Part shown: in pieces, positions 1 through 64,000 of the stretch
How the letters are laid out: every line of letters starts with the position of its first letter
How positions within the stretch are numbered: the first letter of the stretch is position 1
Assembly: GCA_964430945.1 (NCBI GenBank)
Contig: CAYSHH010000005.1
Location: forward strand, 334-64,333
From: an uncultured Candidatus Saccharibacteria bacterium
GTDB taxonomy: Bacteria > Patescibacteriota > UBA1384 > JAMDBS01 > CAYSHH01
Reading direction: 5' to 3'
Length of the DNA stretch: 64,000 nt
Position numbers and translations under genes: made by a program
Notes under the pieces: generated by a model
What the model saw: only the letters and a program-made list of their open reading frames with translations
Told to the model about the DNA's origin: nothing
The model's database searches: none

Positions 1-216
1 GCCGATGAGATAGAATCCGACAAACGCGTCCAAAAAGCCTTCAACAAATCCGATAAGTGCTCCTCCAAATGATGCTGAGTCGCCAATATAAAGATTGCCT
101 AAGGCCTGTACAATACCAAGTGCATAACCAGTTTCTGCCATCAGGCTTAGAGAAAAAACGTAAATCCCCCAAACGATACCAGCAGCGATACCCAATTTAG
201 CTGCATTTAATTTCAT
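1..216 (-). CDS. small hydrophobic membrane protein, partial (C-terminus lies beyond the window start)
   Basis: ATG at 216..214 is preceded on the minus strand by GGAGGGATT. Translation MKLNAAKLGIAAGIVWGIYVFSLSLMAETGYALGIVQALGNLYIGDSASFGG... is hydrophobic. Not in the ORF track because it runs off the window edge. Confidence 0.4.
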   Translation of the reverse strand, partial: MKLNAAKLGIAAGIVWGIYVFSLSLMAETGYALGIVQALGNLYIGDSASFGGALIGFVEGFLDAFVGFYLIG

Positions 217-271
217 AATCCCTCCTAGATTATTTATATCAATTTGATTATAACAAAACATATAAATATAT

Positions 272-296
272 AAAAAAGACCCGTGTATTACGGGTC
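272..296 (-). terminator. intrinsic terminator for the 311..964 gene
   Basis: Hairpin gacccgtgtattacgggtc (278-296), followed on the minus strand by a T-run (A-run 272-277 on plus). Confidence 0.6.
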
Positions 297-310
297 GTGA
301 TTGAGCTGTC

Positions 311-964
311 TTATCTATTTGTACTTGCGACGTTGATTCTAAATCCGGTGGATGCAGGAAATTCTGCATTGAAGTTGCGATAGTGATCTCTGGGAACAAA
401 CCCAGGTTTTAAAACCCTGTAATCTTTTTTGTCATCTGGGACTTCTCTTGACAGTTTGACATCGTTCCAACCGTTTTTGTTTGGAACAGCATAATATGGG
501 TAACCGGGATGAATATTGTCGATGCGCAGTACGTTGATACAAGATCCCAACGACAACGCACTATAAATACGATGTACTCCATCGCAAATCAACTGAATCC
601 CTCCATCGGCCTGTGAAATTTCGACAACCGGGGGATACATGGAGATATGTTTTCCGTCGCAGGTGAAATTGAGTGCTCCTCGGAGTTCGAACACATCAAT
701 TCCCTGGCTTATGAATTCTTTTCGAAGAAATCTAATTTTTTTGAGTTCCTGCTCTAAAACATAATACTGGGCAGGAAACAGGGTTTTGGGATCAAGCCTG
801 ACAATCTCAAATGTGGAGTCTCTATATGGGTAAACTTGAACATTTTTACCCATAAGAGGGATTCTTTTCATTTTTTCTATTAAATCCTGTGTCGATCCGT
901 AGCGGATCGATGAAACTTGAATCTGTTCGATTGTCGTTTCGTTGCCTATAATTATTTCTCCCAT
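311..964 (-). CDS. ParB/sulfiredoxin-fold protein with a DGxHR-type motif
   Basis: 217-aa ORF. LICDGVHRIYSALSLG resembles the hhDGxHRhxA core of ParB-N/DndB (DGQHR) domains. An upstream stretch LDPKTLFPAQYY resembles the ParB N-terminal box. Confidence 0.45.
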   Translation of the reverse strand: MGEIIIGNETTIEQIQVSSIRYGSTQDLIEKMKRIPLMGKNVQVYPYRDSTFEIVRLDPKTLFPAQYYVLEQELKKIRFLRKEFISQGIDVFELRGALNFTCDGKHISMYPPVVEISQADGGIQLICDGVHRIYSALSLGSCINVLRIDNIHPGYPYYAVPNKNGWNDVKLSREVPDDKKDYRVLKPGFVPRDHYRNFNAEFPASTGFRINVASTNR

Positions 965-1104
965 TTTACCAACCGCCTTTTAAAGATACTCACAATTTAT
1001 AAAAAATTGTGGCGAATAGTATGAGCGTGACAAAAAAATAGTACTTTGTCAATAATAATATATATTGCGCTGAAAAATTAATATCTAGCTATCGGGTTTT
1101 TACA

Positions 1105-1133
1105 ATAAAAAAATGACCAGTTATAGTGGGTCA
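1105..1133 (-). terminator. intrinsic terminator for the ABC-F gene
   Basis: Hairpin tgaccagttatagtgggtca, preceded on plus by A7 (T7 on the minus strand). Confidence 0.55.
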
Positions 1134-1234
1134 CTTCAATATATTTAGATAACTAATTATTTGGAGAAATAAAAAACAATGATTTGTAAAAATATAGTGT
1201 ATGGAGAATAGTCCACTTACCTATCAATAATATT

Positions 1235-2686
1235 CTAAATCTTTCCCAAATCAATAATCTCTTCAAATTCAATCTTATCGACAAAATCTGGCATGTGACT
1301 AACCATGAAAATAGCCCCTTCATACCGATCAATTGCTTCGGCAATCACTGGCAAATGACGAAAATTAATATGATTGGTTGGTTCGTCAAGAATTAACAGT
1401 CCTGGTTTAATGAGCACAAGCCTTGCGAATGAAAGCAGTCCTTTTTGTCCCTCAGATAAATCTCCGACTTTATTTCCCATTAGATTACCGGTAATTAGAA
1501 AATTGGCTGCTATGGATCGCATTGTTTGAATGTCAGTATCTTCCGGTTTGACATCAATAAGACAATCGATAACAGTTTGGTCAAAATTTAAATTTGAAAA
1601 ATCTTGACTATAATATCCGATTCGAACTTCTTTAGCGATTTTGGCATGTTCGTTTTTTCCAGATTGTAGTGATCTTAGAAAAGTACTTTTACCAACACCA
1701 TTTGGACCAGTTATCAAAAAATGCATTTTTTTTCGAATAGATTTATTAACTTCCTTTACTATTGGCCGATGATCATGAATCACTTTTATAGCATCTATTT
1801 TGACGATCTCACCAACAGTGTTTTGTGCGGGTATATCAAACTTACGGATAGTTTTATCTTCTTGTCTAACGTCTACCATATTTTCTTCCAATTCTACCGT
1901 TTCATCTCGTAGTTTCTTGGCCAGTTTTCTCATCTTACCACCCTTATTGGAGAAAAAATTAACCTTTTCTTTCCGATCGATTATCGATTTCTTAAGTTGG
2001 GCATTTTTTCGTCTTTCTCTCTCAACTCGTTGGCTGATTTCTTCTACTACTGTATAGTAATCGCCAACATAGGTCTCTATCTTATGAGTAAAATTGTCTA
2101 GATAGATAACTCCCTCGGTAAAGCAATTTAAAAAATCGGCATCATGGGAGATCACGATCACTGTTTTGTCATACATCACCAAAAATTGGATTAGATGATC
2201 TATTCCTTCTTGATCAAGATTATTTGTTGGTTCGTCGAGTAGTAATATATCTGATTCTTTGATGAGAGCAAAGGCTAGTAGAAGTCTTGCCTGTTGTCCG
2301 CCAGAAAGCTTGCCAACTATCCAATCAGTCGGCACATTTAAATTTACAGCATTCATAACTTTATGTATCCGACTTTCAATATTTGATGGCAGTTCATCGA
2401 AAGCTTTGGAAAAATAATCTTTGATTGACAGTTCTAAGTCAGTACGTGCTACTACTTGTCTGGCAGTTGCAATACTCGCTTCATCAGTAATAGATATTCT
2501 TCCTGACTTGGGCTTAAGCTCTCCCATGATTAGAGAAAACATAGAGCTTTTTCCAGCTCCGTTTTGTCCCATCAGGGTAATCTTAGAGTTTCTGCGGACA
2601 CTAAAACTAGCCTCGTCTAATATAGGTTGATTATGCTTGTACTCAAAACTTACTTCGCTAAAACGTAAAATTACATCATTGTTCAT
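1235..2686 (-). CDS. ABC-F family ATPase (two tandem ABC domains, no TM domain)
   Basis: Two Walker A sites (GQNGAGKSS, GPNGVGKST) and two ABC signatures (LSGGQQARLLLA, LSEGQKGLLSFA). Start moved to the internal ATG giving MNNDVILRF... Confidence 0.85.
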   Translation of the reverse strand: MNNDVILRFSEVSFEYKHNQPILDEASFSVRRNSKITLMGQNGAGKSSMFSLIMGELKPKSGRISITDEASIATARQVVARTDLELSIKDYFSKAFDELPSNIESRIHKVMNAVNLNVPTDWIVGKLSGGQQARLLLAFALIKESDILLLDEPTNNLDQEGIDHLIQFLVMYDKTVIVISHDADFLNCFTEGVIYLDNFTHKIETYVGDYYTVVEEISQRVERERRKNAQLKKSIIDRKEKVNFFSNKGGKMRKLAKKLRDETVELEENMVDVRQEDKTIRKFDIPAQNTVGEIVKIDAIKVIHDHRPIVKEVNKSIRKKMHFLITGPNGVGKSTFLRSLQSGKNEHAKIAKEVRIGYYSQDFSNLNFDQTVIDCLIDVKPEDTDIQTMRSIAANFLITGNLMGNKVGDLSEGQKGLLSFARLVLIKPGLLILDEPTNHINFRHLPVIAEAIDRYEGAIFMVSHMPDFVDKIEFEEIIDLGKI

Positions 2687-2802
2687 ATAATATTTAAAAT
2701 TTATTGTGATAGTGTAGCTATCAGGATACACGAAATATCAAAAAAACGCCAGTAGTAAATCCCTATCGTTTTTTTTGAAGGAGAGGGAATATGATTACAA
2801 AT

Positions 2803-2836
2803 AAAAAAAGACCCGTTTAGTATTGTTAGGTGGGTC
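2803..2836 (-). terminator. intrinsic terminator for the 2856..3362 gene
   Basis: Hairpin gacccgtttagtattgttaggtgggtc with A7 upstream on plus (T7 on minus). Confidence 0.55.
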
Positions 2837-2855
2837 AAACCTGTTTATATTCCAT

Positions 2856-3362
2856 TTAATATTTATCATAGATATTAAAGGGAATGTCTTTTCTTTGTTT
2901 ATAAATTGATATATCCTCTATAAGAGTTTTGGAATCTGGTCCGTTTTGCAACCAATCAATGTATTTCCTGTAACCATCTTCCCCATACTCTTCCTTAAAA
3001 CATTGTAATATCCTTGTTAATTCCCTTCCGACTAATTGGAAATTATCATATAGCATTTTCTCCATCCAACCTATGCCATACATTGGTTTAAAACATTTGC
3101 CATTTTTTTCCTTTATGTTTACTTCTAATTCATTGGCGAAAGGAATGATCTGTTGCAATATTTCAGATCTTCCTTCTTTTTTCCCATCGTATAAGCCAAT
3201 TTCTTTTTCTCGTCTTAAGAGATTGTCTAGCATCATAAGGATTGTTTGTTTCGCCCTGGGCGATTCCAACCCTTCGTCTAAAATAATTTGTTTCATTCTT
3301 TCGAAAAAACACAATGCCTTTAATGCATCATAATCCTCATTAGTAATAGATAAATTATGCAT
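2856..3362 (-). CDS. hypothetical protein
   Basis: 168-aa ORF. Strong RBS AAGGAGG 6 nt upstream of ATG 3362. No recognisable motif. Confidence 0.6.
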   Translation of the reverse strand: MHNLSITNEDYDALKALCFFERMKQIILDEGLESPRAKQTILMMLDNLLRREKEIGLYDGKKEGRSEILQQIIPFANELEVNIKEKNGKCFKPMYGIGWMEKMLYDNFQLVGRELTRILQCFKEEYGEDGYRKYIDWLQNGPDSKTLIEDISIYKQRKDIPFNIYDKY

Positions 3363-3485
3363 ATTTTCCTCCTTATAATTTACTGTATTTCTGAGATATT
3401 AAATTTCCCAGAAAGCAATAAACTACAAGAAGTTACTTTTAAAGTACGACCCAACATACTACCAATTCCTTGTATTTTTGTCAAT

Positions 3486-3520
3486 AAAAAAACGCCAGCA
3501 ATAAAGCACTGCCGTTTTTT
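3486..3520. terminator. A/T-flanked bidirectional hairpin (A7-CGCCAG-N10-CTGCCG-T6)
   Basis: aaaaaaacgccagcaataaagcactgccgtttttt. A similarly built but weaker copy lies at 2740..2776. Confidence 0.35.
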
Positions 3521-3676
3521 GGAAAGCTATCGAGTCGTAAAATTTTTTAGGACAAGATAACACGAGATAGCCAAATAAAATTTTTGCAAAAATAATTAAC
3601 TATTTTCAATAGCATAGACATTGCCGCCTTCAGATGAAAAATAAATTGATTATTTTAGTTTTAATTCCGTCTCGTT

Positions 3677-3694
3677 TAGCACAATATTGTGCTA
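3677..3694. promoter_or_regulatory. perfect 18-bp palindrome, candidate operator upstream of the phosphoesterase gene
   Basis: tagcacaatattgtgcta equals its own reverse complement. It sits ~40 bp upstream of ATG 3734, overlapping AT-rich -10-like hexamers. Confidence 0.4.
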
Positions 3695-3733
3695 CAATAA
3701 GTATATTAAATTAATATCAAAAGGGGACTAACA

Positions 3734-5053
3734 ATGAAAATACTATATATCTTACTCATCGTGGTTTTTGTGTGTCTAATCGCATTTTTTATCAAAACTA
3801 GATTGGTTGTTCCAAAAAGTTTAACTGTAGATCCTTTTACAAATGATAGTGGTAAAAGAGATTTGGTCGTTGTTATAAGCGATCTTCATATTGGTGCCGA
3901 TCTTAGCTATGCAGAATTCAATAAAAATACAAAAACACTTGAAGATTTTCTCGAAAAAGTCAGGGTTTCACCAAACATCAAGGAGTTTGTTATTGCAGGA
4001 GATTTATTTGATGAATGGTTTGTACCAGCGACAGTCGATACTTATCAAGGTAAAGATCAAGATGCATTCGTAAAACGTATTGCCGAAACAAATAAAGGTG
4101 TATTTGATGCTTTTAATCGTATAATCCAAGATGGAAAAATTGTGGTCACATATATTCCCGGGAATCATGATCTGACGATAACCGCAGAACAGGTTGAAAG
4201 TGTTTTACCAGGAATAAAACAAGCACGAGATAAAGAGCTTGGCTTGGGGTCGTATTCTCCTGCCGATCTTTCTCAGGTTGTAATAGAACATGGGCATCGC
4301 TACAATTTTTTCTGTGCACCGGATCCTATTTCAAATCAATCTATAGCTCCCGGCACTATTATGCCACCTGGATATTTTTTTACTCGGATTGCCACACAAC
4401 ATGTCGTAGAGCAGTGTAAGACGTCAGATAATATTATCCCGACAGTTACACAAAATACTTCTGGCAATGTAAGTCAGGATTTATTGTATGGATATTGGAA
4501 AGAATGGGAAGATACGCTTAAAATGTTTCCTATAAAAAATAAGTTTGATGAAAAAATTATCAAAACCAATGTCAATGGATTTACCAAAACATATGCAGTT
4601 GATGATGTTTTACCCTATCAGCTAACTCCCGGGGGAACCATAGACGTAAACCTTTATAAAGGCATTGGGGATACTTGGAAGGAAAGGCAAAAACTTAATG
4701 AGGTAAAAGTTGATATCCCGATAGATCGTGCAATGAAATATGTTGCCGATCCAAACGAATTGGATAGCCAAGCATCTATACAATATTTTCTTAATCCAGA
4801 TTCTGACAAAAGGATAGTTGTATTTGGTCATACTCACGTTGCAAAAATTATCCCTACTTCCAATTTCGCTGGCGAAAAATCAATATATGTAAATTCTGGA
4901 ACATGGATTGATAGCAATCCAAATGCTACAACAATGAATTTTGTTGTCATAACACCACAAAATATTGATTCTTCTTCTCAAACCAAGGTAAAACTTTACA
5001 ATTTTAAAGACGAAGTTGTAACAGAAATGGGCAAGGATTCATTGCGATTTTAA
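3734..5053 (+). CDS. calcineurin-like metallophosphoesterase with an N-terminal TM anchor
   Basis: Phosphoesterase motifs DLHIG, GDLFDEW, GNHD, EHGHRYN and FGHTHV. RBS AAAAGGGGA upstream. Confidence 0.8.
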   Translation: MKILYILLIVVFVCLIAFFIKTRLVVPKSLTVDPFTNDSGKRDLVVVISDLHIGADLSYAEFNKNTKTLEDFLEKVRVSPNIKEFVIAGDLFDEWFVPATVDTYQGKDQDAFVKRIAETNKGVFDAFNRIIQDGKIVVTYIPGNHDLTITAEQVESVLPGIKQARDKELGLGSYSPADLSQVVIEHGHRYNFFCAPDPISNQSIAPGTIMPPGYFFTRIATQHVVEQCKTSDNIIPTVTQNTSGNVSQDLLYGYWKEWEDTLKMFPIKNKFDEKIIKTNVNGFTKTYAVDDVLPYQLTPGGTIDVNLYKGIGDTWKERQKLNEVKVDIPIDRAMKYVADPNELDSQASIQYFLNPDSDKRIVVFGHTHVAKIIPTSNFAGEKSIYVNSGTWIDSNPNATTMNFVVITPQNIDSSSQTKVKLYNFKDEVVTEMGKDSLRF

Positions 5054-5137
5054 TGAATTAGAAGGTTGCCCTCTTATATTATATTGAGGAAACAGTTTAA
5101 TCTGGCTAAATATAACTCTGTCTTATCAATCGAATGA

Positions 5138-5165
5138 GTGGGATTTGTAAAATCTCACTTTTTTG
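5138..5165 (+). terminator. intrinsic terminator
   Basis: gtgggatttgtaaaatctcac followed by T7. Confidence 0.55.
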
Positions 5166-5221
5166 GAGAGACAGTCGGATCTAGAACTTTTTTAAAAATT
5201 AGAATGATATGCATTGAAACA

Positions 5222-5256
5222 GTATGAAAAATAGAATGACCTGTGGTCATTCTATT
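5222..5256 (-). terminator. intrinsic terminator for the 5268..5879 gene
   Basis: 12-bp perfect stem atagaatgacc/ggtcattctat, followed by a T-rich stretch on the minus strand. Confidence 0.55.
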
Positions 5257-5267
5257 GTAAATTTGAA

Positions 5268-5879
5268 TTATAATTCTATTTTTTCAAAAAATTGCTGAAG
5301 CTGAGATCCAATAGCTTTTTGCCAAAAATTGGCTTGCTCGTCTTTTGTCATTTCTGAAATATATTTTCCACTCTCAATATCAATTTGCATTGATTCAAGA
5401 GGATATCCCTTGATAGTTTTATCACTCATTTTACTCGTAAAATATCTCTTTGGTGATTTGATAACATCCTCAACAATTTTTCCATCAGGATAAGCTACTG
5501 CAACAGCAAAATCCCAGTGTCCAGTTAATCTATTATTATGTTCTTTAAAAATCTCACGATAATAGTCAAGCATTTCTTGATCGCTTGGTCTTGTATCCGA
5601 TCCGGGGATTCTCCTTACATTAATCCCCGGTTGTTTTTCTTTTGGGAAATTATCAAAGTACAAAGCGTTATCCATTGAAAAGACTGGTTTACCAATTGCT
5701 TTTGCATAAGCTAATGCTTTTTTCCTTGCATTTTCTTGAGCTGTTTTACCGTCTTCTTCAACTTCAGGTAGGTTTTTAATGTCACCAATTCCTTTAACCA
5801 CGATTTTCAAAGAATTAAGAGCTCCTTGAACTTGAGCAATCTTTGCAGGATTCTTGGTTCCAAAAATAATTTCTTTCAT
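5268..5879 (-). CDS. probable Ham1/RdgB-like non-canonical NTP pyrophosphatase
   Basis: N-terminal IIFGTKNPAKIAQVQ resembles the ITPase xxxATGNxGKxxE motif. Start set at the second ATG (MKEIIFG), 7 nt after GGAGGTG. Confidence 0.45.
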   Translation of the reverse strand: MKEIIFGTKNPAKIAQVQGALNSLKIVVKGIGDIKNLPEVEEDGKTAQENARKKALAYAKAIGKPVFSMDNALYFDNFPKEKQPGINVRRIPGSDTRPSDQEMLDYYREIFKEHNNRLTGHWDFAVAVAYPDGKIVEDVIKSPKRYFTSKMSDKTIKGYPLESMQIDIESGKYISEMTKDEQANFWQKAIGSQLQQFFEKIEL

Positions 5880-6012
5880 TTCAAACACCTCCAATATTAT
5901 TTTAACTTTAGCACTTAGTATTCTTTAAAACAATATTTTGTTTGAATAACCATTATACAATTGTTAAACTAATCTTAAAAAGAAAATATTATGATAAGAA
6001 AAAATAAAAAAT

Positions 6013-6735
6013 ATGAAATATCTCATTTCTTGTTCAGAAATAAGTAGGAGAAAAAAAGCTTATATCTCACTTTCATTGAGCTTAATAATTGGATTTATTA
6101 TGTCATCACTGGTTTTTCATTTTATTTTATCTATCATCTACTATTTTCTAATAGTAATAGCGTTGTTTATAATAGGAGCTTTTTCATATATTTTTTTTCG
6201 TAGTTTATCCCAAATGCAAATAAATTTATCTAATCAATTTTTGGAAAGGGTTATTCATGGTGTCTCAGAAAAATACCCTTTAAATAAAATTAATCGAGTA
6301 AAAATCAAATGGACAACTCGCAGAACAATTCGCGAGATCTATATATGGCTGTCAGATAATAAAAGTATCTATATCACAGCTCTCAATGATTTCAAACATT
6401 TTAGAAACGATTTACTGGAAAAAACCAATCAAAATATTACGCTTCAAGAAATACACGAGCCACTAGATTTTGATCATCCGCTATTTTACCCGATTCTTGG
6501 TTTATTAATTAGTTTTGTAAGTGTTTGGTTTATGCGAATGATTTCCAATCTTAATTATCAAAATACAACCTTTTGTTTGATTATTTTCTCTATTTATCTG
6601 CTGATTTTGGGTGGCTATTTTGTGATTACTAAACCAATTTCCAAAAGATCTGGCAAAAAAACCAAAATATCAGACAATATTATGGGAACATTTATGATAA
6701 TCGCAGCGATTACGATTTTCTTACTAACATTCTAG
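6013..6735 (+). CDS. polytopic membrane protein, hypothetical
   Basis: 240 aa with several hydrophobic helices. Confidence 0.55.
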   Translation: MKYLISCSEISRRKKAYISLSLSLIIGFIMSSLVFHFILSIIYYFLIVIALFIIGAFSYIFFRSLSQMQINLSNQFLERVIHGVSEKYPLNKINRVKIKWTTRRTIREIYIWLSDNKSIYITALNDFKHFRNDLLEKTNQNITLQEIHEPLDFDHPLFYPILGLLISFVSVWFMRMISNLNYQNTTFCLIIFSIYLLILGGYFVITKPISKRSGKKTKISDNIMGTFMIIAAITIFLLTF

Positions 6736-6843
6736 GTAGAACAAAAATATTCATCTTTTCCAACTGACTGACTTTAAAACATATCTTGCCAAAAATAGCT
6801 CACCCAATCACGCAATTTTTTGCAATATTGTAAATAAGTAAGA

Positions 6844-7983
6844 TTATTTTTTTTCTGTAATAAAATCCACTTTTCTTTTTACAGTTGATTGCACTTTATT
6901 TTTCAGCTCATTCTCTAGGAAAATTTTCAACTTATTGACTGTGGGTATAATGCTCTTTTCGGTACTCCATGGATATATTGATCTGATGTATTCTGCTTCC
7001 AATTGGACCATTTTAGATTTATCTTTATGCCTGATAGATTGATCCACTGCAATTTGAAAACAGTGTCCACTTATAGTATCAACAATATAAGATTTAAATT
7101 TTTTTCGATCTATAGATCCTAATAAAACGGCGTCTTTTGGTAATGCAGTACAAATCTTTTCTTCTCTATCTATAGATTGTTTATCACTTTTCTTTACTAT
7201 TGCTTGAAGCTTGTTGTCAATAAAGATCTCTCTAAAAACCTCTTTTTTAGAACGATAATATACATGGGTATTTTCTTCAGTATGTTCAAATGACTGCCAT
7301 ATAAATTTTATTTTTGAGATATCTACTTTTTTTAATGCATTGATTGTTTTTCGATAATTTAATTTTGACTCGAATTTTATCTCGATCTCTCTGTCTGGCA
7401 GGAATTTAAAAGCATCTAATTGTATATGGTCGACTATTAAAAAAGCTTGAACTCTTTTATTAATTCGATCAAATGTTTTTTTTAATTTATATTTTTTTAA
7501 TATGTTTTGTATATTTAGTTTATTATAAACTTTACACTCATATCTGTCAGGTAATGTTCCCAGGCAGTTCCCACTTGGTGACATAATGACAATTTTTTTA
7601 TCGCAAGTAACACGAACATTCTCCTCTTTACTTTCACAAAAATGTTCTCTTATTGAAGCAACAATAAACACTACTTGTGTCGGTCCGATTGATTGGAGGA
7701 TATTATCTGCCTTTTTGTCTCCCGTTTTCTTCTCGAGAAAAAAAATTTTACATGCTTGTGCGAAACTGCATTTTTTCTTAAATTTATACGGATTTTTTTT
7801 AATCTGTAGAAAGCCATCTCCATTTTTATATTGTCTCCAGCGTAATGTATATCTACCAGGAACATGTTCCTCTCCAGGTAACGAAAAATACCATGTTTTT
7901 ATTGGATTACTTCTTCCATATCGAGGAATATATTCTAAATTTCCTTTATCGATAACATAAAATTCTAACCTTTGTTCATTCAT
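6844..7983 (-). CDS. hypothetical protein with a C-terminal CYTH-like (triphosphate tunnel) domain
   Basis: EIEIKFE (the ExExK signature) sits ~215 residues in, followed ~180 aa later by QLEAEY. The N-terminal half is unassigned. The start is uncertain: the ORF track begins at a TTG at 8040, and I used the ATG giving MNEQRLEF. Confidence 0.4.
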   Translation of the reverse strand: MNEQRLEFYVIDKGNLEYIPRYGRSNPIKTWYFSLPGEEHVPGRYTLRWRQYKNGDGFLQIKKNPYKFKKKCSFAQACKIFFLEKKTGDKKADNILQSIGPTQVVFIVASIREHFCESKEENVRVTCDKKIVIMSPSGNCLGTLPDRYECKVYNKLNIQNILKKYKLKKTFDRINKRVQAFLIVDHIQLDAFKFLPDREIEIKFESKLNYRKTINALKKVDISKIKFIWQSFEHTEENTHVYYRSKKEVFREIFIDNKLQAIVKKSDKQSIDREEKICTALPKDAVLLGSIDRKKFKSYIVDTISGHCFQIAVDQSIRHKDKSKMVQLEAEYIRSIYPWSTEKSIIPTVNKLKIFLENELKNKVQSTVKRKVDFITEKK

Positions 7984-8120
7984 AATGAATAGCATTATTA
8001 TTTTTAAAAAATAACTATTATTAATAGTAACATAATACAATCTTGTTTAAAATAACTTTTTTCCTGTCTGCCGACAGGCAGCCCGACCCCTTTTTGCGTT
8101 CGATTCCGTCCTGTCGCACC

Positions 8121-8150
8121 ACGAAAAAACCCCACCTTTCGGTGAGGCAT
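8121..8150 (-). terminator. intrinsic terminator immediately 3' of tRNA-Lys
   Basis: On the minus strand: CCTCACC-GAAA-GGTGGGG followed by TTTTTT. Confidence 0.55.
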
Positions 8151-8155
8151 TTTCG

Positions 8156-8230
8156 TGGAGGGCCATGTGGGAATCGAACCCACGACACAGAGCTTAAAAG
8201 GCTCCTGCTCTACCTCTGAGCTAATGGCCC
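8156..8230 (-). tRNA. tRNA-Lys (anticodon UUU) with encoded CCA
   Basis: Reverse complement reads GGGCCATTAGCTCAGAGGTAGAGCAGGAGCCTTTTAAGCTCTGTGTCGTGGGTTCGATTCCCACATGGCCCTCCA. The anticodon loop is CTTTTAA, the T-loop is TTCGATT, and the acceptor stem is GGGCCAT/ATGGCCC. Confidence 0.9.
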
Positions 8231-8426
8231 ATGATAAATCCCTTTGCAGTCAAAAAAGATTATAACAGATATATTTCTTACGGTCAATAAAAAATGGGGT
8301 GATAAAACAATTGGCGATATATTTATTTAAAATACTATTTTTTTCAACATTGACTGATGTAATCATCTTTGATAATATTATTAGCCTTCTAGATTTTTTA
8401 AAAAAAGATGAAAGGAGAATTATGGA

Positions 8427-8675
8427 ATGTTTGGAATAACTGCGAAACGAAATAGAAAATTTTATATTGATCAAATGAGAAAAATCTCTTTAGACATATG
8501 TTCCTATTCACCACAAACCGCTTCCCCGGAATTGATTGCGATAGCCTTAAGGCTGAATAAGAAGAACCCGTCTTCTAGAACAGAAGAAGAAATATATTAT
8601 ATGAACGAACGAGAATTGAGGGGTTTTATTAAATCTCTTCGAAACCAAATTCATTCAAAAAAAAGAATTGTTTAA
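8427..8675 (+). CDS. small hypothetical protein
   Basis: 82-aa ORF with RBS AAAGGAGA upstream. Confidence 0.4.
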   Translation: MFGITAKRNRKFYIDQMRKISLDICSYSPQTASPELIAIALRLNKKNPSSRTEEEIYYMNERELRGFIKSLRNQIHSKKRIV

Positions 8676-8693
8676 CAAAACCGCAAAACAACG

Positions 8694-8717
8694 AGCCCCG
8701 CACCGGGGCTTTTTTTA
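8694..8717 (+). terminator. intrinsic terminator
   Basis: agccccgcaccggggct followed by T7. Confidence 0.65.
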
Positions 8718-8746
8718 TTGACAAAAGATTAATTTTAAAGTATATT
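8718..8746 (+). promoter_or_regulatory. sigma70-like promoter for typA
   Basis: TTGACA, a 17-nt spacer, then TATATT, ~40 bp upstream of ATG 8789. Confidence 0.45.
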
Positions 8747-8788
8747 AATATAACTAATTTATATGGGAAAAGCCCATTTTTTATTTAT

Positions 8789-10597
8789 ATGAAAAGTATT
8801 AGAAATATTGCAATTATTGCACACGTTGATCACGGGAAAACTACACTTGTAGATGGACTTTTAAAACAGTCCAATCTTTTTCGTGATAACCAAGCCGAAA
8901 TGTCTCAACATCTTATCATGGACTCCAACGATCAAGAACGTGAGAGAGGAATTACGATTCTTGCCAAAAATACATCTGTACATTACAAAGATGTAAAAAT
9001 AAATATTATTGATACCCCAGGACACGCTGACTTTGCAGGTGAGGTAGAAAGAACTCTCAATATGGCAGACGGGGCAATACTCGTAATTGATGCCAAAGAG
9101 GGTCCTATGCCTCAAACAAGATTTGTTCTAAAAAAAGCCCTTGAGCTTGGTCTTAAAATTATTGTAGTTGTAAATAAAATTGATAAAGACAATGCACAGG
9201 TACAAGACGTGATAAACAGAACCAATGATCTTTTTTTGGATTTAGCTCAAGACGAATCACAGCTCGATTTTCCAATATTTTTTTCTATCGCAAAAGCCGG
9301 AAAAGCATGGAGCGAAATGCCGACTGACTTCAATAGTAATGGTGATTTATTGGTAATTTTTGATGCAATTATTGAACACATACCGGAACCAAAGACAAAT
9401 CCAGAAGGAAATTTTCAAATGCTTGTATCAGCCCTTGACTGGGATGATTACTTGGGAAAATATGCAATTGGCAAAGTTACGCGCGGTATTGCCAAAGAGA
9501 AAATGGGAATATCGATAGTCAATCCCAATGGTGTTAAAGAAAGCACAACCATAGAAAGGCTTTTTATTAGCAATGGCCTTAAGCGTGAGCGAGTAACTGA
9601 AGCAAAACCAGGTGATATAGTATCGATTACTGGACTAAAAAATATTTCGATTGGTGACACTCTGGCCGATAGAAATAATCCGGAAGCATTACCTTCAATA
9701 AAAATTGCCGAACCGACACTTTCGATGTCTATATCAGCAAATACTTCTCCATTTGCTGGCCGCGAGGGTGAATTTGTAACCAGTAGACAAATCCTAGAAA
9801 GAATAGAGAAAGAACTTGAAACAAATGTTTCAATGAAAATGGAAGCAAGAGGTAATGAATATGTGGTTTCTGGACGAGGCGAATTACATCTGTCAGTATT
9901 TATTGAAAATCTAAGAAGAGAAGGATATGAACTCCAAGTTGGTCGTCCACAGGTGATCACGAAAAATATCGATGGCAAAGAATGCGAACCTCTTGAGGAA
10001 GTAACTGTCGAAGTATCAGCCGAATATGTAAACGCGATAGTAACAGAAATCATAAAACGACGTGGATCAATAATGTCCCAAGAACAACTTAGTGATGGAA
10101 ACAGTTTGGTAGTGGCTGAAATGACTACTCGTGCAACTTTGGGTCTACGAAGTGAACTCCTAACTGCATCGAAAGGAACAGCCGTAGTAAATAGTATATT
10201 TTTGAGATATGAACCAATCGGTGAAGCTTTGCCAAAATTGAGAAATGGTGTTTTGGTCGCATCAGAAGATGGAAAAGCTGTAACATACGGGCTAGACAAT
10301 GCTCAAGGCCGAGGAATTACTTTTATACCACCTCAAACTCAAGTTTATCGCGGTATGATTGTTGGACTTAATAAAAAAGAGAATGATCTGGATATAAATG
10401 TCGCCAAAGAGAAAAAACTTACCAACATTCGTTCTTCAAATGCCGATATCTCAGTAATACTTACACCACCTAAAATACTGTCGCTTGAAGAATGTATTGA
10501 TTTCTTGGCAGATGACGAACTTCTCGAAGTCACTCCGAAAAGTTTGAGACTTCGCAAAAAATTTCTTGATCCACTCCAAAGAAGACGTGCTAAATAA
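8789..10597 (+). CDS. typA: translational GTPase TypA/BipA
   Basis: N-terminal AHVDHGKTTL, DTPGHADF and NKIDK motifs. 602 aa with the TypA-specific C-terminal domain. Confidence 0.93.
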   Translation: MKSIRNIAIIAHVDHGKTTLVDGLLKQSNLFRDNQAEMSQHLIMDSNDQERERGITILAKNTSVHYKDVKINIIDTPGHADFAGEVERTLNMADGAILVIDAKEGPMPQTRFVLKKALELGLKIIVVVNKIDKDNAQVQDVINRTNDLFLDLAQDESQLDFPIFFSIAKAGKAWSEMPTDFNSNGDLLVIFDAIIEHIPEPKTNPEGNFQMLVSALDWDDYLGKYAIGKVTRGIAKEKMGISIVNPNGVKESTTIERLFISNGLKRERVTEAKPGDIVSITGLKNISIGDTLADRNNPEALPSIKIAEPTLSMSISANTSPFAGREGEFVTSRQILERIEKELETNVSMKMEARGNEYVVSGRGELHLSVFIENLRREGYELQVGRPQVITKNIDGKECEPLEEVTVEVSAEYVNAIVTEIIKRRGSIMSQEQLSDGNSLVVAEMTTRATLGLRSELLTASKGTAVVNSIFLRYEPIGEALPKLRNGVLVASEDGKAVTYGLDNAQGRGITFIPPQTQVYRGMIVGLNKKENDLDINVAKEKKLTNIRSSNADISVILTPPKILSLEECIDFLADDELLEVTPKSLRLRKKFLDPLQRRRAK

Positions 10598-10692
10598 TAT
10601 TTTCACTAATTGACGTATTGGTGTTTTTATGGTAATCTTCCAATGCGTTATTTTTGTGTGTTTAAAAAACTAAAAGAAAGAGGGACAAAAAT

Positions 10693-10998
10693 ATGACGAC
10701 ATGGTTTGAGACAACCCAAGACATCTTTGATTTTTTGGTGGAAACCAAGGGAATTATACCCAAGACAATTAAAGAATGTGAGGTACCACCGGTTTATAAT
10801 CTTTCTGATCTTCTAAGGCTTAGTCGCCCAAATATCACAGATGATGAAAGGCAGAGAATAACCAGCCAATATCCACCTCAGCAAGGCTATACGGCTAAAA
10901 ATAATGATGGAGAATCCGTAGAATTTGTTATCAGACCGTATATGCAAGGGTTTGATTGTATGATCATGCGTGGCAATAAATTTGCTACAAGATTATAA
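10693..10998 (+). CDS. hypothetical protein
   Basis: 101-aa ORF with RBS AAGAAAGAGGGA upstream. Confidence 0.5.
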   Translation: MTTWFETTQDIFDFLVETKGIIPKTIKECEVPPVYNLSDLLRLSRPNITDDERQRITSQYPPQQGYTAKNNDGESVEFVIRPYMQGFDCMIMRGNKFATRL

Positions 10999-11017
10999 AT
11001 TTGACATTATATGCAAA

Positions 11018-11044
11018 AGCCGTTGGCAGAGCCAACGGCTTTTT
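11018..11044. terminator. bidirectional terminator between convergent genes
   Basis: agccgttggcagagccaacggct flanked by A- and T-runs. Confidence 0.6.
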
Positions 11045-11107
11045 AAGTTGATCGAAAAATATTGTTTGATAAAATTAAGTCATCTTGTCTGTTTAAGATA
11101 AAGCGTG

Positions 11108-12506
11108 CTAACAAATTACATGCTTGGCAGATGATTTTTTAAGTTCACCTTCTGTTCTCTTTCCGCCAAGTATTTTACATGCTTCTATGATGTCATCGTA
11201 GAGAATATTTGCCATATCACGAGAAAAGTTCTCTTTGACAACCATGCGCATAATAGTAATGGGGTCTGCCTTGGGTGGTAAAGTGTAAGCCGGTATTATC
11301 CAGCCGCGTTCACGAAGCTTGTTCGATAAATCAAAAAGCGTAAATTTTTCTTTACTTTTAAGTTTTACTGCGACAACTGGCAAAAGTTGAGTCGGATTTA
11401 AAGTATCAAAGAGCTCAGTCTCCATAAGACGTTTTGAGAGATATTGAGCATTCTCAATAACATTTTCAGCGATACGAGTATAACCCTCTTTGCCAAGACG
11501 AAGAAAATTGTAATATTGCGCAATGACCATCGACGATCCACGTGAAAAATTAAGAGTATATGTCGGCATTTGACCACCAAGATAATTCACTGTAAAAACA
11601 ATATCATCAGGTACATCAGTTTCATCACGAAACACTAGCCAACCAATACCTGGGTAAACCAGGCCATATTTATGCCCAGAAACATTTATAGATTTAACCT
11701 GTTCAAGCCTAAAATCCCATTCAACATCAGGATAAACGAATGGTGCAATAAATCCACCCGACGCACCATCAACATGGATTGGAATATCCCATCCTTTTTC
11801 TGTTTTTACTTTGAGTAGATAATTGTTGATACCCTTAATATCATCATATTGACCTGTAAATGTAGTACCTAAAATCGCACCGACACAGATAGTGTTTTCA
11901 TCAACGCGTCGAGAAATTTCTTTTGGTCCAATTGTATAGCGACCTATTTCCATGGGTATAATACGTGCTTCAACATCAAAATACTTGGCAAATTTTTCCC
12001 AACAGACATGAACATCTGCACCAAAAACTATATTTGGTTTATCAAATTTTTTGCCAGTCTTTTTTCTTTTATTGATCCATGTCCATTTATGTGCCAAGAG
12101 TCCAAGCATTATTGCTTCTGATGAACCAATTGTGGCAGTACCTACTGATTTCTTATCCTGAGGAGCTCTAAAAAGTCGAGCCATCATGTTAACTACCCTC
12201 TGATGAATAACTTCGGTTTGAGGATATTCGTCGTGATCTATAAAATTTTTATTGATATTTTCTGCGATAAGTTTATTGGCCTCTGGCTCCATCCAAGTAG
12301 TACAAAAACTAGCTAGATTTAACGATTGGTTACCGTCCATATTGAGTTCATCATGAACTAATTGATAAGCAGCATTTGCTGGTATAGTATGTTCTGGCAT
12401 CTCATACTTGGGGATAGCCTGATGAAAATATCTCTCCGAATAAGTTGATGAATGGCCTTGTTCCTGAGGTTCGAGATCGTCAAGATTTCTTTTTTGAATT
12501 AACATA
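11108..12506 (-). CDS. gad: glutamate decarboxylase (PLP-dependent, GadA/GadB family)
   Basis: [17 protein letters not shown]-lysine motif. Start set at MLIQKRN, 6 nt after GGGGAA. Confidence 0.85.
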
Positions 12507-12555
12507 ATAATTCCCCTTGTTAAATACAAATTTAAGACTTTTATTTTATTTAAAC

Positions 12556-12717
12556 TTATTTGTAACGATACCGGATAAATTCCATCTCACGATAAGTATA
12601 TTTGTCTTTACTAGCAAGTGAATACTGGGTGAGAGTGATAAACAAGAGAATCATGATTAGGAAAATAAACGCAAGCAAAGTAAGAGTAATAAAACTCCAT
12701 TCGTTTTTACTTAACAT
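12556..12717 (-). CDS. 53-aa single-TM peptide between the gad genes (not in the ORF track)
   Basis: Reads [53 protein letters not shown]. Overlaps the antiporter stop in another frame. Confidence 0.3.
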
Positions 12718-14128
12718 TTAATACCTCTCTTTCTTTTTGTGTGGGCTTCCAACTTGATTTTCTAAAGTGATAGATAATCAGTGGAATAGAACACATCACA
12801 ATAATACCTGTGGCTAAAAATATATGATACATGGTCAATCCCCGACCGTCTAATGGTTGTGGTGGTACAAAACCAATACCGATTGCAAATATTGCAGTCA
12901 AAAGCCCGACGCCTGCTACTATCCACATACCGGCATTCCCGCCAGGAACTTTGAACGCTCTTTCTACATATGCGCGAGTATAACGAAGACGAATTGCAGA
13001 TATAAACATAAGAATATACATGACCAAATACAACTGTACCGTAAGTGCCGATAAAATCCAAAACGAACTAGAGACTGAAGGCATGAAAAGAAAAACCATA
13101 GATACTAAAGTTACAATAACACCTTGGAAGTATAAAATATTTACTTGTACACCATTTTTGTTGATACGTTGGAAAAATTTCGGTAAATTTCCTTCATCAG
13201 CAGTACTAAGAAGTGATTTCGAAGGTCCAGCAATCCAGGTCGAAACTTGAGCAACCATTCCGGGGGCTGCAAAAAGGGCAAGGATTGGGACTAACCATTT
13301 TAGACCCAATGCGGTGTAAACTTTCATGAATGTTTGCATAATACCTGCTGTAAGAGAAATTTCCTCTGCTGGAAGTATAACTGCAATAGAAAGTGCGCCA
13401 AGCATAAATATAGCAATAATTATTATTGCTGAAATCAATATCGCTTTTGGATAATCTTTCTGAGGATTTTCGACTTCTTGAGCGTGGGTGGCTGAAACTT
13501 CCATGCCAGCAAAGAAAAGTATCAGACCGGAAAAGAAAACTATATTTTGAGTATTGAAAGTAGGTACAAATGATTGCCAATCGAAGCTAATCTCAGATGG
13601 ATGACCAGTGGCAACCCAAACGATTGCAGTAATAACAATGATTCCAAACGGGATAATTACACCGGATATTGTACCAATCTTGGTAAGGGCAGCTGAGGCT
13701 TTAAGACCTCTGAAGTTCCAAAATGTTGCTCCCCAATAGATAAATAAAATTATAAACATCGTAAAATAAGGATTATCAGCAAGGACTGGATCATTGAAAA
13801 GATAAGCAATAACTGCTGCTGTTGCAGCAAGTGCAGTAGGATAAAAAACTAGATTTTGAGCCCATTGAAGCCAAGTAGCTGTGAAACCCCATTTTTGACC
13901 CAGGGCTTCTTTGACCCATACGTAAATACCGCCTCGTTTTGGCCAGCCAGTTGCAAGTTCGGCTGACACGAGCGATGATGGTACAAGAAATAATAATACA
14001 GCCAACAAAAGAAAGAAAACAATCGAAGTACCATATTCAGCCATCATTGGAAGACCACGAAGCGAACAAATCAAGGCAACGTTAATCATCACAATACCAA
14101 ACATGGTAAGAACTTTTTTCTTAGACAT
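12707..14128 (-). CDS. APC-family amino-acid antiporter (GadC-like)
   Basis: 473 aa with ~12 TM helices and an N-terminal pattern typical of APC permeases. Adjacent to and co-oriented with gad. Confidence 0.75.
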   Translation of the reverse strand: MSKKKVLTMFGIVMINVALICSLRGLPMMAEYGTSIVFFLLLAVLLFLVPSSLVSAELATGWPKRGGIYVWVKEALGQKWGFTATWLQWAQNLVFYPTALAATAAVIAYLFNDPVLADNPYFTMFIILFIYWGATFWNFRGLKASAALTKIGTISGVIIPFGIIVITAIVWVATGHPSEISFDWQSFVPTFNTQNIVFFSGLILFFAGMEVSATHAQEVENPQKDYPKAILISAIIIIAIFMLGALSIAVILPAEEISLTAGIMQTFMKVYTALGLKWLVPILALFAAPGMVAQVSTWIAGPSKSLLSTADEGNLPKFFQRINKNGVQVNILYFQGVIVTLVSMVFLFMPSVSSSFWILSALTVQLYLVMYILMFISAIRLRYTRAYVERAFKVPGGNAGMWIVAGVGLLTAIFAIGIGFVPPQPLDGRGLTMYHIFLATGIIVMCSIPLIIYHFRKSSWKPTQKEREVLNVK

Positions 14129-14208
14129 GTAACCCCTCCTTAAATAATAAGATCTAATAATTTAATCGTTTTTTTTATTATATCAAAAATTGATTTAATT
14201 TGAGAACT

Positions 14209-15423
14209 TTATTCGTACCGTAAGGCATCAATGGGATTCAATTTGGCTGCTTTTCGAGCCGGATAATATCCAAAGATTATTCCAATAATTGTAGCAATAC
14301 CAACTGATATTAAGATTGAAGAAGTTTTTACAATAAAGGGGATTCCTAGTGCATTTGATCCTAAATATGCCGCAAATATCCCAATAGCCGTACCAATAAA
14401 TCCACCCGTTAAAGTCACAACGATAGCTTCTATCAAAAATTGGACAAGAATATTTTTATTGGTTGCACCAATTGCTTTTAGAAGCCCAATCTCGCGAGTT
14501 CGCTCAGTGACAATAACCATCATAATATTCATGATACCTATGCCTCCTACAAGCAAAGAAATAGCTGCAATAATCGCTAATATCATGGTTAGTGTCCCAG
14601 TGATACTCGTCAAAGTCGAAACCATTTCTTGAGCACTTCTAATGTTGAAATCTGCATCATCAGAACTAACAATGCCATGTTGCTTGAGCATAAAATTTTC
14701 AAGATTTGCAATTGTGTTTTCTACTATTTCGGAGTCAGTTGCAAGAATAATAATACTACTTGGTTCATCAACTCCAAACGCAATCTTCATTGCAGTATTT
14801 AAAGGTATAAAAATCGATTCATCGGGGTTGTTAAAACTACTTTCACCAACTTCGTTTAATAGTCCTACGATTTTATAATTTGTTGAATCAATTTTTATTT
14901 TTTGACCAACAGGATTCACTCCTTCACCGAATAGGTCTTCGGCTACTGTATACCCAATTACAGCAATTCTTGATAAGCTATTTTCCTGCGAAGAGCTAAT
15001 AAAGCTTCCGTTTTTCATACTCAACCCGTAGATATCTAAATAATTAGCTTGGACGCCAAGAATAGTTGATGTTGTAGATAGTTTGTTGGCAGCAACCGTT
15101 TTTGAGCTACTGACGGTGGCTGTGATATCATCAATATTTTCGATATTGGATTTTTTAATTGCTTCCATATCATCCATCGTGAGACTATCAGAACTTCCAG
15201 ACATTACTGGACCTGATCTTTGTTTGGCTCCAGAAATGGTAATAATATTTGTTCCCAATCCAGAAACCTGATCCACAACAGATTGGGTAGCACCATCTCC
15301 GACAGCAATAATGGCGATAACTGCTGCGATACCGATAATGATACCAAGCATAGTCAATATTGTTCTGAATAGATTACTTCTTAGTGAATTGAAAGCTAGG
15401 ATTATTAGTTCTTTGGTATTCAT
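14209..15423 (-). CDS. MacB/FtsX-family ABC transporter permease
   Basis: N-terminal TM, a large periplasmic domain, and a C-terminal FtsX-type 3-TM bundle. Confidence 0.8.
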   Translation of the reverse strand: MNTKELIILAFNSLRSNLFRTILTMLGIIIGIAAVIAIIAVGDGATQSVVDQVSGLGTNIITISGAKQRSGPVMSGSSDSLTMDDMEAIKKSNIENIDDITATVSSSKTVAANKLSTTSTILGVQANYLDIYGLSMKNGSFISSSQENSLSRIAVIGYTVAEDLFGEGVNPVGQKIKIDSTNYKIVGLLNEVGESSFNNPDESIFIPLNTAMKIAFGVDEPSSIIILATDSEIVENTIANLENFMLKQHGIVSSDDADFNIRSAQEMVSTLTSITGTLTMILAIIAAISLLVGGIGIMNIMMVIVTERTREIGLLKAIGATNKNILVQFLIEAIVVTLTGGFIGTAIGIFAAYLGSNALGIPFIVKTSSILISVGIATIIGIIFGYYPARKAAKLNPIDALRYE

Positions 15424-16127
15424 GCTTGTTTATTTCTTATATCATTAATAATTTTTCCGTCACGCAATTCTATAATTCGTGATGCGTATTTTGCAATATC
15501 CTCCTCGTGAGTTATCAATATCACAGTATTTCCTTGCTTATTTAATTCTTGAATAAATTGCATAACTTCGTGAGACGTTGTAGTGGGTAAATTACCAGTA
15601 GGCTCGTCAGCTAGGAGAATTGATGGATGCATAATGAGTGCACGCGCCACAGCAACACGTTGGATTTGACCTCCGGAAAGCTGGTTTGAGAGATTGTCAA
15701 CTTTATTTTCTAGTCCAACCACTTTCAGAACTTCCATAATTCTTTTTCTTCTAACGTCCGCTGGAATGTTTGCATAAAACATAGGGCGTTCAATATTTTT
15801 ATAAACAGATGTTTTTTTCAAAAGATTGAAACTTTGAAAAATGAACCCAATTTCTTTATTTCTGATGTGAGCTCTTTCGTCTTCATCATATTTGCTAATT
15901 TCTTTTTGATTGAGATAATACTGGCCAGATGTTGGGTCATCTAAAAGTCCAATAATATTCATAAGAGTTGATTTCCCTGATCCCGATGCACCAATGATGG
16001 CAACAAATTCACCTCTTTTAATATCGAAATCAACCAGTTTTAGTGCTTCAAACTTCACGTCTCCTGTCACATATGTTTTTCCAATATGTTTTAAAGAAAT
16101 TATAGTATCATCGGTGTGGTTTTTCAT
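15420..16127 (-). CDS. ABC transporter ATP-binding protein (MacB/LolD-like)
   Basis: GASGSGKSTL Walker A and LSGGQIQRVAVARAL signature. 4-nt overlap with the permease gene. Confidence 0.85.
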   Translation of the reverse strand: MKNHTDDTIISLKHIGKTYVTGDVKFEALKLVDFDIKRGEFVAIIGASGSGKSTLMNIIGLLDDPTSGQYYLNQKEISKYDEDERAHIRNKEIGFIFQSFNLLKKTSVYKNIERPMFYANIPADVRRKRIMEVLKVVGLENKVDNLSNQLSGGQIQRVAVARALIMHPSILLADEPTGNLPTTTSHEVMQFIQELNKQGNTVILITHEEDIAKYASRIIELRDGKIINDIRNKQA

Positions 16128-16153
16128 GTTCAGATAATTATATTAATAATTTT

Positions 16154-17485
16154 TTAATTTTGTGCTGGTGGACCGCCCTGTCCGCCATCCATAATGCCAC
16201 CACCAAGAGAGAAACCAGAACCAGAGTTTGAGCTACTAGAAGATGTGGTAGCAGTTTTATGTTCAAGCGCTACAATATCACCTTCATTGAGACCTGACGT
16301 AATTTCAGTATATGTATCTCCGACAAGACCAGTCTCAATATTTGTCTTGGCTACTTCGCCAGTTTGACTATTGTATTTGAGTACGTATTGTTGATTATTA
16401 AATGTCTGAATATAATCGTTTGAAATCATGAGAATGCCTTCTGCTTTTTCGGTTTCAATATCAACAGTTGCCGACATAGCTGGCTTGATCTTATCGTCAG
16501 CATTTGTGATCTTTGTATGAACGTCAAACAGCACTAAACCAGAATCGCTACTACCGACATCATCGATTGCATATACTTCTCCTTCATAATCCTTGTCGCT
16601 AATAGCATCTAGAGTGATTGTTGCTTTTTGGCCGATTTTAATTTTATCCAGATCAACTTCATTGATGGATATATCGACAGTTACATCACCAGATTGTTTA
16701 AGCATAAGTACGCTACTTCCACTAGAAGTTGATGAAGATGATGTGCTACTAGTAGAACTACCATTAGATGAACCACTGACTTCTTGTCCAACAACCAAAG
16801 AAAAATTTGTTACAGTTCCTGCAACAGGGGCTTTAACTATCCCGCTTGTCAGCTGATCATATGAATACCAAGAAGCGTTGTATTTGGCCTGTGCTGATGC
16901 TATCTCATTGCCCAAATTGTTATAATCGTTATCAGCTTTTGCAAGATTTAATTTTGCAATTGAAAGATCCGATTCAAGTGCATTTTTTTCATTTTCAGAA
17001 TATTTATCCGGATTATCATTTTTATCGTCAACTTTATCTTGCGCCATATACACTGATTTCTTTGCTGATTCGATATTTGCCTCATATGTAGTACCTTTTT
17101 GTTTGGCCTCGTTTAAGGAATTTTTTGCTGTAATATAGTTTGAGTAAGCTGTTGCTATTTCTTCATCGGTTGCAATTGAGTCAACTTTGAATAATTGTTG
17201 ATCTTTGGAAACAGCATCGCCATTTGACACGTATATTTCTTTTACGACCCCAGAGACTGAACTAGTAACTTCATATAGGGAAGAACTGGATATTGTTCCT
17301 GATTCAGAAATTGAATTTGCAATATCGCCTTTTTCAATCGGGGACGTTGTATAGCTAGCAACTTCCTTGCCTGTACCAGTAAAAAAATAAAAATATGTAA
17401 GTATTAAGATGATTATAATACCACCGATAGCAATAAATTTATTATAGTTTTTTTTATGTTTAGTGTGTGTCTCATTTTCAATCAT
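16154..17485 (-). CDS. HlyD/MacA-like periplasmic adaptor (membrane fusion protein)
   Basis: N-terminal TM, a coiled-coil segment, and lipoyl/beta-barrel-like segments. Also has an S/T-rich linker and a G-rich tail. Confidence 0.65.
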   Translation of the reverse strand: MIENETHTKHKKNYNKFIAIGGIIIILILTYFYFFTGTGKEVASYTTSPIEKGDIANSISESGTISSSSLYEVTSSVSGVVKEIYVSNGDAVSKDQQLFKVDSIATDEEIATAYSNYITAKNSLNEAKQKGTTYEANIESAKKSVYMAQDKVDDKNDNPDKYSENEKNALESDLSIAKLNLAKADNDYNNLGNEIASAQAKYNASWYSYDQLTSGIVKAPVAGTVTNFSLVVGQEVSGSSNGSSTSSTSSSSTSSGSSVLMLKQSGDVTVDISINEVDLDKIKIGQKATITLDAISDKDYEGEVYAIDDVGSSDSGLVLFDVHTKITNADDKIKPAMSATVDIETEKAEGILMISNDYIQTFNNQQYVLKYNSQTGEVAKTNIETGLVGDTYTEITSGLNEGDIVALEHKTATTSSSSSNSGSGFSLGGGIMDGGQGGPPAQN

Positions 17486-17498
17486 AATATTCCTTTAA

Positions 17499-17819
17499 TT
17501 AATTACTTGTCATTCCTTGATCTGATCCGGGTGGCATACCACCGGTTGGTCTATTTTGCATCATTTGTTGTCTTTCTTCGTCCGTCATATTGTCCATCTT
17601 TTCACGCATCGCTTCGCGCTCAGCGTCAGTCATGTTGGCCCCAGGTCCTCTATCGGCTGGTGATTCTATACCAAGGAGGTTCATAACACCTTGATTGTTG
17701 GATTTAACCAATTGCCTCATGGTAATCATAGTACCGAGAACCAATATTAAGCATGCAATAACCCAGAACCACCATAATTTATAAAATGGTTTGTCAGATG
17801 TATTTACTGTTTTTTCCAT
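17499..17819 (-). CDS. small N-terminally anchored membrane protein
   Basis: 106 aa with a TM helix, then a repeated MTD(A/E)ERE motif. First gene of the efflux operon. Confidence 0.45.
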   Translation of the reverse strand: MEKTVNTSDKPFYKLWWFWVIACLILVLGTMITMRQLVKSNNQGVMNLLGIESPADRGPGANMTDAEREAMREKMDNMTDEERQQMMQNRPTGGMPPGSDQGMTSN

Positions 17820-17955
17820 AATTGAACCTTTCTTTTTTTATATATAAATAAAGTCTTCTACGAATAAGAAGCTTTTCTGAACAATAATTACAATAAAAAA
17901 AAATATTTAGTTCAAGTGTACTAAAGTAACATCTTTCGTGTATTATATAGTATGC

Positions 17956-18516
17956 ATGAGTAAAAAAATGTCTGATGAAAAGCTGGCAAGTCTAAGCTTA
18001 AATGAAGAAAAATATTTCGAGGAAATAATTGAAAGATACACAGAAAAAATCAGAAGATATGTTGCCCGATTGATTGGCAACTGGCAGGAATCGGAGGATA
18101 TAACACAAGAAGTATTCATTAAGGCTTATGAAAATATCGCATCGTTTAATCCAAAAATGCGCTTTTCTTCTTGGGTATATAGGATTGCTCACAACGAAAG
18201 TGTCAACTTTATTAAAAAACACTATAAAACGCAAAACGTTGAATTTAATGACGAGGTTAAGAATAGGTTTCACGAAGACAACGAAGCACTATCAAAAATT
18301 TTTCAAAATGAAAATAAGTCCCTCGTCCGCGGTGGGCTTTTTAGCTTAAATGAGACTGACAGAGAAATATTAGAACTTTATTATTTTGAAGAAAAGTCAT
18401 ACCTCGAAATAGCTGATATATTGGAAATAAGTATCAATTCCGTAGGTCCCAAGATTAAACGTGCAAAAGACAAACTCAAAAATATTATCAAAAAACAGAA
18501 TCAATTAATTATATAA
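17956..18516 (+). CDS. ECF-type sigma-70 family RNA polymerase sigma factor
   Basis: Region 2 (DITQEVFIKAYENIASFNP...SWVYRIAHNESVNFIKK) and region 4 HTH (SYLEIADILEISINSVGPKIKRAKDKLK). Start uncertain. Confidence 0.8.
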   Translation: MSKKMSDEKLASLSLNEEKYFEEIIERYTEKIRRYVARLIGNWQESEDITQEVFIKAYENIASFNPKMRFSSWVYRIAHNESVNFIKKHYKTQNVEFNDEVKNRFHEDNEALSKIFQNENKSLVRGGLFSLNETDREILELYYFEEKSYLEIADILEISINSVGPKIKRAKDKLKNIIKKQNQLII

Positions 18517-18546
18517 ATAATTAATAAAAGAAATATATTGTAAATT

Positions 18547-19311
18547 ATGAGTAAGTTATCAGAAAAAATTAAATCGAAGTTAAAGAATGTCAAACCAAAA
18601 CCAAAATGGCAATTTGTGGGTTATGAACTAGCCAAAGAAATTGTATTGGTATTGCTTTGGATTTTAGCTGTCGTCGGTGTTGGCATGGTGATATACATTG
18701 TATCTCATCAAAATCCTTGGGAGTTTTTACCTCCAAAAACTATTTTTTGGAATGGGCTTATTGGGCTGCCATGGGAAATGATCGCAATACTAGCAGCTTT
18801 GATATTTATAATATTCTTAATAACTAGAAAGATAAGTTTTGTTTATAGAAATAATTCTTGGGTTATACTTATCCTCATATGTAGCTCTGTTGCAGCTGGA
18901 TATTTTATAATTGAAAAAACTGGTCTCAATGAACAGCTTAGCAATATTCAAATGGCTGAAGAAATATATATGAGAGGTGGAAAATTCATTGCACCGGACC
19001 GAGGCCCAGTACTTATTGGTAGAATCGAAAATATTAAAAACCCTAAATCATTATGGATTGTGCGCGATATGTTCAGTAACGACTGGAATGTAATTATTAC
19101 TGAAGATACACGCTTTCCGCTCAGGGCTCAATTTAATGAGGGAAACTTAGTTAAAATTGATGGTATAAAAAATAATCATACTATAGAAGCTTTCGCAATA
19201 GATGGACTCAATGAGGAAGCTAGGGGCTTTAAACATGGGTGGAAAATTAAGATCCATATCGCACCGCAAGAAAAGCCACTAATTGACGAGAACAACAATG
19301 TACTAAATTAA
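18547..19311 (+). CDS. membrane protein, candidate anti-sigma factor (inference from position only)
   Basis: 254 aa with a cytoplasmic K-rich N-terminus, 3-4 TM helices and an extracytoplasmic C-terminal domain. Immediately downstream of the ECF sigma gene. Confidence 0.35.
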   Translation: MSKLSEKIKSKLKNVKPKPKWQFVGYELAKEIVLVLLWILAVVGVGMVIYIVSHQNPWEFLPPKTIFWNGLIGLPWEMIAILAALIFIIFLITRKISFVYRNNSWVILILICSSVAAGYFIIEKTGLNEQLSNIQMAEEIYMRGGKFIAPDRGPVLIGRIENIKNPKSLWIVRDMFSNDWNVIITEDTRFPLRAQFNEGNLVKIDGIKNNHTIEAFAIDGLNEEARGFKHGWKIKIHIAPQEKPLIDENNNVLN

Positions 19312-19415
19312 AATTAGGGTTGTAATACTTATTGAAGCTCGAGCGGACATAAAAAATTAAAGACTATCTTAACAATAGTTTTTAAAAATAAAAGCTAATA
19401 TCAATAAGGAAACAA

Positions 19416-19838
19416 ATGAATAAAGTATCAAAAATAGCAATCTTAGGTTCTGCACTTGCCATCGTTGGAACACTTGGCTATACAGCATTCGCAGCTAATA
19501 CCAACGATGCAAATGGTAACGGAAGACAAAACATGTTAGACAATGCGGTTCAAAACGGTGTTATCGATGAAACAACTAAAAATAATCTAGAAGCATTCAA
19601 TCATGAACAAATGCAAAATGAAATGAACGATATGATAAAAACAAAACTAAGTAACTCGGTAACTGACGGAACGATCACACAAGAAGAATCTGATACAATC
19701 CAATCCTGGTACGATGCCAAACCGGAAGCAGTCAGCAAATTAAAAGGATTGGGGTTTGGTGAAATGGGTAGATTTGGCAGCAAAGGTCACGGAATGGGAA
19801 ATCCCAATGATAATACTGTAAATACAGAGACTCAATAA
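19416..19838 (+). CDS. secreted hypothetical protein
   Basis: Signal peptide MNKVSKIAILGSALAIVGTLGYTAFA, then a N/Q/T-rich mature part. Confidence 0.5.
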   Translation: MNKVSKIAILGSALAIVGTLGYTAFAANTNDANGNGRQNMLDNAVQNGVIDETTKNNLEAFNHEQMQNEMNDMIKTKLSNSVTDGTITQEESDTIQSWYDAKPEAVSKLKGLGFGEMGRFGSKGHGMGNPNDNTVNTETQ

Positions 19839-19878
19839 TTAATTTTATAGACCAGTAGAACAAGATACCATGCATAAA

Positions 19879-19910
19879 AAACAGTCGGCCCCTCCTCCGA
19901 CTGTTTTTTA
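19879..19910. terminator. bidirectional terminator
   Basis: aacagtcgg-cccctcct-ccgactgtt with A6 upstream and T6 downstream. Confidence 0.65.
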
Positions 19911-19947
19911 TTGTTAAAAATAATAATCGGTTAGATTAATTATTTTT

Positions 19948-20694
19948 TTACTCACCAATGAATTTCATTAAGTACATAACAAGTATTCCAACGATAAAAA
20001 ATCCAAATGCATACAACGATTTGGTAAGTGATTTCTCTTTACGAATTTCTGGCAGCAAGTCCGATGCCGCAATGTAAATAAAGCCTCCAGCTGCAATTGG
20101 TAAAAGATAAAGCTCAGCATCATATGATGTCGAAGCGATATAGTATCCAACGATGCCACCGACAACTGCAAAAAGTGCAGTTACAAAATTCCAAAAAATA
20201 GCTTTTGTGCGAGTATATCCAGCATGCAAAAGTACACCAAAATCACCTATTTCTTGTGGAATCTCATGAAGCGCAACAGCCAAAGTAGTGCTTATGCCAA
20301 GTGCGGGATTAACAACGAATGAAGCTGCAATAATGAGACCATCGATCAGATTGTGAACTGAATCGCCGATAAGATTCATTGTGCCAAATGTATGAACTTC
20401 GCAATGTTCTTTATGACAATGTCTCCAATGAAGAATTTTTTCAATGAGAAAAAATAAAACAAAAGATACTAGCACCCACGAAAGAACATTGATGTTTGTT
20501 CCCGCTGACTTTTCTATTGCCTCTGGTAAAAGATGAAGAAATGCTCCACCCATAAGTGCACCGGAAGAAAGTCCGACAAGACTAAGTAAAATCTTTTGGA
20601 TAAACTTGTCTTTGAGAGATAGGGTTAAAATTCCGATAAGCGAAATAATGCTAATAAGAAAATTAGCAATAATTATTTGAAATAATATAGTCAT
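19948..20694 (-). CDS. zupT: ZIP-family zinc transporter (ZupT-like)
   Basis: HEIPQEIGDFGVLLHAG matches the ZIP HExPxExGD motif. ~8 TM helices. Confidence 0.8.
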   Translation of the reverse strand: MTILFQIIIANFLISIISLIGILTLSLKDKFIQKILLSLVGLSSGALMGGAFLHLLPEAIEKSAGTNINVLSWVLVSFVLFFLIEKILHWRHCHKEHCEVHTFGTMNLIGDSVHNLIDGLIIAASFVVNPALGISTTLAVALHEIPQEIGDFGVLLHAGYTRTKAIFWNFVTALFAVVGGIVGYYIASTSYDAELYLLPIAAGGFIYIAASDLLPEIRKEKSLTKSLYAFGFFIVGILVMYLMKFIGE

Positions 20695-21275
20695 AATAAA
20701 TTTTTAATTATTTTAAAATCTGTTTTTAGCTCTGGAAGCATATTAACATTATAAGTCGCTACTGCTGGGTGGTAAAGAGGTATGACAACTATTTCCCCAT
20801 GAGGCGCTTGCGCCATATATGATTTACCGTGTATTTTGGAAATGCCTTCGATCTTATCGAGTAAATCAAATTTTTCCATTATGTAGTAGGCAGCAAATCT
20901 TCCTAGAGGACAAACAATTTTTGGTTTAATGATATCTATTTGTTGATCAAGATATGGCACACAAGCAGAAATTTCTTCTGGTCTCGGGTCACGATTCCCT
21001 GGTGGACGATGTTTCACGATATTGGCAATATACACGTCTTCTCGTTTGATGTTAACACTATTTAATAATTCGTTTAGGATATTCCCTGCTCTACCACAGA
21101 AAGGTACTCCTGTTTTATCTTCATTAGCCCCAGGACCTTCTCCAACAAACATAATATCTGCTTCGTGGCTTCCTTGTCCAATGACTGGCATAATAGCTTT
21201 TTTATATAAAACACATTTCTTGCATCGAGCCACTTTATCACGAATCTGCTTCATTTGTTTATAATGTTTTTCCAT
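20691..21275 (-). CDS. uracil-DNA glycosylase, family 4
   Basis: CKKC...GEGPGANEDKTGVPFCGRAGNILNELL matches the UDG4 GEGPG/ED/PF/AG motifs. Start set at MEKHYKQ; the long ORF begins at an upstream GTG. Confidence 0.8.
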   Translation of the reverse strand: MEKHYKQMKQIRDKVARCKKCVLYKKAIMPVIGQGSHEADIMFVGEGPGANEDKTGVPFCGRAGNILNELLNSVNIKREDVYIANIVKHRPPGNRDPRPEEISACVPYLDQQIDIIKPKIVCPLGRFAAYYIMEKFDLLDKIEGISKIHGKSYMAQAPHGEIVVIPLYHPAVATYNVNMLPELKTDFKIIKNLL

Positions 21276-21477
21276 ACTGATATTATAACGAACGTATAAT
21301 GATTTTACTAATTTTGTAAATAGTAATATAATGGTAAATAGGTTGTGGAAAAAGGAGGGCACATGATAAATCCTAGTAGTGATATTTTAGAGCCAACTCT
21401 AAAATAATATTTAGAGAATTTACGAAATAAACGTATAAAGCTGATTTTATGAACAATAACCAGTGATGGTTATTTTT

Positions 21478-22452
21478 TTATTGTTTCTTTCTTCTCCCAT
21501 GAAATGCTCTGTGTACATCACGAAGATGTTCATCAGTCACGTGAGTATATATTTGAGTGGTAGTGATTGAAGAATGTCCTAATAATTTCTGTACGGCCCT
21601 TAAATCTGCGCCAGAACGCAAAAGGTCAGTTCCGAAAGTATGCCTTAGCACGTGTGGAGTAACTTTTTTAGTGATTCCTGCTTGTAAAGAGTACTTCTTA
21701 ATCAGCCTCTGGATAGATCTTGGGGAAAGTCTTTCGGAATTTCTTCTAGTTATCAAGCTATGGTTGATAAATAGCGCTTTATTACTATCATCTCTTTTAG
21801 AGAGATAATCTCTAATTGTTTTTTTAGCACTGGGCGACAGAAAGACAATTCTGGTCTTACCACCCTTACCAACAATCGAAAATTCACCGCGTGTAAGATT
21901 TACTTTTTCTTTATCTAATCCTACCAACTCTGAAACACGTAATCCAGTAGAAAATAGCGTTTCTAGAATTGCTTTATCGCGAAGGCCAGTTACTTTGTTT
22001 AGATCTGGAACATCGAGCAATTTATCAAGCTCTTCTTCTTCAAGAAAATTAATTTCACGCGATTCTTCTTTCCCGAGTTCTATTTTTTCTGAAGCAAGAG
22101 AATTAATATTGTTTTTTGATAGATATTTAAGAAATGCACGAATGGCGATCACATGATAGTTTTGAGTTTTTTTCTTAAGACTTGTGTCAAGACGGTTGAG
22201 ATATACTCTATATTTTTTTATCTTGTCTAGCGAAATGTCTTTAGGTGATTTGATATTGTTTTCTTTTCCCCAAATAGAAAATCTATCAAGATAATGTCTG
22301 TAGTTAATAATAGTTTTTGGAGATTGATTTTTCTCGATTTCAGAATATTCCAAAAAATCTTCAATGCTTTGATCTAATTTTGTACGATTATGTTTAGTCA
22401 TATTTATATTGTACGACATATTTTGAAAATTGTGAATTTCTTTTATTTTCAC
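21478..22452 (-). CDS. tyrosine site-specific recombinase, XerC/XerD family
   Basis: C-terminal HVLRHTFGTDLLRSGADLRAVQKLLGHSSITTTQIYTHV (the R..H..R..Y catalytic box). N-terminal core-binding domain. The true start may be an internal M. Confidence 0.85.
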   Translation of the reverse strand: MKIKEIHNFQNMSYNINMTKHNRTKLDQSIEDFLEYSEIEKNQSPKTIINYRHYLDRFSIWGKENNIKSPKDISLDKIKKYRVYLNRLDTSLKKKTQNYHVIAIRAFLKYLSKNNINSLASEKIELGKEESREINFLEEEELDKLLDVPDLNKVTGLRDKAILETLFSTGLRVSELVGLDKEKVNLTRGEFSIVGKGGKTRIVFLSPSAKKTIRDYLSKRDDSNKALFINHSLITRRNSERLSPRSIQRLIKKYSLQAGITKKVTPHVLRHTFGTDLLRSGADLRAVQKLLGHSSITTTQIYTHVTDEHLRDVHRAFHGRRKKQ

Positions 22453-22469
22453 TCCTTGTGTGTTAGAAT

Positions 22470-23069
22470 TTGTATAAAATGATAAACAACTTATTACAAT
22501 TCGATCAGTCTTTTTTTTATTGGTTTAATAACCTACAAGGTCAAAATTATTTTGTAGATTCTATTACCCATATTTTGGCTGAATATGTAATATACATTAT
22601 TCCTCTGCTACTTTTGGTTTGTTGGTTTATTTATAAGACTGATAAAAACCGTATTGATATGCTGAAGGCAACTATTGTGAGTGTAATTATATGGCAGATA
22701 CCAACGCGAATTATTGCTTGGATATGGTATAGACCACGTCCATACATTGAACTTGGTGGGACAAAAGAACTATTTTTTCATGTACCAAGCTATTCTTTTC
22801 CTTCAGACCACGCTACTTTTTTGGCAGCAATTTCAATGTATTTTTACTTGTTGGGATATAAAAAAGTTGGAACAATTGGCTTTGTTGTAACATTTTTAGT
22901 AAGTATTTCTCGAATAATTGCAGGCCTTCATTATCCAGGAGACGTACTGTTTGGATGGATTCTGGGTATAGGAGGCGCGTGGATAATATTTATAATTTTT
23001 GATAAATATGTTGAAAAATATATCGCTAAACCAATATTCAAAATGGCTAAATTCATTAAGCTAACGTAA
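22470..23069 (+). CDS. PAP2-family lipid phosphatase (undecaprenyl-PP / phosphatidate phosphatase-like)
   Basis: PAP2 motifs YRPRPY, PSDHAT and SRIIAGLHYPGD. 5-6 TM helices. Confidence 0.8.
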   Translation: MYKMINNLLQFDQSFFYWFNNLQGQNYFVDSITHILAEYVIYIIPLLLLVCWFIYKTDKNRIDMLKATIVSVIIWQIPTRIIAWIWYRPRPYIELGGTKELFFHVPSYSFPSDHATFLAAISMYFYLLGYKKVGTIGFVVTFLVSISRIIAGLHYPGDVLFGWILGIGGAWIIFIIFDKYVEKYIAKPIFKMAKFIKLT

Positions 23070-23076
23070 GAAAAAA

Positions 23077-23547
23077 ATGAATACAATATTTTATACAATT
23101 TTACTTGCAGCAGCTCCCATATCAGAGCTTCGTGGCGCAATTCCTTATGCGATAAGCCAAGGAATAACGTGGCAGAGCGCATTTTTCTGGGGTGTTATTG
23201 GAAACATGATTCCCGTATTTTTTATACTTTGGCTCTTAGATCCTGTATCAAAATGGCTTAGCAAAAATTTCAAAATATTTGACAAGTTTTTTAAATGGCT
23301 TTTCCATTATACCCGTTCAAAACATGCAAGCAAGATTGAGAAATATCAGGAGCTTGCTCTAATAGTTTTAGTGGCCATACCTCTTCCGATGACTGGGGCA
23401 TGGACTGGAAGCCTGGTAGCGTTTCTTTTCGGTTTGTCATATAAAAAATCCCTTCCTCTTATTTTTATTGGAGTGTTAATCGCCGGTGCGATAGTTACTC
23501 TAGTAAGTATGGGGGCACTAAATATCGGTATCTTTGTCAAACATTAG
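23077..23547 (+). CDS. small polytopic membrane protein, hypothetical
   Basis: 156 aa with 4 TM helices. 8 bp after the PAP2 gene. Confidence 0.5.
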   Translation: MNTIFYTILLAAAPISELRGAIPYAISQGITWQSAFFWGVIGNMIPVFFILWLLDPVSKWLSKNFKIFDKFFKWLFHYTRSKHASKIEKYQELALIVLVAIPLPMTGAWTGSLVAFLFGLSYKKSLPLIFIGVLIAGAIVTLVSMGALNIGIFVKH

Positions 23548-23677
23548 TAGTTAGTCATAAAGGCAAATAACTAATTAAATATCAAATAGAAACAAATCAA
23601 TCTTCATGATCTGACTATCTACAGTCGGAATTGTAGTAATTGATGCACAAGATCTATGAAAGGATAACCCTTAAATA

Positions 23678-24940
23678 ATGATAAACTATCAAAAGAAAAA
23701 ACTAAAGAATGGTCTTAGAGTAATCTACGTACCAATAAAACAAATAAATGCAGTAACTTGCCTTTTTTTGGTAAATTCTGGTTCGCGTTATGAAACAAAA
23801 CAAGAAAATGGGATATCCCATTTTTTAGAACATATGTTTTTTAAAGGCACAAAAAAACGTCCAAATACACAAAAAATTGCACACGAACTTGATTCTATTG
23901 GCGCAAGTTACAATGCATTTACCGCTGAAGAATATACGGGATTCTATATAAAATGTGCAAAAACAAAGATAAGTATATCCTTGGATATTTTGGCGGATAT
24001 GCTTTCAAATTCACTATTTGTAAAGGAAGAAATTGAGAAGGAAAAAGGCGTAATAGTCGAGGAAATCAATATGTACGAAGATCTACCTCAAAAACAAATT
24101 TCCGATATAACTAAATATCATCTTTACGGAAATACCCCACTAGGTAGAAGTACCCTTGGTACAAAAAAAATTGTAAAATCATTTGACAGAAATAATTTTA
24201 CAAACTACTTGCAAGATCACTATACTTCAGCAAATTCCATATTGGTTATTGCTGGATCATACGATGATAAAAAAACCAAAAAATTAGTCAACGAATTATT
24301 CTCTGGTTTTAATAAAAATAAGTCTCCAAAGTATGAAACTGCACGCAAAATACCTGATGAAAAATCAGTATGTTTAAAATATAAAAAAACCGACCAAGCG
24401 CATATTACTTTGAGTCAACCAGCTTTTTCTAGACATGACAAAAACAGGTATGTATTGAAAATTATTGATAATATTTTAGGTGAAACTATGAGTTCGCGTC
24501 TTTTTACCGAGGTAAGAGAGAAAAGAGGCCTTGCTTATTATGTAGGGTCGGATACGTGGTATTTTGATGATACTGGCTCGGTGGTTTCCTATGCTGGGGT
24601 GGATCCCAGTAGAATTGAAGAGGCTATTAAAGTCATTGGGGAACAATTGTCCAAGTTGACTCAAAATTCAATAACTCCACAAGAAATTAAGAAAGCCAAG
24701 GACAATATAGAAGGCCGAATGTATTTAGGCCTTGAAGATTCATTCTCAGTAGCTGAGTTTTTTGCAGAACAAGAACTTCTATTTGGTGAGATAAAAACAC
24801 CGACAGAAATTATTAATAATATTAAGAAAATTGATGCTGACGCAATAGATAAAATTGGAAATGATATCTTCAAGAAAAAAATTAAACTATCAATTATTGG
24901 TCCATACAAGAATAAAGACAAATTTTTGAAATTAATATAG
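23678..24940 (+). CDS. M16-family zinc metallopeptidase (insulinase-like)
   Basis: Inverted zinc motif HFLEH and a downstream conserved E. Confidence 0.85.
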   Translation: MINYQKKKLKNGLRVIYVPIKQINAVTCLFLVNSGSRYETKQENGISHFLEHMFFKGTKKRPNTQKIAHELDSIGASYNAFTAEEYTGFYIKCAKTKISISLDILADMLSNSLFVKEEIEKEKGVIVEEINMYEDLPQKQISDITKYHLYGNTPLGRSTLGTKKIVKSFDRNNFTNYLQDHYTSANSILVIAGSYDDKKTKKLVNELFSGFNKNKSPKYETARKIPDEKSVCLKYKKTDQAHITLSQPAFSRHDKNRYVLKIIDNILGETMSSRLFTEVREKRGLAYYVGSDTWYFDDTGSVVSYAGVDPSRIEEAIKVIGEQLSKLTQNSITPQEIKKAKDNIEGRMYLGLEDSFSVAEFFAEQELLFGEIKTPTEIINNIKKIDADAIDKIGNDIFKKKIKLSIIGPYKNKDKFLKLI

Positions 24941-24950
24941 AAAGGCTTAT

Positions 24951-25541
24951 ATGAAATACGAACGTACAGTGATTGCAATTAAACCAGATGGCGTACAAAG
25001 AGGACTTATTGGTGAAATAATATCACGCTTTGAAAAGGCTGGTATGAAATTGGTGGCTGCGAAACTTATTGCACCAACCAAAAAACAAGTGCACGAACAT
25101 TATTATTCGGAAGAGTGGCTTATTTCTACAGGTACAAAAACTATTGAAAGCTATGCTAAAAAAGGAGTAAAAATTAAGAAGACTCCTAAAGAAGTTGGAA
25201 AAATAACATTAAGCAATCTTACAAACTATTTATCTGACAGACCTATTATGTTTATGATTTGGGAAGGCCCTGGGGTTGTAGAAATAGGTAGAAAAATTAT
25301 AGGCCATACTGCACCAGAGCTAGCAGATGTTGGTTCAATAAGAGGTGATTATTCGCTTGAATCATATGATATGGCAGATGAGCTAGAACGATCAATTTAT
25401 AATCTTACTCATGCCTCAGGATCTATTGAAGACGCAGAAAAAGAGATGAAGCTTTGGTTTAGTAAGGATGAAATTCTAGAATATGATTTATTTATTGAAG
25501 AGCTGATACATAATAAAAATTGGGGAAAAATAAAAAAATAA
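24951..25541 (+). CDS. ndk: nucleoside diphosphate kinase, with a ~40-aa internal insertion
   Basis: IAIKPDGVQRGLIGEIISRFE and active-site NLTHASGS. 196 aa versus the usual ~140. Confidence 0.85.
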   Translation: MKYERTVIAIKPDGVQRGLIGEIISRFEKAGMKLVAAKLIAPTKKQVHEHYYSEEWLISTGTKTIESYAKKGVKIKKTPKEVGKITLSNLTNYLSDRPIMFMIWEGPGVVEIGRKIIGHTAPELADVGSIRGDYSLESYDMADELERSIYNLTHASGSIEDAEKEMKLWFSKDEILEYDLFIEELIHNKNWGKIKK

Positions 25542-25586
25542 GTTATTGGTCTAAAGCGCCAATAAGTAATTGCTAATTTATAAAAT

Positions 25587-26645
25587 ATGAATTACATAAT
25601 TGTTTTTACAGTTTCACTGTTTGTTTCTTTACTAGTCACAAAGTTAGTAAAAGATTATGCAATTAAAAATAAAGTTGCTCTTGCGATACCTCGAACTAGA
25701 GACGTACACAAAAAACCAATATCCCGTATCGGCGGGGTAGCAATATTCATATCTTTCTGGATAATTGTTATAGGAATTCTGATATTAAATCTGGATAATC
25801 TTCATTTTATTGAGAATAAAATTGTAGGCATCGATAAAAATTTATTTGGTCTTTTTGTAGCAAGTTTAATCTGGTTTATTGCTGGAATTATAGATGATAC
25901 TCGAGGACTCAAGCCCTGGATCAAACTTTTAGTTCAATTACTTTGCGGGATACTGATCGTAAGTTTTGGCATACAAATATGGTGGTTATCAAACCCGCTT
26001 GGTGGACTAGATATCACGCTTGGTGGTTGGACATACGTTATCGTACCACTTTGGATATTGCTCCTAATGAATGTAATAAACTGGTTTGATGGCGTCGACG
26101 GACTAGCGCCGAGTGTGTCAATAATCACATTAGTAGTTCTCTTCCTACTGGCAATAGATCCAGGGGTAAATCAACCTGCCACTGCACTACTTTGCGTAAT
26201 ACTTGCCGGTGTTGTAACTGGGTTCATACCATCGAATTGGAATCCAGCAAAAATATTCCTGGGTGACACGGGTAGTGGTTTTTTGGGACTAATGCTCGCT
26301 ACTTTTGCGATTATTTCTGGGGCAAAATTAGCTACCGCGTTTTTAGTACTTGGTATTCCAATCATGGACGCCTTAATCGTTATATTCGGTCGGATTAAAC
26401 ATAAGAAATCAGTATTTTCGGCTGACAAAAGTCATCTCCATCATAGATTTCTAGAAGCTGGATTTAGCGTGAAACAAACTGTTATATTTCTATCGGTTGT
26501 ATCAATCCTTTTTGGTATTATTGCTTTGAGGTCACAAACAGAGGGAAAATTTCAAGCCATTTTGTGGCTTGTAGCACTTATGGGTATAATATTATTAGCA
26601 CTTAGTTTTATCAAAAAAAGAAAGATGAAAAATGAACAAAGATAA
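25587..26645 (+). CDS. polyprenyl-phosphate N-acetylhexosamine-1-phosphate transferase (WecA/TagO/MraY superfamily)
   Basis: GIIDDTRGL, NVINWFDGVDGLA and SHLHHRF motifs. ~10 TM helices. Confidence 0.8.
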   Translation: MNYIIVFTVSLFVSLLVTKLVKDYAIKNKVALAIPRTRDVHKKPISRIGGVAIFISFWIIVIGILILNLDNLHFIENKIVGIDKNLFGLFVASLIWFIAGIIDDTRGLKPWIKLLVQLLCGILIVSFGIQIWWLSNPLGGLDITLGGWTYVIVPLWILLLMNVINWFDGVDGLAPSVSIITLVVLFLLAIDPGVNQPATALLCVILAGVVTGFIPSNWNPAKIFLGDTGSGFLGLMLATFAIISGAKLATAFLVLGIPIMDALIVIFGRIKHKKSVFSADKSHLHHRFLEAGFSVKQTVIFLSVVSILFGIIALRSQTEGKFQAILWLVALMGIILLALSFIKKRKMKNEQR

Positions 26646-26725
26646 TAAATTTGCGAAAATAGTAATCTATATCATAATTAGCATGTTTATATTTGGCATG
26701 TTGATAGCTCCATTTCTAAGATAAA

Positions 26726-27301
26726 ATGAAAAAAGAAAATCAATCTATTGAAAATCTAGAAGAATTTGAGAACGAAGAAGTTGCCTTGGTAATAAAACAA
26801 AGCCCAAGTTTTTTTGGACGAGTCTTCATAATGGTCTTGTTGGCGATAATAATAATTTTTGCTTGTTTTTATTTTTGGGGTGCTAGCGCGGTCACTTCAT
26901 ATGCTATAATTATCGCGATGGCAATCATCGGATATTATTTTGCATACTATTATTATCTGTGGTCACACACCATGTATATACTGACAAATGAAAGGATTGT
27001 TGCTCAAAAACAAACAGGATGGTTTGCAAAGATAATGGATGAGACAAATCTTGACAACATTCGCTTCGTTTCACACTCAGTAAATGGTATCAGTCAACAT
27101 ATATTAAATACTGGAAATGTTTTTATACGAAGTTCAGTAGCCGAAGAAGGTGGGCTTAAAATGGAAAATATAGCTAGTCCCTACGAGATACAAAAAAAGA
27201 TAGTTGCAACTCAAAAAAAATATTCTGGAAAAACAGCTGAGAGTATGAGTGAGAAAGAATTTATAAAAGAGGTAAAAAGAAAAGGACCAGTAATAAGATA
27301 A
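26726..27301 (+). CDS. membrane protein with a bacterial PH-like (YdbS/DUF304-type) domain
   Basis: Two N-terminal TM helices, then a ~100-aa cytoplasmic domain of the bPH type. Confidence 0.45.
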   Translation: MKKENQSIENLEEFENEEVALVIKQSPSFFGRVFIMVLLAIIIIFACFYFWGASAVTSYAIIIAMAIIGYYFAYYYYLWSHTMYILTNERIVAQKQTGWFAKIMDETNLDNIRFVSHSVNGISQHILNTGNVFIRSSVAEEGGLKMENIASPYEIQKKIVATQKKYSGKTAESMSEKEFIKEVKRKGPVIR

Positions 27302-27330
27302 AATTAATAATTAATAATATAAGGAGTTTT

Positions 27331-27888
27331 ATGCAAACACCACAAAATATCGTAAGAGCAATTGCCGGTGAAAGTATGGCAAGAAACAAATACACATTTT
27401 TTGCTTCCAAAGCCAAGAAGGAAGGATATGAGCAGATTTCAGCAATATTTTTGGAAACTGCTGACAATGAAAAAGAGCATGCCAAAAGACTCATGAAGCT
27501 TTTGAAGAAAAACACTGATTCATCACTAGAAAAATTTGATTTTCCGATAGTGAAAAATACTTATGAAAATCTTTTAGCTGCAGCCGCAGGTGAGAAATAT
27601 GAGCACACTGTTATGTATCCAAAATTCGCTAAAATTGCTAAAAAAGAAGGCCTCAAAGAAGCTGAAAAAGTATTTACTGAAATTTCTGAAGTTGAGGAAA
27701 ATCATGAGGCAAGATATATGAAACTGGCTAAAAATTTAAAAGAAGGTAAAATATTTAAAAGCGATAAAGAAGTTTATTGGAAATGTAGAAATTGCGGATA
27801 TATTCACAAGGGAAAAACTGCCCCAAAAATTTGCCCGGCGTGTGCTCATCCTCAAGCATATTATGAGCTAAATTGTAAAAATTATTAG
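27331..27888 (+). CDS. rbr: rubrerythrin
   Basis: Ferritin-like diiron E..H motifs plus a C-terminal rubredoxin-like CRNC...CPAC. Confidence 0.88.
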   Translation: MQTPQNIVRAIAGESMARNKYTFFASKAKKEGYEQISAIFLETADNEKEHAKRLMKLLKKNTDSSLEKFDFPIVKNTYENLLAAAAGEKYEHTVMYPKFAKIAKKEGLKEAEKVFTEISEVEENHEARYMKLAKNLKEGKIFKSDKEVYWKCRNCGYIHKGKTAPKICPACAHPQAYYELNCKNY

Positions 27889-27918
27889 TATTAACTTGTA
27901 ACAATTTGACAATTTTAA

Positions 27919-27945
27919 AACGGGACATATAGTCCCGTTTTTTTG
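27919..27945. terminator. bidirectional terminator
   Basis: acgggacatatagtcccgt followed by T7. Confidence 0.65.
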
Positions 27946-27950
27946 CTTGA

Positions 27951-28043
27951 TTATAAATAAGTTGCAATGATCATCCCGACCAATGCCAATATAATGGCGA
28001 CTACGGCAAAAAACAATTCTTTTATATCATTATTAATTTTCAT
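27951..28043 (-). CDS. 30-aa hydrophobic peptide (not in the ORF track)
   Basis: Reads MKINNDIKELFFAVVAIILALVGMIIATYL. RBS AAGGGGG sits 9 nt upstream of the ATG and overlaps the stop of the 131-aa gene. Confidence 0.4.
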   Translation of the reverse strand: MKINNDIKELFFAVVAIILALVGMIIATYL

Positions 28044-28059
28044 TTTTTTAACCCCCTTT

Positions 28060-28455
28060 TTAATAAAATGGCCCAAAACAGTCAAATACTGTTTGCCAGA
28101 AATATTCCAAAAAAGAAGTTTTTTTATTTCTCTTTATAACAGAATGCATCTCCATTGAAAACTCTTTATATGTAAAAAATTTATATCTTGTTTTTTCGGT
28201 ATCAGTGAACGACATACTAAAGTATTTTTCCAATAAGAGATATAATTTGTTCGTATTCACATACTTCCAAATTTCCTCAGGAGTGTCTATTTTTTGGAAA
28301 AGATTACTACTTAGCTTATGTGTATCGATTACTAGATATAGGAACGTTTTTATACTATTGAGTATTTGTACGGTTATTTCTTTTGATCTAAGTATTTCAC
28401 TTTTCAGCGCATTGGCTTCCGAGACAATAATCTCATCTAGCTGAATGTTTTTCAT
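28060..28455 (-). CDS. hypothetical cytoplasmic protein
   Basis: 131 aa. RBS AAGGAG 8 nt upstream of ATG 28455. Confidence 0.55.
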   Translation of the reverse strand: MKNIQLDEIIVSEANALKSEILRSKEITVQILNSIKTFLYLVIDTHKLSSNLFQKIDTPEEIWKYVNTNKLYLLLEKYFSMSFTDTEKTRYKFFTYKEFSMEMHSVIKRNKKTSFLEYFWQTVFDCFGPFY

Positions 28456-28592
28456 GTCATTCGCTCCTTTTTTTAAAGATCTTATTTGACAAATGATATT
28501 ACCAAATTATCGTTTATTGGTCAACACTCAAAAAATGTAATATTATTAAGAAGGTATTTTAGTACCAAAAAAATTAGCTTGAGGTGATGGAA

Positions 28593-29039
28593 ATGATTAC
28601 TAATCAAGAACAAGATGATGTTCTACGGGGAACAATAATTGCTGTTGCGCTAATATTTATTTTTTGTGGTTTCGTCAAGGCAAAAAAGAAATTTGATATC
28701 GGTGATCTCGATGAAGGACTGACGCTAGTCCAAAATGTCGAGATCTATGAGACTGGTGTTTATAGGCTGGCTGATGATAATGACCAGCCGATAGATGGCG
28801 CTGAGGTGATTATGAGAATCAACGATCACCTAAGTAGGAGGTTTATGACTAACAAAGAGGGGGAATATTTTCCCCAAATGTTGCCAGAAGGTAACATTGT
28901 AAAAATAGAAATTAAATTCAAAGGTAAAAAATTTACGACCGAATTCGAAAGACCCAGTGAATCAGCTGGGATCAAGACAATATTACCAATAATAATAAAG
29001 AAAAACACGCAGGCGCTAAACGCGCCTGCATTTAATTAA
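28593..29039 (+). CDS. N-terminally anchored hypothetical protein
   Basis: RBS GAGGTG 6 nt upstream. One TM helix, then a ~110-aa extracytoplasmic domain. A terminator hairpin gcaggcgctaaacgcgcctgc overlaps the stop. Confidence 0.5.
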   Translation: MITNQEQDDVLRGTIIAVALIFIFCGFVKAKKKFDIGDLDEGLTLVQNVEIYETGVYRLADDNDQPIDGAEVIMRINDHLSRRFMTNKEGEYFPQMLPEGNIVKIEIKFKGKKFTTEFERPSESAGIKTILPIIIKKNTQALNAPAFN

Positions 29040-29057
29040 CAATTAAAAACTAAAGCT

Positions 29058-29966
29058 TTATTTGAGATACTCACCTACAGAAATTGCGGCTTTCGCAGCA
29101 TCACCGCAAGCGATAATGGCTTGCTTATAAAGTCCATCGGTTACATCACCTGCAGCATATATACCTTCTACGCTAGTAGCCTGGGTTTTTTGATCAACGA
29201 CAATTTCGCCAAATTTATTTTTTTTGATTTCAACTGGTGCAAAATCAGATACAACCTCCCAGCCAATTTCTACAAACACACCCTGAGCGTCCAATGTGTT
29301 CACTTTGTTTGTAAGGCGGTCAATATATACGAGTGAATCAAGACTATCCTTACCTTTTATTTCTTTTACTTGAGCATTGGTGATCAATGTGACGTTGGGA
29401 TTTTTTCTAAGAATTTCTTGCGTCTTTAAGTCTCCTTTCATAGATTCTAGATATTCCAAAACATATATTTTCTCGGCATACTTAGTTAACTCCACAGCTG
29501 CATCAAGTCCCGAATTTCCTCCACCGATTACCACGACATCTTTATTGCGAAACATCGCTGCGTCACAAGTTGCACAATAGGCGACACCTTTTCCTAAAAA
29601 TTTGTCTTCCCCTGTCACTCCGAGCTTGCGGGGTTTTTTACCTGAAGCAATAATCACAGATTTAGAATTGTATTTATTTTTATCAGTAATAATTTCAAAA
29701 TTTTTATCTGATTTTTTATTGATTGATTGGACTTCTTCCCCTTCATTGATTTGTGCACCTAAAGATTCTGATTGCTCGCGCATTTTCATAATAAGCTCAA
29801 CCCCAAGAATTTTTTTGTATCCTGGATAGTTTTCAATCTCCGATGCCATAGCAGTCTGACCACCAAATTTTTTAGTAAGAATAAGTGTTTTTAACATTTT
29901 TCTGGCTGTATAGATGGCCCCTGAAAAAGTAGCTGACCCGCCACCGATAATAATTACATCGTACAT
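29058..29966 (-). CDS. trxB: thioredoxin-disulfide reductase
   Basis: FAD motif IIGGGSA, redox-active CATCD, NADPH motif VIGGGNSG. Confidence 0.92.
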   Translation of the reverse strand: MYDVIIIGGGSATFSGAIYTARKMLKTLILTKKFGGQTAMASEIENYPGYKKILGVELIMKMREQSESLGAQINEGEEVQSINKKSDKNFEIITDKNKYNSKSVIIASGKKPRKLGVTGEDKFLGKGVAYCATCDAAMFRNKDVVVIGGGNSGLDAAVELTKYAEKIYVLEYLESMKGDLKTQEILRKNPNVTLITNAQVKEIKGKDSLDSLVYIDRLTNKVNTLDAQGVFVEIGWEVVSDFAPVEIKKNKFGEIVVDQKTQATSVEGIYAAGDVTDGLYKQAIIACGDAAKAAISVGEYLK

Positions 29967-29985
29967 ATCGTCCTCACTAATCTAA

Positions 29986-32900
29986 TTAATAAATATCTTC
30001 AACTTCTCTAATTTTTAAAATTTTGTCTTTGATCAATTCCAGATCAGATTGTTTCTTGGTATTAATCTCTTTAACCGAATTGCCTTTTGTTGGTAATGAG
30101 ATTATAACTGTTTTTAATCCGGGACAGTTATTAACAATTTCTTTTATCTCGAGTAGAGTGTTTTTACTGGCTTTTTTTGAAAGCTCAATATATATTTTAT
30201 CATTTTTTACACTTGAATGAAGTTGATCGCTAATGGATTTCGCTTTGTCGGCCAAAATTTTTACAACGCCATCTTTCGTATTTAACGATCCTTTTACTAA
30301 TATAATATTATCTTCCTCCCATACTTTTGGATTTGTAGCATAAGTCTTAGGAAATACCAGTATTTCTATACTAGAGGTGGAATCTTCGAGGGTAACAAAA
30401 GCCATCTCTTCTTTAGAACGTTTGGTGATTATTTTTTTGATACTTGCGACTACACCACCAATAATTACTTTTCCTTTAGTTTTATCTTGGATTGACCTTA
30501 TTGATTGAGTTTTCTTCTTCAATATATGTTTATACTCGTCCAAGGGGTGTTCACTGAGATAAATTCCTAAAAATTCCTTTTCCCATGAAAGACGTTGTCT
30601 TTTTTCTTCAGGTTCAACCTCTGGTAATCTCATTTTATTAAAACTATCATCAACTTTTTTGTCAGTATCAAATAGTCCCATCTGCCCACTTGCAGATTGT
30701 TTGTGTGTTTCTTTGGCGTATTTTAAAATTGTTTCGATTCCCAATAAAAATTCATTTCTTGAACCAAAACAATCCAATGCACCAGATTTGGCAAGACTTT
30801 CAATGGTTTTTTTATTTACCACTTCAGTTCCTAATCTTTTTACAAAGTCTTCTAGATCTTTATATTTTCCATGTTTACTTCTATCTGCGACTATCATCTC
30901 AGAAGCTTTATAACCAACACCCTTAATGGCCGAAAGTCCAAACGTGATATTCCCTGTTTCAGATATTACACCGAACTCAACAAATGATTCATTAACCGAT
31001 GGAGGCTGAACCTCAATACCCATTTCGTCACACTCTGCAATTTCAATTGCAACCCTATCAAGATTTCCGAAATCAGATGTTAAAAGTGCTGCCATAAAAC
31101 ATGATGGATATTTTGCTTTAAGATAAGCCGTCCAATAGGCTATCATGGCATAACACGCAGCATGAGATTTGTTAAATCCATAAGCTGCAAATGGTTCGAT
31201 AAAGTGCCATATTTTTTTAGCAGTATCTTTGGGAATTTTATTTTTAACCATTCCTTGAATTAGTTTTTCTTTCTGTTGATCCAGAAGCTCTTTAATCTTT
31301 TTACCCACTGCTTTACGCAATACATCTGCTTCACCATAAGAAAATCCCGCGAGAGATCTCGCTATTTGCATTAGCTGTTCTTGATATACTGCGATACCGT
31401 ATGTTTTATTAAGTATGGGTTCAAGTTTTGGGTGGAGATAAGTAATCTTTTTTGTGCCGTGTTTTCCTGCAATATAGTCTGGTATGTTTTCCATAGGACC
31501 AGGTCGATAAAGTGCTACCATGGCAATAATATCTTCAAATGTTGACGGCTTTAGTTGTTTCAAATAGCGCTTCATACCGGTTGACTCCAGTTGGAATACT
31601 CCAGTTGTTCTACCATCGGATAGAAGTTTGTAGGCCGATTTATCATCTGTCGGAACTTTTGTAATATCTATATCTTTATTATGAATTTTTTTGACAATTC
31701 TAATACAATTTTTAATAACTGTAAGATTTGACAAACCGAGAAAATCCATTTTAAGAAGTCCTATTTCCTCAACATATTTCATAGAGTATTGAGTGGTAAT
31801 ACTCGTTTCTCCCTTAGCAGCAGTTTGTAAAGGCAAGTATTCCGTAAGGTGTTCTTTTGAGATCACTACACCACAAGCGTGAGTTCCCGCATGTCTAGCA
31901 ACGCCTTCTAATTTTTTCGCCATATTGATAAGTTTTCTTATATTCTCCTCATCATTATAGATTTGCTTAAGTTCTTTGACTTCGTCCAAAGCCTCTTGAA
32001 GCCCACTGCCTGTCGGTATTAGTTTGGCTACTCTATCGCCATCCTCGTAACCCATACCTAAAGCACGAGCCGTATCCCTGATGGAACCTCTTGCGGCCAT
32101 AGTACCGAAAGTAATGATTTGAGACACATTATCTACTCCATATCTGTCCTGAACATATTTAATTACTTCGCCACGTCTATCGTCGGCAAAATCAACATCA
32201 ATATCAGGCATGGAAATTCTTTCTGGATTCAAAAATCTCTCAAAAATAAGTCCGTATTTTGTTGGCTCTAGATCGGTAATATTGAGACAATATGCAACCA
32301 TCGATCCAGCGGCTGATCCTCTGCCAGGTCCCACAATCACTCCATTATTTTTAGCCCAGTTAATGAAATCTTGAACTATCAAAAAATAGTCTGCATAACC
32401 AGTTTTTTTAATAATTGAAAGCTCGTATTCGAACCGTTTTTTTTGATCATCAGTTATATCAGGATATTTTTGTTTAAGACCCACTCTTGCCAATTTTTCC
32501 ATGTAGCCAATTGAAGTTAGTCCTTTGGGCAATTCAAATTGTGGTAAGATAATATCTCCAAGTTTGAGCTCTAAATTACACTTATCGGCAATCTTTAAAG
32601 TATTTTCAAGAACTTCAGGATGATCTGCAAATATTTTTTTAGCATGATCAGGTGAATAAAAAGAAAGATCGGAATTGATCATCGAAAGACGTGATTTATC
32701 ATCAAAATCTTTTCCCGTTTGTACAGCAAGTAACACCTCATGGACTTCTCGATCTTCGATATCGGGATAATGCGAATCATTTGATGCGATCACTAGGGTA
32801 TTTGTTTCTTTCGCAAGTTTATAAATAGCTTTATTTGCTATCACTTGTCCAGGAAGTTCTGGGCGATGTTGTACCTCCAAATAAAAATCATCATCACCAA

Positions 32901-33399
32901 ATACTTTTTTATAAAAAGCAATTGCTTCTTTGGCTTTGGAATATTTTCCAGACAAAACTAGTCTTGAAACTTCTCCATGTAAACACGCGCTTGTAGCAAT
33001 GAGTCCTTCTCCATGATGTCTTAAAATATTTTTATCAATTCTTGGTTTATAATAATACCCCTTAAGATGAGCTTCTGTCACTAGCTTAATAAGATTTTTG
33101 TATCCAACTTTATTTTTTGCCAAAAGGACTAAATGATATGGTCTAGTATCAATCCTGGGAGTTTTATCCATCATTGTTCTCGGTGCAATATAAACTTCGC
33201 AACCAATAATTGGCTTTATGTTATTTTTTTTACACTCTTCATAAAATTCTATAGTTCCATACATAACTCCATGATCAGTAAGAGCCACCGCGGGCATATC
33301 ATATTCTTTGGCCTTGGCGACAATATCTGGGATCTTAGATAATCCGTCCAGAAGAGAGTAATGTGAATGGTTATGTAGATGTATAAAATTTGAGCTCAT
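29986..33399 (-). CDS. dnaE: DNA polymerase III alpha subunit
   Basis: 1137 aa. N-terminal PHP domain (HLHNHSHYSLLDG), polymerase core and a C-terminal OB fold. Confidence 0.95.
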   Translation of the reverse strand: MSSNFIHLHNHSHYSLLDGLSKIPDIVAKAKEYDMPAVALTDHGVMYGTIEFYEECKKNNIKPIIGCEVYIAPRTMMDKTPRIDTRPYHLVLLAKNKVGYKNLIKLVTEAHLKGYYYKPRIDKNILRHHGEGLIATSACLHGEVSRLVLSGKYSKAKEAIAFYKKVFGDDDFYLEVQHRPELPGQVIANKAIYKLAKETNTLVIASNDSHYPDIEDREVHEVLLAVQTGKDFDDKSRLSMINSDLSFYSPDHAKKIFADHPEVLENTLKIADKCNLELKLGDIILPQFELPKGLTSIGYMEKLARVGLKQKYPDITDDQKKRFEYELSIIKKTGYADYFLIVQDFINWAKNNGVIVGPGRGSAAGSMVAYCLNITDLEPTKYGLIFERFLNPERISMPDIDVDFADDRRGEVIKYVQDRYGVDNVSQIITFGTMAARGSIRDTARALGMGYEDGDRVAKLIPTGSGLQEALDEVKELKQIYNDEENIRKLINMAKKLEGVARHAGTHACGVVISKEHLTEYLPLQTAAKGETSITTQYSMKYVEEIGLLKMDFLGLSNLTVIKNCIRIVKKIHNKDIDITKVPTDDKSAYKLLSDGRTTGVFQLESTGMKRYLKQLKPSTFEDIIAMVALYRPGPMENIPDYIAGKHGTKKITYLHPKLEPILNKTYGIAVYQEQLMQIARSLAGFSYGEADVLRKAVGKKIKELLDQQKEKLIQGMVKNKIPKDTAKKIWHFIEPFAAYGFNKSHAACYAMIAYWTAYLKAKYPSCFMAALLTSDFGNLDRVAIEIAECDEMGIEVQPPSVNESFVEFGVISETGNITFGLSAIKGVGYKASEMIVADRSKHGKYKDLEDFVKRLGTEVVNKKTIESLAKSGALDCFGSRNEFLLGIETILKYAKETHKQSASGQMGLFDTDKKVDDSFNKMRLPEVEPEEKRQRLSWEKEFLGIYLSEHPLDEYKHILKKKTQSIRSIQDKTKGKVIIGGVVASIKKIITKRSKEEMAFVTLEDSTSSIEILVFPKTYATNPKVWEEDNIILVKGSLNTKDGVVKILADKAKSISDQLHSSVKNDKIYIELSKKASKNTLLEIKEIVNNCPGLKTVIISLPTKGNSVKEINTKKQSDLELIKDKILKIREVEDIY

Positions 33400-33443
33400 A
33401 AGAATTGATAATAATAGGATATATAGGTATAATTGTTTAAATT

Positions 33444-34610
33444 ATGAATAAATACATATTTATATTAGGAAACCACCCAGAGATTTCCATTGGAGAAATC
33501 AAAAACCTGTTTAAATTTCTTGGCATCAATACTACATATAGAAGTTTAACAAGAGAAATACTTATAGTAAATACTGAAGAATCATTGGATGTAAAATATA
33601 TTATGCGATTGCTTGGTGGGACTATTAAGATAACTGAATTTCTATATGAGGATGATTATATATCTTTAGAGAAAATACTTAATGTTTTTGGCAATGATAT
33701 CAAAATTAGAATTGGAATCAGTAGTTATGATAAAAGTATTGATAGAAATCATATTACTAACTACCTCAAAAAACTAAAAAAAATAGCCAATAACAGCGGT
33801 AAAAAAATAAATTTCATATTGCCTAAGGAGAATAACTCGCTCAGCAGTGCCCAAGTATTTCATAAAATATTACCCAAGGGCTACGAAATAAATATTTTTC
33901 GATCAGGGAAAAAATACATTTTTTCTAAAACTCTGTTAGTTCAAGATGTTAATACATTATCAAAATTGGACTATGGTGTTCCGTATACACAAACAAAGGC
34001 TGGAATGTTGCCGCCAAAACTTGCCCAAATGATGATAAATTTATCATTGCCCGACCATGGTATCTCTCCAATATTTTATGATCCATTTTGTGGTACTGGT
34101 AGAGTTATTATACAAGCTTTGTTTATGGGTTTTACTAATATTTATGGTTCTGACATTAATCAGGAAGCGATAACAAAATCTAAAAAAAATGTAGACTGGC
34201 TTACGGATCGCTTTGGTGTCGATATTGATAGTAGTTGGACAGATAAACATATTTTTACACATGATACTCAAGATCCAGATTATCCAATTGATAAAAAAAT
34301 AAATTCCTTGGTTTGCGAACCAGATCTTGGCAAAGCCCATAAATTAATGCCGAGTTCAGATGAAATAAACAACGAATTCGAAGGGCTAGAAAAACTGTAT
34401 TTGAATAGTTTTAAGGCTCTCCAAAACATAATAATAAATAATACAAGGGTAGTAGTTGTATTTCCAAAAATTGGAAATAATAGTCTCTATGAAAAGTTAG
34501 TTGACAAATTAGAATTATTTGGTTATCATATGGAAAGAAATTTTATCTATAAAAGAGACTATCAAATAGTCGAAAGACACATATGTGTGTTTCGTTTTAC
34601 GTCTAACTAA
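33444..34610 (+). CDS. class I SAM-dependent methyltransferase (Trm11/RlmL-like RNA m2G type, probable)
   Basis: Motif [15 protein letters not shown] divergent motif IV CEPDLG stands in place of DPPYG. N-terminal THUMP-like region. Confidence 0.5.
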
Positions 34611-34624
34611 CCCGAGGAGAATAT

Positions 34625-34909
34625 ATGGCGCATAAAAAAGCTGGTGGATCTACAAGACTAGGAAGAGATTCGCAGGCAAAAAGACTTGGAATAAAAAAAT
34701 TTGGCGGACAATCTGTAAAACCTGGTGATATTTTAGTACGACAAAGAGGAACTTTCTACAGAGCTGGAGCAAACGTCAAATCTGGTAAGGATTACACGTT
34801 GTTTTCTGTGGCTAATGGTATAGTAGAATATAAGAAGAAAAAAGTAAGATTATATACATCGAATCTTAAAACGAGACAATTTGTATCAGTAACAAAGAAA
34901 GAAAAATAA
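34625..34909 (+). CDS. rpmA: 50S ribosomal protein L27
   Basis: [29 protein letters not shown]... Confidence 0.93.
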
Positions 34910-35511
34910 TGAAACTACTAGATGTTTTTCAAAAAAGACATGCTAAAAAAAATACACCAGATTTAAGAAGTGGTGATGTTGTTCGAGTCCATGAACAAAT
35001 CAAAGAAGGTAAAAAAGAGAGAATTCAAATATATGAAGGCATCGTAATATCTATTAAAGGCGGAAAAAATCTTAATGCTACATTTACAGTAAGAAAAATT
35101 AGCCTTGGTATTGGAGTAGAAAAGACTTACCCACTTCATAGTCCTAAAATTATTAAAGTTGAGACAATTAGAAGAATACGCTCAAAAAAATCGAAATTAT
35201 ATTATTTGAGAGACCTGACTCAAAAACAAATCCAAAAACGTTCAGAGTTATCTAAATACGTTGCCTGGGAAGATAACAAGGCTAAAGAAGAAGTGGAAGC
35301 TCTTAAGACAAAAAAAGAAGACGAAGCCAAAAAAAAGGAAGCAGAAAAAAAGGCAGAGCAGAAAGAGATTGATGAAAAATTTGCTCAAAACAGAGGCGAA
35401 GAGATTAAAGAGCCAAAGGATACTAAGGAAAAAAATAAAAAAGATTCAGATGATTCAAAAGAATCAAAGGGATCAAGCAATGACAAAAAAGACGAAAAAC
35501 CTGGGAAATAA
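34909..35511 (+). CDS. rplS: 50S ribosomal protein L19 with a ~85-aa K/E-rich C-terminal extension
   Basis: The L19 core RSGDVVRVHEQIKEGKKERIQIYEGIVI is followed by a lysine/glutamate-rich tail. Confidence 0.9.
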   Translation: MKLLDVFQKRHAKKNTPDLRSGDVVRVHEQIKEGKKERIQIYEGIVISIKGGKNLNATFTVRKISLGIGVEKTYPLHSPKIIKVETIRRIRSKKSKLYYLRDLTQKQIQKRSELSKYVAWEDNKAKEEVEALKTKKEDEAKKKEAEKKAEQKEIDEKFAQNRGEEIKEPKDTKEKNKKDSDDSKESKGSSNDKKDEKPGK

Positions 35512-35836
35512 AGGTGAGGAACTTGCGGTAAAGTATTTGAAAAACAAAAAATATCAAATATTAGATAGAAATTATCGTTCTCGATATGCAGAAGCAGATA
35601 TAATCGCCAGTAATGGCGATTATATTGTTTTGGTGGAAGTTAAAACTAAAATTTCTTTTGACCAGGGAAGCCCAGAAGAGATGGTTAATATTCATAAACA
35701 AAAGAAATTACGACTCTTAGCACGGGATCTAATGCAAAAGTACCCAGACGAGAATATTCGTGTCGATATCGTGGCAATAGATTATTCAAACAACGTTCCC
35801 AAAATAAATCATATTATAAATGCACTTGAAGAATAA
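35480..35836 (+). CDS. yraN: YraN-family (UPF0102) endonuclease
   Basis: GEELAVKYLKNKKYQILDRNYRSRYAEADIIA...VLVEVKTK. Starts inside the rplS 3' end in another frame (32-nt overlap). Confidence 0.75.
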   Translation: MTKKTKNLGNKGEELAVKYLKNKKYQILDRNYRSRYAEADIIASNGDYIVLVEVKTKISFDQGSPEEMVNIHKQKKLRLLARDLMQKYPDENIRVDIVAIDYSNNVPKINHIINALEE

Positions 35837-35887
35837 TTTCATTGAAAAATACCTTAAATTGGCATATGATATATAAAATAGTGTTTA

Positions 35888-36574
35888 TTGGTTTTTATGG
35901 ATAATTTAAATAACAACAAAAAGAGTAATTCTGTATTGATCGTTTTTTTAATCGTTATCACTTTTGGGCTTATATTGGGTGGCTATTATTTGTGGCAAAA
36001 AGACATTGAAAATGAAGAAGAAATGATTGAGCCGATTAAAACAGTTGAATTGTCTAGTAATGATCCAACTATAGTTACACCAACAACTAAAAATGATTCT
36101 AGTTCAGGATGGCTGACTTACAATAATGATAATTTTGGGTATACTATTTCTTACCCAAAAGAATACAAACTCTCGGATAGTTGTTTTAATAGTCAAACTG
36201 GAAAATACGATGAATATTTGGAATCGCCTAAATGGTTGGTAATAATTGATAAAAATATGGATTATAATTTCCCCTATTGCGAATCTGATTTTCCACAGAT
36301 GGAATTAATGGTTAAATCATTTGACAATGAAATAGATATCAACGAAATGATGGAACAGAGCGATACTGATATTGAAGACACTGCTCAAATTGGAGATAAT
36401 GCTTGGGCGCGTCAGATTATGACTGAGCCAAGTGAATTTGATGGAGAATACTCAACTTACTTATTTTTAAATAAAGACGGGAAAGGATATGAAATTGATA
36501 TAAAAAACACTGATTCGGACGGTACACATGAAAAAATAATTGATGAGATTATTGGAACCCTAAGCTTTAACTAA
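35888..36574 (+). CDS. N-terminally anchored hypothetical protein
   Basis: 228 aa. TM helix, then an acidic extracytoplasmic domain. Confidence 0.5.
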   Translation: MVFMDNLNNNKKSNSVLIVFLIVITFGLILGGYYLWQKDIENEEEMIEPIKTVELSSNDPTIVTPTTKNDSSSGWLTYNNDNFGYTISYPKEYKLSDSCFNSQTGKYDEYLESPKWLVIIDKNMDYNFPYCESDFPQMELMVKSFDNEIDINEMMEQSDTDIEDTAQIGDNAWARQIMTEPSEFDGEYSTYLFLNKDGKGYEIDIKNTDSDGTHEKIIDEIIGTLSFN

Positions 36575-36582
36575 ATATTTTT

Positions 36583-37899
36583 ATGAATAAAGAACAAGTC
36601 ATAACACGTTTGGCTCCAAGTCCAACGGGATTATTTCATATTGGTACTGCCCGTACCGCGCTTTTTAATTATTTATTTGCCAAAAAGAATAATGGCAAGT
36701 TCATATTACGAATTGAGGACACGGACGCCAAAAGATCAAAAAAAGAATACGAACGAGATATTATTGATGGTATGAAATGGTTAAATCTCAAATGGAATGG
36801 AAGCATTTATTATCAATCAAATAGAAAAAAAATTTATAAAAAATACGTTGAGAAATTACTTAAAGAAGAAAAAGCATATAAATCTGAGGGCGCTATATGG
36901 TTCAGATTGTCAGCTTATTCAAAAGATATTATTGAATATGATGATCTTGTCCTAGGAAAATTAAAATTCAATAAATTAAATTTTAATGATTTTGTACTAA
37001 TTAAATCAGATGGCGTGCCTCTTTATATGTTTGCGGCTGTTGTCGATGATTATGAAATGGGCATGACACATATAATACGTGGTGATGATCATGTGAATAG
37101 CACTCCCCAGCAAATTATGCTTTATGATGCGTTGGGAGTTAAGGCGCCAAGGTTCGCGCATATACCGATGATTTTGAATTCAGATAGAACAAAAATGAGC
37201 AAGCGTAAAAATCCAGTGTCGATCACTCGTGATTTTCGCGATCAAGGATACTTACCAGAAGCAATGATAAACTACATGGCACTTCTTGGATGGAACCCTA
37301 AAACAGATCAAGAAAAATTTGACCTAAATCAGCTCATTAAAGCATTTGATATATCAAAAGTAAATAAATCCGGAGCAATTTTTGATATTGAGAAATTAAA
37401 TTATTTTAATAAGATTCATATGCGTGATTTATCAGATGAAATATTGGTCAACAAACTTTGTGCGAAAAACAATGAGTATAGTAAATTTGATAAAAAATTT
37501 TTATCTAAGATAATGAAGGTAGAATTGAATAGGATGCCTACGCTGCTTAATTTCCCCTCAACGAATAGTTTTTATTTTAAATTTGACGGTGAATACGATA
37601 AACAATTAATTATATTTAAAAAATCTAATCTAAAAAAATCTTTACTGGGAATAACTTCTGTATATAATACACTACTCAAATCAAAAAAAGATATTTGGAG
37701 CAGTAAAGATATTTTGAATGAGATTCTTCTTGAAATTGTAAAAGCTAACGAACTTGGAAACGGTGATGTTTTTTGGCCGGTGCGTGTCGCACTTTCTGGT
37801 CTCGATAGGTCAGCATCACCTCCAGAACTTTTATGGGTATTTGGAAAAGAGGAATCTATTGAACGCATAAAAATTGCAATAGATAAGTTATCTAAATAA
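36583..37899 (+). CDS. gltX: glutamyl-tRNA synthetase
   Basis: Class I HIGT (PTGLFHIGTARTA) and KMSKR (KMSKRKN) motifs. Confidence 0.93.
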   Translation: MNKEQVITRLAPSPTGLFHIGTARTALFNYLFAKKNNGKFILRIEDTDAKRSKKEYERDIIDGMKWLNLKWNGSIYYQSNRKKIYKKYVEKLLKEEKAYKSEGAIWFRLSAYSKDIIEYDDLVLGKLKFNKLNFNDFVLIKSDGVPLYMFAAVVDDYEMGMTHIIRGDDHVNSTPQQIMLYDALGVKAPRFAHIPMILNSDRTKMSKRKNPVSITRDFRDQGYLPEAMINYMALLGWNPKTDQEKFDLNQLIKAFDISKVNKSGAIFDIEKLNYFNKIHMRDLSDEILVNKLCAKNNEYSKFDKKFLSKIMKVELNRMPTLLNFPSTNSFYFKFDGEYDKQLIIFKKSNLKKSLLGITSVYNTLLKSKKDIWSSKDILNEILLEIVKANELGNGDVFWPVRVALSGLDRSASPPELLWVFGKEESIERIKIAIDKLSK

Positions 37900-37904
37900 T
37901 AGAC

Positions 37905-39512
37905 ATGAATAAGATAATAAAAAAACTGAGCGGTCAGAACTCTATTCGTGGCGCGACCGTTATATTGATCGTGACACTATTTTTGTCAAATATTTTAGGA
38001 CTTATTCGTGATCATTATCTTGCCCAAAAGATACCCACGACTATCCTTGATGCTTACTACGCTGCATTCAGAATACCAGACTTAGTATTTAATATTGTAA
38101 TACTCGGAGCGATAACTGCTTCTTTTATACCAGTATTTACCAAATATATTACTAAAAATAAATTAAACGATGGTTGGCACGTCGTTAGTTCATTTATAAA
38201 TATATCAGCTGTTGTATTGGTCATATTTTTGATAATACTATATTTCCTAATGCCTTATATTATTCCTCTTCTGGTTCCAGATTTTGACATTGAAAAACAA
38301 GAACTAACTTTGAATTTATCTAGATTAATACTACTTTCTCCATTGTTTTTTACACTCTCGTATATATTTGGAGCAGTTCTAAATTCATTTAAAAGATTTT
38401 TTGTATATTCACTAGCGCCATTGGTTTACAATTTGTGTATCATAATTGCAACATTATTTTTTGCTGATAGCATTGGAGTATACGGGGTTGTTTACGGAGT
38501 ATTGATTGGTGCTTTTTTCCATATGCTTATACAAATGATACAAGTATTTAAGATTGGGTTTAAATACAAATTTGATTTTGACTACAAAAACCCCGATGTA
38601 AGGAAAATTTTTAAATTAATGATACCAAGAGCTGTCGGCTTAGGATCGAATCAAATTATGCTTGTAGTATACACGGCAATAGCATCGACTCTTGCTGCCG
38701 GTTCCGTAGCGATCTATAATCTGGCTGATAATATTCAGACTATGCCTACGGTCGTGTTTGGAATATCATTCGCTACAGCAATATTTCCTACACTTTCTGA
38801 GCACTTTAACCAAAAGAAACTATCTGAATTTAGCTCACATATACATAAATCTATTAAGGCAATTGCCTATACATTAATACCTTTGTCTATCATGATAATC
38901 CTTCTTAGAGCACAGATTGTAAGATTGATTTTAGGATCTGGATATTTTGGATGGAATGAGACAATACTTGCCTATAATACTCTTGCATTTTTTATGTTAT
39001 CTTTATTCTTTCAGGGACTTATTCCACTATTCGCAAGGGCTTTTTATGCGATTCATAACACGAAAACCCCAACAATTATCAGTGTACTGAGTGTAATAAT
39101 CGGTATTATAATGGCTTATATATTTGCACCAGCTATGGGTGTTACTGGGCTAGCTCTGGGGTTTTCGATAGCCAGTGTATTTAACGCATTTGTACTTTAT
39201 CTATACCTTAGAAAAAACGTATTTGAAATTAAAAACCAAGAAGGTGGACTTGTAGTCTATCTTATAAAAGTATGTTTTGCGGCTATTGCAATGGGAATTG
39301 TGATGCAAATATTTAAAATATATGGAGGAGAATATTTTGACCTGAGTCGTTTCTGGGGAGTATTTGGACAAACACTTGTAGCATTTACCATAGGCGTAGT
39401 CACATATTTCGGCATTTCAAAAATTATTAAAATCGAACAACAAGAAGAACTTGTAAAACTTATTAGGAGATATTTAAATCAAAATGGAAAAAGAGAAATC
39501 AATAAAGACTAA
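37905..39512 (+). CDS. murJ: lipid II flippase MurJ/MviN
   Basis: 535 aa, 14 TM helices, with MurJ-conserved N-terminal R/D residues. Confidence 0.85.
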   Translation: MNKIIKKLSGQNSIRGATVILIVTLFLSNILGLIRDHYLAQKIPTTILDAYYAAFRIPDLVFNIVILGAITASFIPVFTKYITKNKLNDGWHVVSSFINISAVVLVIFLIILYFLMPYIIPLLVPDFDIEKQELTLNLSRLILLSPLFFTLSYIFGAVLNSFKRFFVYSLAPLVYNLCIIIATLFFADSIGVYGVVYGVLIGAFFHMLIQMIQVFKIGFKYKFDFDYKNPDVRKIFKLMIPRAVGLGSNQIMLVVYTAIASTLAAGSVAIYNLADNIQTMPTVVFGISFATAIFPTLSEHFNQKKLSEFSSHIHKSIKAIAYTLIPLSIMIILLRAQIVRLILGSGYFGWNETILAYNTLAFFMLSLFFQGLIPLFARAFYAIHNTKTPTIISVLSVIIGIIMAYIFAPAMGVTGLALGFSIASVFNAFVLYLYLRKNVFEIKNQEGGLVVYLIKVCFAAIAMGIVMQIFKIYGGEYFDLSRFWGVFGQTLVAFTIGVVTYFGISKIIKIEQQEELVKLIRRYLNQNGKREINKD

Positions 39513-39663
39513 AGGGAGCGAAGATTTTTATAAAAATCTCGACAAAAAAACAAAATACCAAGGAAACTGCTCATGCCTTGGCATGGTTGTATTACTCATT
39601 GCGCTCGGAGTAATAATATTTTTAGTATTTAGCTACTTTTATTTAAATAAATAATATCAATCC

Positions 39664-40950
39664 CTACCAATTCCATGGAAGAATATCTAGCACATCGAAA
39701 TTTTTAGAAGATGAACTTGGTATAGATGTTGGATTGATTGTTTGTGGGGAAGTTGAAGTAGAAGCAGGAGTAGGAGTAGAAACTTCTTTCGCGTTTTTTT
39801 CTTCTATAATTTCGGGCTCATCTTTGCCACGTGCTATAAATTCGGCTTTTACTATAAGGCGTTTATTATTAGTTCCTACTGGATAACAGGTCATAAGGGT
39901 TAGTGTATGTTTGTCTGTATTCTGTGCCAGTACGCTGACATCATTTGGATCAACGATGGTTTTTTCATATACTCGATAGATATAACCGTAATCGTCATAT
40001 CCAACACCAATTTCATCACCAACTTCAATCTGATCAAGATTTGTAAAAACAGTTTTGTAGCCTCCATCATCCCACCAGTAATATGATGAGTGGCCAGATA
40101 TAAACACATTTCCTTCGCCATCTTGGGCGCTCTCTCCTGGCCTAGAAGTTCCTTTGTAATGTACCACGCCATGTTTCAAATTTTCCATCATCGTGGCCTC
40201 ATCTACCGGGGAATCCCAAATAATAGGTGCTTTGACGTCTATTTTGGGTACCCATAGCTCATTATTTATAATTCCTCGTAATCCTAGTTCGTCTTTTGTT
40301 GGGCCTCTTTTGACTTCTTCTTTATCGTCGGTTGCTGGGGTATCGTATAATGTTACTGTCGACAAAAAAAGTAGATCTTCATTTGTACTGGCCGGGATAA
40401 TGGTTTGAACTTGTGGTTTTTCTCCAGTTCTTTCTTTGTAATTATATGATAATTTTTTCCACAATGCAGGAAAATTAAGAAATAGATATACAAATATAAA
40501 AGATCCAAGGACGAACAATGTCATTCGAAATACTAGTTTTATTGTATTGGTTCTTGGTTTTTTATCAATTGTCTGTTTGGTTTGCGTTGTATCGTCTGCA
40601 TGTTGCTGCGTTATATTTTCTTGATTAGTTTCTGGGGTATTAATCGGTTGTTTGGGCATTTGTGCATATTGCCTAGTGATTGACAATTTTTCATTATCGC
40701 TTAAAATTGGTTGTAAATTTTTTGTTTCATCATTTGTGACAGGTGGTCGATCAATTTCTAAGGATACATTTTTATAGCTGTCAGTTTTTGGAATAGATGA
40801 CGTTGAATTAATAACTTTTGTCTCGTTGTCTTTGGTGAGATCAAAAAGACTAACTTCTTCGTCATGTGTATCGTTTGGAGAAATATTTTCTAGATTAGAA
40901 GATTCTGAGTTGTTCGGTAAATTATTTTTATTACCACTAAAATTAGGCAT
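39664..40950 (-). CDS. sortase-family transpeptidase with a long low-complexity N-terminal region
   Basis: Catalytic TLMTC (Cys) and ISGHSS (His) motifs, and RLIVKA (Arg). One TM helix around residue 150. C-terminal S/T/P-rich tail ending PWNW. Confidence 0.8.
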   Translation of the reverse strand: MPNFSGNKNNLPNNSESSNLENISPNDTHDEEVSLFDLTKDNETKVINSTSSIPKTDSYKNVSLEIDRPPVTNDETKNLQPILSDNEKLSITRQYAQMPKQPINTPETNQENITQQHADDTTQTKQTIDKKPRTNTIKLVFRMTLFVLGSFIFVYLFLNFPALWKKLSYNYKERTGEKPQVQTIIPASTNEDLLFLSTVTLYDTPATDDKEEVKRGPTKDELGLRGIINNELWVPKIDVKAPIIWDSPVDEATMMENLKHGVVHYKGTSRPGESAQDGEGNVFISGHSSYYWWDDGGYKTVFTNLDQIEVGDEIGVGYDDYGYIYRVYEKTIVDPNDVSVLAQNTDKHTLTLMTCYPVGTNNKRLIVKAEFIARGKDEPEIIEEKNAKEVSTPTPASTSTSPQTINPTSIPSSSSKNFDVLDILPWNW

Positions 40951-41051
40951 ATTAGCACCTTTAATAGATTATATTCTTCATATATATTATACTTTATATA
41001 TAGAAAAAACTCGACCTTATAGCCGAGTTTTTTAGAATACTTACGGTAAGA

Positions 41052-42599
41052 CTATTTCTGATTGAATATCTCATCTCTAAACATAAAATACCCAACTGAG
41101 GCAATAATAGCCATAGCAATCAGAATATTAAACCAAAGCGATGCGCCCGTAGAAACAAGTTGAGAAATATTGGAGATATCCGACTGAGATGAACTGGATG
41201 ATGAAGGTATGTTTGTTGATGGAGACCCTGTAGTATTACTTGAGGATGACTGGTTACCAACTGTACTATTTGCTGTGTTGTTGCTTGAATTATTTTGATT
41301 TGTCGAATTTGAAGAAGAATCTGACCCTGCATTCGGATTGAATACCTTATAAGGTGCAATCTGTTTAGTAATATGATAAAGAGGTTTCACAGAATAATTC
41401 TTGTCATAAATAATATGAGAAATATTATTTTTATCAATGACCAATTGAATGTCACTATTTTTTGTCATATTGTCAATATTTTCAGTTTCTGTTTTCCAAG
41501 AACTACCATTAAAATACTTATATTTCATGCCTGAATTTTGGACGTATGCAATATGGGGATTTCCTGACATATCAAGCGCCATAGATACACCTCTATCAGT
41601 ATCGTAGATCGCATCATCAAGGACCAATTCATTTTTCCAACTACCATCTTTATTTGTCAAATAATAATAGTCTTGATGCCAAGCACCATTTTTTTTGGTC
41701 TGCTTAGATACCAATATATGCATATGATTATTTGAATCAACCAAGGGATTACCAATCATCAGTAAACTCCCCATATCAACATCTGTTGAATTTGTTGCAA
41801 GCTTAAAGTCATTATAATCAAACACCTGAGGTTTCCAATTATCAGCAGCAGAATATATAGCAAAAGCTTCGCTTGAAAATTGATTTCCAGTATTCAAATA
41901 ATAATCGGCAATGTCAATATTATCTGAATGATCAACTGTCATTCTGGCAGCCGAGCTAGCTTCTACATTATCTAGAATGTTTTTTGTTTTCCATGACCCG
42001 TTATCTTCATACAATATGGAATATTTTCTCGTTTTGCTATTGTAAAGAAGCGCATATAATTCATTTTTTGAGTTGACCTGCATTTGATTATTGGATCTAT
42101 TTACCAAACTCTCAGATTCTCCGATAGGAATATCTTCATTAGTCCAATTTTTCCCGTCATAAAAATAATGCTTAATACTAGTAGCTTGATAGTCTTGCGT
42201 TAAAATATGTAGATTACCTTCCTGATCAACAATAGGCGCGAATCTTTGTGTATTGCTTGCCGGACTAACCAATGGTACTTCCTTACGAAGCCAACCAGAA
42301 GAATTTCTCGTCAAATAATCTGCCGTAATTGATACCGACGAGGAATCGGTTGCGGAGACATTTACGTCTCGGCAAACGAGATTTAACACATTATTTGGAT
42401 TTACATTAAATGTTTTAGTATCAAGAAAATAACAATCGCCCACATTTTCAGATGTCCATTGGTCGGAAGATGCAACATCAGCACTAATTTTTGAGTTTTC
42501 GTTTTGAAAATAATAGACAACTATTGCGATAGAAAGAAAAACAATAGAAATCAATGCAAGAAACAGTAGCCTATTTTTTATACTAATTTGCTTGAACAT
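41052..42599 (-). CDS. secreted beta-propeller-like repeat protein with a C-terminal LVSTG sorting signal
   Basis: N-terminal signal/anchor. Repeated DG(S/K)xWKxE Asp-box-like motifs. S/N-rich linker, then QLVSTGASLWFNILIAMAIIASVGYFMFRDE. Confidence 0.65.
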   Translation of the reverse strand: MFKQISIKNRLLFLALISIVFLSIAIVVYYFQNENSKISADVASSDQWTSENVGDCYFLDTKTFNVNPNNVLNLVCRDVNVSATDSSSVSITADYLTRNSSGWLRKEVPLVSPASNTQRFAPIVDQEGNLHILTQDYQATSIKHYFYDGKNWTNEDIPIGESESLVNRSNNQMQVNSKNELYALLYNSKTRKYSILYEDNGSWKTKNILDNVEASSAARMTVDHSDNIDIADYYLNTGNQFSSEAFAIYSAADNWKPQVFDYNDFKLATNSTDVDMGSLLMIGNPLVDSNNHMHILVSKQTKKNGAWHQDYYYLTNKDGSWKNELVLDDAIYDTDRGVSMALDMSGNPHIAYVQNSGMKYKYFNGSSWKTETENIDNMTKNSDIQLVIDKNNISHIIYDKNYSVKPLYHITKQIAPYKVFNPNAGSDSSSNSTNQNNSSNNTANSTVGNQSSSSNTTGSPSTNIPSSSSSSQSDISNISQLVSTGASLWFNILIAMAIIASVGYFMFRDEIFNQK

Positions 42600-42609
42600 T
42601 TTACTCCTA

Positions 42610-43926
42610 TTATTTACCGTTTATTTCTTTTCTAAACATAAAGTAACCAATACCACCGATTAAGAGTAATGCAAGAAGTATATTAAACCAAAGTGATGCG
42701 CCGGTAGATACCAATTTGGTAACTTTTGTTATTGGTGTATCCGAATTAGAGTTGTCGATTACTGGTGTAGTACAAGCACTTACCATTGTCTCCATCTGAT
42801 CAGAAGCCTTTGATTCAACACCTGCACTATCGTGGGCAATTACATAATAACAAGCTGTTACATTGCAGTCTTCACTACTTTGGATATCGGATGTTTGATC
42901 TAGAGTATAAGATGTTTGATCTGTAGAAGTGATGTATGTTCCAGAACAATTATAAATATCATATCCACTAGCATCATCTACTTTATTCCAAGAAATAGTT
43001 ACATTTTGACCATCATACTCTATTTGTGTATTTTCTGGTTTCTTCGTGCTTATATCAGTAACTATATTTTTGCATTGGCCAGTTGTGACCGTAACGGTGT
43101 CTGAAGGATTGGATCCATAGCCCTGTTCATTTATTGCTGTAACATGAAAGGAATAATCTGTCTCACATTTTAGTCCGCTAATAGTATAGGAATTGGAATC
43201 GGCTGTGGCGATCCAGGAAACTTCGTCAGCGTTATAAATACCATAACTAGTTGCAGTGGTTACAGCATCCCAAGAGAGTTTAACGCTGTCGCTAGTTACT
43301 TCGGAAGATTTAAGATTGGTTGGCGGATTGGGTTTATTTATTGTAGGACTTGGGCTAGGAGTCGGAGTCGGGATTGCGGTCGTAGCCGTAGTCGTAGGAG
43401 TAGTAGTGGTAGGAACCGAAGTCGTAGTTGTAGGGGCAGTTGTAGTTGGGGTTGATATCGTACATTGAGTAGCTCTTTTTTCTCCTAATAGAGTATTTTT
43501 GCCAGTAGAAGTAACGTGCCCAATTACTCTGTAATTCCACCCATGTGGATCGTGTGGACCAAAACTACAATAAGTCGACGTTTGGCGATAACAGTTCGGA
43601 CATGTTCCACCATATATCTGATTGCAAGTTTGATCAGTAGGACTAATATTTACCCAACCGTTGTCTGTATTTGCATATGATGTTCCAGCATATACTTTGA
43701 ATGAATAAAGGTCATAATTGGTAGCTCCTTTTACATAGGTCAATTTATCAATTTGTTTATTATCAGATCGAGAACAAACGGAATCAACTGTAAGGATTGA
43801 AACTGGTACTGGGTTAGCCCAGATACTTATACGTCCTGTTTGATTGCCCCATACTAAAAACGCAAACCCAAGAATCACAATCGCGATAAGTATTAGCATG
43901 GTAATTTTAAAACCTTTTTTTGTCAT
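42610..43926 (-). CDS. surface protein with Cys-rich module, Thr/Pro linker, two FN3-like domains and a C-terminal LVSTG sorting signal
   Basis: FN3-like LSWDAV...YGIYN...GLKCETDYSFHVTAIN. C-terminus KLVSTGASLWFNILLALLLIGGIGYFMFRKE. N-terminal motif WGNQTGRISIWAN. Confidence 0.65.
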   Translation of the reverse strand: MTKKGFKITMLILIAIVILGFAFLVWGNQTGRISIWANPVPVSILTVDSVCSRSDNKQIDKLTYVKGATNYDLYSFKVYAGTSYANTDNGWVNISPTDQTCNQIYGGTCPNCYRQTSTYCSFGPHDPHGWNYRVIGHVTSTGKNTLLGEKRATQCTISTPTTTAPTTTTSVPTTTTPTTTATTAIPTPTPSPSPTINKPNPPTNLKSSEVTSDSVKLSWDAVTTATSYGIYNADEVSWIATADSNSYTISGLKCETDYSFHVTAINEQGYGSNPSDTVTVTTGQCKNIVTDISTKKPENTQIEYDGQNVTISWNKVDDASGYDIYNCSGTYITSTDQTSYTLDQTSDIQSSEDCNVTACYYVIAHDSAGVESKASDQMETMVSACTTPVIDNSNSDTPITKVTKLVSTGASLWFNILLALLLIGGIGYFMFRKEINGK

Positions 43927-44300
43927 AGCCCTCCTAAAAATATATTATTTAATACATAAATCCCAAACAAATACGATGCAAGGTTACATAAAAATGAAGA
44001 AATAAAAGATTGTTTCCAATCTATTTTTAAGAAAAAATAGTAAAATATTGCTTCTACGATAAATACTATAATCTCTGAAGATACCACATATACCATATAA
44101 TTCTCACTAAATACTACCGGAAAAATAAACCAGACATACGGAAGTGTAGCAGCACTAATTAATCCAGCAAGAACGATCATTGCAGTAGGAACCTTCTCCT
44201 TACCAAGCCTGTATAGATACCGAACAGTAAGGAGAAGTATAATCATCTCAATAATTATTGTAAAAGATAGATAGATGAAAAATATATATTCGTATTTCAT
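43923..44300 (-). CDS. small polytopic membrane protein embedded in the sortase locus
   Basis: 125 aa with 4 TM helices. 4-nt overlap with the downstream gene. Confidence 0.5.
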   Translation of the reverse strand: MKYEYIFFIYLSFTIIIEMIILLLTVRYLYRLGKEKVPTAMIVLAGLISAATLPYVWFIFPVVFSENYMVYVVSSEIIVFIVEAIFYYFFLKIDWKQSFISSFLCNLASYLFGIYVLNNIFLGGL

Positions 44301-44305
44301 ATTTT

Positions 44306-46099
44306 TTAAGAATTATTGTGAATTTCGCGTCTGAAGATTATATAACCGACACAACCGGTTATAACTAGTGCAAGAAGAATATTAAACCACAAAGATGCAC
44401 CGGTAGATACCAATGAAGTGACTGTATTGGAAACCGTGGCACAACTCTCCGTATCAACATTTATTTTATCTGAAGGTTGTGATTGACTCGAATCGTTGTG
44501 AGCAACTACATAATAACAAAGTGTTTGCCCGCAAGATAAACCACTAAAGTTTGCGGAAGTACTGTCAGTTGAATGTATATAATCTCCGTTACAATTGTAA
44601 ATATCGTAACCAGTCGCACCTTCTACGGCATCCCAGGAAAGTGTCGCTAGGCCATCACCATGATATGTGAGAGATATATTCTCTGGCTTTTCGTTAGAAA
44701 TATCAGAACCTGTTTGACAAGCAGTGGTTGTCGCAGATGCTGTGCTAGATGGATTAGATTCTTCATTTCCAATACCAGCCGTTACATAATAGCTATATTC
44801 TGTGTTGCATTTGAGTCCTTTAGCAGTCCATGTAGTATTTGATGATTCTACTGTTGCGATCAAAATATTGTTGTCTGCATTGTAGATATTGTAGTATCCC
44901 TCACCTGATTCTAGAGCCGCGTCCCAAGTAAGCTTAATTTCAGTATTGCTAGTTCCTTGAGCAGTGACATTTGTTGGAGCAGTAGGTGTAGAGATAGTAT
45001 ATGAAGGTGTCGGAGAAACATTAGAACATCCAAGACTTGGCGCATCAACAGTATCAGTTACTGATGAGTCAAAGTAGTTAATAGCTTTGTATTTTACCCC
45101 GTTGATACTTGGATATTGATGATTGGTTGTGCTACCGGATGCTGCATGGAGAGGAATAAAACCATTAGTATTCGGTGATTCCATATATAATTCTATTGTG
45201 GCTGAATTTTCGCCAGTCCAACTAAGATAATTAATTTGCTCACCAATATCACCGACGCATTCTGATCTATCAAGACTTAAATCAATTGAATAATTTTGAG
45301 TAGGTGTAGTTGTAGTTGGAGTAGTTGTGGTTGGGGTAGTTGTAGTTGGAGTAGTTGTGGTTGGGGTAGCAGAGCCATAGCATCCTTTTTGAGTGTCACA
45401 TTGTGGTCTACTTGGGTCACTACATGTATAAGGACCATCCCATTTATAACAACCGTTTACTAATCTGCAAGATTGATATTGAGTATTATTTATACATTTA
45501 ATATTAAGTGGGTAATTTGAATCTCCTTGAGTACATTCATTGGTGCAAGTAGTGCTTGTTGGATTGGTGGTTGACGTTGTAGTTGGATTGGTGCTAGAGC
45601 AAGCACTAGTAGACGTGGCTTCTGCAATTACATGCGTGCATGATTCGCTACCAGCACACTGCGTCCTTCCAAATTGATATCCGACTACTCTGTATTTGGT
45701 AGATTTTGGAGTACCTATATCAACACTGTATCGAAAACTAGAATTATTTATAGTCGTATAATTCTTAGTTTGTCCAACCCATTTACCATTTTCATATTTT
45801 TCCAACCAATATTCGCTTGGTTTTGGAACAATAGTTGTATAATTGACCAATATATTATCGGCTTGATTTGTTCCATTTTGCCTACAGTATGAAGTTATAC
45901 ATATACTACCATAAGTACCAGATTTACATATTGGATTGGTAACTGTATCTGCATTTGCCCACAATCCAATCCTACCCGTCTGATTGGCCCAAATGAGTAT
46001 TGATAGACTAACCAAAATAATTCCTAAAATTATTAGGAATATTGTTTTAGATCTTTTGTTGGCAAAAACATCTTTATGCCAAACAGAGTTCTTATTCAT
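44306..46099 (-). CDS. surface protein, paralog of 42610..43926
   Basis: N-terminal motif WANQTGRIGLWAN. Cys-rich module. FN3-like domains (LTWDAA...YNIYN; LSWDAVEGATGYDIYNC). C-terminus SLVSTGASLWFNILLALVITGCVGYIIFRRE. RBS AAGGAGGG upstream. Confidence 0.65.
   Translation of the reverse strand: MNKNSVWHKDVFANKRSKTIFLIILGIILVSLSILIWANQTGRIGLWANADTVTNPICKSGTYGSICITSYCRQNGTNQADNILVNYTTIVPKPSEYWLEKYENGKWVGQTKNYTTINNSSFRYSVDIGTPKSTKYRVVGYQFGRTQCAGSESCTHVIAEATSTSACSSTNPTTTSTTNPTSTTCTNECTQGDSNYPLNIKCINNTQYQSCRLVNGCYKWDGPYTCSDPSRPQCDTQKGCYGSATPTTTTPTTTTPTTTTPTTTTPTQNYSIDLSLDRSECVGDIGEQINYLSWTGENSATIELYMESPNTNGFIPLHAASGSTTNHQYPSINGVKYKAINYFDSSVTDTVDAPSLGCSNVSPTPSYTISTPTAPTNVTAQGTSNTEIKLTWDAALESGEGYYNIYNADNNILIATVESSNTTWTAKGLKCNTEYSYYVTAGIGNEESNPSSTASATTTACQTGSDISNEKPENISLTYHGDGLATLSWDAVEGATGYDIYNCNGDYIHSTDSTSANFSGLSCGQTLCYYVVAHNDSSQSQPSDKINVDTESCATVSNTVTSLVSTGASLWFNILLALVITGCVGYIIFRREIHNNS
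45301..45366. repeat. 30-bp tandem repeat (about 2.2 copies), coding
   Basis: gtagttgtagttggagtagttgtggttgggg x2, encoding (TTTTP)n on the minus strand. Confidence 0.7.
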
Positions 46100-46430
46100 A
46101 ACCCTCCTTATATAGTAGAAATAGTTAATTTAATCAGATCTACTACTTATTAATTTTTAAAAAATATTCTTATATTTATTGCCATTGAAATACGTGTGCA
46201 AACATTGATAAATACTATAAAATTTTCACAAGAGTGAATTTATGTACTACTTATTATTAAATCAAACACTATAATATATAACAAGAGGAAAACTCTTGAT
46301 AGTGACTTGGAAAAGCTAAATCATTCTGATTGATTAATGGGCACAAGGATTTGGAAAATAAAGAAAATTGGGAGTTAATTGTTGTATAAATCAATTATTA
46401 TCTTATTTACCGATTGGTAGGACAGTGGCT

Positions 46431-47474
46431 TTACTCCGCATATCCAACGAAACGAGCCCGCACTATCAAACGTCGTTCGCTTGTGCCTACCGGGACACAT
46501 GTCATTAAAGTAACAATGTGTTCGCTAGTGTCTTGTTTTACCACATCAACATTTTCTGGTGCAACCTCTGTTTTATCATAAACTTCATAGACATAAACTT
46601 TATCATTATATCCGATAACTACCTTGTCTCCGACATTTATATACGGAAGTGTAGCAAATATACTATGGTATTGTCCTGGATCCCAACTATAATACGATGA
46701 ATGTCCCGATATAAATACATTCCCAGTATTATTTTCCAATCCCTCTCCAGGCTTAGCTGTGCCAAGATAATGAGCTACCCCGTTTTGTAGGCTAGCAAGC
46801 ATACTATTTTCGTCAACAGATGAATCCCAAACTATCGGACATTGTATTCCAAGCGAGGGTACGGATAGTTGATTATTTAGAGTATTTTGAGCAACATAAG
46901 TGCTTTCGTCAGAAGTACTAAAATTTTCTTCTTGGGGAGCTTCTTCAGTTACCACTTCGTCTTTTTTCTCTTCTGGAAATTCAACGACCTTGGGGTCTGG
47001 ATATTCAATAATAATTGGCAAAAATAATAGACCATCATCGTTTTTATAAAAAACAGCGACTTTGGCAGTCTTTTGATCATTAGAGTATTCAATGACATCT
47101 GAATCATTCTCCTGAAATGTGGCTCTAGCGCTCAAGGCATCAAAATTTACAACAATATATATTACTATAAGTGATAAGATCATTGTAATAAAAATTATCG
47201 CAACAGTTTTCAATAAACTAGATTTTTTATACTTCTCATCTTTTTTATTGTGATTTGTTGTCGTAGAACTAGTATTGATGATTTCTTGAACTGGTGCTCT
47301 ATCTTTATGATTAGAAATCGATACCGACTTATCAAAATTTATCTTTGGTTTTGACGGAATAAAAACAGGCTTATTCTTGTGTTTTGTAGGGTTAGGTCTC
47401 AACACTTCAGCATCAACAACATCGGTGTTGATATCGTGTGGTTTTTCTATTTTTGGAGAATATTTATATTCCAT
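46431..47474 (-). CDS. sortase-family transpeptidase (second copy)
   Basis: ISGHSS, TLMTC and RLIVRA motifs. N-terminal TM helix. Confidence 0.8.
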   Translation of the reverse strand: MEYKYSPKIEKPHDINTDVVDAEVLRPNPTKHKNKPVFIPSKPKINFDKSVSISNHKDRAPVQEIINTSSTTTNHNKKDEKYKKSSLLKTVAIIFITMILSLIVIYIVVNFDALSARATFQENDSDVIEYSNDQKTAKVAVFYKNDDGLLFLPIIIEYPDPKVVEFPEEKKDEVVTEEAPQEENFSTSDESTYVAQNTLNNQLSVPSLGIQCPIVWDSSVDENSMLASLQNGVAHYLGTAKPGEGLENNTGNVFISGHSSYYSWDPGQYHSIFATLPYINVGDKVVIGYNDKVYVYEVYDKTEVAPENVDVVKQDTSEHIVTLMTCVPVGTSERRLIVRARFVGYAE

Positions 47475-47557
47475 ATTAGTATTATATATTTTTTTAATTT
47501 ATTAATCTAAATATATATCTGTAAAACATGTTTATAATATGGTACAATCAGATAATT

Positions 47558-49315
47558 ATGAATCCTATAAATATTCGAAATTTTTGTATTATTGCTCATG
47601 TAGATCACGGGAAATCAACTTTAGCTGATAGAATGCTTGAGATTACAAATACCGTAGAAAAGAAAAAGATGAAATCTCAATATCTTGATCAAATGGACCT
47701 AGAACGTGAGAGAGGAATTACGATTAAATTGCAGCCAGTAAGAATGTTTTATGATAATAATGGTGAAAATTATATTTTTAATTTGATTGATACTCCAGGA
47801 CATGTTGATTTTTCTTACGAGGTTTCTCGAAGCTTGGCAGCTGTAGAAGGCGCAATTCTTTTAGTTGATGCTACAAAGGGAATACAAGCACAAACTTTGG
47901 CTAATTTATATCAAGCAATTGATCAAAATTTAGATATTATTCCGGTAATCAATAAAATTGATCTTCCAAATGCTCAGATTGAAGAGACGAAAGATGAAAT
48001 AAATAAATTATTGGGTACAAAAAAAGAAGATATTCTGGAAATATCTGCAAAGACTGGTGAAAATGTGGAAACTATTTTTCCGGAAATTATAAAAAACGTA
48101 AGACCTCCAAAACTTTGTGACGATCAACCATTAAAAGCTTTGATATTTGATTCGCTTTACGACGAATATAGAGGGGTAGTGGCATACATTAAAGTATTGG
48201 AAGGAAAATTATCATCAAACGAAAAAATTCATCTTATTGCGTCATCCGAAGACGATAGGGCACTTGAAGTTGGGTATTTTTCACCACAATATACGAAAAA
48301 AGATACATTGGGATCTGGTGAAATTGGTTATGTAATAACTGGTTTTAAGGATGTTAGATTCTGTAAAGTTGGCGATACAATTATTAGTTCAAGTCATTAC
48401 TTGGAAAGCTTGAAATCTAAAAATCCAGTAACTCCCCTCAAGGGATATAAAAAAGTAAAATCAATGGTTTTTGCTCAATTTTATTCTCGTAATGGCGAAG
48501 TTGACAAGCTAAGAGACGCACTAGATAAGCTTTCATTGAATGATTCTGCACTTAGCTTTGAGGCAACAAATTCACATGTATTCGGTATGGGATTCGAATG
48601 TGGGTTTTTAGGACTACTTCATCTTGAGATAATCAAAGAAAGACTCCTAAGAGAATATGGTCTTGATCTTATTATTACCTCCCCTAGGGTAGAGTACAAA
48701 ATAGAAAAAATTAGCAACAAAACTATTTACTCTGAGCCGTGGGTAAAGCTTGAAGTTATTACTCCACAAAAATACATTGGCGCGATAATTGATATCACTA
48801 TAAGTATAAGAGGACAATATAGGGCTACTGAATATATCGGTGATCGAGCGGTAATAACGTTTGACGCACCATTGGCTAACATTGTGACCAATTATTATGA
48901 TCGACTAAAAAGCGTATCAGCAGGTTATGCATCATTAAATTATGATTTTTTAGAGTATAGAGAAGAAGATCTTGTTAAAATGGATATTCTCATCGCTGGA
49001 GATAAATATGAGAACTTATCTCAAATAGTTCACAGAAATGAACTGCTGCCACGTGCAAAAAATGTTGTTAAAAAATTAAAAGATCTTTTACCTAAACAAA
49101 CATTTAAGGTTATAATTCAGGCCGCACATGGAGGAAAGGTTGTTGCTAGAGAAAATATTGGAGCACTCAAAAAAGATGTTACAGGACATTTATATGGTGG
49201 CGATGTATCTCGAAAAAATAAATTATTGAAAAAACAAGCAGCGGGCAAAAAAAGAATGCAAATGATGGGTAAAGTAGATATCCCGACAGACGTATTTATA
49301 AAGTTATTGAAATAA
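47558..49315 (+). CDS. lepA: elongation factor 4 (LepA)
   Basis: AHVDHGKSTL, DTPGHVDF and NKIDL motifs plus the LepA-specific C-terminal domain. Start set at MNPINIRNF. Confidence 0.93.
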   Translation: MNPINIRNFCIIAHVDHGKSTLADRMLEITNTVEKKKMKSQYLDQMDLERERGITIKLQPVRMFYDNNGENYIFNLIDTPGHVDFSYEVSRSLAAVEGAILLVDATKGIQAQTLANLYQAIDQNLDIIPVINKIDLPNAQIEETKDEINKLLGTKKEDILEISAKTGENVETIFPEIIKNVRPPKLCDDQPLKALIFDSLYDEYRGVVAYIKVLEGKLSSNEKIHLIASSEDDRALEVGYFSPQYTKKDTLGSGEIGYVITGFKDVRFCKVGDTIISSSHYLESLKSKNPVTPLKGYKKVKSMVFAQFYSRNGEVDKLRDALDKLSLNDSALSFEATNSHVFGMGFECGFLGLLHLEIIKERLLREYGLDLIITSPRVEYKIEKISNKTIYSEPWVKLEVITPQKYIGAIIDITISIRGQYRATEYIGDRAVITFDAPLANIVTNYYDRLKSVSAGYASLNYDFLEYREEDLVKMDILIAGDKYENLSQIVHRNELLPRAKNVVKKLKDLLPKQTFKVIIQAAHGGKVVARENIGALKKDVTGHLYGGDVSRKNKLLKKQAAGKKRMQMMGKVDIPTDVFIKLLK

Positions 49316-49376
49316 TTAATAGTTGTAAATTGACGATTGGTCTATTGCTTAGTTACTGTTTTTCCACAGTTTTGAA

Positions 49377-49430
49377 TTGACAATATTTTCAAATAATAAT
49401 AATATTGATGTAATTTGACCGATCGGTCAA
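49377..49430 (+). promoter_or_regulatory. promoter with a perfect 16-bp TetR-type operator palindrome
   Basis: TTGACA (49377-82), 17 nt, TAATAT (49400-05). TTGACCGATCGGTCAA (49415-30) is perfectly self-complementary, ~25 bp upstream of the TetR ATG. Confidence 0.6.
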
Positions 49431-49455
49431 AATTTATTCTTAATTTGGTTATTAA

Positions 49456-49989
49456 ATGAAAAAAAGACAAACTAAAAAAATAATACTTGAAAAATCACTT
49501 GATATTTTTATTAAAAATTCTTTTTTCAGCGTGTCAATGCAAGATTTGGCTAATGCCCTCGACATCAAAAAATCATTAATCTATTATTATTTTGAAAGTA
49601 AATCTAAACTTTATCAGGAAGCGGTTTTTCAATATTTAGATAATATTGTAAATAAATTTGAAATAATATTTTCAAACAAATTTACTGCCTCGGAAAAGAT
49701 AAGTCAACTTTCGGAGCTTTATCTCAAAGAACTTGAAAAAGAGCATTCAATATTATCAGGAAATATTGACTACAATAAACTAGATAAATCAATTATGAAT
49801 GTAATTAGTAAAACACAAAAAAGAATCGTTGGCTATTTCGAGTCAATAATTTCAGAGGGTATTAAAAAGGGTGAATTTAAAAACCTTGACCCTAAAAAAT
49901 CGTCTTTAGCTATGATTGGATATATAGAAAAAAATAAACAATATAATAACAAACTGGAAAAGAACTGGTTTGATTTTTTATTAAAATAA
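49456..49989 (+). CDS. TetR-family transcriptional regulator
   Basis: N-terminal HTH LEKSLDIFIKNSFFSVSMQDLANALDIKKSLIYYYFESKSKLY. Confidence 0.8.
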   Translation: MKKRQTKKIILEKSLDIFIKNSFFSVSMQDLANALDIKKSLIYYYFESKSKLYQEAVFQYLDNIVNKFEIIFSNKFTASEKISQLSELYLKELEKEHSILSGNIDYNKLDKSIMNVISKTQKRIVGYFESIISEGIKKGEFKNLDPKKSSLAMIGYIEKNKQYNNKLEKNWFDFLLK

Positions 49990-50003
49990 TGAAGGGAATT
50001 TAA

Positions 50004-51461
50004 ATGATCAAAGAAACTACAGATTTTATTGGCGATGCTTTTGAGGGAATAAAAAGTGGAACCAAGGCTTTTACCACTAAACAAACATTAAACCTCGCAA
50101 AAGGTATTATTAAACATGCCTCATATGAGCAAACAGCTCAACTTCTAAAGTTACTAGAGGTAGTTACGCCAGAAAATAGAAAAGGCAATATCAAAGGGAT
50201 ACAAGAAGATTTTGCCAATAAGGGTCCTTGGGCGCTTATGCTTAAAAAACTTATGTCAGAAACAAACCATGATTCTCTGGAAGGTTTTTTTGATAACTTT
50301 GTTGTAAACCAATGTATTTTGGCTGAAGATATTCGTCAGAAATTTGCCAAGAAGGAAGGTTTTACTCCACCATGGTTTTTAGCTATTTCTCCATCTATGC
50401 GTTGTAATCTCAGATGCGTCGGTTGTTATGCTGCGGAATATTCCAAAAAAGATGATTTGCCATATGAAGATTATGACAGACTAATAACTCAATCCAAGAA
50501 AAATGGTATTTACTTTTTTGTAATTCTTGGAGGTGAGCCATTTTTTCATGAAGATAATTATAAAATATTTAGAAAGCATAAAGATTGTTACTTCTTAGTT
50601 TATACTAATGGAACATTGTTAACAGAAAAAAAGATCCAGGAAATTAAGAAATTAAGAAATGTTGCCCCTGCAATATCCATTGAAGGATTTGAAAAAGAAA
50701 CTGCCGAAAGAAGAGGTGAAAAAGTTTGGCAAAAGATCATGGATGCGATGGATGTAATGAAAAAAGAAAAAATGTTGTTCGGGTTTTCAGCAACTTATAC
50801 CAAAAAAAATGCCTCTGTAATTGCTAGCAATAAATTTATTGATTTTATGATAGAGAAAGGATGCTCCTTCGGCTGGGTATTCCAATATATCCCAATTGGC
50901 AAAAAACCGGACATTACTCTTATGGCCACCCCAGAACAAAGAGAAAAGCTAAGAGTCTTTTCACAAAAAGTTCACAAGGAAAAACCAATCTTTATGGCAG
51001 ATTTTTGGAACGATTCACCATATGTTGGCGGATGTATGGCTGGTGGATCATTGTATTTACATATAAATGTAAAAGGCCAAGTTGAACCATGCGTGTTTGT
51101 ACAATTTGCAACTGACAATATCAAAGAGAAATCACTTACCGAATGTTTAAAATCTCCATTTTTTAAGATGCTTCGCGACAAGGGGCAAAGCATTAGATCA
51201 CCTCATAGAAAATCTGATAATATGCTGAGACCCTGCATGATTATAGACAATCCAGAGGTTTTACATGAATGTATTGACGCTTGTGATGCCAAAGCCTCAT
51301 ATGAAAGTGGTGAGCAAATTACTTCTTATAAAGATAATAAGGCTTATAAATATCTCAAAGATGATTATTCTAAAAAATGGGGTAAAATTGCAGATAAAAC
51401 TTGGGACAAGGAAAAGAAAAACTTTAAATATGACTGTGGATATTGTAATAAATGCAAATAG
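50004..51461 (+). CDS. radical SAM / SPASM-domain protein with a ~130-aa N-terminal extension
   Basis: CNLRCVGCY (CxxxCxxC at residues 134/138/141). C-terminal GGCMAGG...PC plus extra Cys clusters (CIDACD; CGYCNKC) typical of SPASM/twitch domains. Confidence 0.8.
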   Translation: MIKETTDFIGDAFEGIKSGTKAFTTKQTLNLAKGIIKHASYEQTAQLLKLLEVVTPENRKGNIKGIQEDFANKGPWALMLKKLMSETNHDSLEGFFDNFVVNQCILAEDIRQKFAKKEGFTPPWFLAISPSMRCNLRCVGCYAAEYSKKDDLPYEDYDRLITQSKKNGIYFFVILGGEPFFHEDNYKIFRKHKDCYFLVYTNGTLLTEKKIQEIKKLRNVAPAISIEGFEKETAERRGEKVWQKIMDAMDVMKKEKMLFGFSATYTKKNASVIASNKFIDFMIEKGCSFGWVFQYIPIGKKPDITLMATPEQREKLRVFSQKVHKEKPIFMADFWNDSPYVGGCMAGGSLYLHINVKGQVEPCVFVQFATDNIKEKSLTECLKSPFFKMLRDKGQSIRSPHRKSDNMLRPCMIIDNPEVLHECIDACDAKASYESGEQITSYKDNKAYKYLKDDYSKKWGKIADKTWDKEKKNFKYDCGYCNKCK

Positions 51462-51486
51462 CACACAGTTGAACCAAGCATAAAAA

Positions 51487-51513
51487 AGTCGCCCTCTCTG
51501 GGGCGATTTTGGT
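51487..51513. terminator. bidirectional terminator
   Basis: tcgccctctctggggcga flanked by A6 and T-rich runs. Confidence 0.6.
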
Positions 51514-51526
51514 TTATAAAAAAGTT

Positions 51527-52102
51527 TTAGAAACAATAATCATCGAATATCGCTTCTGGTAAAATAGCCGTCTTATCAAAACACACAGTTGACAAGACTT
51601 CTTCGAAAATTTCTTCGTTACTTAACGTACCTAAGAAATTATAATACATCTCATCTTCTGGTGTATCAAACATTTCTCTAAGAATGTTCTGACAACTATA
51701 GTATATTTTTACTAGTTCTTCACGTCTTGCTTGTTGATTCATTGATCGCCGAGATATATATTTATATGTATTTTCTATCTCTGGTCTGTAGTAAATAGCT
51801 TGGCCGAGTAATGTAAAATAGTCTTTGATATTACTTATTAGTATCTTCCCATGACATATTTCAGATACAACTTGCCTCAATTCTTCCTCACTCGAAAAAA
51901 CGATATTTCTTTCTGATGTTTCATTAGAAAAATTCAAATTTACTTTAACGAATTCAAGCGTATCCTCAATGAGAATATCTCTATAATGCGTATTACACCC
52001 AAAGAATTGGAATCCACGAGAATAAAACTTTCTCGTCAAAAAACCTATAAGTGCATTTGTTGCATAATCGTCAATTGCAGATTTTTTACCCACATTATTC
52101 AC
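51527..52102 (-). CDS. hypothetical cytoplasmic protein, last gene of the ABC-2 operon
   Basis: 191 aa, 5 Cys, no recognisable motif. Confidence 0.5.
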   Translation of the reverse strand: MNNVGKKSAIDDYATNALIGFLTRKFYSRGFQFFGCNTHYRDILIEDTLEFVKVNLNFSNETSERNIVFSSEEELRQVVSEICHGKILISNIKDYFTLLGQAIYYRPEIENTYKYISRRSMNQQARREELVKIYYSCQNILREMFDTPEDEMYYNFLGTLSNEEIFEEVLSTVCFDKTAILPEAIFDDYCF

Positions 52103-52116
52103 CCCTTATAAAAATT

Positions 52117-52926
52117 TTATTCAGTCTTTCGAAAAGACTGTAGGCCCAAAACAATCATGAGTGTTGCGAATACGATTATAATAAGTAGATCGATTCTAAT
52201 TGTTAAGGATTGGCCTAGTATATCAATTCCCAAAGACTGAATCAAACTTTCTTTGACGCCAGAATTGAGCAGTACGATCTGGCGCAATAAGTCTACTGCA
52301 TAAGTTACGGGATTCAGACGAACAAATATATTGAGCCACTCAGGTAGATTTGATATTGGAAAAAGTGCACCCGAAAGAAAATACATTGGCATGACAACGA
52401 ATTGGAATACTAAAGAAGCTCCTTCTGATGACTTTAGACGTGATGCGATAAGTACTCCTAATGACGTGAGGGCGAAAGATATTAAAAACATTGCTGGTAT
52501 AAGAAGCATAACCATTTTTAGATTTATTTCTATACCAACTATCGGAGCTAGAATCAAAATTATTAGCGCTTGTAAAAATGCGGTAGTTGCACCACCAAGG
52601 GTTTTTCCGATAGCAATAGCACCGCGAGAGATAGGCGCAACTAATATTTCTCGTAGAAATCCAAACTCTCGGTCGGTAACTATCGAGATTGAAGAAAAAA
52701 GAGAAGTAAATATTAAATTCATGGCGATGATTCCTGGAAAAACATAAATCATATAATCAATTCCTTCTCCACCGACGATCTGAAGTGATGAGCTCATACC
52801 AGTGCCAAAAAACACCAGCCAAATAATTGGAAAAGCTAGGCCAGAGATTACCCTGACTTTATTTCTCCAGTATCGAAGAATATCGCGATACCAAATAATA
52901 TATATTACTTTGACTTTTCCCCACAT
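52117..52926 (-). CDS. ABC-2 type transporter permease
   Basis: 269 aa, 6 TM helices, ABC-2 family layout. Confidence 0.75.
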   Translation of the reverse strand: MWGKVKVIYIIWYRDILRYWRNKVRVISGLAFPIIWLVFFGTGMSSSLQIVGGEGIDYMIYVFPGIIAMNLIFTSLFSSISIVTDREFGFLREILVAPISRGAIAIGKTLGGATTAFLQALIILILAPIVGIEINLKMVMLLIPAMFLISFALTSLGVLIASRLKSSEGASLVFQFVVMPMYFLSGALFPISNLPEWLNIFVRLNPVTYAVDLLRQIVLLNSGVKESLIQSLGIDILGQSLTIRIDLLIIIVFATLMIVLGLQSFRKTE

Positions 52927-53732
52927 CAGTATTTTCCTTTCTTGGCTTTATCGGCCATGTTTGCTCGATACATATCTTCTTTTGATGCTTCTTTATCTCT
53001 TATTGAATCGCCAGTAATAGATAAGAATATATCTTCGACAGTACTTTTGTTGTATTTTTCTTTAAGTTTTTTAGGTGAACCAATTTCGATAATTTTTCCT
53101 TGGTCTATAATAGCTATTTTTCCACAGAGTTCCGTTTCTGCGAGATAATGAGTGGTTAAGAATATTGTAATTTTTTCTTTCTTTTGAAGTGTGGCGATAT
53201 AATCCCAAATGTGTTTTCTAGTTTGAGGGTCAAGTCCCAAAGTTGGTTCATCAAGGAAAAGTACTTTTGGATGATGAACTAGACCACGAGCAATTTCCAA
53301 GCGCCTTTTCATACCACCAGAAAATGTTTTAACTAAAAGATCTTTTTTATCCCAAAGATCAACAAGATCAAGTACGTCCTTGATCCTGTCTTTCAATACT
53401 TGTCGACTAACGTTATAAAGTATCCCATGGAATGATAGATTTTCGTAGGCAGTAAGCTCAAGATCAAGCGTAGGTTCTTGAAAGACTATTCCTAAGTTTT
53501 CTCGGACTTTATCTTTTTTTCTTTTTAGATCATAACCATTTATAATTGCTGTGCCAGAAGTAGGAGCAAGAAGTGTAGTGAGTATACTAATCGTAGTGGT
53601 TTTTCCTGCACCATTTGGCCCTAAAAAACCAAATACTTCACCTTCCTTCACATCAAATGAAATATTGTCTACCGCAGTAAACTTATCAAATTTTTTAGTT
53701 AGATCTTTAACTTCAATAATATTTTTAGACAT
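52926..53732 (-). CDS. ABC transporter ATP-binding protein (ABC-2/DrrA-like)
   Basis: GPNGAGKTTT Walker A, FSGGMKRRLEIARGL signature, LDEPT Walker B. Confidence 0.85.
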   Translation of the reverse strand: MSKNIIEVKDLTKKFDKFTAVDNISFDVKEGEVFGFLGPNGAGKTTTISILTTLLAPTSGTAIINGYDLKRKKDKVRENLGIVFQEPTLDLELTAYENLSFHGILYNVSRQVLKDRIKDVLDLVDLWDKKDLLVKTFSGGMKRRLEIARGLVHHPKVLFLDEPTLGLDPQTRKHIWDYIATLQKKEKITIFLTTHYLAETELCGKIAIIDQGKIIEIGSPKKLKEKYNKSTVEDIFLSITGDSIRDKEASKEDMYRANMADKAKKGKY

Positions 53733-53854
53733 AAGTACTACTTATTATATGTAAACTTTTACATTGAGGCAAATACATGTTTTTTATCCTTTACATTGAT
53801 TGGATTAAATAGTATACTTATCTCTTATTTTGATCTTTGAAAGGAAGTGTTTTT

Positions 53855-54802
53855 GTGTTTGAGAATTTGATTGTAGAACTGTCTGGTGATAAAAATCGCC
53901 TTACTGATAGAATCAGTGCACTAACAAAGTTTGCTCAAGGAATTAAAAAAATAAATATTTATGCCGTAATTAACTATGGGCATGAATATTTACTGGAAAA
54001 GGTTATCGAAGAAAAAAGCATAGATAACATTGAGGTATATAACTCAACTTGCCCAGAAGATATTGCGATTGATCTACTTAATAGATTGAGTAATGCAGTG
54101 TTGGTCTCAGCTGGAGATACCAATACTATCGTTACGAAGTCATTCAAAAAGATAAAAACAATATATAGAAAAACCAAGCCGATATTGGCGAATACTTTTC
54201 CAAAAATCAAAGGGCATGTGTTGGTTGCTGATATTGGGGCGACCATAAAACCAGACTTGTTCTGGGTTGCCTTGGTTTGTAGGGCAGTAGCCGAATCTAT
54301 CTATGGCAAATCTAGGCTCGCAATGCTCAATATCGGGGAGGAAAATTACAAAGGGGAAAAAGATATACAAGAGTTAAATCAGAAACTATGCGCTATACTC
54401 GATGACGAGTTTCTCGGAAATAGGGAAATTAACGTCGTCGTAGGCGATCCAGAGATTAATGCTCTGGTAATGAGTGGGGCAGATGGCAATAAAACCATCA
54501 AAGCCTATGAAGCAGCATTTGAACTTATAAGAGGTAAGGTTTTAAATTCCTGGTGGGGTTTTGTAGGTACCCCATTGCTTTATCTTTTGAAGAAAATATT
54601 TCTCTCTGAGCTAGATTGGAGAGTATATTCTGGAGCCTGGCTTTTGGGGATGCAAAAGCCAATTCTTGTCACACACGGAAGATGTGACAAAAGAGCGTTT
54701 TATAATGCTCTGGTTAGGGCGACAGACCCAATAGTGGAAAAAATTTGGCAGGCGGTCGATAATGATCGTTTGCTTAATAAACATTTTACAAAACGCAAAT
54801 AG
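53855..54802 (+). CDS. PlsX/phosphate acyltransferase-family protein
   Basis: AMLNIGEENYKGEKD and LLGMQKPILVTHGRCDK resemble the PlsX/Pta fold motifs. GTG start 7 nt after AAGGAAG. Confidence 0.5.
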   Translation: MFENLIVELSGDKNRLTDRISALTKFAQGIKKINIYAVINYGHEYLLEKVIEEKSIDNIEVYNSTCPEDIAIDLLNRLSNAVLVSAGDTNTIVTKSFKKIKTIYRKTKPILANTFPKIKGHVLVADIGATIKPDLFWVALVCRAVAESIYGKSRLAMLNIGEENYKGEKDIQELNQKLCAILDDEFLGNREINVVVGDPEINALVMSGADGNKTIKAYEAAFELIRGKVLNSWWGFVGTPLLYLLKKIFLSELDWRVYSGAWLLGMQKPILVTHGRCDKRAFYNALVRATDPIVEKIWQAVDNDRLLNKHFTKRK

Positions 54803-54821
54803 CCTTCGGGCTATTTTTTTT
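54797..54821 (+). terminator. intrinsic terminator
   Basis: atagccttcgggctat followed by T8. Confidence 0.65.
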
Positions 54822-54900
54822 ATTTCTCAAATTTATCCCGGAATATTTGCTGTACTCTTTTGGATAAGTTTTTGTATTAATAAATAACAAAACAAAAAAT

Positions 54901-55626
54901 ATGAAAAAAAATATAATATATTTACTACTTATCATTTCAACATTTTTATCTATTTACTCTCCAAAAGTTTATGCTTGGGATGATTGTCCCAAGGGAGAAG
55001 TTGATGATCCATATCCTGGAGATTGCTCCCGATATATTGATACTGATGATGATGGAATTTGTGATCGTTCACAGGTCGCTCCTGAAGATAGAGTAGCTGA
55101 GGGGATTGATGAAAATACAAAAAATGAACCTCCTACAACAATTCCTGCTTATAAAACCTATGCTACAGATACCACTTCAACATCCACAACTGCCGATACA
55201 GCAAGCCAGACAAAAACACAATCCGATGGAACCAAAGAGAAATCAACTGGTTCAAAATATAATTTCTGGACGATATTTATCTCGCTGATAATTGTCTACG
55301 CCATGAGCCTTGTACTATCGAAGACGAAAATGATAAGTACTGTAACACATAAAAAATTGTGGAATGTAATATTGCTCATTACATTTTTACTAAGTGGAAT
55401 TACTGGACTATTACTAACAATTCAAATCGATAATCCTGCTTTGATCTCACTACCACAAAACTTCCTTTTTTTGCATGTCGAATTTGGTGTCGCTATGGCA
55501 TTGATCTCAATATTTCACATCATTTGGCACTGGCCGTACTATAAGTGCATATTTAAACTGAGGAAAAATTCAAGTAATGATATTTCTTCTTGCAAAGATA
55601 GCTCTCGAGAAGATATAACCAAATAA
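54901..55626 (+). CDS. secreted/membrane protein with a Cys- and Asp-rich N-terminal module
   Basis: Signal peptide ending ...VYA. CPKGEVDDPYPGDCSRYIDTDDDGICD (DxDxDG-like). T/S-rich linker, then 3 C-terminal TM helices. Confidence 0.5.
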   Translation: MKKNIIYLLLIISTFLSIYSPKVYAWDDCPKGEVDDPYPGDCSRYIDTDDDGICDRSQVAPEDRVAEGIDENTKNEPPTTIPAYKTYATDTTSTSTTADTASQTKTQSDGTKEKSTGSKYNFWTIFISLIIVYAMSLVLSKTKMISTVTHKKLWNVILLITFLLSGITGLLLTIQIDNPALISLPQNFLFLHVEFGVAMALISIFHIIWHWPYYKCIFKLRKNSSNDISSCKDSSREDITK

Positions 55627-55629
55627 TTT

Positions 55630-56250
55630 TTGTTATATTTAGACACATATTATTTTTGTGATAACATTGTACATATGAAGATACCAATAAAACATTTGAC
55701 CACCCACGAGACCAAGCAACATTCTCTTAAAAGGTTTTTAATTGTTCTTATTATTTTAGTTTTTTATACAGCCTTTTTAGTTTATAAATTTGGTAGCGAT
55801 GGTTTTAGTTTGGGAATTCTCACTTGGAGTGCTTTTCTTATGGCTACGCCAATTGCTGATGCGGGAATACTCGTTGACTTGCCAATAAGGATACTTTTGG
55901 GTGTTCGTATGGTTTATACCGAAATTATAGTTTGGATAATTGGAATATCAGTAAATATTTATTTTGTTTTGTTTAATTCTAATGTTTATCATAAAACACT
56001 TATTACCGAAACTTTCTACCAAATACTTACAAAGCCTTGGCCAAATTGGATAATTATATTTCTTTCTCTTGGCGGGACGTTTCTATCACTTTATTTTGGT
56101 GACGAGCTTCTGGATGTAGTATTTTTTCATGAACGCAAAAAATATCTTAAACATCGAAAATATTTTTATTATATTTTTATCCTATTTGCAATATTCTTGT
56201 TTTATTTTTCTTATAAATATTTCTTATCCTGGTTTGGACTTAAAATATAG
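55630..56250 (+). CDS. polytopic membrane protein, hypothetical
   Basis: 206 aa with 5-6 TM helices. The start could instead be the internal MKIPIKHL. Confidence 0.45.
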   Translation: MLYLDTYYFCDNIVHMKIPIKHLTTHETKQHSLKRFLIVLIILVFYTAFLVYKFGSDGFSLGILTWSAFLMATPIADAGILVDLPIRILLGVRMVYTEIIVWIIGISVNIYFVLFNSNVYHKTLITETFYQILTKPWPNWIIIFLSLGGTFLSLYFGDELLDVVFFHERKKYLKHRKYFYYIFILFAIFLFYFSYKYFLSWFGLKI

Positions 56251-56254
56251 ATAT

Positions 56255-56761
56255 ATGAAAATTTATATATTTGGTGGACCAGGAAGTGGCAAAACTACAT
56301 TAGCTAAAAAGTTTTCTAAGGAATATCATATTCCATTTTTCGAGCTTGATAAACTACTTTACAAAGTTGTTAATAAAAGAAATGAAAAAATTGAAGAAGA
56401 AAAGAGAAAACTCATTATAAAAGATTTTATAAAAAAAGATAATTGGATCACTGAGGGAGTATATAGGCAAGATTGGTTAAATCTGATTTTAAAGGAATCA
56501 AATTATGTTTTTATCTTGATCGTTCCAAAACATATTCGAAACTGGAGGACTACTGCAAGAACTATCAAAAGAATGTTTGGAATCGAAAAATCCTATCACG
56601 AGTCAAATATTAAGCTCATCTTTGATTTTATAAAATTTAATAATGAATTTGAGCGCGAAAGATATGACGAGTTTACAAATAGACTTAAGAAGCTTAAAAT
56701 AAAACCTATAATAATCTATAATTATCAAGATATTAAAAATATCTTAAATAAAAATAATTAA
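56255..56761 (+). CDS. P-loop NTPase, adenylate-kinase/FlaR-like
   Basis: MKIYIFGGPGSGKTTLAKKF Walker A at the extreme N-terminus. 168 aa. The ORF-track N-terminus is an out-of-context extension. Confidence 0.6.
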   Translation: MKIYIFGGPGSGKTTLAKKFSKEYHIPFFELDKLLYKVVNKRNEKIEEEKRKLIIKDFIKKDNWITEGVYRQDWLNLILKESNYVFILIVPKHIRNWRTTARTIKRMFGIEKSYHESNIKLIFDFIKFNNEFERERYDEFTNRLKKLKIKPIIIYNYQDIKNILNKNN

Positions 56762-56826
56762 TATTTTATGGCGTTATCAGTCGACATAGCAAAAACTTAG
56801 TAACGAAAATTCCTTTTCAGACTAAA

Positions 56827-56907
56827 ATGAAGGTTCCAAAACCCAGAAAAGCACGAAAAATCGTAAAAAGAAATAAATTTGGACAGATTATAAAAACTAG
56901 ATTATAA
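56827..56907 (+). CDS. 26-aa K/R-rich peptide (copy 1 of a duplicated element)
   Basis: Reads MKVPKPRKARKIVKRNKFGQIIKTRL. A diverged paralogous copy lies at 57555..57635. Followed by a terminator. Confidence 0.35.
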   Translation: MKVPKPRKARKIVKRNKFGQIIKTRL

Positions 56908-56910
56908 AAT

Positions 56911-56941
56911 TAAAAACCACAGCGGGTGCTGCGGTTTTTTA
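56911..56941. terminator. bidirectional terminator
   Basis: aaaaaccacagcgggtgctgcggtttttt. Confidence 0.55.
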
Positions 56942-57064
56942 CGATTTGAAAAAAACATTTGTCGGTTCTACTTTCTCCGACTTTATCGGGTACCAAGCCT
57001 CTTGGGAAAAAGACGGTTACCATATTAGGGTTTAGCTCCAATTCCTCTATAGAGGTAGTGGCAT

Positions 57065-57358
57065 TTATTTCACCTCCTCTTTTTTGTAGTTTTTTGCCAA
57101 GTAATTTTTCAGCCAAATGGGCTTAATCACATTTGGATCTTTCAGCCAACACTTGAGCCCATAGACATAAATTGACGAGTAATATATGCTAAGGAAAAAT
57201 ATTCCCCACTGCTTATTTGTATATGTGGTGACAAACCAGAATGGTTGCGCTAAGAGAGCAAAAACCATTCCCAATATATTTGTCCGTGCTATGTAATATG
57301 CTGATAACATCGTAAATGCGACGAGGAAAAATTGGATAATAGTGTCTGTATTAAACAA
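57065..57358 (-). CDS. small membrane protein, hypothetical
   Basis: 97 aa with 3 TM helices. TTG start 9 nt after GGAGGT. Confidence 0.5.
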   Translation of the reverse strand: MFNTDTIIQFFLVAFTMLSAYYIARTNILGMVFALLAQPFWFVTTYTNKQWGIFFLSIYYSSIYVYGLKCWLKDPNVIKPIWLKNYLAKNYKKEEVK

Positions 57359-57554
57359 GAAAATCGACCTCCTTATATTGTTAGTGTGCTGGAATTATAT
57401 TTAACCAGAAAAAGTCACTATTGTCAACCTATTATATGGTTGAAATTAAAGCTATTTATAGATATAATTACGATGACTAAAGAAAGGATTTAACCTTGAG
57501 TTTACAAATCGGCATACTCAACACACAATAAGACAAATTCCTTTTGAAATTAAA

Positions 57555-57635
57555 ATTAAACTAAAACCTCCGAGAAAAAAGCGGAAGATAATTAAGAGAA
57601 ATAAAATAGGACAGATAATCGAAGCAAAAGTATAA
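57555..57635 (+). other. paralog of the 26-aa K/R-rich peptide ORF (copy 2; ATT in place of ATG)
   Basis: In-frame IKLKPPRKKRKIIKRNKIGQIIEAKV with the stop at the equivalent position. One in-frame codon insertion relative to copy 1. Ends 3 nt before ATG 57639. Confidence 0.3.
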
Positions 57636-57638
57636 AAA

Positions 57639-58142
57639 ATGAATCTAAATCAAGTATACGTTTTTAATAATTTTAACAATATTAACTGGGTTGAAGTGCT
57701 TGTTACTGGGTTTTTTACTTTTTTAGCAGTTTATATCGCATATTATTTGGAAAATAGACGCTTAAGGAATGAAAGAAAAAATAAATTTATCAATCTCCTT
57801 AAATCACTAAAAAGTGAGTTATTAGGTAATCAAAACCAACTAAAAATTGCATTAAAAAATTACAAGAAACAACCAATATCTTTTCAAAAATTAACTGTTA
57901 ATATACAAAATTTCCCAATATCTCTAGAAATTATTAAATCTTTTATGAATAATTCTCTCATTTATGAGTTTTTGCCTGATTATGCAATAAGAGAAATATG
58001 GAACGCATTAACAGAAACTAGAAAAGCAAGAGAACATCAAGTCAAACAAACATTTTATTTTAAAATAAAAGTTGAGGAACTACTTGATTTATTAGAGGAA
58101 AATATAAATAAGATAGATAATAAAATCAAGGATTTATACTAA
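57639..58142 (+). CDS. N-terminally anchored hypothetical protein
   Basis: 167 aa. TM helix, then a K/N-rich helical domain. Confidence 0.5.
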   Translation: MNLNQVYVFNNFNNINWVEVLVTGFFTFLAVYIAYYLENRRLRNERKNKFINLLKSLKSELLGNQNQLKIALKNYKKQPISFQKLTVNIQNFPISLEIIKSFMNNSLIYEFLPDYAIREIWNALTETRKAREHQVKQTFYFKIKVEELLDLLEENINKIDNKIKDLY

Positions 58143-58669
58143 TGCATGATATAAATACAAAAAATCCAAAACTTGAACAAGAATATGAAAAAGCAGTTCA
58201 GTTTCTAGTTGAGCATTTCAATAAAACTGGCAATAATCCCAAACCAGTTATTTGGCATAGTATAAAAGTTGGGGTTTCTTTATATCAAAATAATTATTCA
58301 AAGGATATTATCATCGCTGGAATTTTGCACGACTTACTAGAAGATACAAAAGTAGAAGAATCTACAATAGAAAAAGAGTTCGGTACAAAAGTTTTAGAAT
58401 TAGTAAAAGTAAATACTTTTGACAATACTAATCCTAATAAGCTTCAACGATGTATTGATATGTATGATAAATGCAAAGAATATGGTAAAGATGCACTTAT
58501 TATAAAAGCTACTGATATATTAGATAACTCGGGTTTCTTTATCTATGCAGACAGTGAAGCAAAAGAATATTTAATTAAAAAATGGAATTATTTTTTAAAA
58601 ATTTCTAGAAAAGAAATTGGTCAAGAAAAAGTTTGGAATAAATTAAAAGATAGGTTAGGAAAACTATGA
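58142..58669 (+). CDS. HD-domain hydrolase, RelA/SpoT-type (small alarmone hydrolase-like)
   Basis: IIAGILHDLLEDT matches the (p)ppGpp-hydrolase HD motif. 175 aa, no synthetase domain. Confidence 0.6.
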   Translation: MHDINTKNPKLEQEYEKAVQFLVEHFNKTGNNPKPVIWHSIKVGVSLYQNNYSKDIIIAGILHDLLEDTKVEESTIEKEFGTKVLELVKVNTFDNTNPNKLQRCIDMYDKCKEYGKDALIIKATDILDNSGFFIYADSEAKEYLIKKWNYFLKISRKEIGQEKVWNKLKDRLGKL

Positions 58670-59655
58670 GTTTATCTATTGGCATAGTAGGATTACCAAA
58701 TGTAGGAAAAAGCACATTGTTTAATGCGCTAGTAAAACAAAGGCAGGCAGCTGCCTCTAATTTTGCATTTTGCACAATTGATCCAAATGTAGGAATTGTT
58801 AATGTTCCAGATGAACGCTTGCAAAAATTAGCAGAAATTGCAAAACCAGAAAAAATTATACCTGCAACAGTAGAATTTATTGATATTGCAGGAATAGTAA
58901 AAGAAGCCCACAAAGGAGAAGGTCTTGGTAATAAGTTTTTATCCCATATTCGAAATACGAACGCTATATGTATGGTTTTAAGGTGTTTCCAGGATGATAA
59001 TATCATGCACGTAGAGGGAAAAATAAATCCAAAAGATGATTTTGAAACAATTATGACTGAGCTAGAACTAGCCGATTTGGGGACTAAAGAAAAAATTAAC
59101 AAAAAAGTTAAAAAAGGACAAATCGACGAGTCAACTATACAGTATCTATCTAAAAAACCATTTATTTTTGCTGCGAATGTATCCGAGGATGAAGCCGGTA
59201 TAAGTGCAGAAGAATGTATCGCAAAATATAATTTAAATTTTATTGATGACCCTAAAAAATTGATCGTAATTTCGGCAAAGGTAGAACAAGATCTTATAGA
59301 TCTTAACGAATCTGAGCAAGAGGAATATCTCGGGAGCCTCGGTCTAAAAAAATCTGGACTGGATCGTTTGATCAGAGTTGCTTATCATACACTTGGTCTT
59401 GAAAGTTATTTTACTGCAGGCCCCAAAGAAGTAAGAGCATGGACTATAAATACTAATTCTACAGCCCCACAAGCTGCAGGAAAGATACATACTGACTTTG
59501 AGCGTGGTTTTATTAGTGCCGATGTGATTGGCTATACTGATTTTATTAAATACAATGGAGAACAGGGTGCTCGTGAGGTAGGAAAACTCAGGCAGGAGGG
59601 TAAGAATTATATCGTCAAGGATGGCGATGTTATAGAATTTAAATTTAACGTTTAG
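58666..59655 (+). CDS. ychF: ribosome-binding ATPase YchF (Obg family)
   Basis: IGIVGLPNVGKSTLFNAL. C-terminal TGS domain. 4-nt overlap with the HD gene. Confidence 0.9.
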   Translation: MSLSIGIVGLPNVGKSTLFNALVKQRQAAASNFAFCTIDPNVGIVNVPDERLQKLAEIAKPEKIIPATVEFIDIAGIVKEAHKGEGLGNKFLSHIRNTNAICMVLRCFQDDNIMHVEGKINPKDDFETIMTELELADLGTKEKINKKVKKGQIDESTIQYLSKKPFIFAANVSEDEAGISAEECIAKYNLNFIDDPKKLIVISAKVEQDLIDLNESEQEEYLGSLGLKKSGLDRLIRVAYHTLGLESYFTAGPKEVRAWTINTNSTAPQAAGKIHTDFERGFISADVIGYTDFIKYNGEQGAREVGKLRQEGKNYIVKDGDVIEFKFNV

Positions 59656-59667
59656 AAAATATTATCA

Positions 59668-59696
59668 TTGACATAGAAAATTAAATTAGATATAAT
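59668..59696 (+). promoter_or_regulatory. consensus sigma70 promoter for the rpsF-ssb-rpsR operon
   Basis: TTGACA, a 17-nt spacer, then TATAAT. Followed by a leader hairpin tccctcttaatagcagaggga. Confidence 0.6.
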
Positions 59697-59802
59697 GTGG
59701 CTAATATTATTTCTTTTTTCCCTCTTAATAGCAGAGGGACTTATGTCCAAGAAAAGAAATTTTTTAGTTAAAAAATAATATTAATGAAAGGAATGCAACA
59801 AG

Positions 59803-60396
59803 ATGCAGTATGAAATTACTTTCATCACAAAAGATGAAAAGGACACAAAAATCGTAAAAGACTTATTAAAATCTGAAAAAGTAAAAATTGTTCATGAAGA
59901 TGAGATGGGTAGAAAAAACTTTGCCTATCCTATAAAAAAGGAAAGTGCTGGCTTTTATTGGACATATTATGTCGAGGCAGAACCCAATGTTATATCAAAG
60001 ATCTCAAATGAACTAAATACTTATAAAGAAATACTTAGATTTTTGATATTGAGTTTCAAGCTAGATATTACGAAGATAAAGAAAATGGGCTCTAAACGTA
60101 GTTCGAGAAATCTAAAAGATGTAATTGAGAAACAAACTCCCAAGGAAGTTGTTTTAGAAAAAGCAGTTGAGAAAAAAGAAAAAACCACTCCTAAAAAATC
60201 AGAAACTGGAAAAAAGACTGTTAAAACAAAAAAAGAAGCAAAAACTATCAAGCGTTCAGTAAAAACGCTAAAAACAGTAAAAAAAGATACTGCGAAACCA
60301 GAAGAAAAAGATAAAAAAACAGAAGAAAAGTCATCTGACGACCAGGAAAGAATCAAAAAACTTGAAGAAAAATTAGATGAACTTTTGAAAGATTAA
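59803..60396 (+). CDS. rpsF: 30S ribosomal protein S6 with a ~100-aa K/E-rich C-terminal extension
   Basis: MQYEITFIT...GRKNFAYPIKK S6 core, then a lysine-rich tail. Confidence 0.88.
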   Translation: MQYEITFITKDEKDTKIVKDLLKSEKVKIVHEDEMGRKNFAYPIKKESAGFYWTYYVEAEPNVISKISNELNTYKEILRFLILSFKLDITKIKKMGSKRSSRNLKDVIEKQTPKEVVLEKAVEKKEKTTPKKSETGKKTVKTKKEAKTIKRSVKTLKTVKKDTAKPEEKDKKTEEKSSDDQERIKKLEEKLDELLKD

Positions 60397-60500
60397 TTTT
60401 AAAAAACAATTAAGTGATACAAAACATATTAAAAATTAAGTAACAATTTCATAGAGACAATTTTAATCCGTAAAACCGAAAACGTCTCTAAAGGAGAATT

Positions 60501-60977
60501 ATGACTGATTTCAATCAAGCTGTAATATTAGGTAATCTCACAAAAGACCCGGAATTTCGCCAAACTCCAAACGGCCAGGCTGTAGCATCTTTTTCCGTAG
60601 CAACCAACCGAAGATGGACCACGCAAGATGGAAACCAACAGGAAAATACACAATTTCATAATGTGGTTGCTTGGGGAAAATTAGCAGAAATCTGCAATAA
60701 AATACTTTATAAGGGCAGAAAAACGTTAGTTGTCGGTCGTATACAAACAAGAAGCTGGGAAGGACAAGACGGGGTCAAACGATATACCACTGAGATTGTA
60801 GCCGATCATATATCTGCCACAGGAGTGTCAAAACCGGGCAGTGGAAATGGTTTCGAGAAATCTACATATAGCGAGAAGAAAATAGACACACCAAAAGACA
60901 ATTCAAAAGACACCGCAAAAACAGAGAAAGAAAATAAAAAAGATGATGAAATAGATCTAGATGATATTCCATTTTAA
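60501..60977 (+). CDS. ssb: single-stranded DNA-binding protein
   Basis: OB-fold N-terminus (VILGNLTKDPEFRQTPNG...VVAWGKLAE) and C-terminal DDIPF tail. Confidence 0.92.
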   Translation: MTDFNQAVILGNLTKDPEFRQTPNGQAVASFSVATNRRWTTQDGNQQENTQFHNVVAWGKLAEICNKILYKGRKTLVVGRIQTRSWEGQDGVKRYTTEIVADHISATGVSKPGSGNGFEKSTYSEKKIDTPKDNSKDTAKTEKENKKDDEIDLDDIPF

Positions 60978-61005
60978 ATAGAATAGAAAGGTAAAACTAA
61001 AAAAT

Positions 61006-61221
61006 ATGAACCCACTACTTAGAAGAAGATGTAAATTTTGTAAAAACAACACAATTTATATTGATTATAAAAACACAGACCAATTAAAAAAATATATGAC
61101 CAACTGGAGTAGGATTAAACCAGCTCAGGTTACTGGCGTATGTTCAAGACATCAAAGAGACCTCACAAAAGCAATTAAACGAGCTCGTTATCTTGCACTA
61201 CTACCATATGTATCAAGATAA
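61006..61221 (+). CDS. rpsR: 30S ribosomal protein S18
   Basis: CKFCKNNTIYIDYKN...RHQRDLTKAIKRARYLALLPY. Confidence 0.92.
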   Translation: MNPLLRRRCKFCKNNTIYIDYKNTDQLKKYMTNWSRIKPAQVTGVCSRHQRDLTKAIKRARYLALLPYVSR

Positions 61222-61310
61222 TAGCCAGCTTAGGTGTGTCGAAAAGTAAAAGACTCAATGATGATATTTTTTAATAAAATATAAAACTAATAATTGTAAA
61301 TTGAGAAAAT

Positions 61311-61871
61311 ATGTTATCACTTAACGAAATAAAAACCGGGACATTGATTAAATATAACAACAATCCTTTTCAGGTTCATTGGGTAGAGCATACTAAACTT
61401 GGAAGAGGTGGGGCGATACTTCGAACCAAGATCAAAAATCTTACTAATGGTGCCATAATTGAAAAAACTTTTAAAGGTAACGAAAAATTAGAAGAAGCCG
61501 ATCTTGAAAGAAAGAAGCATCAGTTTTTATATACTGAGGACGAAAAATATTATTTCATGAATCCTGAAAATTTTGAGCAAATCACTCTTGAAAAATCAAA
61601 CATCGGTGATAAATATAAATACCTAAAAGAAGGAACAGAAACTGAAATACTTTTTTATGAAAATATGCCAATCGCAATCAATTTACCGATTAAGATGAAT
61701 TTTAAAATCACTTATACCGAACCAGGTCTAAAAGGTGATACAAAAAGTTCGACCGCGTTAAAACCTGCAAAAATTGATACAGGGGCAGAGGTCAGGGTAC
61801 CTCTTTTTATAAAAAATGATGATATTATAATCATAGACACTCGAACTGGAAAATACGTTGAACGCGCTTAA
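61311..61871 (+). CDS. efp: elongation factor P (Arg at the modification-loop position)
   Basis: EF-P three-domain pattern. The loop reads KLGRGGA where E. coli has KPGKGQA. Confidence 0.9.
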   Translation: MLSLNEIKTGTLIKYNNNPFQVHWVEHTKLGRGGAILRTKIKNLTNGAIIEKTFKGNEKLEEADLERKKHQFLYTEDEKYYFMNPENFEQITLEKSNIGDKYKYLKEGTETEILFYENMPIAINLPIKMNFKITYTEPGLKGDTKSSTALKPAKIDTGAEVRVPLFIKNDDIIIIDTRTGKYVERA

Positions 61872-61922
61872 ACATCCTTTTTCGTTCTCAATGTGATAAA
61901 ATTAAGATCGAAAGGATTTGGA

Positions 61923-62438
61923 ATGCTTATTGAAGCCAAAAATTTTTTAGATCTACCAGTCGCAACTATTGAAGAAAAAGAAAAAATAGGACTAGTAAAA
62001 AAAATATTAATTGATAAAAAAAATGCTAAAATTCTAGGATTTATAATAAATACTGGGGGTTTTTTGTTTGGTAATGACTTATTTCTGTCAGAGACTGATC
62101 TGCTTGATATTGATACACATGGACTAACAACAAGAAATAAAGATAATTTGGTAGATCCTTCGGAAATTGTTAGAGTCAAAAAGATGCTTGATGAGCAATT
62201 TAGCTTATTTAGACTTACCGCAATGACAAGATCGAAAAGGAAACTAGGAAAAATATCAAACTTTGTGATAGACACGACTATGCTGCAGGTGGTTAAATTC
62301 TATGTTACTGGATGGATAGATAATAAGATTATAGATTACAGACATGTTTATAAAATCACAAATAAAGAAATAATTTTTGATGATTTATCAGAAAAACAAA
62401 CACCAGAAGAAAAAATAAAAAAATTGGCGACAGATTAG
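61923..62438 (+). CDS. PRC-barrel domain protein (two repeats)
   Basis: LDLPVATIEEKEKIGLVKKILID and a second PRC-like half. ATG 8 nt after AAGGA. Confidence 0.5.
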   Translation: MLIEAKNFLDLPVATIEEKEKIGLVKKILIDKKNAKILGFIINTGGFLFGNDLFLSETDLLDIDTHGLTTRNKDNLVDPSEIVRVKKMLDEQFSLFRLTAMTRSKRKLGKISNFVIDTTMLQVVKFYVTGWIDNKIIDYRHVYKITNKEIIFDDLSEKQTPEEKIKKLATD

Positions 62439-62521
62439 GAAAATAAAAATATTTTTCACTCGTAAATTGTGCATACGGATTTGCATTGACTAATCCCAAA
62501 AACTAAGCGACAATAAATACG

Positions 62522-63187
62522 ATGAACATAATTGAACTGCAAAACATAAGTAAATCTTACGGTAAGGATAACGCAAAAATATCAGCCGTAAAAAATGTAT
62601 CTTTGGAGATAAAAAGAGAAGAGTTTGTGGCGATCATGGGACCAAGCGGTTCGGGAAAAACTACATTATTAAATATTGTTGGACTTTTAGATAAGCCGGA
62701 ATCGGGAAAATATTTGCTTGACAGTAGAGAGATAAACAATGAGACTTCTCAAACTACTCTGGCGCAGCTTCGACGTGATAAAATTGGTTTCGTATTTCAA
62801 ACGTTCAATCTCCTACCAAGAACCTCAGCACTTGATAACGTAGTCATGCCCGCAATTTATTCTGGATTAAGAGATAGAGTTGCTATCGCTAAAAAACTTT
62901 TGAAACAAGTAGGATTAGAAAAAAGAATGAATCATGAACCAAATCAAATGTCAGGTGGTGAAAAACAACGTGTTGCGATCGCTCGAGCACTTATCAATAA
63001 TCCTCAGATCATTTTGGCAGATGAACCGACTGGAAACTTAGATACTAAATCAGGAGCTGATATTATGAAAATTTTTCATGATTTAAATAAAAACAAGGGC
63101 ATTACAATAGTGATGATCACCCATGAGGAGGAAATTGCACATCATGCCCAAAGAACCGTTAAAATGAGAGATGGAAAAATAATATAG
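62522..63187 (+). CDS. ABC transporter ATP-binding protein (MacB/LolD/FtsE-like)
   Basis: GPSGSGKTTL and MSGGEKQRVAIARAL. Confidence 0.88.
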   Translation: MNIIELQNISKSYGKDNAKISAVKNVSLEIKREEFVAIMGPSGSGKTTLLNIVGLLDKPESGKYLLDSREINNETSQTTLAQLRRDKIGFVFQTFNLLPRTSALDNVVMPAIYSGLRDRVAIAKKLLKQVGLEKRMNHEPNQMSGGEKQRVAIARALINNPQIILADEPTGNLDTKSGADIMKIFHDLNKNKGITIVMITHEEEIAHHAQRTVKMRDGKII

Positions 63188-63220
63188 AATTAAAATAATT
63201 AGAAAATTATGATTTTATGG

Positions 63221-64000
63221 GAAAGTATTAAACTAGCATTTAAAGCAATCTGGACACATAAAGTGAGGTCATTTCTTACTATGCTTGGAATTTTGATCGG
63301 TATTTCTTCTGTAGTTCTTTTAGTTTCTCTCGGTGAAGGTGTCAAAGAAGATATTAAGGGGCTTGTAGGTGATTTAGGATCTAATTTTATATTTGTAATC
63401 GGCGGTGATATAGAAGGTATGACGAGTGGAACTGGAGTAAACCAAGGAAACATCAAAACAGCTGCGGGAAATCCTGCGAATCTAATCAATGATAATATTT
63501 TCACTCAAGAAGATTTAGATAACATCAAATCAACCGATGGCGTAGAATATGTTTCTCCCATGGGACTAGTCTCGGGACTACTACAATATGATGATAAGCT
63601 AGCTTCCCCTATGACAATGTCCGTAACTCCCGAAATGCAATATATCTGGAGTGGACTAGAGATCGGCGAGGGTAGATTTTTAGATCAGAATGATATGAAC
63701 GAAAAAAAGCAAGTAATCGTAATTGGAGATACTCCAAAACAAAATTTATTTGGAGATGAAGATGCTATTGGCAAGGTTGTAAAAATTGCTGGCAAGGATC
63801 AAGAATATGAATTTGAAGTTGTGGGTGTATTTAAAAAACCTTCAATTACGTCTGTTTTTTCGGGTGATATGAACACTCTAGCCGTAATTCCATATAACGT
63901 TGGAAAAGATTTATTTAATAAGGGTGAAGAAAATATTATGAGAATTGCAATTAGAGCAAAAGACGGAACGAATATTAAAGAGGTTAGCGAAAATATTCAA
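63221..64000 (+). CDS. MacB/FtsX-family ABC permease, partial (runs off the 3' window edge)
   Basis: MILWESIKLAFKAIWTHKVRSFLTMLGILIGISSVVLLVSLGEG N-terminus followed by the periplasmic domain. Not in the ORF track because no stop codon falls in the window. Confidence 0.7.

Follow-up and report, generated by a model that had tools for sequence, protein, structure and literature searches.

A conserved chromosomal island in a Saccharibacteria-like genome predicted to display surface proteins through sortases and an LVSTG–LWFN sorting signal

Introduction

The housekeeping sortases of Gram-positive bacteria (class A with LPXTG signals; class E with LAXTG signals in Actinobacteria) have only an N-terminal transmembrane (TM) helix, use a His/Cys/Arg triad and serve, as one enzyme, several unrelated passengers that carry a Sec signal plus a tripartite C-terminal signal and are in part encoded elsewhere in the genome. 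In class C pilus islands (SpaA, RrgB, FimA type), sortases are clustered with several substrate genes, with two sortases per locus. The ‘-CTERM’ concept of TIGRFAMs covers lineage-specific C-terminal sorting domains that are paired with dedicated processing enzymes, such as PEP-CTERM with exosortase. A non-typical LVXTG signal is found on a Cna-type adhesin of Gardnerella (PMC12095359), and SafA, a small TM protein with an FPW motif, is the partner of an actinobacterial housekeeping sortase (PMC9282373). Sortase genes are a known, common feature of CPR genomes (PMC6744442), and Pam pili have been described as a surface structure of CPR bacteria belonging to the Saccharimonadia and Microgenomatia (bioRxiv 10.64898/2026.03.03.709456).

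Here, we report on an island in a Patescibacteria (Saccharibacteria-like) genome. It probably represents a conserved chromosomal system for sortase-dependent surface display, predicted to fix adhesin-like proteins on the cell wall without assembling them into a pilus. The island is part of a 64-kb stretch of DNA, the whole of which was analysed and is referred to as the window.

Results

All six open reading frames listed in a preliminary description, i.e., those for two sortases, two FN3/Cys-rich proteins, a beta-propeller protein and a 4-TM protein, are present on the minus strand between positions 39664 and 47474 of the window (Table 1). The island is bounded by lepA and murJ, and the two sortases are named here after the flanking gene on their side. 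At least seven related loci from metagenomes share this placement, with zero to four cargo genes and one or two sortases each. In every relative (L001, L003, L005, L041, L042, L043, L044) murJ adjoins the island, and its neighbour is an orthologue of the murJ-side sortase gene. Two sortases bracket tagged proteins also in L003/L004 and L082+L042, a single sortase accompanies a single cargo in the syntenic relatives L005 and L043, and in L041/L017 a lone sortase occupies the lepA–murJ site while three tandem genes for tagged cargos are located elsewhere on the same 130-kb contig, a distance which indicates that the enzyme acts in trans.

The spacer upstream of the first cargo gene contains AAGGAGG, a Shine-Dalgarno sequence preceding the 597-aa reading frame, and may harbour a promoter for the cargo genes. 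Its own reading frames do not exceed 46 aa, and none of them is supported. It holds one weak terminator-like hairpin (46298–46282); the number of such hairpins in the region is not above shuffle expectation. A small conserved single-TM reading frame (39484–39654) lies beside the murJ-side sortase gene on the opposite strand and overlaps the 3′ end of murJ; PGP and FPW motifs are absent from it.

Table 1. Features of the lepA–murJ island (positions refer to the window)
Feature	Length (aa)	Coordinates	Strand	Evidence
lepA-side sortase	347	46431..47474	-	Pfam PF04203, E 2.7e-23
AT-rich non-coding spacer, lepA-side sortase to first cargo gene		46100..46430	-	sequence read
Cargo 1	597	44306..46099	-	FN3 (PF00041), E 1.1e-12
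Cargo 1 sorting signal, LVSTG-ASLWFNILLALVITGCVGYIIF-RREIHNNS, then stop codon		44306..44413	-	tail profile, E 1.7e-23
Accessory 4-TM membrane protein	125	43923..44300	-	four hydrophobic segments
Cargo 2	438	42610..43926	-	FN3 (PF00041), E 2.6e-13
Cargo 2 sorting signal, LVSTG-ASLWFNILLALLLIGGIGYFMF-RKEINGK, then stop codon		42610..42714	-	tail profile, E 5.5e-23
Cargo 3	515	41052..42599	-	AF2 model and Foldseek
Cargo 3 sorting signal, LVSTG-ASLWFNILIAMAIIASVGYFMF-RDEIFNQK, then stop codon		41052..41159	-	tail profile, E 3.6e-24
murJ-side sortase	428	39664..40950	-	Pfam PF04203, E 2.6e-28
LDILPWNW, extreme C-terminal motif of murJ-side sortase		39667..39690	-	homologue C-termini

Both sortases retain the catalytic triad first read from the motifs ISGHSS, TLMTC and RLIV[KR]A, and its His, Cys and Arg are invariant in 74 homologues. 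The lepA-side enzyme consists of a cytoplasmic N-terminus, one TM helix (about residues 84–118), a linker in which an LLFL segment is conserved, and a catalytic domain (His258, Cys326, Arg335) that stops just past the catalytic Arg (..RFVGYAE) without a C-terminal extension. The murJ-side enzyme has a long cytoplasmic N-terminus, one TM helix (about residues 136–164) with the conserved exit motif YLFLNFPA, the catalytic residues His287, Cys355 and Arg364, and, after the catalytic domain, an S/T/P-rich extension of about 50 aa terminating in LDILPWNW. The TM exit Y-LFL-NFPA is kept in 59–66 of the 74 homologues, and an insertion of about six residues follows the catalytic His in these sortases (GHSSYYWWDDGGYK). 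About 35 of the 120 homologues listed carry [LI]LPW at or near the C-terminus, and remoter ones finish with LLPG.., LLPKVN or LLPSIF. The AF2 model of the murJ-side sortase (m04f3ee592edb) has a sortase fold with a mean pLDDT of 86, the LDILPWNW end being modelled at low confidence (pLDDT 50–60), and the sortases of classes C, D, E and A that Foldseek retrieved have similar scores.

TIGR01076 matches the lepA-side sortase with 58 bits (cut-off 39) and the murJ-side sortase with 75.5 bits (cut-off 39.35), whereas the class C, D and E models reach only 47–80 bits against cut-offs of 160–165 and 68–81 bits against cut-offs of 140–165, respectively, and both enzymes stay below every class-specific NCBIfam cut-off. 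With class C, D and E scores so far under the cut-offs, the sortases fit no described class, which bears out the initial suspicion that the system may differ from those described. The lepA-side sortase falls into a clade of enzymes with GYA[EQ] at the C-terminus, which is monophyletic and whose members adjoin lepA in all four loci with a visible neighbour (the window, L003/L004, L082, L083). It is a recent duplicate that is confined to a sub-lineage. We propose the murJ-side sortase as the ancestral, lineage-wide housekeeping enzyme for the tag, and the occurrence of relatives with one sortase and one cargo, or with cargos encoded elsewhere, fits such a lineage housekeeping anchor enzyme.

All three cargos begin with a hydrophobic signal, and the c-region of these signal peptides is common to all of them (..W-A-N-Q-T-G-x-I-x-[IL]-x-A). 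In cargo 1, the signal peptide with its conserved WANQTG c-region is followed by an N-terminal beta domain and a Cys-rich module; a PT-rich linker then leads to a middle domain and to two FN3 domains, which precede the sorting signal. The protein contains 23 cysteines, and its C-terminal 225 aa are 40–61% identical to cargos in L082, L017/L049, L003 and L042. Cargo 2, a paralogue (45% identity over 255 aa) with 12 cysteines, has a signal peptide, an N-terminal domain that contains Cys and a PT-rich linker, with two FN3 domains ahead of the sorting signal, and is 49% identical to a 516-aa protein in L042. In cargo 3, a beta-propeller (about residues 60–410) and a disordered S/N-rich stalk (residues 411–473) lie between signal peptide and sorting signal. 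Its AF2 model (m0cef99cee5f9) is an all-beta propeller with a mean pLDDT of 72, for which the top Foldseek matches in the PDB are GH145 BT3686/BACCELL_00856, PL25 ulvan lyase and sialidases (E 1.7e-9 and weaker); its sequence homologues are P0122 (L042), P0125 and weak BNR_4 (PF15892) proteins. The stop codon of the 4-TM gene overlaps the start of cargo 2 (ATGA). Searches of Pfam, NCBIfam and PDB sequences gave no match for the 4-TM protein. L044 encodes a homologue (10886–11245) that is 45% identical to it, again directly upstream of a gene for a tail-bearing cargo; none was found in L003, L005, L042 and L043.

Each of the three cargos ends in the tripartite signal that had been noticed at the outset (LVSTGASLWFNIL...TM...FR[DKR]E), and a six-frame scan of the 64 kb yielded no further credible combination of LxxTG, TM helix and basic tail, two additional regular-expression matches not being located on coding reading frames. 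A profile built from the three tails was searched against 1.84 billion representatives and retrieved 85 clusters at E ≤ 1e-3, about 79 of them true and nearly all with the match at the extreme C-terminus (30–45 residues from the end in the ~79 clusters; median motif start 34 aa). The tails consist of the motif, about 20 hydrophobic residues and then basic residues, with the consensus L-[VI]-S-T-G-x-x-L-W-F-N-[IL]-L-I-A, in which L (77), V/I (75), S (70), T (76), G (79), W (76) and N (78) dominate among 79 tails. The pattern is far beyond chance, and the tail is a conserved, lineage-wide element of the sorting-signal type. As first noticed, the motif is LVSTG and neither LPXTG nor LAXTG. Curated LPXTG models match only 3 of 80 tails at E < 0.1, and when the three tails of the window and one of L005 were tested singly, only that of cargo 2 reached TIGR01167 (16.1 bits, cut-off 15.9). 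FN3 is present in 38 of the 80 tail-bearing families, and Kelch, PKD, SLH, BSP and DUF5648 domains also occur; the passenger domains are diverse and adhesin- or enzyme-like.

In this system, cargo genes usually cluster with a sortase gene. The tails stand beside the same sortases in syntenic lepA…murJ islands (L003/4, L005/6, L042, L043, L082), and in metagenome loci recovered by the tail pattern only, a sortase of the family (>300 bits) is encoded directly downstream in L044, L050, L060, L065, L068 and L073. Even for P0067, a distant member of the sortase family, a cargo ending in LVSSG..LWIN is encoded directly upstream. Related genomes thus show LVSTG tails and sortases of this family together. 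Among the tail-only metagenome loci that extend far enough downstream, about half (L049, L053, L055, L058, L062, L064) lack a sortase gene next to the cargo gene.

Discussion

The island shares with class A and E housekeeping systems the architecture of enzyme and substrates and the use of one enzyme for several unrelated passengers, some of them encoded elsewhere in the genome, and differs from them in the motif, with its fixed Ser and the conserved x-x-L-W-F-N behind L-[VI]-S-T-G, in sortases that score under the class cut-offs and possess the insertion after His and the TM exit motif, in the PT-rich C-terminal extension ending in LLPW/LLPx on most of them, and in the usual clustering of cargo genes with the sortase. 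A short conserved motif with TM helix and basic tail on many unrelated passengers of one lineage, coupled to an enzyme, recalls the ‘-CTERM’ systems, but the enzyme is a true sortase (C60 family) and not an exosortase, archaeosortase or rhombosortase. The Gardnerella signal likewise has Val in place of Pro at position 2; it is, however, a single case from an actinobacterium with otherwise standard machinery (PMC12095359), whereas L[VI]STG plus LWFN is the consensus of about 79 clusters. The small reading frame next to the murJ-side sortase and the aromatic ..LPW of that sortase resemble SafA and its FPW by description only, but the frame lies on the opposite strand and lacks PGP/FPW, and the LPW is not beside a TM helix. 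By description only, too, the FN3 cargos resemble PamR of the Pam pili, which consists of tandem FnIII domains and a C-terminal TM helix; Pam pili, however, are put together by donor-strand exchange that involves chaperone-like proteins, and the paper describes no part played by a sortase (bioRxiv 10.64898/2026.03.03.709456).

The preliminary description had read the locus as a pilus island. The sortase and substrate locus stands; the pilus reading is not supported. In such a fibre, one sortase would polymerise the FN3 proteins head-to-tail via a Lys or N-terminal amine and the other would attach the polymer to the wall. The bracket of two sortases around several tagged proteins and its recurrence, class C enzymes among the best PDB sequence and fold matches, and paralogous FN3 cargos that could correspond to major and minor subunits would all suit this idea. 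We nevertheless consider it improbable. The class C model gives 80 bits against a cut-off of 160, with classes D and E about alike, and Foldseek does not separate the sortase classes. The DP[WFY] lid motif and a C-terminal TM anchor are absent from both sortases. The cargos, FN3 and propeller proteins, lack the E-box and, as noticed early on, the YPKN pilin motif, and CnaA/CnaB/pilin-type Pfam domains occur in none of the 80 tag-bearing families. All three cargo tails carry an identical motif, hence there is no subunit-specific signal. Finally, the second sortase is not of another class, as in class C islands, but duplicates the first, so that the bracket, once taken for classical pilus architecture, goes back to a recent sub-lineage duplication, and a single sortase with a single cargo suffices in relatives.

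It is just as unlikely that the sortases, after cleaving the tag, join the cargo to an acceptor other than peptidoglycan (another protein of the envelope, a component of the S-layer or a lipid), with the LWFN box, the 4-TM protein and the LLPW tail of the sortase taking part in a distinct membrane-embedded mechanism of recognition and hand-over. The unusual conservation of LWFN-ILIAL on the leaving-group side, the retention of the TM exit motif in most sortase homologues, the conserved LLPW and the recurrence of the 4-TM gene, in two divergent loci, immediately before a gene for a cargo speak for it; on the other hand, no test performed here ties any of these elements to an acceptor, the 4-TM protein is missing from most related islands, and the constant proximity to murJ is compatible with lipid II, even if this synteny may be incidental. 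We regard it as very improbable that the tails are ordinary membrane anchors which stay uncleaved and whose juxtamembrane motif is conserved, the sortases having other substrates or roles. In favour of this reading, curated sorting-signal models mostly fail on the tails, no sortase adjoins half of the tail-only loci, and the helix that AF2 predicts runs without a break from a point just ahead of LVSTG through the TM segment. Against it, the tails are exactly tripartite, Thr-Gly is nearly invariant, the window holds no alternative candidate substrate, and a sortase is encoded directly downstream in six independently recovered loci and next to the cargo of one distant family member.

A shared, lineage-wide LVSTG plus LWFN tag and two related sortases most likely point to wall anchoring and not to a pilus. 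In the proposed wall-anchoring route, Sec would export the two FN3/Cys-rich stalk proteins and the glycan-enzyme-like beta-propeller, and the C-terminal TM helix and basic tail would hold each of them in the membrane. A membrane-anchored sortase of the Patescibacteria-specific clade, either the presumed ancestral murJ-side enzyme or its recent paralogue on the lepA side, would recognise L-[VI]-S-T-G followed by x-x-L-W-F-N; since the conserved LWFN box past the putative scissile bond has no canonical counterpart, the mode of recognition may differ. The catalytic Cys would then cut between Thr and Gly, and the resulting thioacyl intermediate would be resolved by an amino group of the peptidoglycan precursor lipid II; the 4-TM protein might assist in some way. 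LVSTG with LWFN would accordingly be a new predicted motif variant for sortase-dependent wall anchoring, by which passenger domains would become covalently linked to the cell wall, displayed there as surface proteins of an adhesin-like or glycan-binding kind, and may contribute to attachment to a host.

Gene content and genomic setting of the sortase island

The island consists of six ORFs on the minus strand between murJ and lepA, in a window with a G+C content of about 33%, and its gene content and order agree in every detail with those first read from the sequence: two sortases enclose three exported cargo proteins, all of which end in a common LVSTG-containing tag, and a small membrane protein. 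The window's proteins are singletons that derive from a single NCBI contig. Scans for promoters and terminators across the island region yielded background levels only. The TetR-family regulator and the radical-SAM/SPASM enzyme encoded after lepA are kept at the same site in five related loci (L003, L005, L043, L082 and L083); as far as can be seen, this pair is unrelated to the sortase island. The sole Rfam or ARAGORN match within the 64 kb is a gene for tRNA-Lys(UUU).

Features of the sortase island and its surroundings (window positions unless stated otherwise)
Feature	Position	Strand	Remark
tRNA-Lys(UUU)	8156-8230	-	
murJ	37905-39512	+	
Small ORF, 49-56 aa	39484-39654	+	also L003 11275-11445, L042 6115-6279, L002 1735-1884
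Sortase, 428 aa (murJ side)	39664-40950	-	
[LI]LPW[NR]W end of 428-aa sortase	39667-39690	-	
TM-exit motif of 428-aa sortase	residues 155-162		
LLFL segment of 428-aa sortase	residues 193-196		
515-aa protein	41052-42599	-	
Signal peptide, 515-aa protein	about 42500-42599	-	
438-aa protein	42610-43926	-	
Signal peptide, 438-aa protein	about 43830-43926	-	
125-aa protein, four hydrophobic segments	43923-44300	-	stop overlaps start of 438-aa ORF
597-aa protein	44306-46099	-	
Signal peptide, 597-aa protein	about 46000-46099	-	
AT-rich spacer, 330 bp			between 347-aa sortase and 597-aa ORF; contains a Shine-Dalgarno sequence
Sortase, 347 aa (lepA side)	46431-47474	-	
lepA	47528-49315	+	
TetR-family regulator, radical-SAM/SPASM enzyme	49456-51461	+	
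Homologue of 125-aa protein	L044 10886-11245		divergent metagenome locus

For the 125-aa protein (4-TM protein), searches of Pfam (E up to 10), NCBIfam and PDB sequences were negative, as was a look-up of the exact sequence in the contig index. A homologue with 45% identity is encoded in L044, and the two proteins have the motifs TLPYVWF, SEIxVxxxEAIFYYF and SF[LI]CNL in common; in both loci the next gene downstream encodes a tagged cargo. One gene caller places the start 18 codons later (107 aa, locus L084).

The two sortases and their relation to described classes

Both enzymes belong to the sortase superfamily (PF04203/TIGR01076, MEROPS C60). PF04203 was matched with 98.7 and 82.5 bits at a cut-off of 26.6 (E-values of 2.6e-28 for the 428-aa and 2.7e-23 for the 347-aa protein), and the generic sortase model TIGR01076 with 75.5 and 58.2 bits, both above its cut-off of 39.35. 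The motifs ISGHSS, TLMTC and RLIV[KR]A, in which a His/Cys/Arg triad had been recognized in the preliminary description, are indeed present in both proteins (H287, C355 and R364 in the 428-aa enzyme; H258, C326 and R335 in the 347-aa enzyme), and none of the three catalytic columns varies when 74 homologues are aligned. A confident AF2 model (mean pLDDT 86), for which Foldseek returned many sortase structures with a probability of 1.00 and an rmsd of about 2-3 A over about 145 columns, has the eight-stranded beta-barrel fold of sortases.

The doubt voiced at the outset that the system fits any described class gained support, as all class-specific NCBIfam scores stayed far below their cut-offs: 80.5 and 80.4 bits versus 160 for class C (NF033745), 76/47 versus 165 for class D, 81/58 versus 140 for SrtD, 68/64 versus 160 for class E and 19 versus 166 for class F, with no match of the window sortases to the class A and B models at E<=0.1. 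Class C pilus sortases possess a DP[WFY] lid and a C-terminal TM anchor, whereas the window enzymes have neither; the lid motif is absent anywhere in both, the single hydrophobic segment of each lies on the N-terminal side, one protein terminates directly behind the catalytic Arg, the other in a hydrophilic PT-rich tail. Comparison with PDB sequences was uninformative about class (weak matches of at most 50 bits, with classes C, D, E and A mixed), and so was comparison by fold with Foldseek, which returned structures of the same four classes at indistinguishable E-values.

The family, annotated as Patescibacteria in the source records, has features of its own. The catalytic His is followed by a family-specific insertion of about 6 residues (GHSSYYWWDDGGYK), the TM-exit motif Y-LFL-NFPA is kept in 59-66 of 74 Patescibacteria sortases, and an LLFL segment ahead of the catalytic domain is also conserved; the segment before LLFL is modeled with a pLDDT >90. 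Such conservation of the TM exit and of LLFL is unusual for a simple membrane anchor. Most members carry a PT-rich C-terminal extension with a final [LI]LPW.. or LLPx... The murJ-side sortase and many homologues (P0002-P0045) end in [LI]LPW[NR]W, preceded by a PT-rich linker that spans about 50 aa and has no TM helix, and more distant Patescibacteria sortases in LLPG.., LLPKVN or LLPSIF. This end, modeled with low confidence (pLDDT 50-60), could be a tethered ligand (pseudo-substrate) for the substrate groove or a motif for docking to the wall or to a partner. A fused SafA-like domain, as known from Bifidobacterium dentium (PMC9282373), was rejected for the LLPW end because there is no TM helix at this position.

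The conserved small ORF lies between murJ, whose 3' end it overlaps, and the sortase gene, which it faces. Its product has a charged N-terminus and a single TM helix and finishes in ..YFYLNK; in position it is reminiscent of SafA, a small TM protein that partners the housekeeping sortases of actinobacteria. A rough neighbour-joining tree, calculated for the catalytic domains and bearing no support values, groups the sortases ending in GYA[EQ], and with them every lepA-side sortase of examined neighborhood, as a single clade; the murJ-side sortase of the window and its close relatives form the sister group. The two-sortase bracket is therefore the product of a recent duplication.

A common C-terminal sorting signal

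The three cargo proteins have the N-terminal hydrophobic signal and the tripartite C-terminal sorting signal with LVSTG that had been ascribed to them; all end in LVSTG-ASLWFNIL..(TM)..FR[DKR]E, and a six-frame scan found no further credible tails in the 64 kb. With a profile built from these three tails, 85 matches at E<=1e-3 were obtained in 1.84 billion representative proteins, and about 79 of the matches are true. Every match lies at the extreme C-terminus, with the motif 30-45 aa from the end (median start 34 residues), and the tripartite layout (a pentapeptide with a final T-G, then a hydrophobic helix, then a basic tail) is shared by the three window cargos and about 79 clusters. Among 79 tails, the L, T and G of the motif occur 77, 76 and 79 times, respectively; position 2 is V (58), I (17) or A (3), and position 3 is S in 70. 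The motif is followed by x-x, L (69), W (76), F (59), N (78), [IL], L, I and A (72), then by a hydrophobic stretch with a final Y-F-x-F and by R/K in 75 of the 79 tails. Ser replaces Thr at the scissile position in VISSG-ASLWFN and LVSSG-GNLWIN, the tails of cargos adjoining family sortases (L042 3499-4590; L086 2-598).

The consensus of the 79 tails departs from the cognate motifs of described sortase classes (LPXTG, LPNTA and LAXTG), with mostly V or I at position 2 and S at position 3. With isolated window tails, TIGR01167, the model for LPXTG-type cell-wall sorting signals, scored 16.1 bits for one (0.2 bit over the cut-off of 15.9) and nothing for the other two; it did not match the full-length window cargos and detected only 3 of 80 tagged proteins at E<0.1, and Pfam contains no match to the tail. 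Judged by its sequence, the tail appears to form a separate family of sorting signals. A single precedent exists for Val at position 2, a signal in Gardnerella that was called 'nontypical LVXTG' (PMC12095359). It is known that a sortase is commonly encoded in CPR genomes (PMC6744442), and the literature searched contained no account of the LVSTG signal in CPR bacteria. On the leaving-group side, the LWFN box shows very strong conservation; this and the conserved TM exit of the sortases jointly suggest that the signal may be recognized at the membrane interface.

A back-translated DNA pattern of the tail retrieved about 22 true tails from metagenomes. In six loci (L044, L050, L060, L065, L068 and L073) the start of a family sortase (family HMM score >300 bits) lies no more than about 100 bp downstream. 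Six other tail loci, for which 1.6 kb or more of sequence beyond the tail is available, have no adjacent sortase. A distant family member named 'class D sortase' by NCBI (P0067) is directly preceded by a cargo ending in LVSSG-GNLWINL. Tails therefore do co-occur with these sortases in relatives, and the objection considered at first, that they might never do so, falls away. From GTDB genomes the pattern retrieved 34 stretches, with true matches in two species only, each an uncultured Candidatus Saccharibacteria bacterium. Most other GTDB matches were non-coding or fell on the FtsX N-terminus in Acidimicrobiia (RETGQNLWRNILLA). This N-terminus (..RETGQNLWRNILLAVATV..; L007-L038) resembles the back-translated tail by chance and calls for caution in motif-only searches.

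Passenger domains and related loci

The 438-aa and 597-aa proteins are, as anticipated, Cys-rich FN3 paralogues (45% identity over 255 aa) with two FN3 domains each according to Pfam and 12 and 23 cysteines, respectively. The 515-aa protein has no Pfam match and is weakly related to BNR_4 proteins; its AF2 model (mean pLDDT 72) is an all-beta propeller with GH145, PL25 and sialidase propellers as the nearest solved folds, in line with its earlier designation as a beta-propeller protein. Of the 29 Pfam families matched in 80 tagged proteins, the 25 most frequent include FN3 (38), Kelch (5), GH85_C, PKD, SLH, DUF5648, BSP peptidase and Kazal. The signal peptides of tagged proteins consist of a basic stretch and about 20 hydrophobic residues, followed by W-A-N-Q-T-G-[RK]-I-x-[IL]-x-A, and the c-region W-A-x-Q-T-G is common to 42 of 76. 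These signal peptides, too, are conserved, and the cargos are therefore framed by matching cassettes at both termini, between which passenger domains are freely exchanged. In several related tagged proteins (P0124, P0125, L042 45-1637 and L042 3499-4590) the stalk before the tag contains Asp-rich DxDxDGDGIPD repeats, which by eye look like thrombospondin type 3 calcium-binding repeats; the window cargos have S/T/P/N-rich linkers where some relatives have these repeats.

Relatives of the locus share the block DNA polymerase III alpha/L27/L19/GluRS/MurJ ... LepA/TetR/radical-SAM, with sortase and cargo genes, in varying number, always between murJ and lepA. The cargo tails in these loci are all of one kind (LVSTG, LVKTG, LVRTG and, once, VISSG).

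Sortase and cargo genes in related loci (sortase lengths in aa in brackets)
Locus	Genes	Remark
L003/L004	sortase(280) - 394 aa - 538 aa FN3 - sortase(420)	
L005/L006	770 aa FN3 - sortase(341)	
L043	676 aa FN3 - sortase(437)	
L042	530 aa propeller homologue - 516 aa FN3 - 363 aa - sortase(436)	
L082	lepA - sortase(367) - 780 aa FN3	same sample as L042
L041	lone sortase	three tandem tagged genes elsewhere on same 130-kb contig (L017)
L044	four tagged genes + sortase adjoining murJ	more divergent; 4-TM gene and one more tagged gene on other side of GluRS

Wall anchoring or pilus assembly

The general picture that emerges is that a housekeeping sortase of the lineage probably anchors a variable set of adhesin-like or glycan-binding proteins covalently to the cell wall. 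By analogy with the established sortase mechanism, from which cleavage site, acceptor and biological role are taken, the sortase would cleave the tag and the passengers would become linked to the wall.

The preliminary description had seen a pilus island here, and the clustering of the genes together with the presence of two sortases is the sole argument for a sortase-assembled pilus, which we regard as very unlikely. The enzymes depart from class C in HMM score, lid and C-terminal TM anchor, and a regular-expression search of the three cargos revealed neither an E-box nor a pilin motif (..YPKN with its nucleophilic Lys), the absence of the latter having been noted already in the preliminary description. 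The window cargos match FN3 or beta-propeller rather than CnaA/CnaB-type Ig domains, there is no CnaA, CnaB or pilin-type family among the 25 most frequent of the 29 Pfam families in 80 tagged proteins, the motif is identical in all three window tails, and versions with one sortase and one cargo exist, as does a sortase with remote cargos. This evidence against a pilus therefore favors covalent wall anchoring, and the label 'pilus island' should be dropped unless evidence for a polymer appears. There is little likelihood in a more elaborate scheme, in which a sortase class of the Patescibacteria's own would read a bipartite signal (an extracellular L[VI]STG and a membrane-interface LWFN sensed by the YLFLNFPA TM exit) and, in the sub-lineage with a duplicated lepA-side sortase, the pair would polymerize FN3 stalks into a non-canonical covalent fiber, tipped or decorated with the propeller, by which the epibiont would hold its host.

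Significance for Patescibacteria

The locus is real, conserved and biologically coherent. Sortases with variant motifs are a well-established concept, and the locus thus extends known biology in a conceptually unsurprising way. Patescibacteria live attached to other microbes, and, type IV pili and the Pam pili described recently aside, to our knowledge little is known about the ways in which they present proteins that bind the host. The locus defines a recognizable lineage-wide tag (L[VI]STG-xxLWFN-TM-basic) and a cognate sortase family. Standard annotation misses the tagged substrates because LPXTG models fail on the tails; with the tag, the predicted covalently wall-anchored surface proteome of these organisms should be listable straight from genomes. 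Some Saccharibacteria are now genetically tractable, and tagged proteins with FN3 stalks, Kelch and sialidase-like propellers or Cys-rich modules are obvious candidates for host recognition that can be studied there. The locus is useful as an aid to surface-proteome annotation in Patescibacteria and to the choice of candidates for host attachment.

Follow-up and report, generated by a model that had tools for sequence, protein, structure and literature searches.

A probable LPXTG-type sorting signal with an extended conserved tail at a two-sortase locus of Patescibacteria

Described sorting systems and the layout of the locus

The LPXTG signal of class A sortases (TIGR01167 / PF00746) is made up of a pentapeptide whose last two residues are T-G, a hydrophobic helix some 20 residues long and a cluster of basic residues, placed at the extreme C-terminus of proteins that also carry an N-terminal signal peptide; a sortase gene lies adjacent. 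Non-canonical signals are known as well, namely LAXTG (class E), LPNTA and LPxTATN (class D), NPQTN (SrtB), and the QVPTGV class, as given in the NCBIfam descriptions. By description, these belong to lineage- or locus-specific sortases that have a variant pentapeptide and substrates encoded beside the enzyme, such dedicated pairs handling one or two proteins. At class C (pilus) loci, two sortase genes enclose several cargo genes. LPXTG proteins of Firmicutes may have, in addition, a signal-peptide motif (YSIRK-G/S or KxYKxGKxW) in the n/h-region, either ahead of the hydrophobic core or inside it. The CPR/Patescibacteria are mostly uncultured epibionts, and their surface proteins are likely tools of host attachment. 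In the literature we found no description of a CPR/Patescibacteria/Saccharibacteria sortase sorting signal, nor of LVSTG. Sortases are enriched in CPR/Patescibacteria (PMC6744442).

We analysed a stretch of 64,000 nucleotides (the window) from an ultra-small, uncultured Candidatus Saccharibacteria bacterium. Three tightly packed cargo genes lie in it on the minus strand, with one sortase gene on each side: sortase 1 (39664–40950, minus strand, 428 aa; Pfam Sortase, E 2.6e-28) and sortase 2 (46431–47474, minus strand, 347 aa; Pfam Sortase, E 2.7e-23). The cassette has two conserved flanks. One is murJ (37905–39512, plus strand), a homologue of the lipid II flippase that lies convergent to sortase 1; PF03023 MurJ occupies the syntenic position in loci L001–L005 and L095–L097. 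The other is lepA (47528–49315, plus strand), divergent from sortase 2, and LepA Pfam domains are found at the syntenic position in L003, L095, L096, and L097. The arrangement lepA-[0–3 cargo]-sortase-murJ-gltX is conserved across related loci, the sortase 1 gene adjoining murJ in every one of them. The two-sortase layout recurs in L003, and many loci have a single sortase.

Cargo 1 (41052–42599, minus strand, 515 aa) had no Pfam match. It runs from an N-terminal signal/anchor through a beta-propeller body and an S/N-rich disordered linker to the sorting tail. For residues 49–413, AF2 predicted an all-beta propeller of repeated four-strand blades (pTM 0.64), and the predicted body resembled propeller lectins, sialidases, and glycoside hydrolases in Foldseek. 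An orthologue in the related locus L005, 38% identical overall, has kept the tail. Cargo 2 (42610–43926, minus strand, 438 aa; Pfam fn3, E 2.6e-13) and cargo 3 (44306–46099, minus strand, 597 aa; Pfam fn3, E 1.1e-12) both open with a signal/anchor and close with two FN3 domains and the tail. In between, cargo 2 has a Cys-containing N-terminal domain and a T/P-rich linker, and cargo 3 a Cys-rich N-terminal region and a T/P linker. These two proteins are 45% identical in their last 255 residues, which comprise both FN3 domains and the tail, and are also similar in the N-terminal signal region. The similarity of cargo 1 to cargo 3 is limited to the tail and the preceding low-complexity linker. 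An earlier note on this DNA had described all three as paralogues, which is true of cargo 2 and cargo 3 in their FN3 halves but not of cargo 1, with its propeller body and tail-only match. We propose that the cargo are binding-type surface proteins, with FN3 stalks and beta-propellers here and Kelch, SLH, and PKD domains elsewhere. A further gene (43923–44300, minus strand, 125 aa; no Pfam or NCBIfam match) encodes a small protein with four TM segments (4-TM protein). Its stop overlaps the start of cargo 2 by 4 nt, and its start lies 5 nt after cargo 3.

The two sortases

Both flanking genes encode sortases (PF04203) with an intact catalytic triad and the sortase fold. In sortase 1, a disordered N-terminal region is followed by one TM helix that ends in the conserved sequence FIFVYLFLNFPA (40465–40500), a linker, the catalytic domain, and an S/T/P-rich C-terminus ending in DILPWNW. 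His287, Cys355, and Arg364 were invariant in 36 homologues. The catalytic domain was predicted by AF2 with pLDDT >85 and matched solved sortase folds with a probability of 1.0; the linker preceding it was unstructured in the same prediction (pLDDT <50). Sortase 2, which shares 34% identity with sortase 1, has IYIVVNFDA at the end of its TM helix, contains the motifs GHSSYYSWDPG and LMTCVP, and is without the C-terminal LPW extension. The second sortase flanking the cargo in L003 is of the same subtype, and P0031 is another member.

When compared with the NCBIfam models for classes C, D, and E, sortase 1 scored 68–81 bits, all under the cut-offs of 140–165. The scores were 80.5 against 160 for class C (NF033745), 76 against 165 for class D and, for class E (NF033747), 68.2 and 64.4 for the two sortases against 160. 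Sortase 1 came closest, in sequence and in fold, to class C pilus sortases, with classes A, D, and E nearly equal by fold. The class C traits, a DP[FWY] lid motif and a hydrophobic C-terminus/C-terminal TM anchor, were found in neither sortase. The best reading is that these enzymes form an unclassified family paired with a lineage-specific LPXTG-type signal.

The end of the sortase TM helix is conserved among homologues down to 32% identity. It reads FL[NT][FA]PA at loci with LWFN-type tails (see below) and [IV][VST]GP[ST] at loci without such tails, a covariation drawn from some 15 loci, with phylogeny as a confounder.

The C-terminal tail and the N-terminal motif

The sorting tails of cargo 1 (LVSTGASLWFNILIAMAIIASVGYFMFRDEIFNQK, 41055–41159), cargo 2 (LVSTGASLWFNILLALLLIGGIGYFMFRKEINGK, 42613–42714), and cargo 3 (LVSTGASLWFNILLALVITGCVGYIIFRREIHNNS, 44309–44413), all on the minus strand, agree exactly with the ORF ends quoted earlier, and the extended C-terminus shared by the three proteins is real. 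The tails have 13 consecutive identical residues, LVSTGASLWFNIL, followed by …GY..FR.EI; beyond the 13-residue run, A+14, G+22, Y+23, F+26, R+27, E+29, and I+30 are also common to all three. Neither this tail nor any LPXTG-like tail was present in any other ORF of the 64-kb window. The bodies of the three proteins align at about 21% and, judged from the sequences, an identical run of 13 residues on such bodies cannot be of chance origin. In the tail, 34–35 residues long, the pentapeptide L-(V/I)-S-T-G is followed by a membrane helix and then by a short stretch of charged residues, and the ends of the helix are conserved (G-x-S-L-W-F-N-I-L-I-A … G-Y-F-x-F-R).

A profile of the three window tails, run in plain HMMER, matched 85 representatives at E ≤ 1e-3 among 1.84e9. 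About 80 of the 85 had the tail at the extreme C-terminus, 25–40 residues (median 29) past the TG. Among 80 related tails, the pentapeptide was LVSTG in 51, LISTG in 14, and LASTG in 3, and Pro occurred at position 2 in none. G was kept in all 80 and T in 76; a hydrophobic stretch past the TG was followed by R/K at +27/+28 in 75. L+7, W+8, N+10, and A+14 matched the L, T, and G of the pentapeptide in conservation, these figures being partly circular, since the sequences were picked by the tail profile. Mean pairwise identity was 0.84 for LVSTG, 0.61 for positions +1 to +10 after G, 0.30 for the middle of the helix, and 0.48 for YFMFR; for the 28 residues upstream it was 0.12.

The bodies that bear the tail are diverse. 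fn3 is found in 33 of 68, and Kelch, SLH, PKD, Kazal, and peptidase domains also occur. The tail is kept in orthologues only 38–50% identical overall, and the same tails are present in the syntenic loci L002/L086, L003, L005, L088, L089, L095, and L097, with sortases 40–60% identical. A sortase adjoins the cargo in nine of ten independent tail-bearing locus types. L087 has three tail-bearing genes with no sortase within 10 kb; hence, sortase adjacency is not obligatory. In more distant Patescibacteria, sortase-adjacent cargo keep L(V/I)(S/A)TG and the N-terminal motif (Y-G-Q-R-T-G-K-L-T-I-F-G), and their post-TG sequences differ from the LWFN type. Conservation of the post-TG segment extends outside this locus, to about 80 clusters with unrelated bodies, and the relatives do not show a bare pentapeptide followed by unconserved sequence, the finding that the earlier note would have taken as a sign of duplication only. 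Its statement that LPXTG signals are conserved in the pentapeptide only simplifies matters, though conservation to the extent seen here is indeed unusual.

The tail and its cargo share with LPXTG systems the three-part layout at the extreme C-terminus, the N-terminal signal peptide, and the adjacent sortase gene. The tail differs in having Val or Ile where LPXTG has Pro, in the strong conservation of about 15 more positions (e.g., L+7, W+8, F+9, N+10, A+14, Y+23, R+27), and in the acidic residues after the basic cluster (FRKEI). Scanned alone, the tail of cargo 2 matched TIGR01167 LPXTG_anchor with 16.1 bits (cut-off 15.9), the alignment beginning at the T of LVSTG. The tails of cargo 1 and cargo 3 and the full-length cargo gave no match to TIGR01167, and Pfam Gram_pos_anchor gave no match. 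Of the models for non-canonical signals, sorting_LPXTATN scored 11 against a cut-off of 32 and LAXTG_small_WW 14 against 65. A residue other than Pro at position 2 is shared with class E LAXTG. As in the non-canonical pairs, a lineage- or locus-specific sortase goes with a variant pentapeptide and with substrates beside the enzyme; unlike those pairs, the tail here serves about 80 diverse families across the clade.

All three cargo have an N-terminal hydrophobic segment (Kyte-Doolittle mean >3) with a −3/−1 small-residue site after it. Immediately past this segment, cargo 2 carries WGNQTGRISIWAN (43813–43851) and cargo 3 carries WANQTGRIGLWAN (45953–45991), so that the motif W(G/A)NQTGRI..WAN reported earlier for both FN3 proteins is confirmed. 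The signal/anchor of cargo 1 carries YYFQNENSKISA|D (42477–42515). The wider consensus is (W/Y)-(A/G)-x-Q-T-G-(K/R)-Φ-x-Φ-(W/F)-(G/A), and the motif ends in a signal-peptidase-I-like −3/−1 site (IWA|N, IFG|S, ISA|D), assigned by the −3/−1 rule alone. Among 65 full-length tail-bearing proteins having an N-terminal TM segment, the type-A motif was present in 35, and a related form, Y-x-Y-Q…I-S-A-D, in about 25 more (17 fitting the type-B pattern, and about 8 judged by eye among 13 unclassified). The tail was present in all ten complete ORFs with the type-A motif at the loci examined. G is found in 34 of the 35 type-A sequences and T is replaced in about a quarter; TG is missing from many type-B sequences. 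Loci often pair one cargo whose N-terminal motif is without TG with a TG-bearing FN3 cargo.

YSIRK (PF04650 / TIGR01168) gave no match at E ≤ 10 in the N-terminal 49–60 residues of the cargo. Like YSIRK-G/S and KxYKxGKxW, the motif is a conserved signal-peptide element found together with a sortase signal at the C-terminus of surface proteins that are otherwise unrelated, and this co-occurrence implies a shared secretion and sorting route. Unlike them, it is placed after the core and extends into the predicted cleavage site. It has no sequence similarity to either and had no match in Pfam or NCBIfam.

Proposed sorting route and alternative readings

From sequence comparison, the shared C-terminus is probably an LPXTG-type cell-wall sorting signal, in a form peculiar to a single lineage of Patescibacteria (CPR). 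Most likely, the tail directs the neighbouring sortases to anchor about 80 otherwise unrelated families to the cell surface, and in the best reading it is paired with the conserved signal-peptide region. Precursors would be exported by Sec through the N-terminal signal peptide, with its long hydrophobic core and the conserved region past the core, and the C-terminal helix would keep the protein in the membrane. A flanking sortase, with its His-Cys-Arg active site, would then cleave between T and G and pass the protein on to a nucleophile of the envelope, with lipid II as the likeliest acceptor; a peptidoglycan of the cross-bridge type is presumed for this organism. The tails largely escape the standard LPXTG models, so that a profile built from LVSTG-LWFN and from the N-terminal motif would reveal the clade's covalently anchored surface proteome from metagenomes.

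The membrane-embedded part of the tail appears, in the best reading, to be under selection, and we propose that conservation past the TG is due to function and not to the youth of the genes. The earlier idea that the downstream segment is itself recognised fits such strong purifying selection. Tentatively, the outer-leaflet part of the cargo helix (L-W-F-N) may be read in the membrane by the unusually conserved TM end of the sortase (F-L-N/T-F-P-A), a suggestion we hold to be possible but doubtful. Should recognition of the membrane-embedded part prove true, sortase specificity would here reach into the bilayer, and orthogonal sortase/tag pairs for protein engineering might be obtained from it. 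A rather unlikely extension is that a two-ended, largely membrane-embedded code, and not the pentapeptide, specifies sortase substrates in this clade. G-x-S-L-W-F-N would contact F-L-N/T-F-P-A of the sortase, perhaps through Asn-Asn or Asn-Thr interhelical contacts, and the co-evolving N-terminal segment, W-A-x-Q-T-G-K/R-Φ-x-Φ-W/F-G, would keep the precursor's opposite end there as well. Such a code would amount to a dedicated secretion-coupled sorting route beside the lipid II flippase.

Two class-C-like sortases could instead polymerise the three cargo into a fibre or pilus, the propeller protein being the tip adhesin and the FN3 proteins the shaft and base; the tail would then be shared since every subunit must pass the same polymerase. 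The class C matches of sortase 1 and the packing of three cargo genes between two sortases, as also in L003, agree with this, and in these respects the locus is like a pilus locus. We nevertheless consider a pilus unlikely. The class C score is half its cut-off and other classes are nearly equal by fold, the sortases are without the lid motif or C-terminal TM anchor and have an unstructured linker, and pattern and Pfam searches of the cargo found no YPK pilin motif, E-box, or CnaB/SpaA pilin domains. Moreover, about 80 unrelated types of cargo carry the tail, and the number of cargo genes per locus varies from 0 to 3, frequently alongside one sortase in the housekeeping position beside murJ. 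Processing by sortase at both ends is very improbable. Here x-Q-T-G-(K/R) by the first TM helix would be a second site, and the exposed N-terminal Gly would attack the LVST-acyl enzyme of another subunit, giving head-to-tail, peptide-linked chains in which proteins without N-terminal TG are the tips; we know of no precedent for such chains. That T-G stands in both conserved motifs, each time at the outer face of a TM helix, would suit this scheme, as would the near-invariant G of type-A sequences, the frequent combination of TG-less and TG-bearing cargo, and the two sortases at some loci. However, the N-terminal motif has nothing but T-G in common with L-V-S-T-G, the replacement of T in type-A and the loss of TG from type-B sequences are frequent, many loci have a single sortase, and the canonical signal-peptidase I −3/−1 site at the motif end offers a simpler explanation.

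A sorting signal is also preferred to two further readings of the tail. Recent duplication or gene conversion among three adjacent genes, devoid of functional meaning, is hardly credible as the source of the tail identity, even with cargo 2 and cargo 3 being true paralogues in their FN3 halves. Because 8 of the 13 identical tail codons differ synonymously among the three genes, the body of cargo 1 is unrelated, and the tail persists in diverged orthologues and on about 80 unrelated clusters elsewhere, the very recent paralogy considered in the earlier note is rejected. It is quite improbable that the tail is a plain uncleaved anchor, or is handled by another enzyme such as the co-transcribed 4-TM protein, with LVSTG…LWFN serving that partner as a juxtamembrane motif. 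In favour are the translational coupling of the 4-TM gene to cargo 2, the homologue (45% identical) beside the cargo genes in L088, the three invariant intramembrane Glu of the protein, and the absence of a nearby sortase at the cargo genes of L087. Invariant intramembrane Glu are also known from some intramembrane enzymes. Against this stand the full tripartite layout of a sortase signal, with G invariant and T near-invariant, and the adjacent sortase in nine of ten independent locus types. The 4-TM gene, moreover, is missing at most cargo loci, being absent from L003, L005, L087, L089, L095, and L097. For the same reason, and because it also occurs outside sortase contexts, the 4-TM protein is unlikely to recognise the tail, a role once suggested for it that is unsupported by its presence at a single related cargo locus. 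The 4-TM gene is accessory and not a conserved part of the system. Its family comprises only six clusters among 5.8e9 proteins, one member lying in a non-sortase context with LptF/G and CbiC, and its invariant residues are E18, TLPYVWF, E76, and E83.

Gene layout and shared protein ends

Six genes are arranged head to tail on the minus strand: sortase 2 (46431-47474), the surface-protein gene cargo 3 (44306-46099), a gene for a 125-aa 4-TM protein (43923-44300), cargo 2 (42610-43926), cargo 1 (41052-42599) and sortase 1 (39664-40950). The two flanking proteins matched the Pfam Sortase model (E 2.6e-28 and 2.7e-23), and FN3 domains were found in cargo 2 and cargo 3; no Pfam match was obtained for cargo 1. 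From cargo 3 through the 4-TM gene and cargo 2 to cargo 1, successive genes are spaced by 5, -4 and 10 nt. Hence, co-transcription of these four is probable. A divergent lepA borders the cassette on one side and convergent murJ-gltX on the other. Promoter and terminator scans gave counts near the shuffled expectation in this AT-rich DNA and are uninformative, and the window contains no signal peptidase I box motifs. A tRNA-Lys (UUU) at 8156-8230, minus strand, was the sole RNA gene detected in the window by Rfam and tRNA scans.

The three cargo proteins share a C-terminus of 34-35 residues (the tail), which comprises LVSTG, a conserved membrane helix and a short charged end. The tails read exactly as quoted in an earlier note, with 13 identical residues in a row (LVSTGASLWFNIL); beyond this run they also agree at A, G-Y, F-R and E-I. 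The N-terminal motif of that note was likewise recovered just after the N-terminal hydrophobic segment, as WGNQTGRISIWAN in cargo 2 and WANQTGRIGLWAN in cargo 3. None of the remaining ORFs of the window has such a tail. When the codons of the identical run were compared among the three genes, synonymous differences were found at 8 of the 13. The tail peptide is held constant while its DNA has diverged.

The same note had called the three proteins paralogous. This is correct for cargo 2 and cargo 3, which are 45% identical over their C-terminal 255 residues, are related in the signal region as well, and are paralogous there only; it does not extend to cargo 1, which resembles them at the tail only. 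The body of cargo 1 was predicted to be a multi-blade beta-propeller (AF2 pTM 0.64), and its Foldseek matches were propeller lectins, sialidases and glycoside hydrolases. The same end modules are thus mounted on different bodies.

Occurrence and extent of the tail

Homologues of sortase 1 (45-62% identity) lie in the same neighbourhood on their contigs, and the cargo there bear the same kind of tail. In the related loci fetched from other genomes and metagenomes, the tails read SLVSTGGSLWINILIAL…GYFMFRKEI (L003), SLVSTGASLWFNIIIAI…GYYMFRRNI and, in a variant, VISSGASLWFNLL… (both L005), RLISTGSALWFNIFLAL… (L002 and L086), LVSTGSNLWINILIAL… (L088), LVSTGASLWFNILIAL… (L089), LVKTGSALWLNILIAL… (L095) and LVSTG(Q/A)VLWFNIL… (L097). 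The cargo 1 orthologue of L005 has kept LVSTGASLWFNI unchanged despite an overall identity of 38%. Another cargo of that locus (3499-4590; protein P0165) has VISSG in place of LVSTG, yet its ASLWFNLL…GYFMFRKK is unaltered; here conservation is stronger in the helix past the pentapeptide than in the pentapeptide itself.

When the three window tails were combined into a profile and 1.84 billion cluster representatives were scanned with plain HMMER, 85 proteins matched at E<=1e-3, 26 of them at E<=1e-10. About 80 of the 85 matches lay at the very end of the protein, where 25-40 residues follow the TG. The extended tail, for which the note had proposed a check outside this locus, is therefore present both in syntenic relatives and in about 80 clusters with diverse bodies. 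These clusters share at most 50% identity with one another, and their bodies align with cargo 1 at 14-43% identity; fn3 was found in 33 of 68 bodies, the others carrying Kelch propellers or SLH, PKD, Kazal, peptidase or M60_C domains. The tail-profile search of a word-indexed database of 5.8 billion proteins returned nothing, not even the window's own proteins that are present there, and is uninformative; with plain HMMER the same 45-residue profile matched the window's own proteins at E 1e-24. Short hydrophobic queries drop out at the word-index stage of such a search. The pattern STG[AGS][SA]LW[FI]N was found at just 5 loci among 241 million JGI metagenome records, and the extended motif in its exact form is thus rare there.

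Residue counts and segment identities were taken from 80 tails and are partly circular, since the hits had been picked with the tail profile; the existence of about 80 tail-carrying clusters is free of this circularity. Counting from L as position 0, the tails have L in 78, V or I at +1 in 75, S at +2 in 70, T at +3 in 76 and G at +4 in all 80. Further on, L at +7 (70), W at +8 (77), F at +9 (60), N at +10 (79), A at +14 (73), Y at +23 (64) and R at +27 (64) stand out. Mean pairwise identity is 0.84 for the pentapeptide, 0.61 for the ten residues past G, 0.30 in mid-helix, 0.48 for YFMFR and 0.12 for the 28 residues upstream. The tail is a genuine module, not a product of chance, and is under functional constraint; the synonymous codon differences and these alignments show that the segment after the TG has been subject to purifying selection.

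A second sample was chosen by the sortase and not by the tail. A single-sequence query of GTDB gave no close relative, and an alignment query gave 80 loci, all from Patescibacteria (Berkelbacteria, Kazan, Saccharibacteria-labelled, Peregrinibacteria and others); cargo adjoined the sortase in 11 of the 80. Berkelbacteria cargo carry near-versions of the extension (LVSTGGVLWVNLL in L019, LVSTGANLWVTLL in L011). Other loci keep the pentapeptide class alone, followed by post-TG sequences of their own: LVSTGSNSV… (L013), LVSTG(E/Q)NPLV… (L014, L020), LIATGFLD… (L012, L016) and LIATGANP… (L023). Across the sortase family the motif is therefore L-(V/I)-(S/A)-T-G, and G-x-x-L-W-x-N is a form of the tail helix peculiar to one clade.

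One locus (L087, 5646-10108) has three tail-bearing cargo genes (192, 366 and 732 aa), interrupted by a 145-aa ORF with neither signal nor tail, and no sortase within 10 kb. It shows that the putative tail signal serves genes remote from a sortase too.

N-terminal motif and sortases

The N-terminus was surveyed in 65 full-length tail-bearing representatives having an N-terminal hydrophobic segment. The type A motif, W-A-(N/Y)-Q-T-G-(K/R)-(I/V)-(T/S)-I-(W/F)-(G/A), was present in 35 of the 65. A related form, Y-x-Y-Q-x-x-x-L-x-I-S-A-D, exemplified by YYFQNENSKISAD of cargo 1, was present in about 25 (17 by the type B pattern and about 8 by eye among 13 unclassified proteins), and an ordinary signal peptide or lipobox in about 6. 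The fetched loci, about 1.2 Mb in total, contain 10 complete type A ORFs, and all of them bear the tail too. Distant cargo with tails devoid of LWFN still have Y-(G/A)-(Q/E)-R-(T/S)-G-(K/R/L)-(L/I)-(T/S)-I-F-(G/A) at the N-terminus; hence, the N-terminal motif is broader than the tail extension. The motif matched no Pfam or NCBIfam model. Its end, I-x-(A/G)|(S/N/D/A), is a -3/-1 site of the signal peptidase I type, and we infer a long signal peptide in which the motif would be the conserved stretch that follows the hydrophobic core.

Enrichment of sortases in CPR has been stated in the literature (PMC6744442). No description of a CPR sorting motif was found in our literature searches. All of 36 homologues retain the catalytic His, Cys and Arg, and in the AF2 model of sortase 1 the catalytic domain and TM helix are confident and the fold matches solved sortases. 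The NCBIfam models for classes C, D and E scored 64-81 bits against cut-offs of 140-165, the nearest PDB entries by sequence were class C and D sortases (E ~1e-12), and classes C, D, E and A were nearly tied by PDB fold comparison; assignment to any class is established by neither sequence nor fold search.

The arrangement lepA-[0-3 cargo genes]-sortase-murJ-gltX is kept in the loci with a sortase-1-type gene (L001-L005, L089, L095-L097); in L096, lepA and the sortase have no cargo gene between them. The gene thus behaves as a housekeeping sortase would, with a cargo cassette that varies. In all of these loci it is convergent with murJ, with gltX next (37905-40950 in the window), and several loci have a small called ORF of 54-56 aa that lies between sortase and murJ or overlaps them. 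Lipid II would fit as the acceptor of the predicted sortase reaction, the constant neighbour of the sortase being the lipid II flippase gene murJ.

Sortase 1 ends in DILPWNW (39667-39687) after a S/T/P-rich linker. Homologues end in LLPWNN, LLPWRW or LLPWL (seen in L089, L096 and L097), with LPWxx as the consensus of 36, and sortase 2 is without the LPW ending. To our knowledge, no role has been described for such a conserved LPW motif at the C-terminus of a sortase. The linker between TM helix and catalytic domain has a conserved segment, LLFLSTV in sortase 1 (residues 193-199, 40354-40374) and LLFLPII in sortase 2 (47010-47030). These segments resemble the substrate motif LVSTG and could form a pseudo-substrate lid, to which the AF2 model, with pLDDT <50 for LLFLSTV, gives no support.

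Readings of the tail

The tail, LVSTG with its conserved helix, is probably a form of the LPXTG sorting signal that is specific to this lineage and comes paired with a conserved signal-peptide region. It appears to serve an unclassified sortase family of Patescibacteria and to mark a diverse surface proteome. The earlier note had offered recent paralogy as one cause of the extended identity; a recent duplication of the three genes is hardly credible, being refuted by the synonymous codon differences and by the tail in some 80 clusters elsewhere. Its other proposal was that the downstream segment is itself recognised, for example by the embedded 4-TM protein; as the reader of the tail, this protein fails on its distribution. 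It matched nothing in Pfam or NCBIfam even at E<=10, and its family has 6 clusters among 5.8 billion proteins. A 45%-identical copy adjoins cargo genes in L088 (6932-7291); the gene is absent from six cargo loci (L003, L005, L087, L089, L095 and L097), and another homologue belongs to a different kind of genome, where its neighbours are CbiC, LptF/G and prepilin peptidase genes. The scarcity and the unrelated context rule the protein out as a general tail recogniser; that the tail is a non-sortase anchor, or that its processing depends on the 4-TM protein, is quite improbable. The family (including P0122-P0126) has invariant intramembrane E18, E76 and E83, a TLPYVWF..P motif and no His, and it stands beside sortase cargo in two CPR loci.

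A sortase pilus is an unlikely reading of the locus. Both flanking sortases lack the lid motif and a C-terminal anchor, the pilin motif, E-box and pilin domains are absent, the cargo are diverse, and loci with a single sortase exist. CPR donor-strand-exchange pili with PamR, a two-FN3 protein with a C-terminal TM, have been described, but the Pam pilus involves no sortase (10.64898/2026.03.03.709456). Sortase processing at both ends with head-to-tail ligation is very improbable, a signal-peptidase site being the simpler account of the N-terminal motif.

For the sorting-signal reading, conservation of the helix poses a testable question about substrate recognition by a sortase within the membrane. 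The end of the sortase TM helix is unusually conserved, F-(V/I)-Y-x-F-L-(N/T)-F-P-A, down to 32% identity. It reads FL(N/T)(F/A)PA in loci with LWFN-type tails and (I/V)(V/S/T)GP(S/T) in loci with other tails, a comparison of about 15 loci that is confounded by phylogeny. The conserved TM end and the tail segment would both lie in the outer leaflet. This shared siting, with the matched variation, tentatively suggests that the tail helix might be recognised by the sortase TM helix inside the membrane, a possibility to which we give less than even weight. The tail and its helix are useful in annotating CPR surface proteins.

Adjoining lepA, a TetR-family gene is followed by a radical SAM/SPASM gene (49456-51461). 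The pair is syntenic in relatives (L003, 784-4133, with two SPASM enzymes in the stretch; L095, 3653-5647) and may be a peptide-modification cassette.
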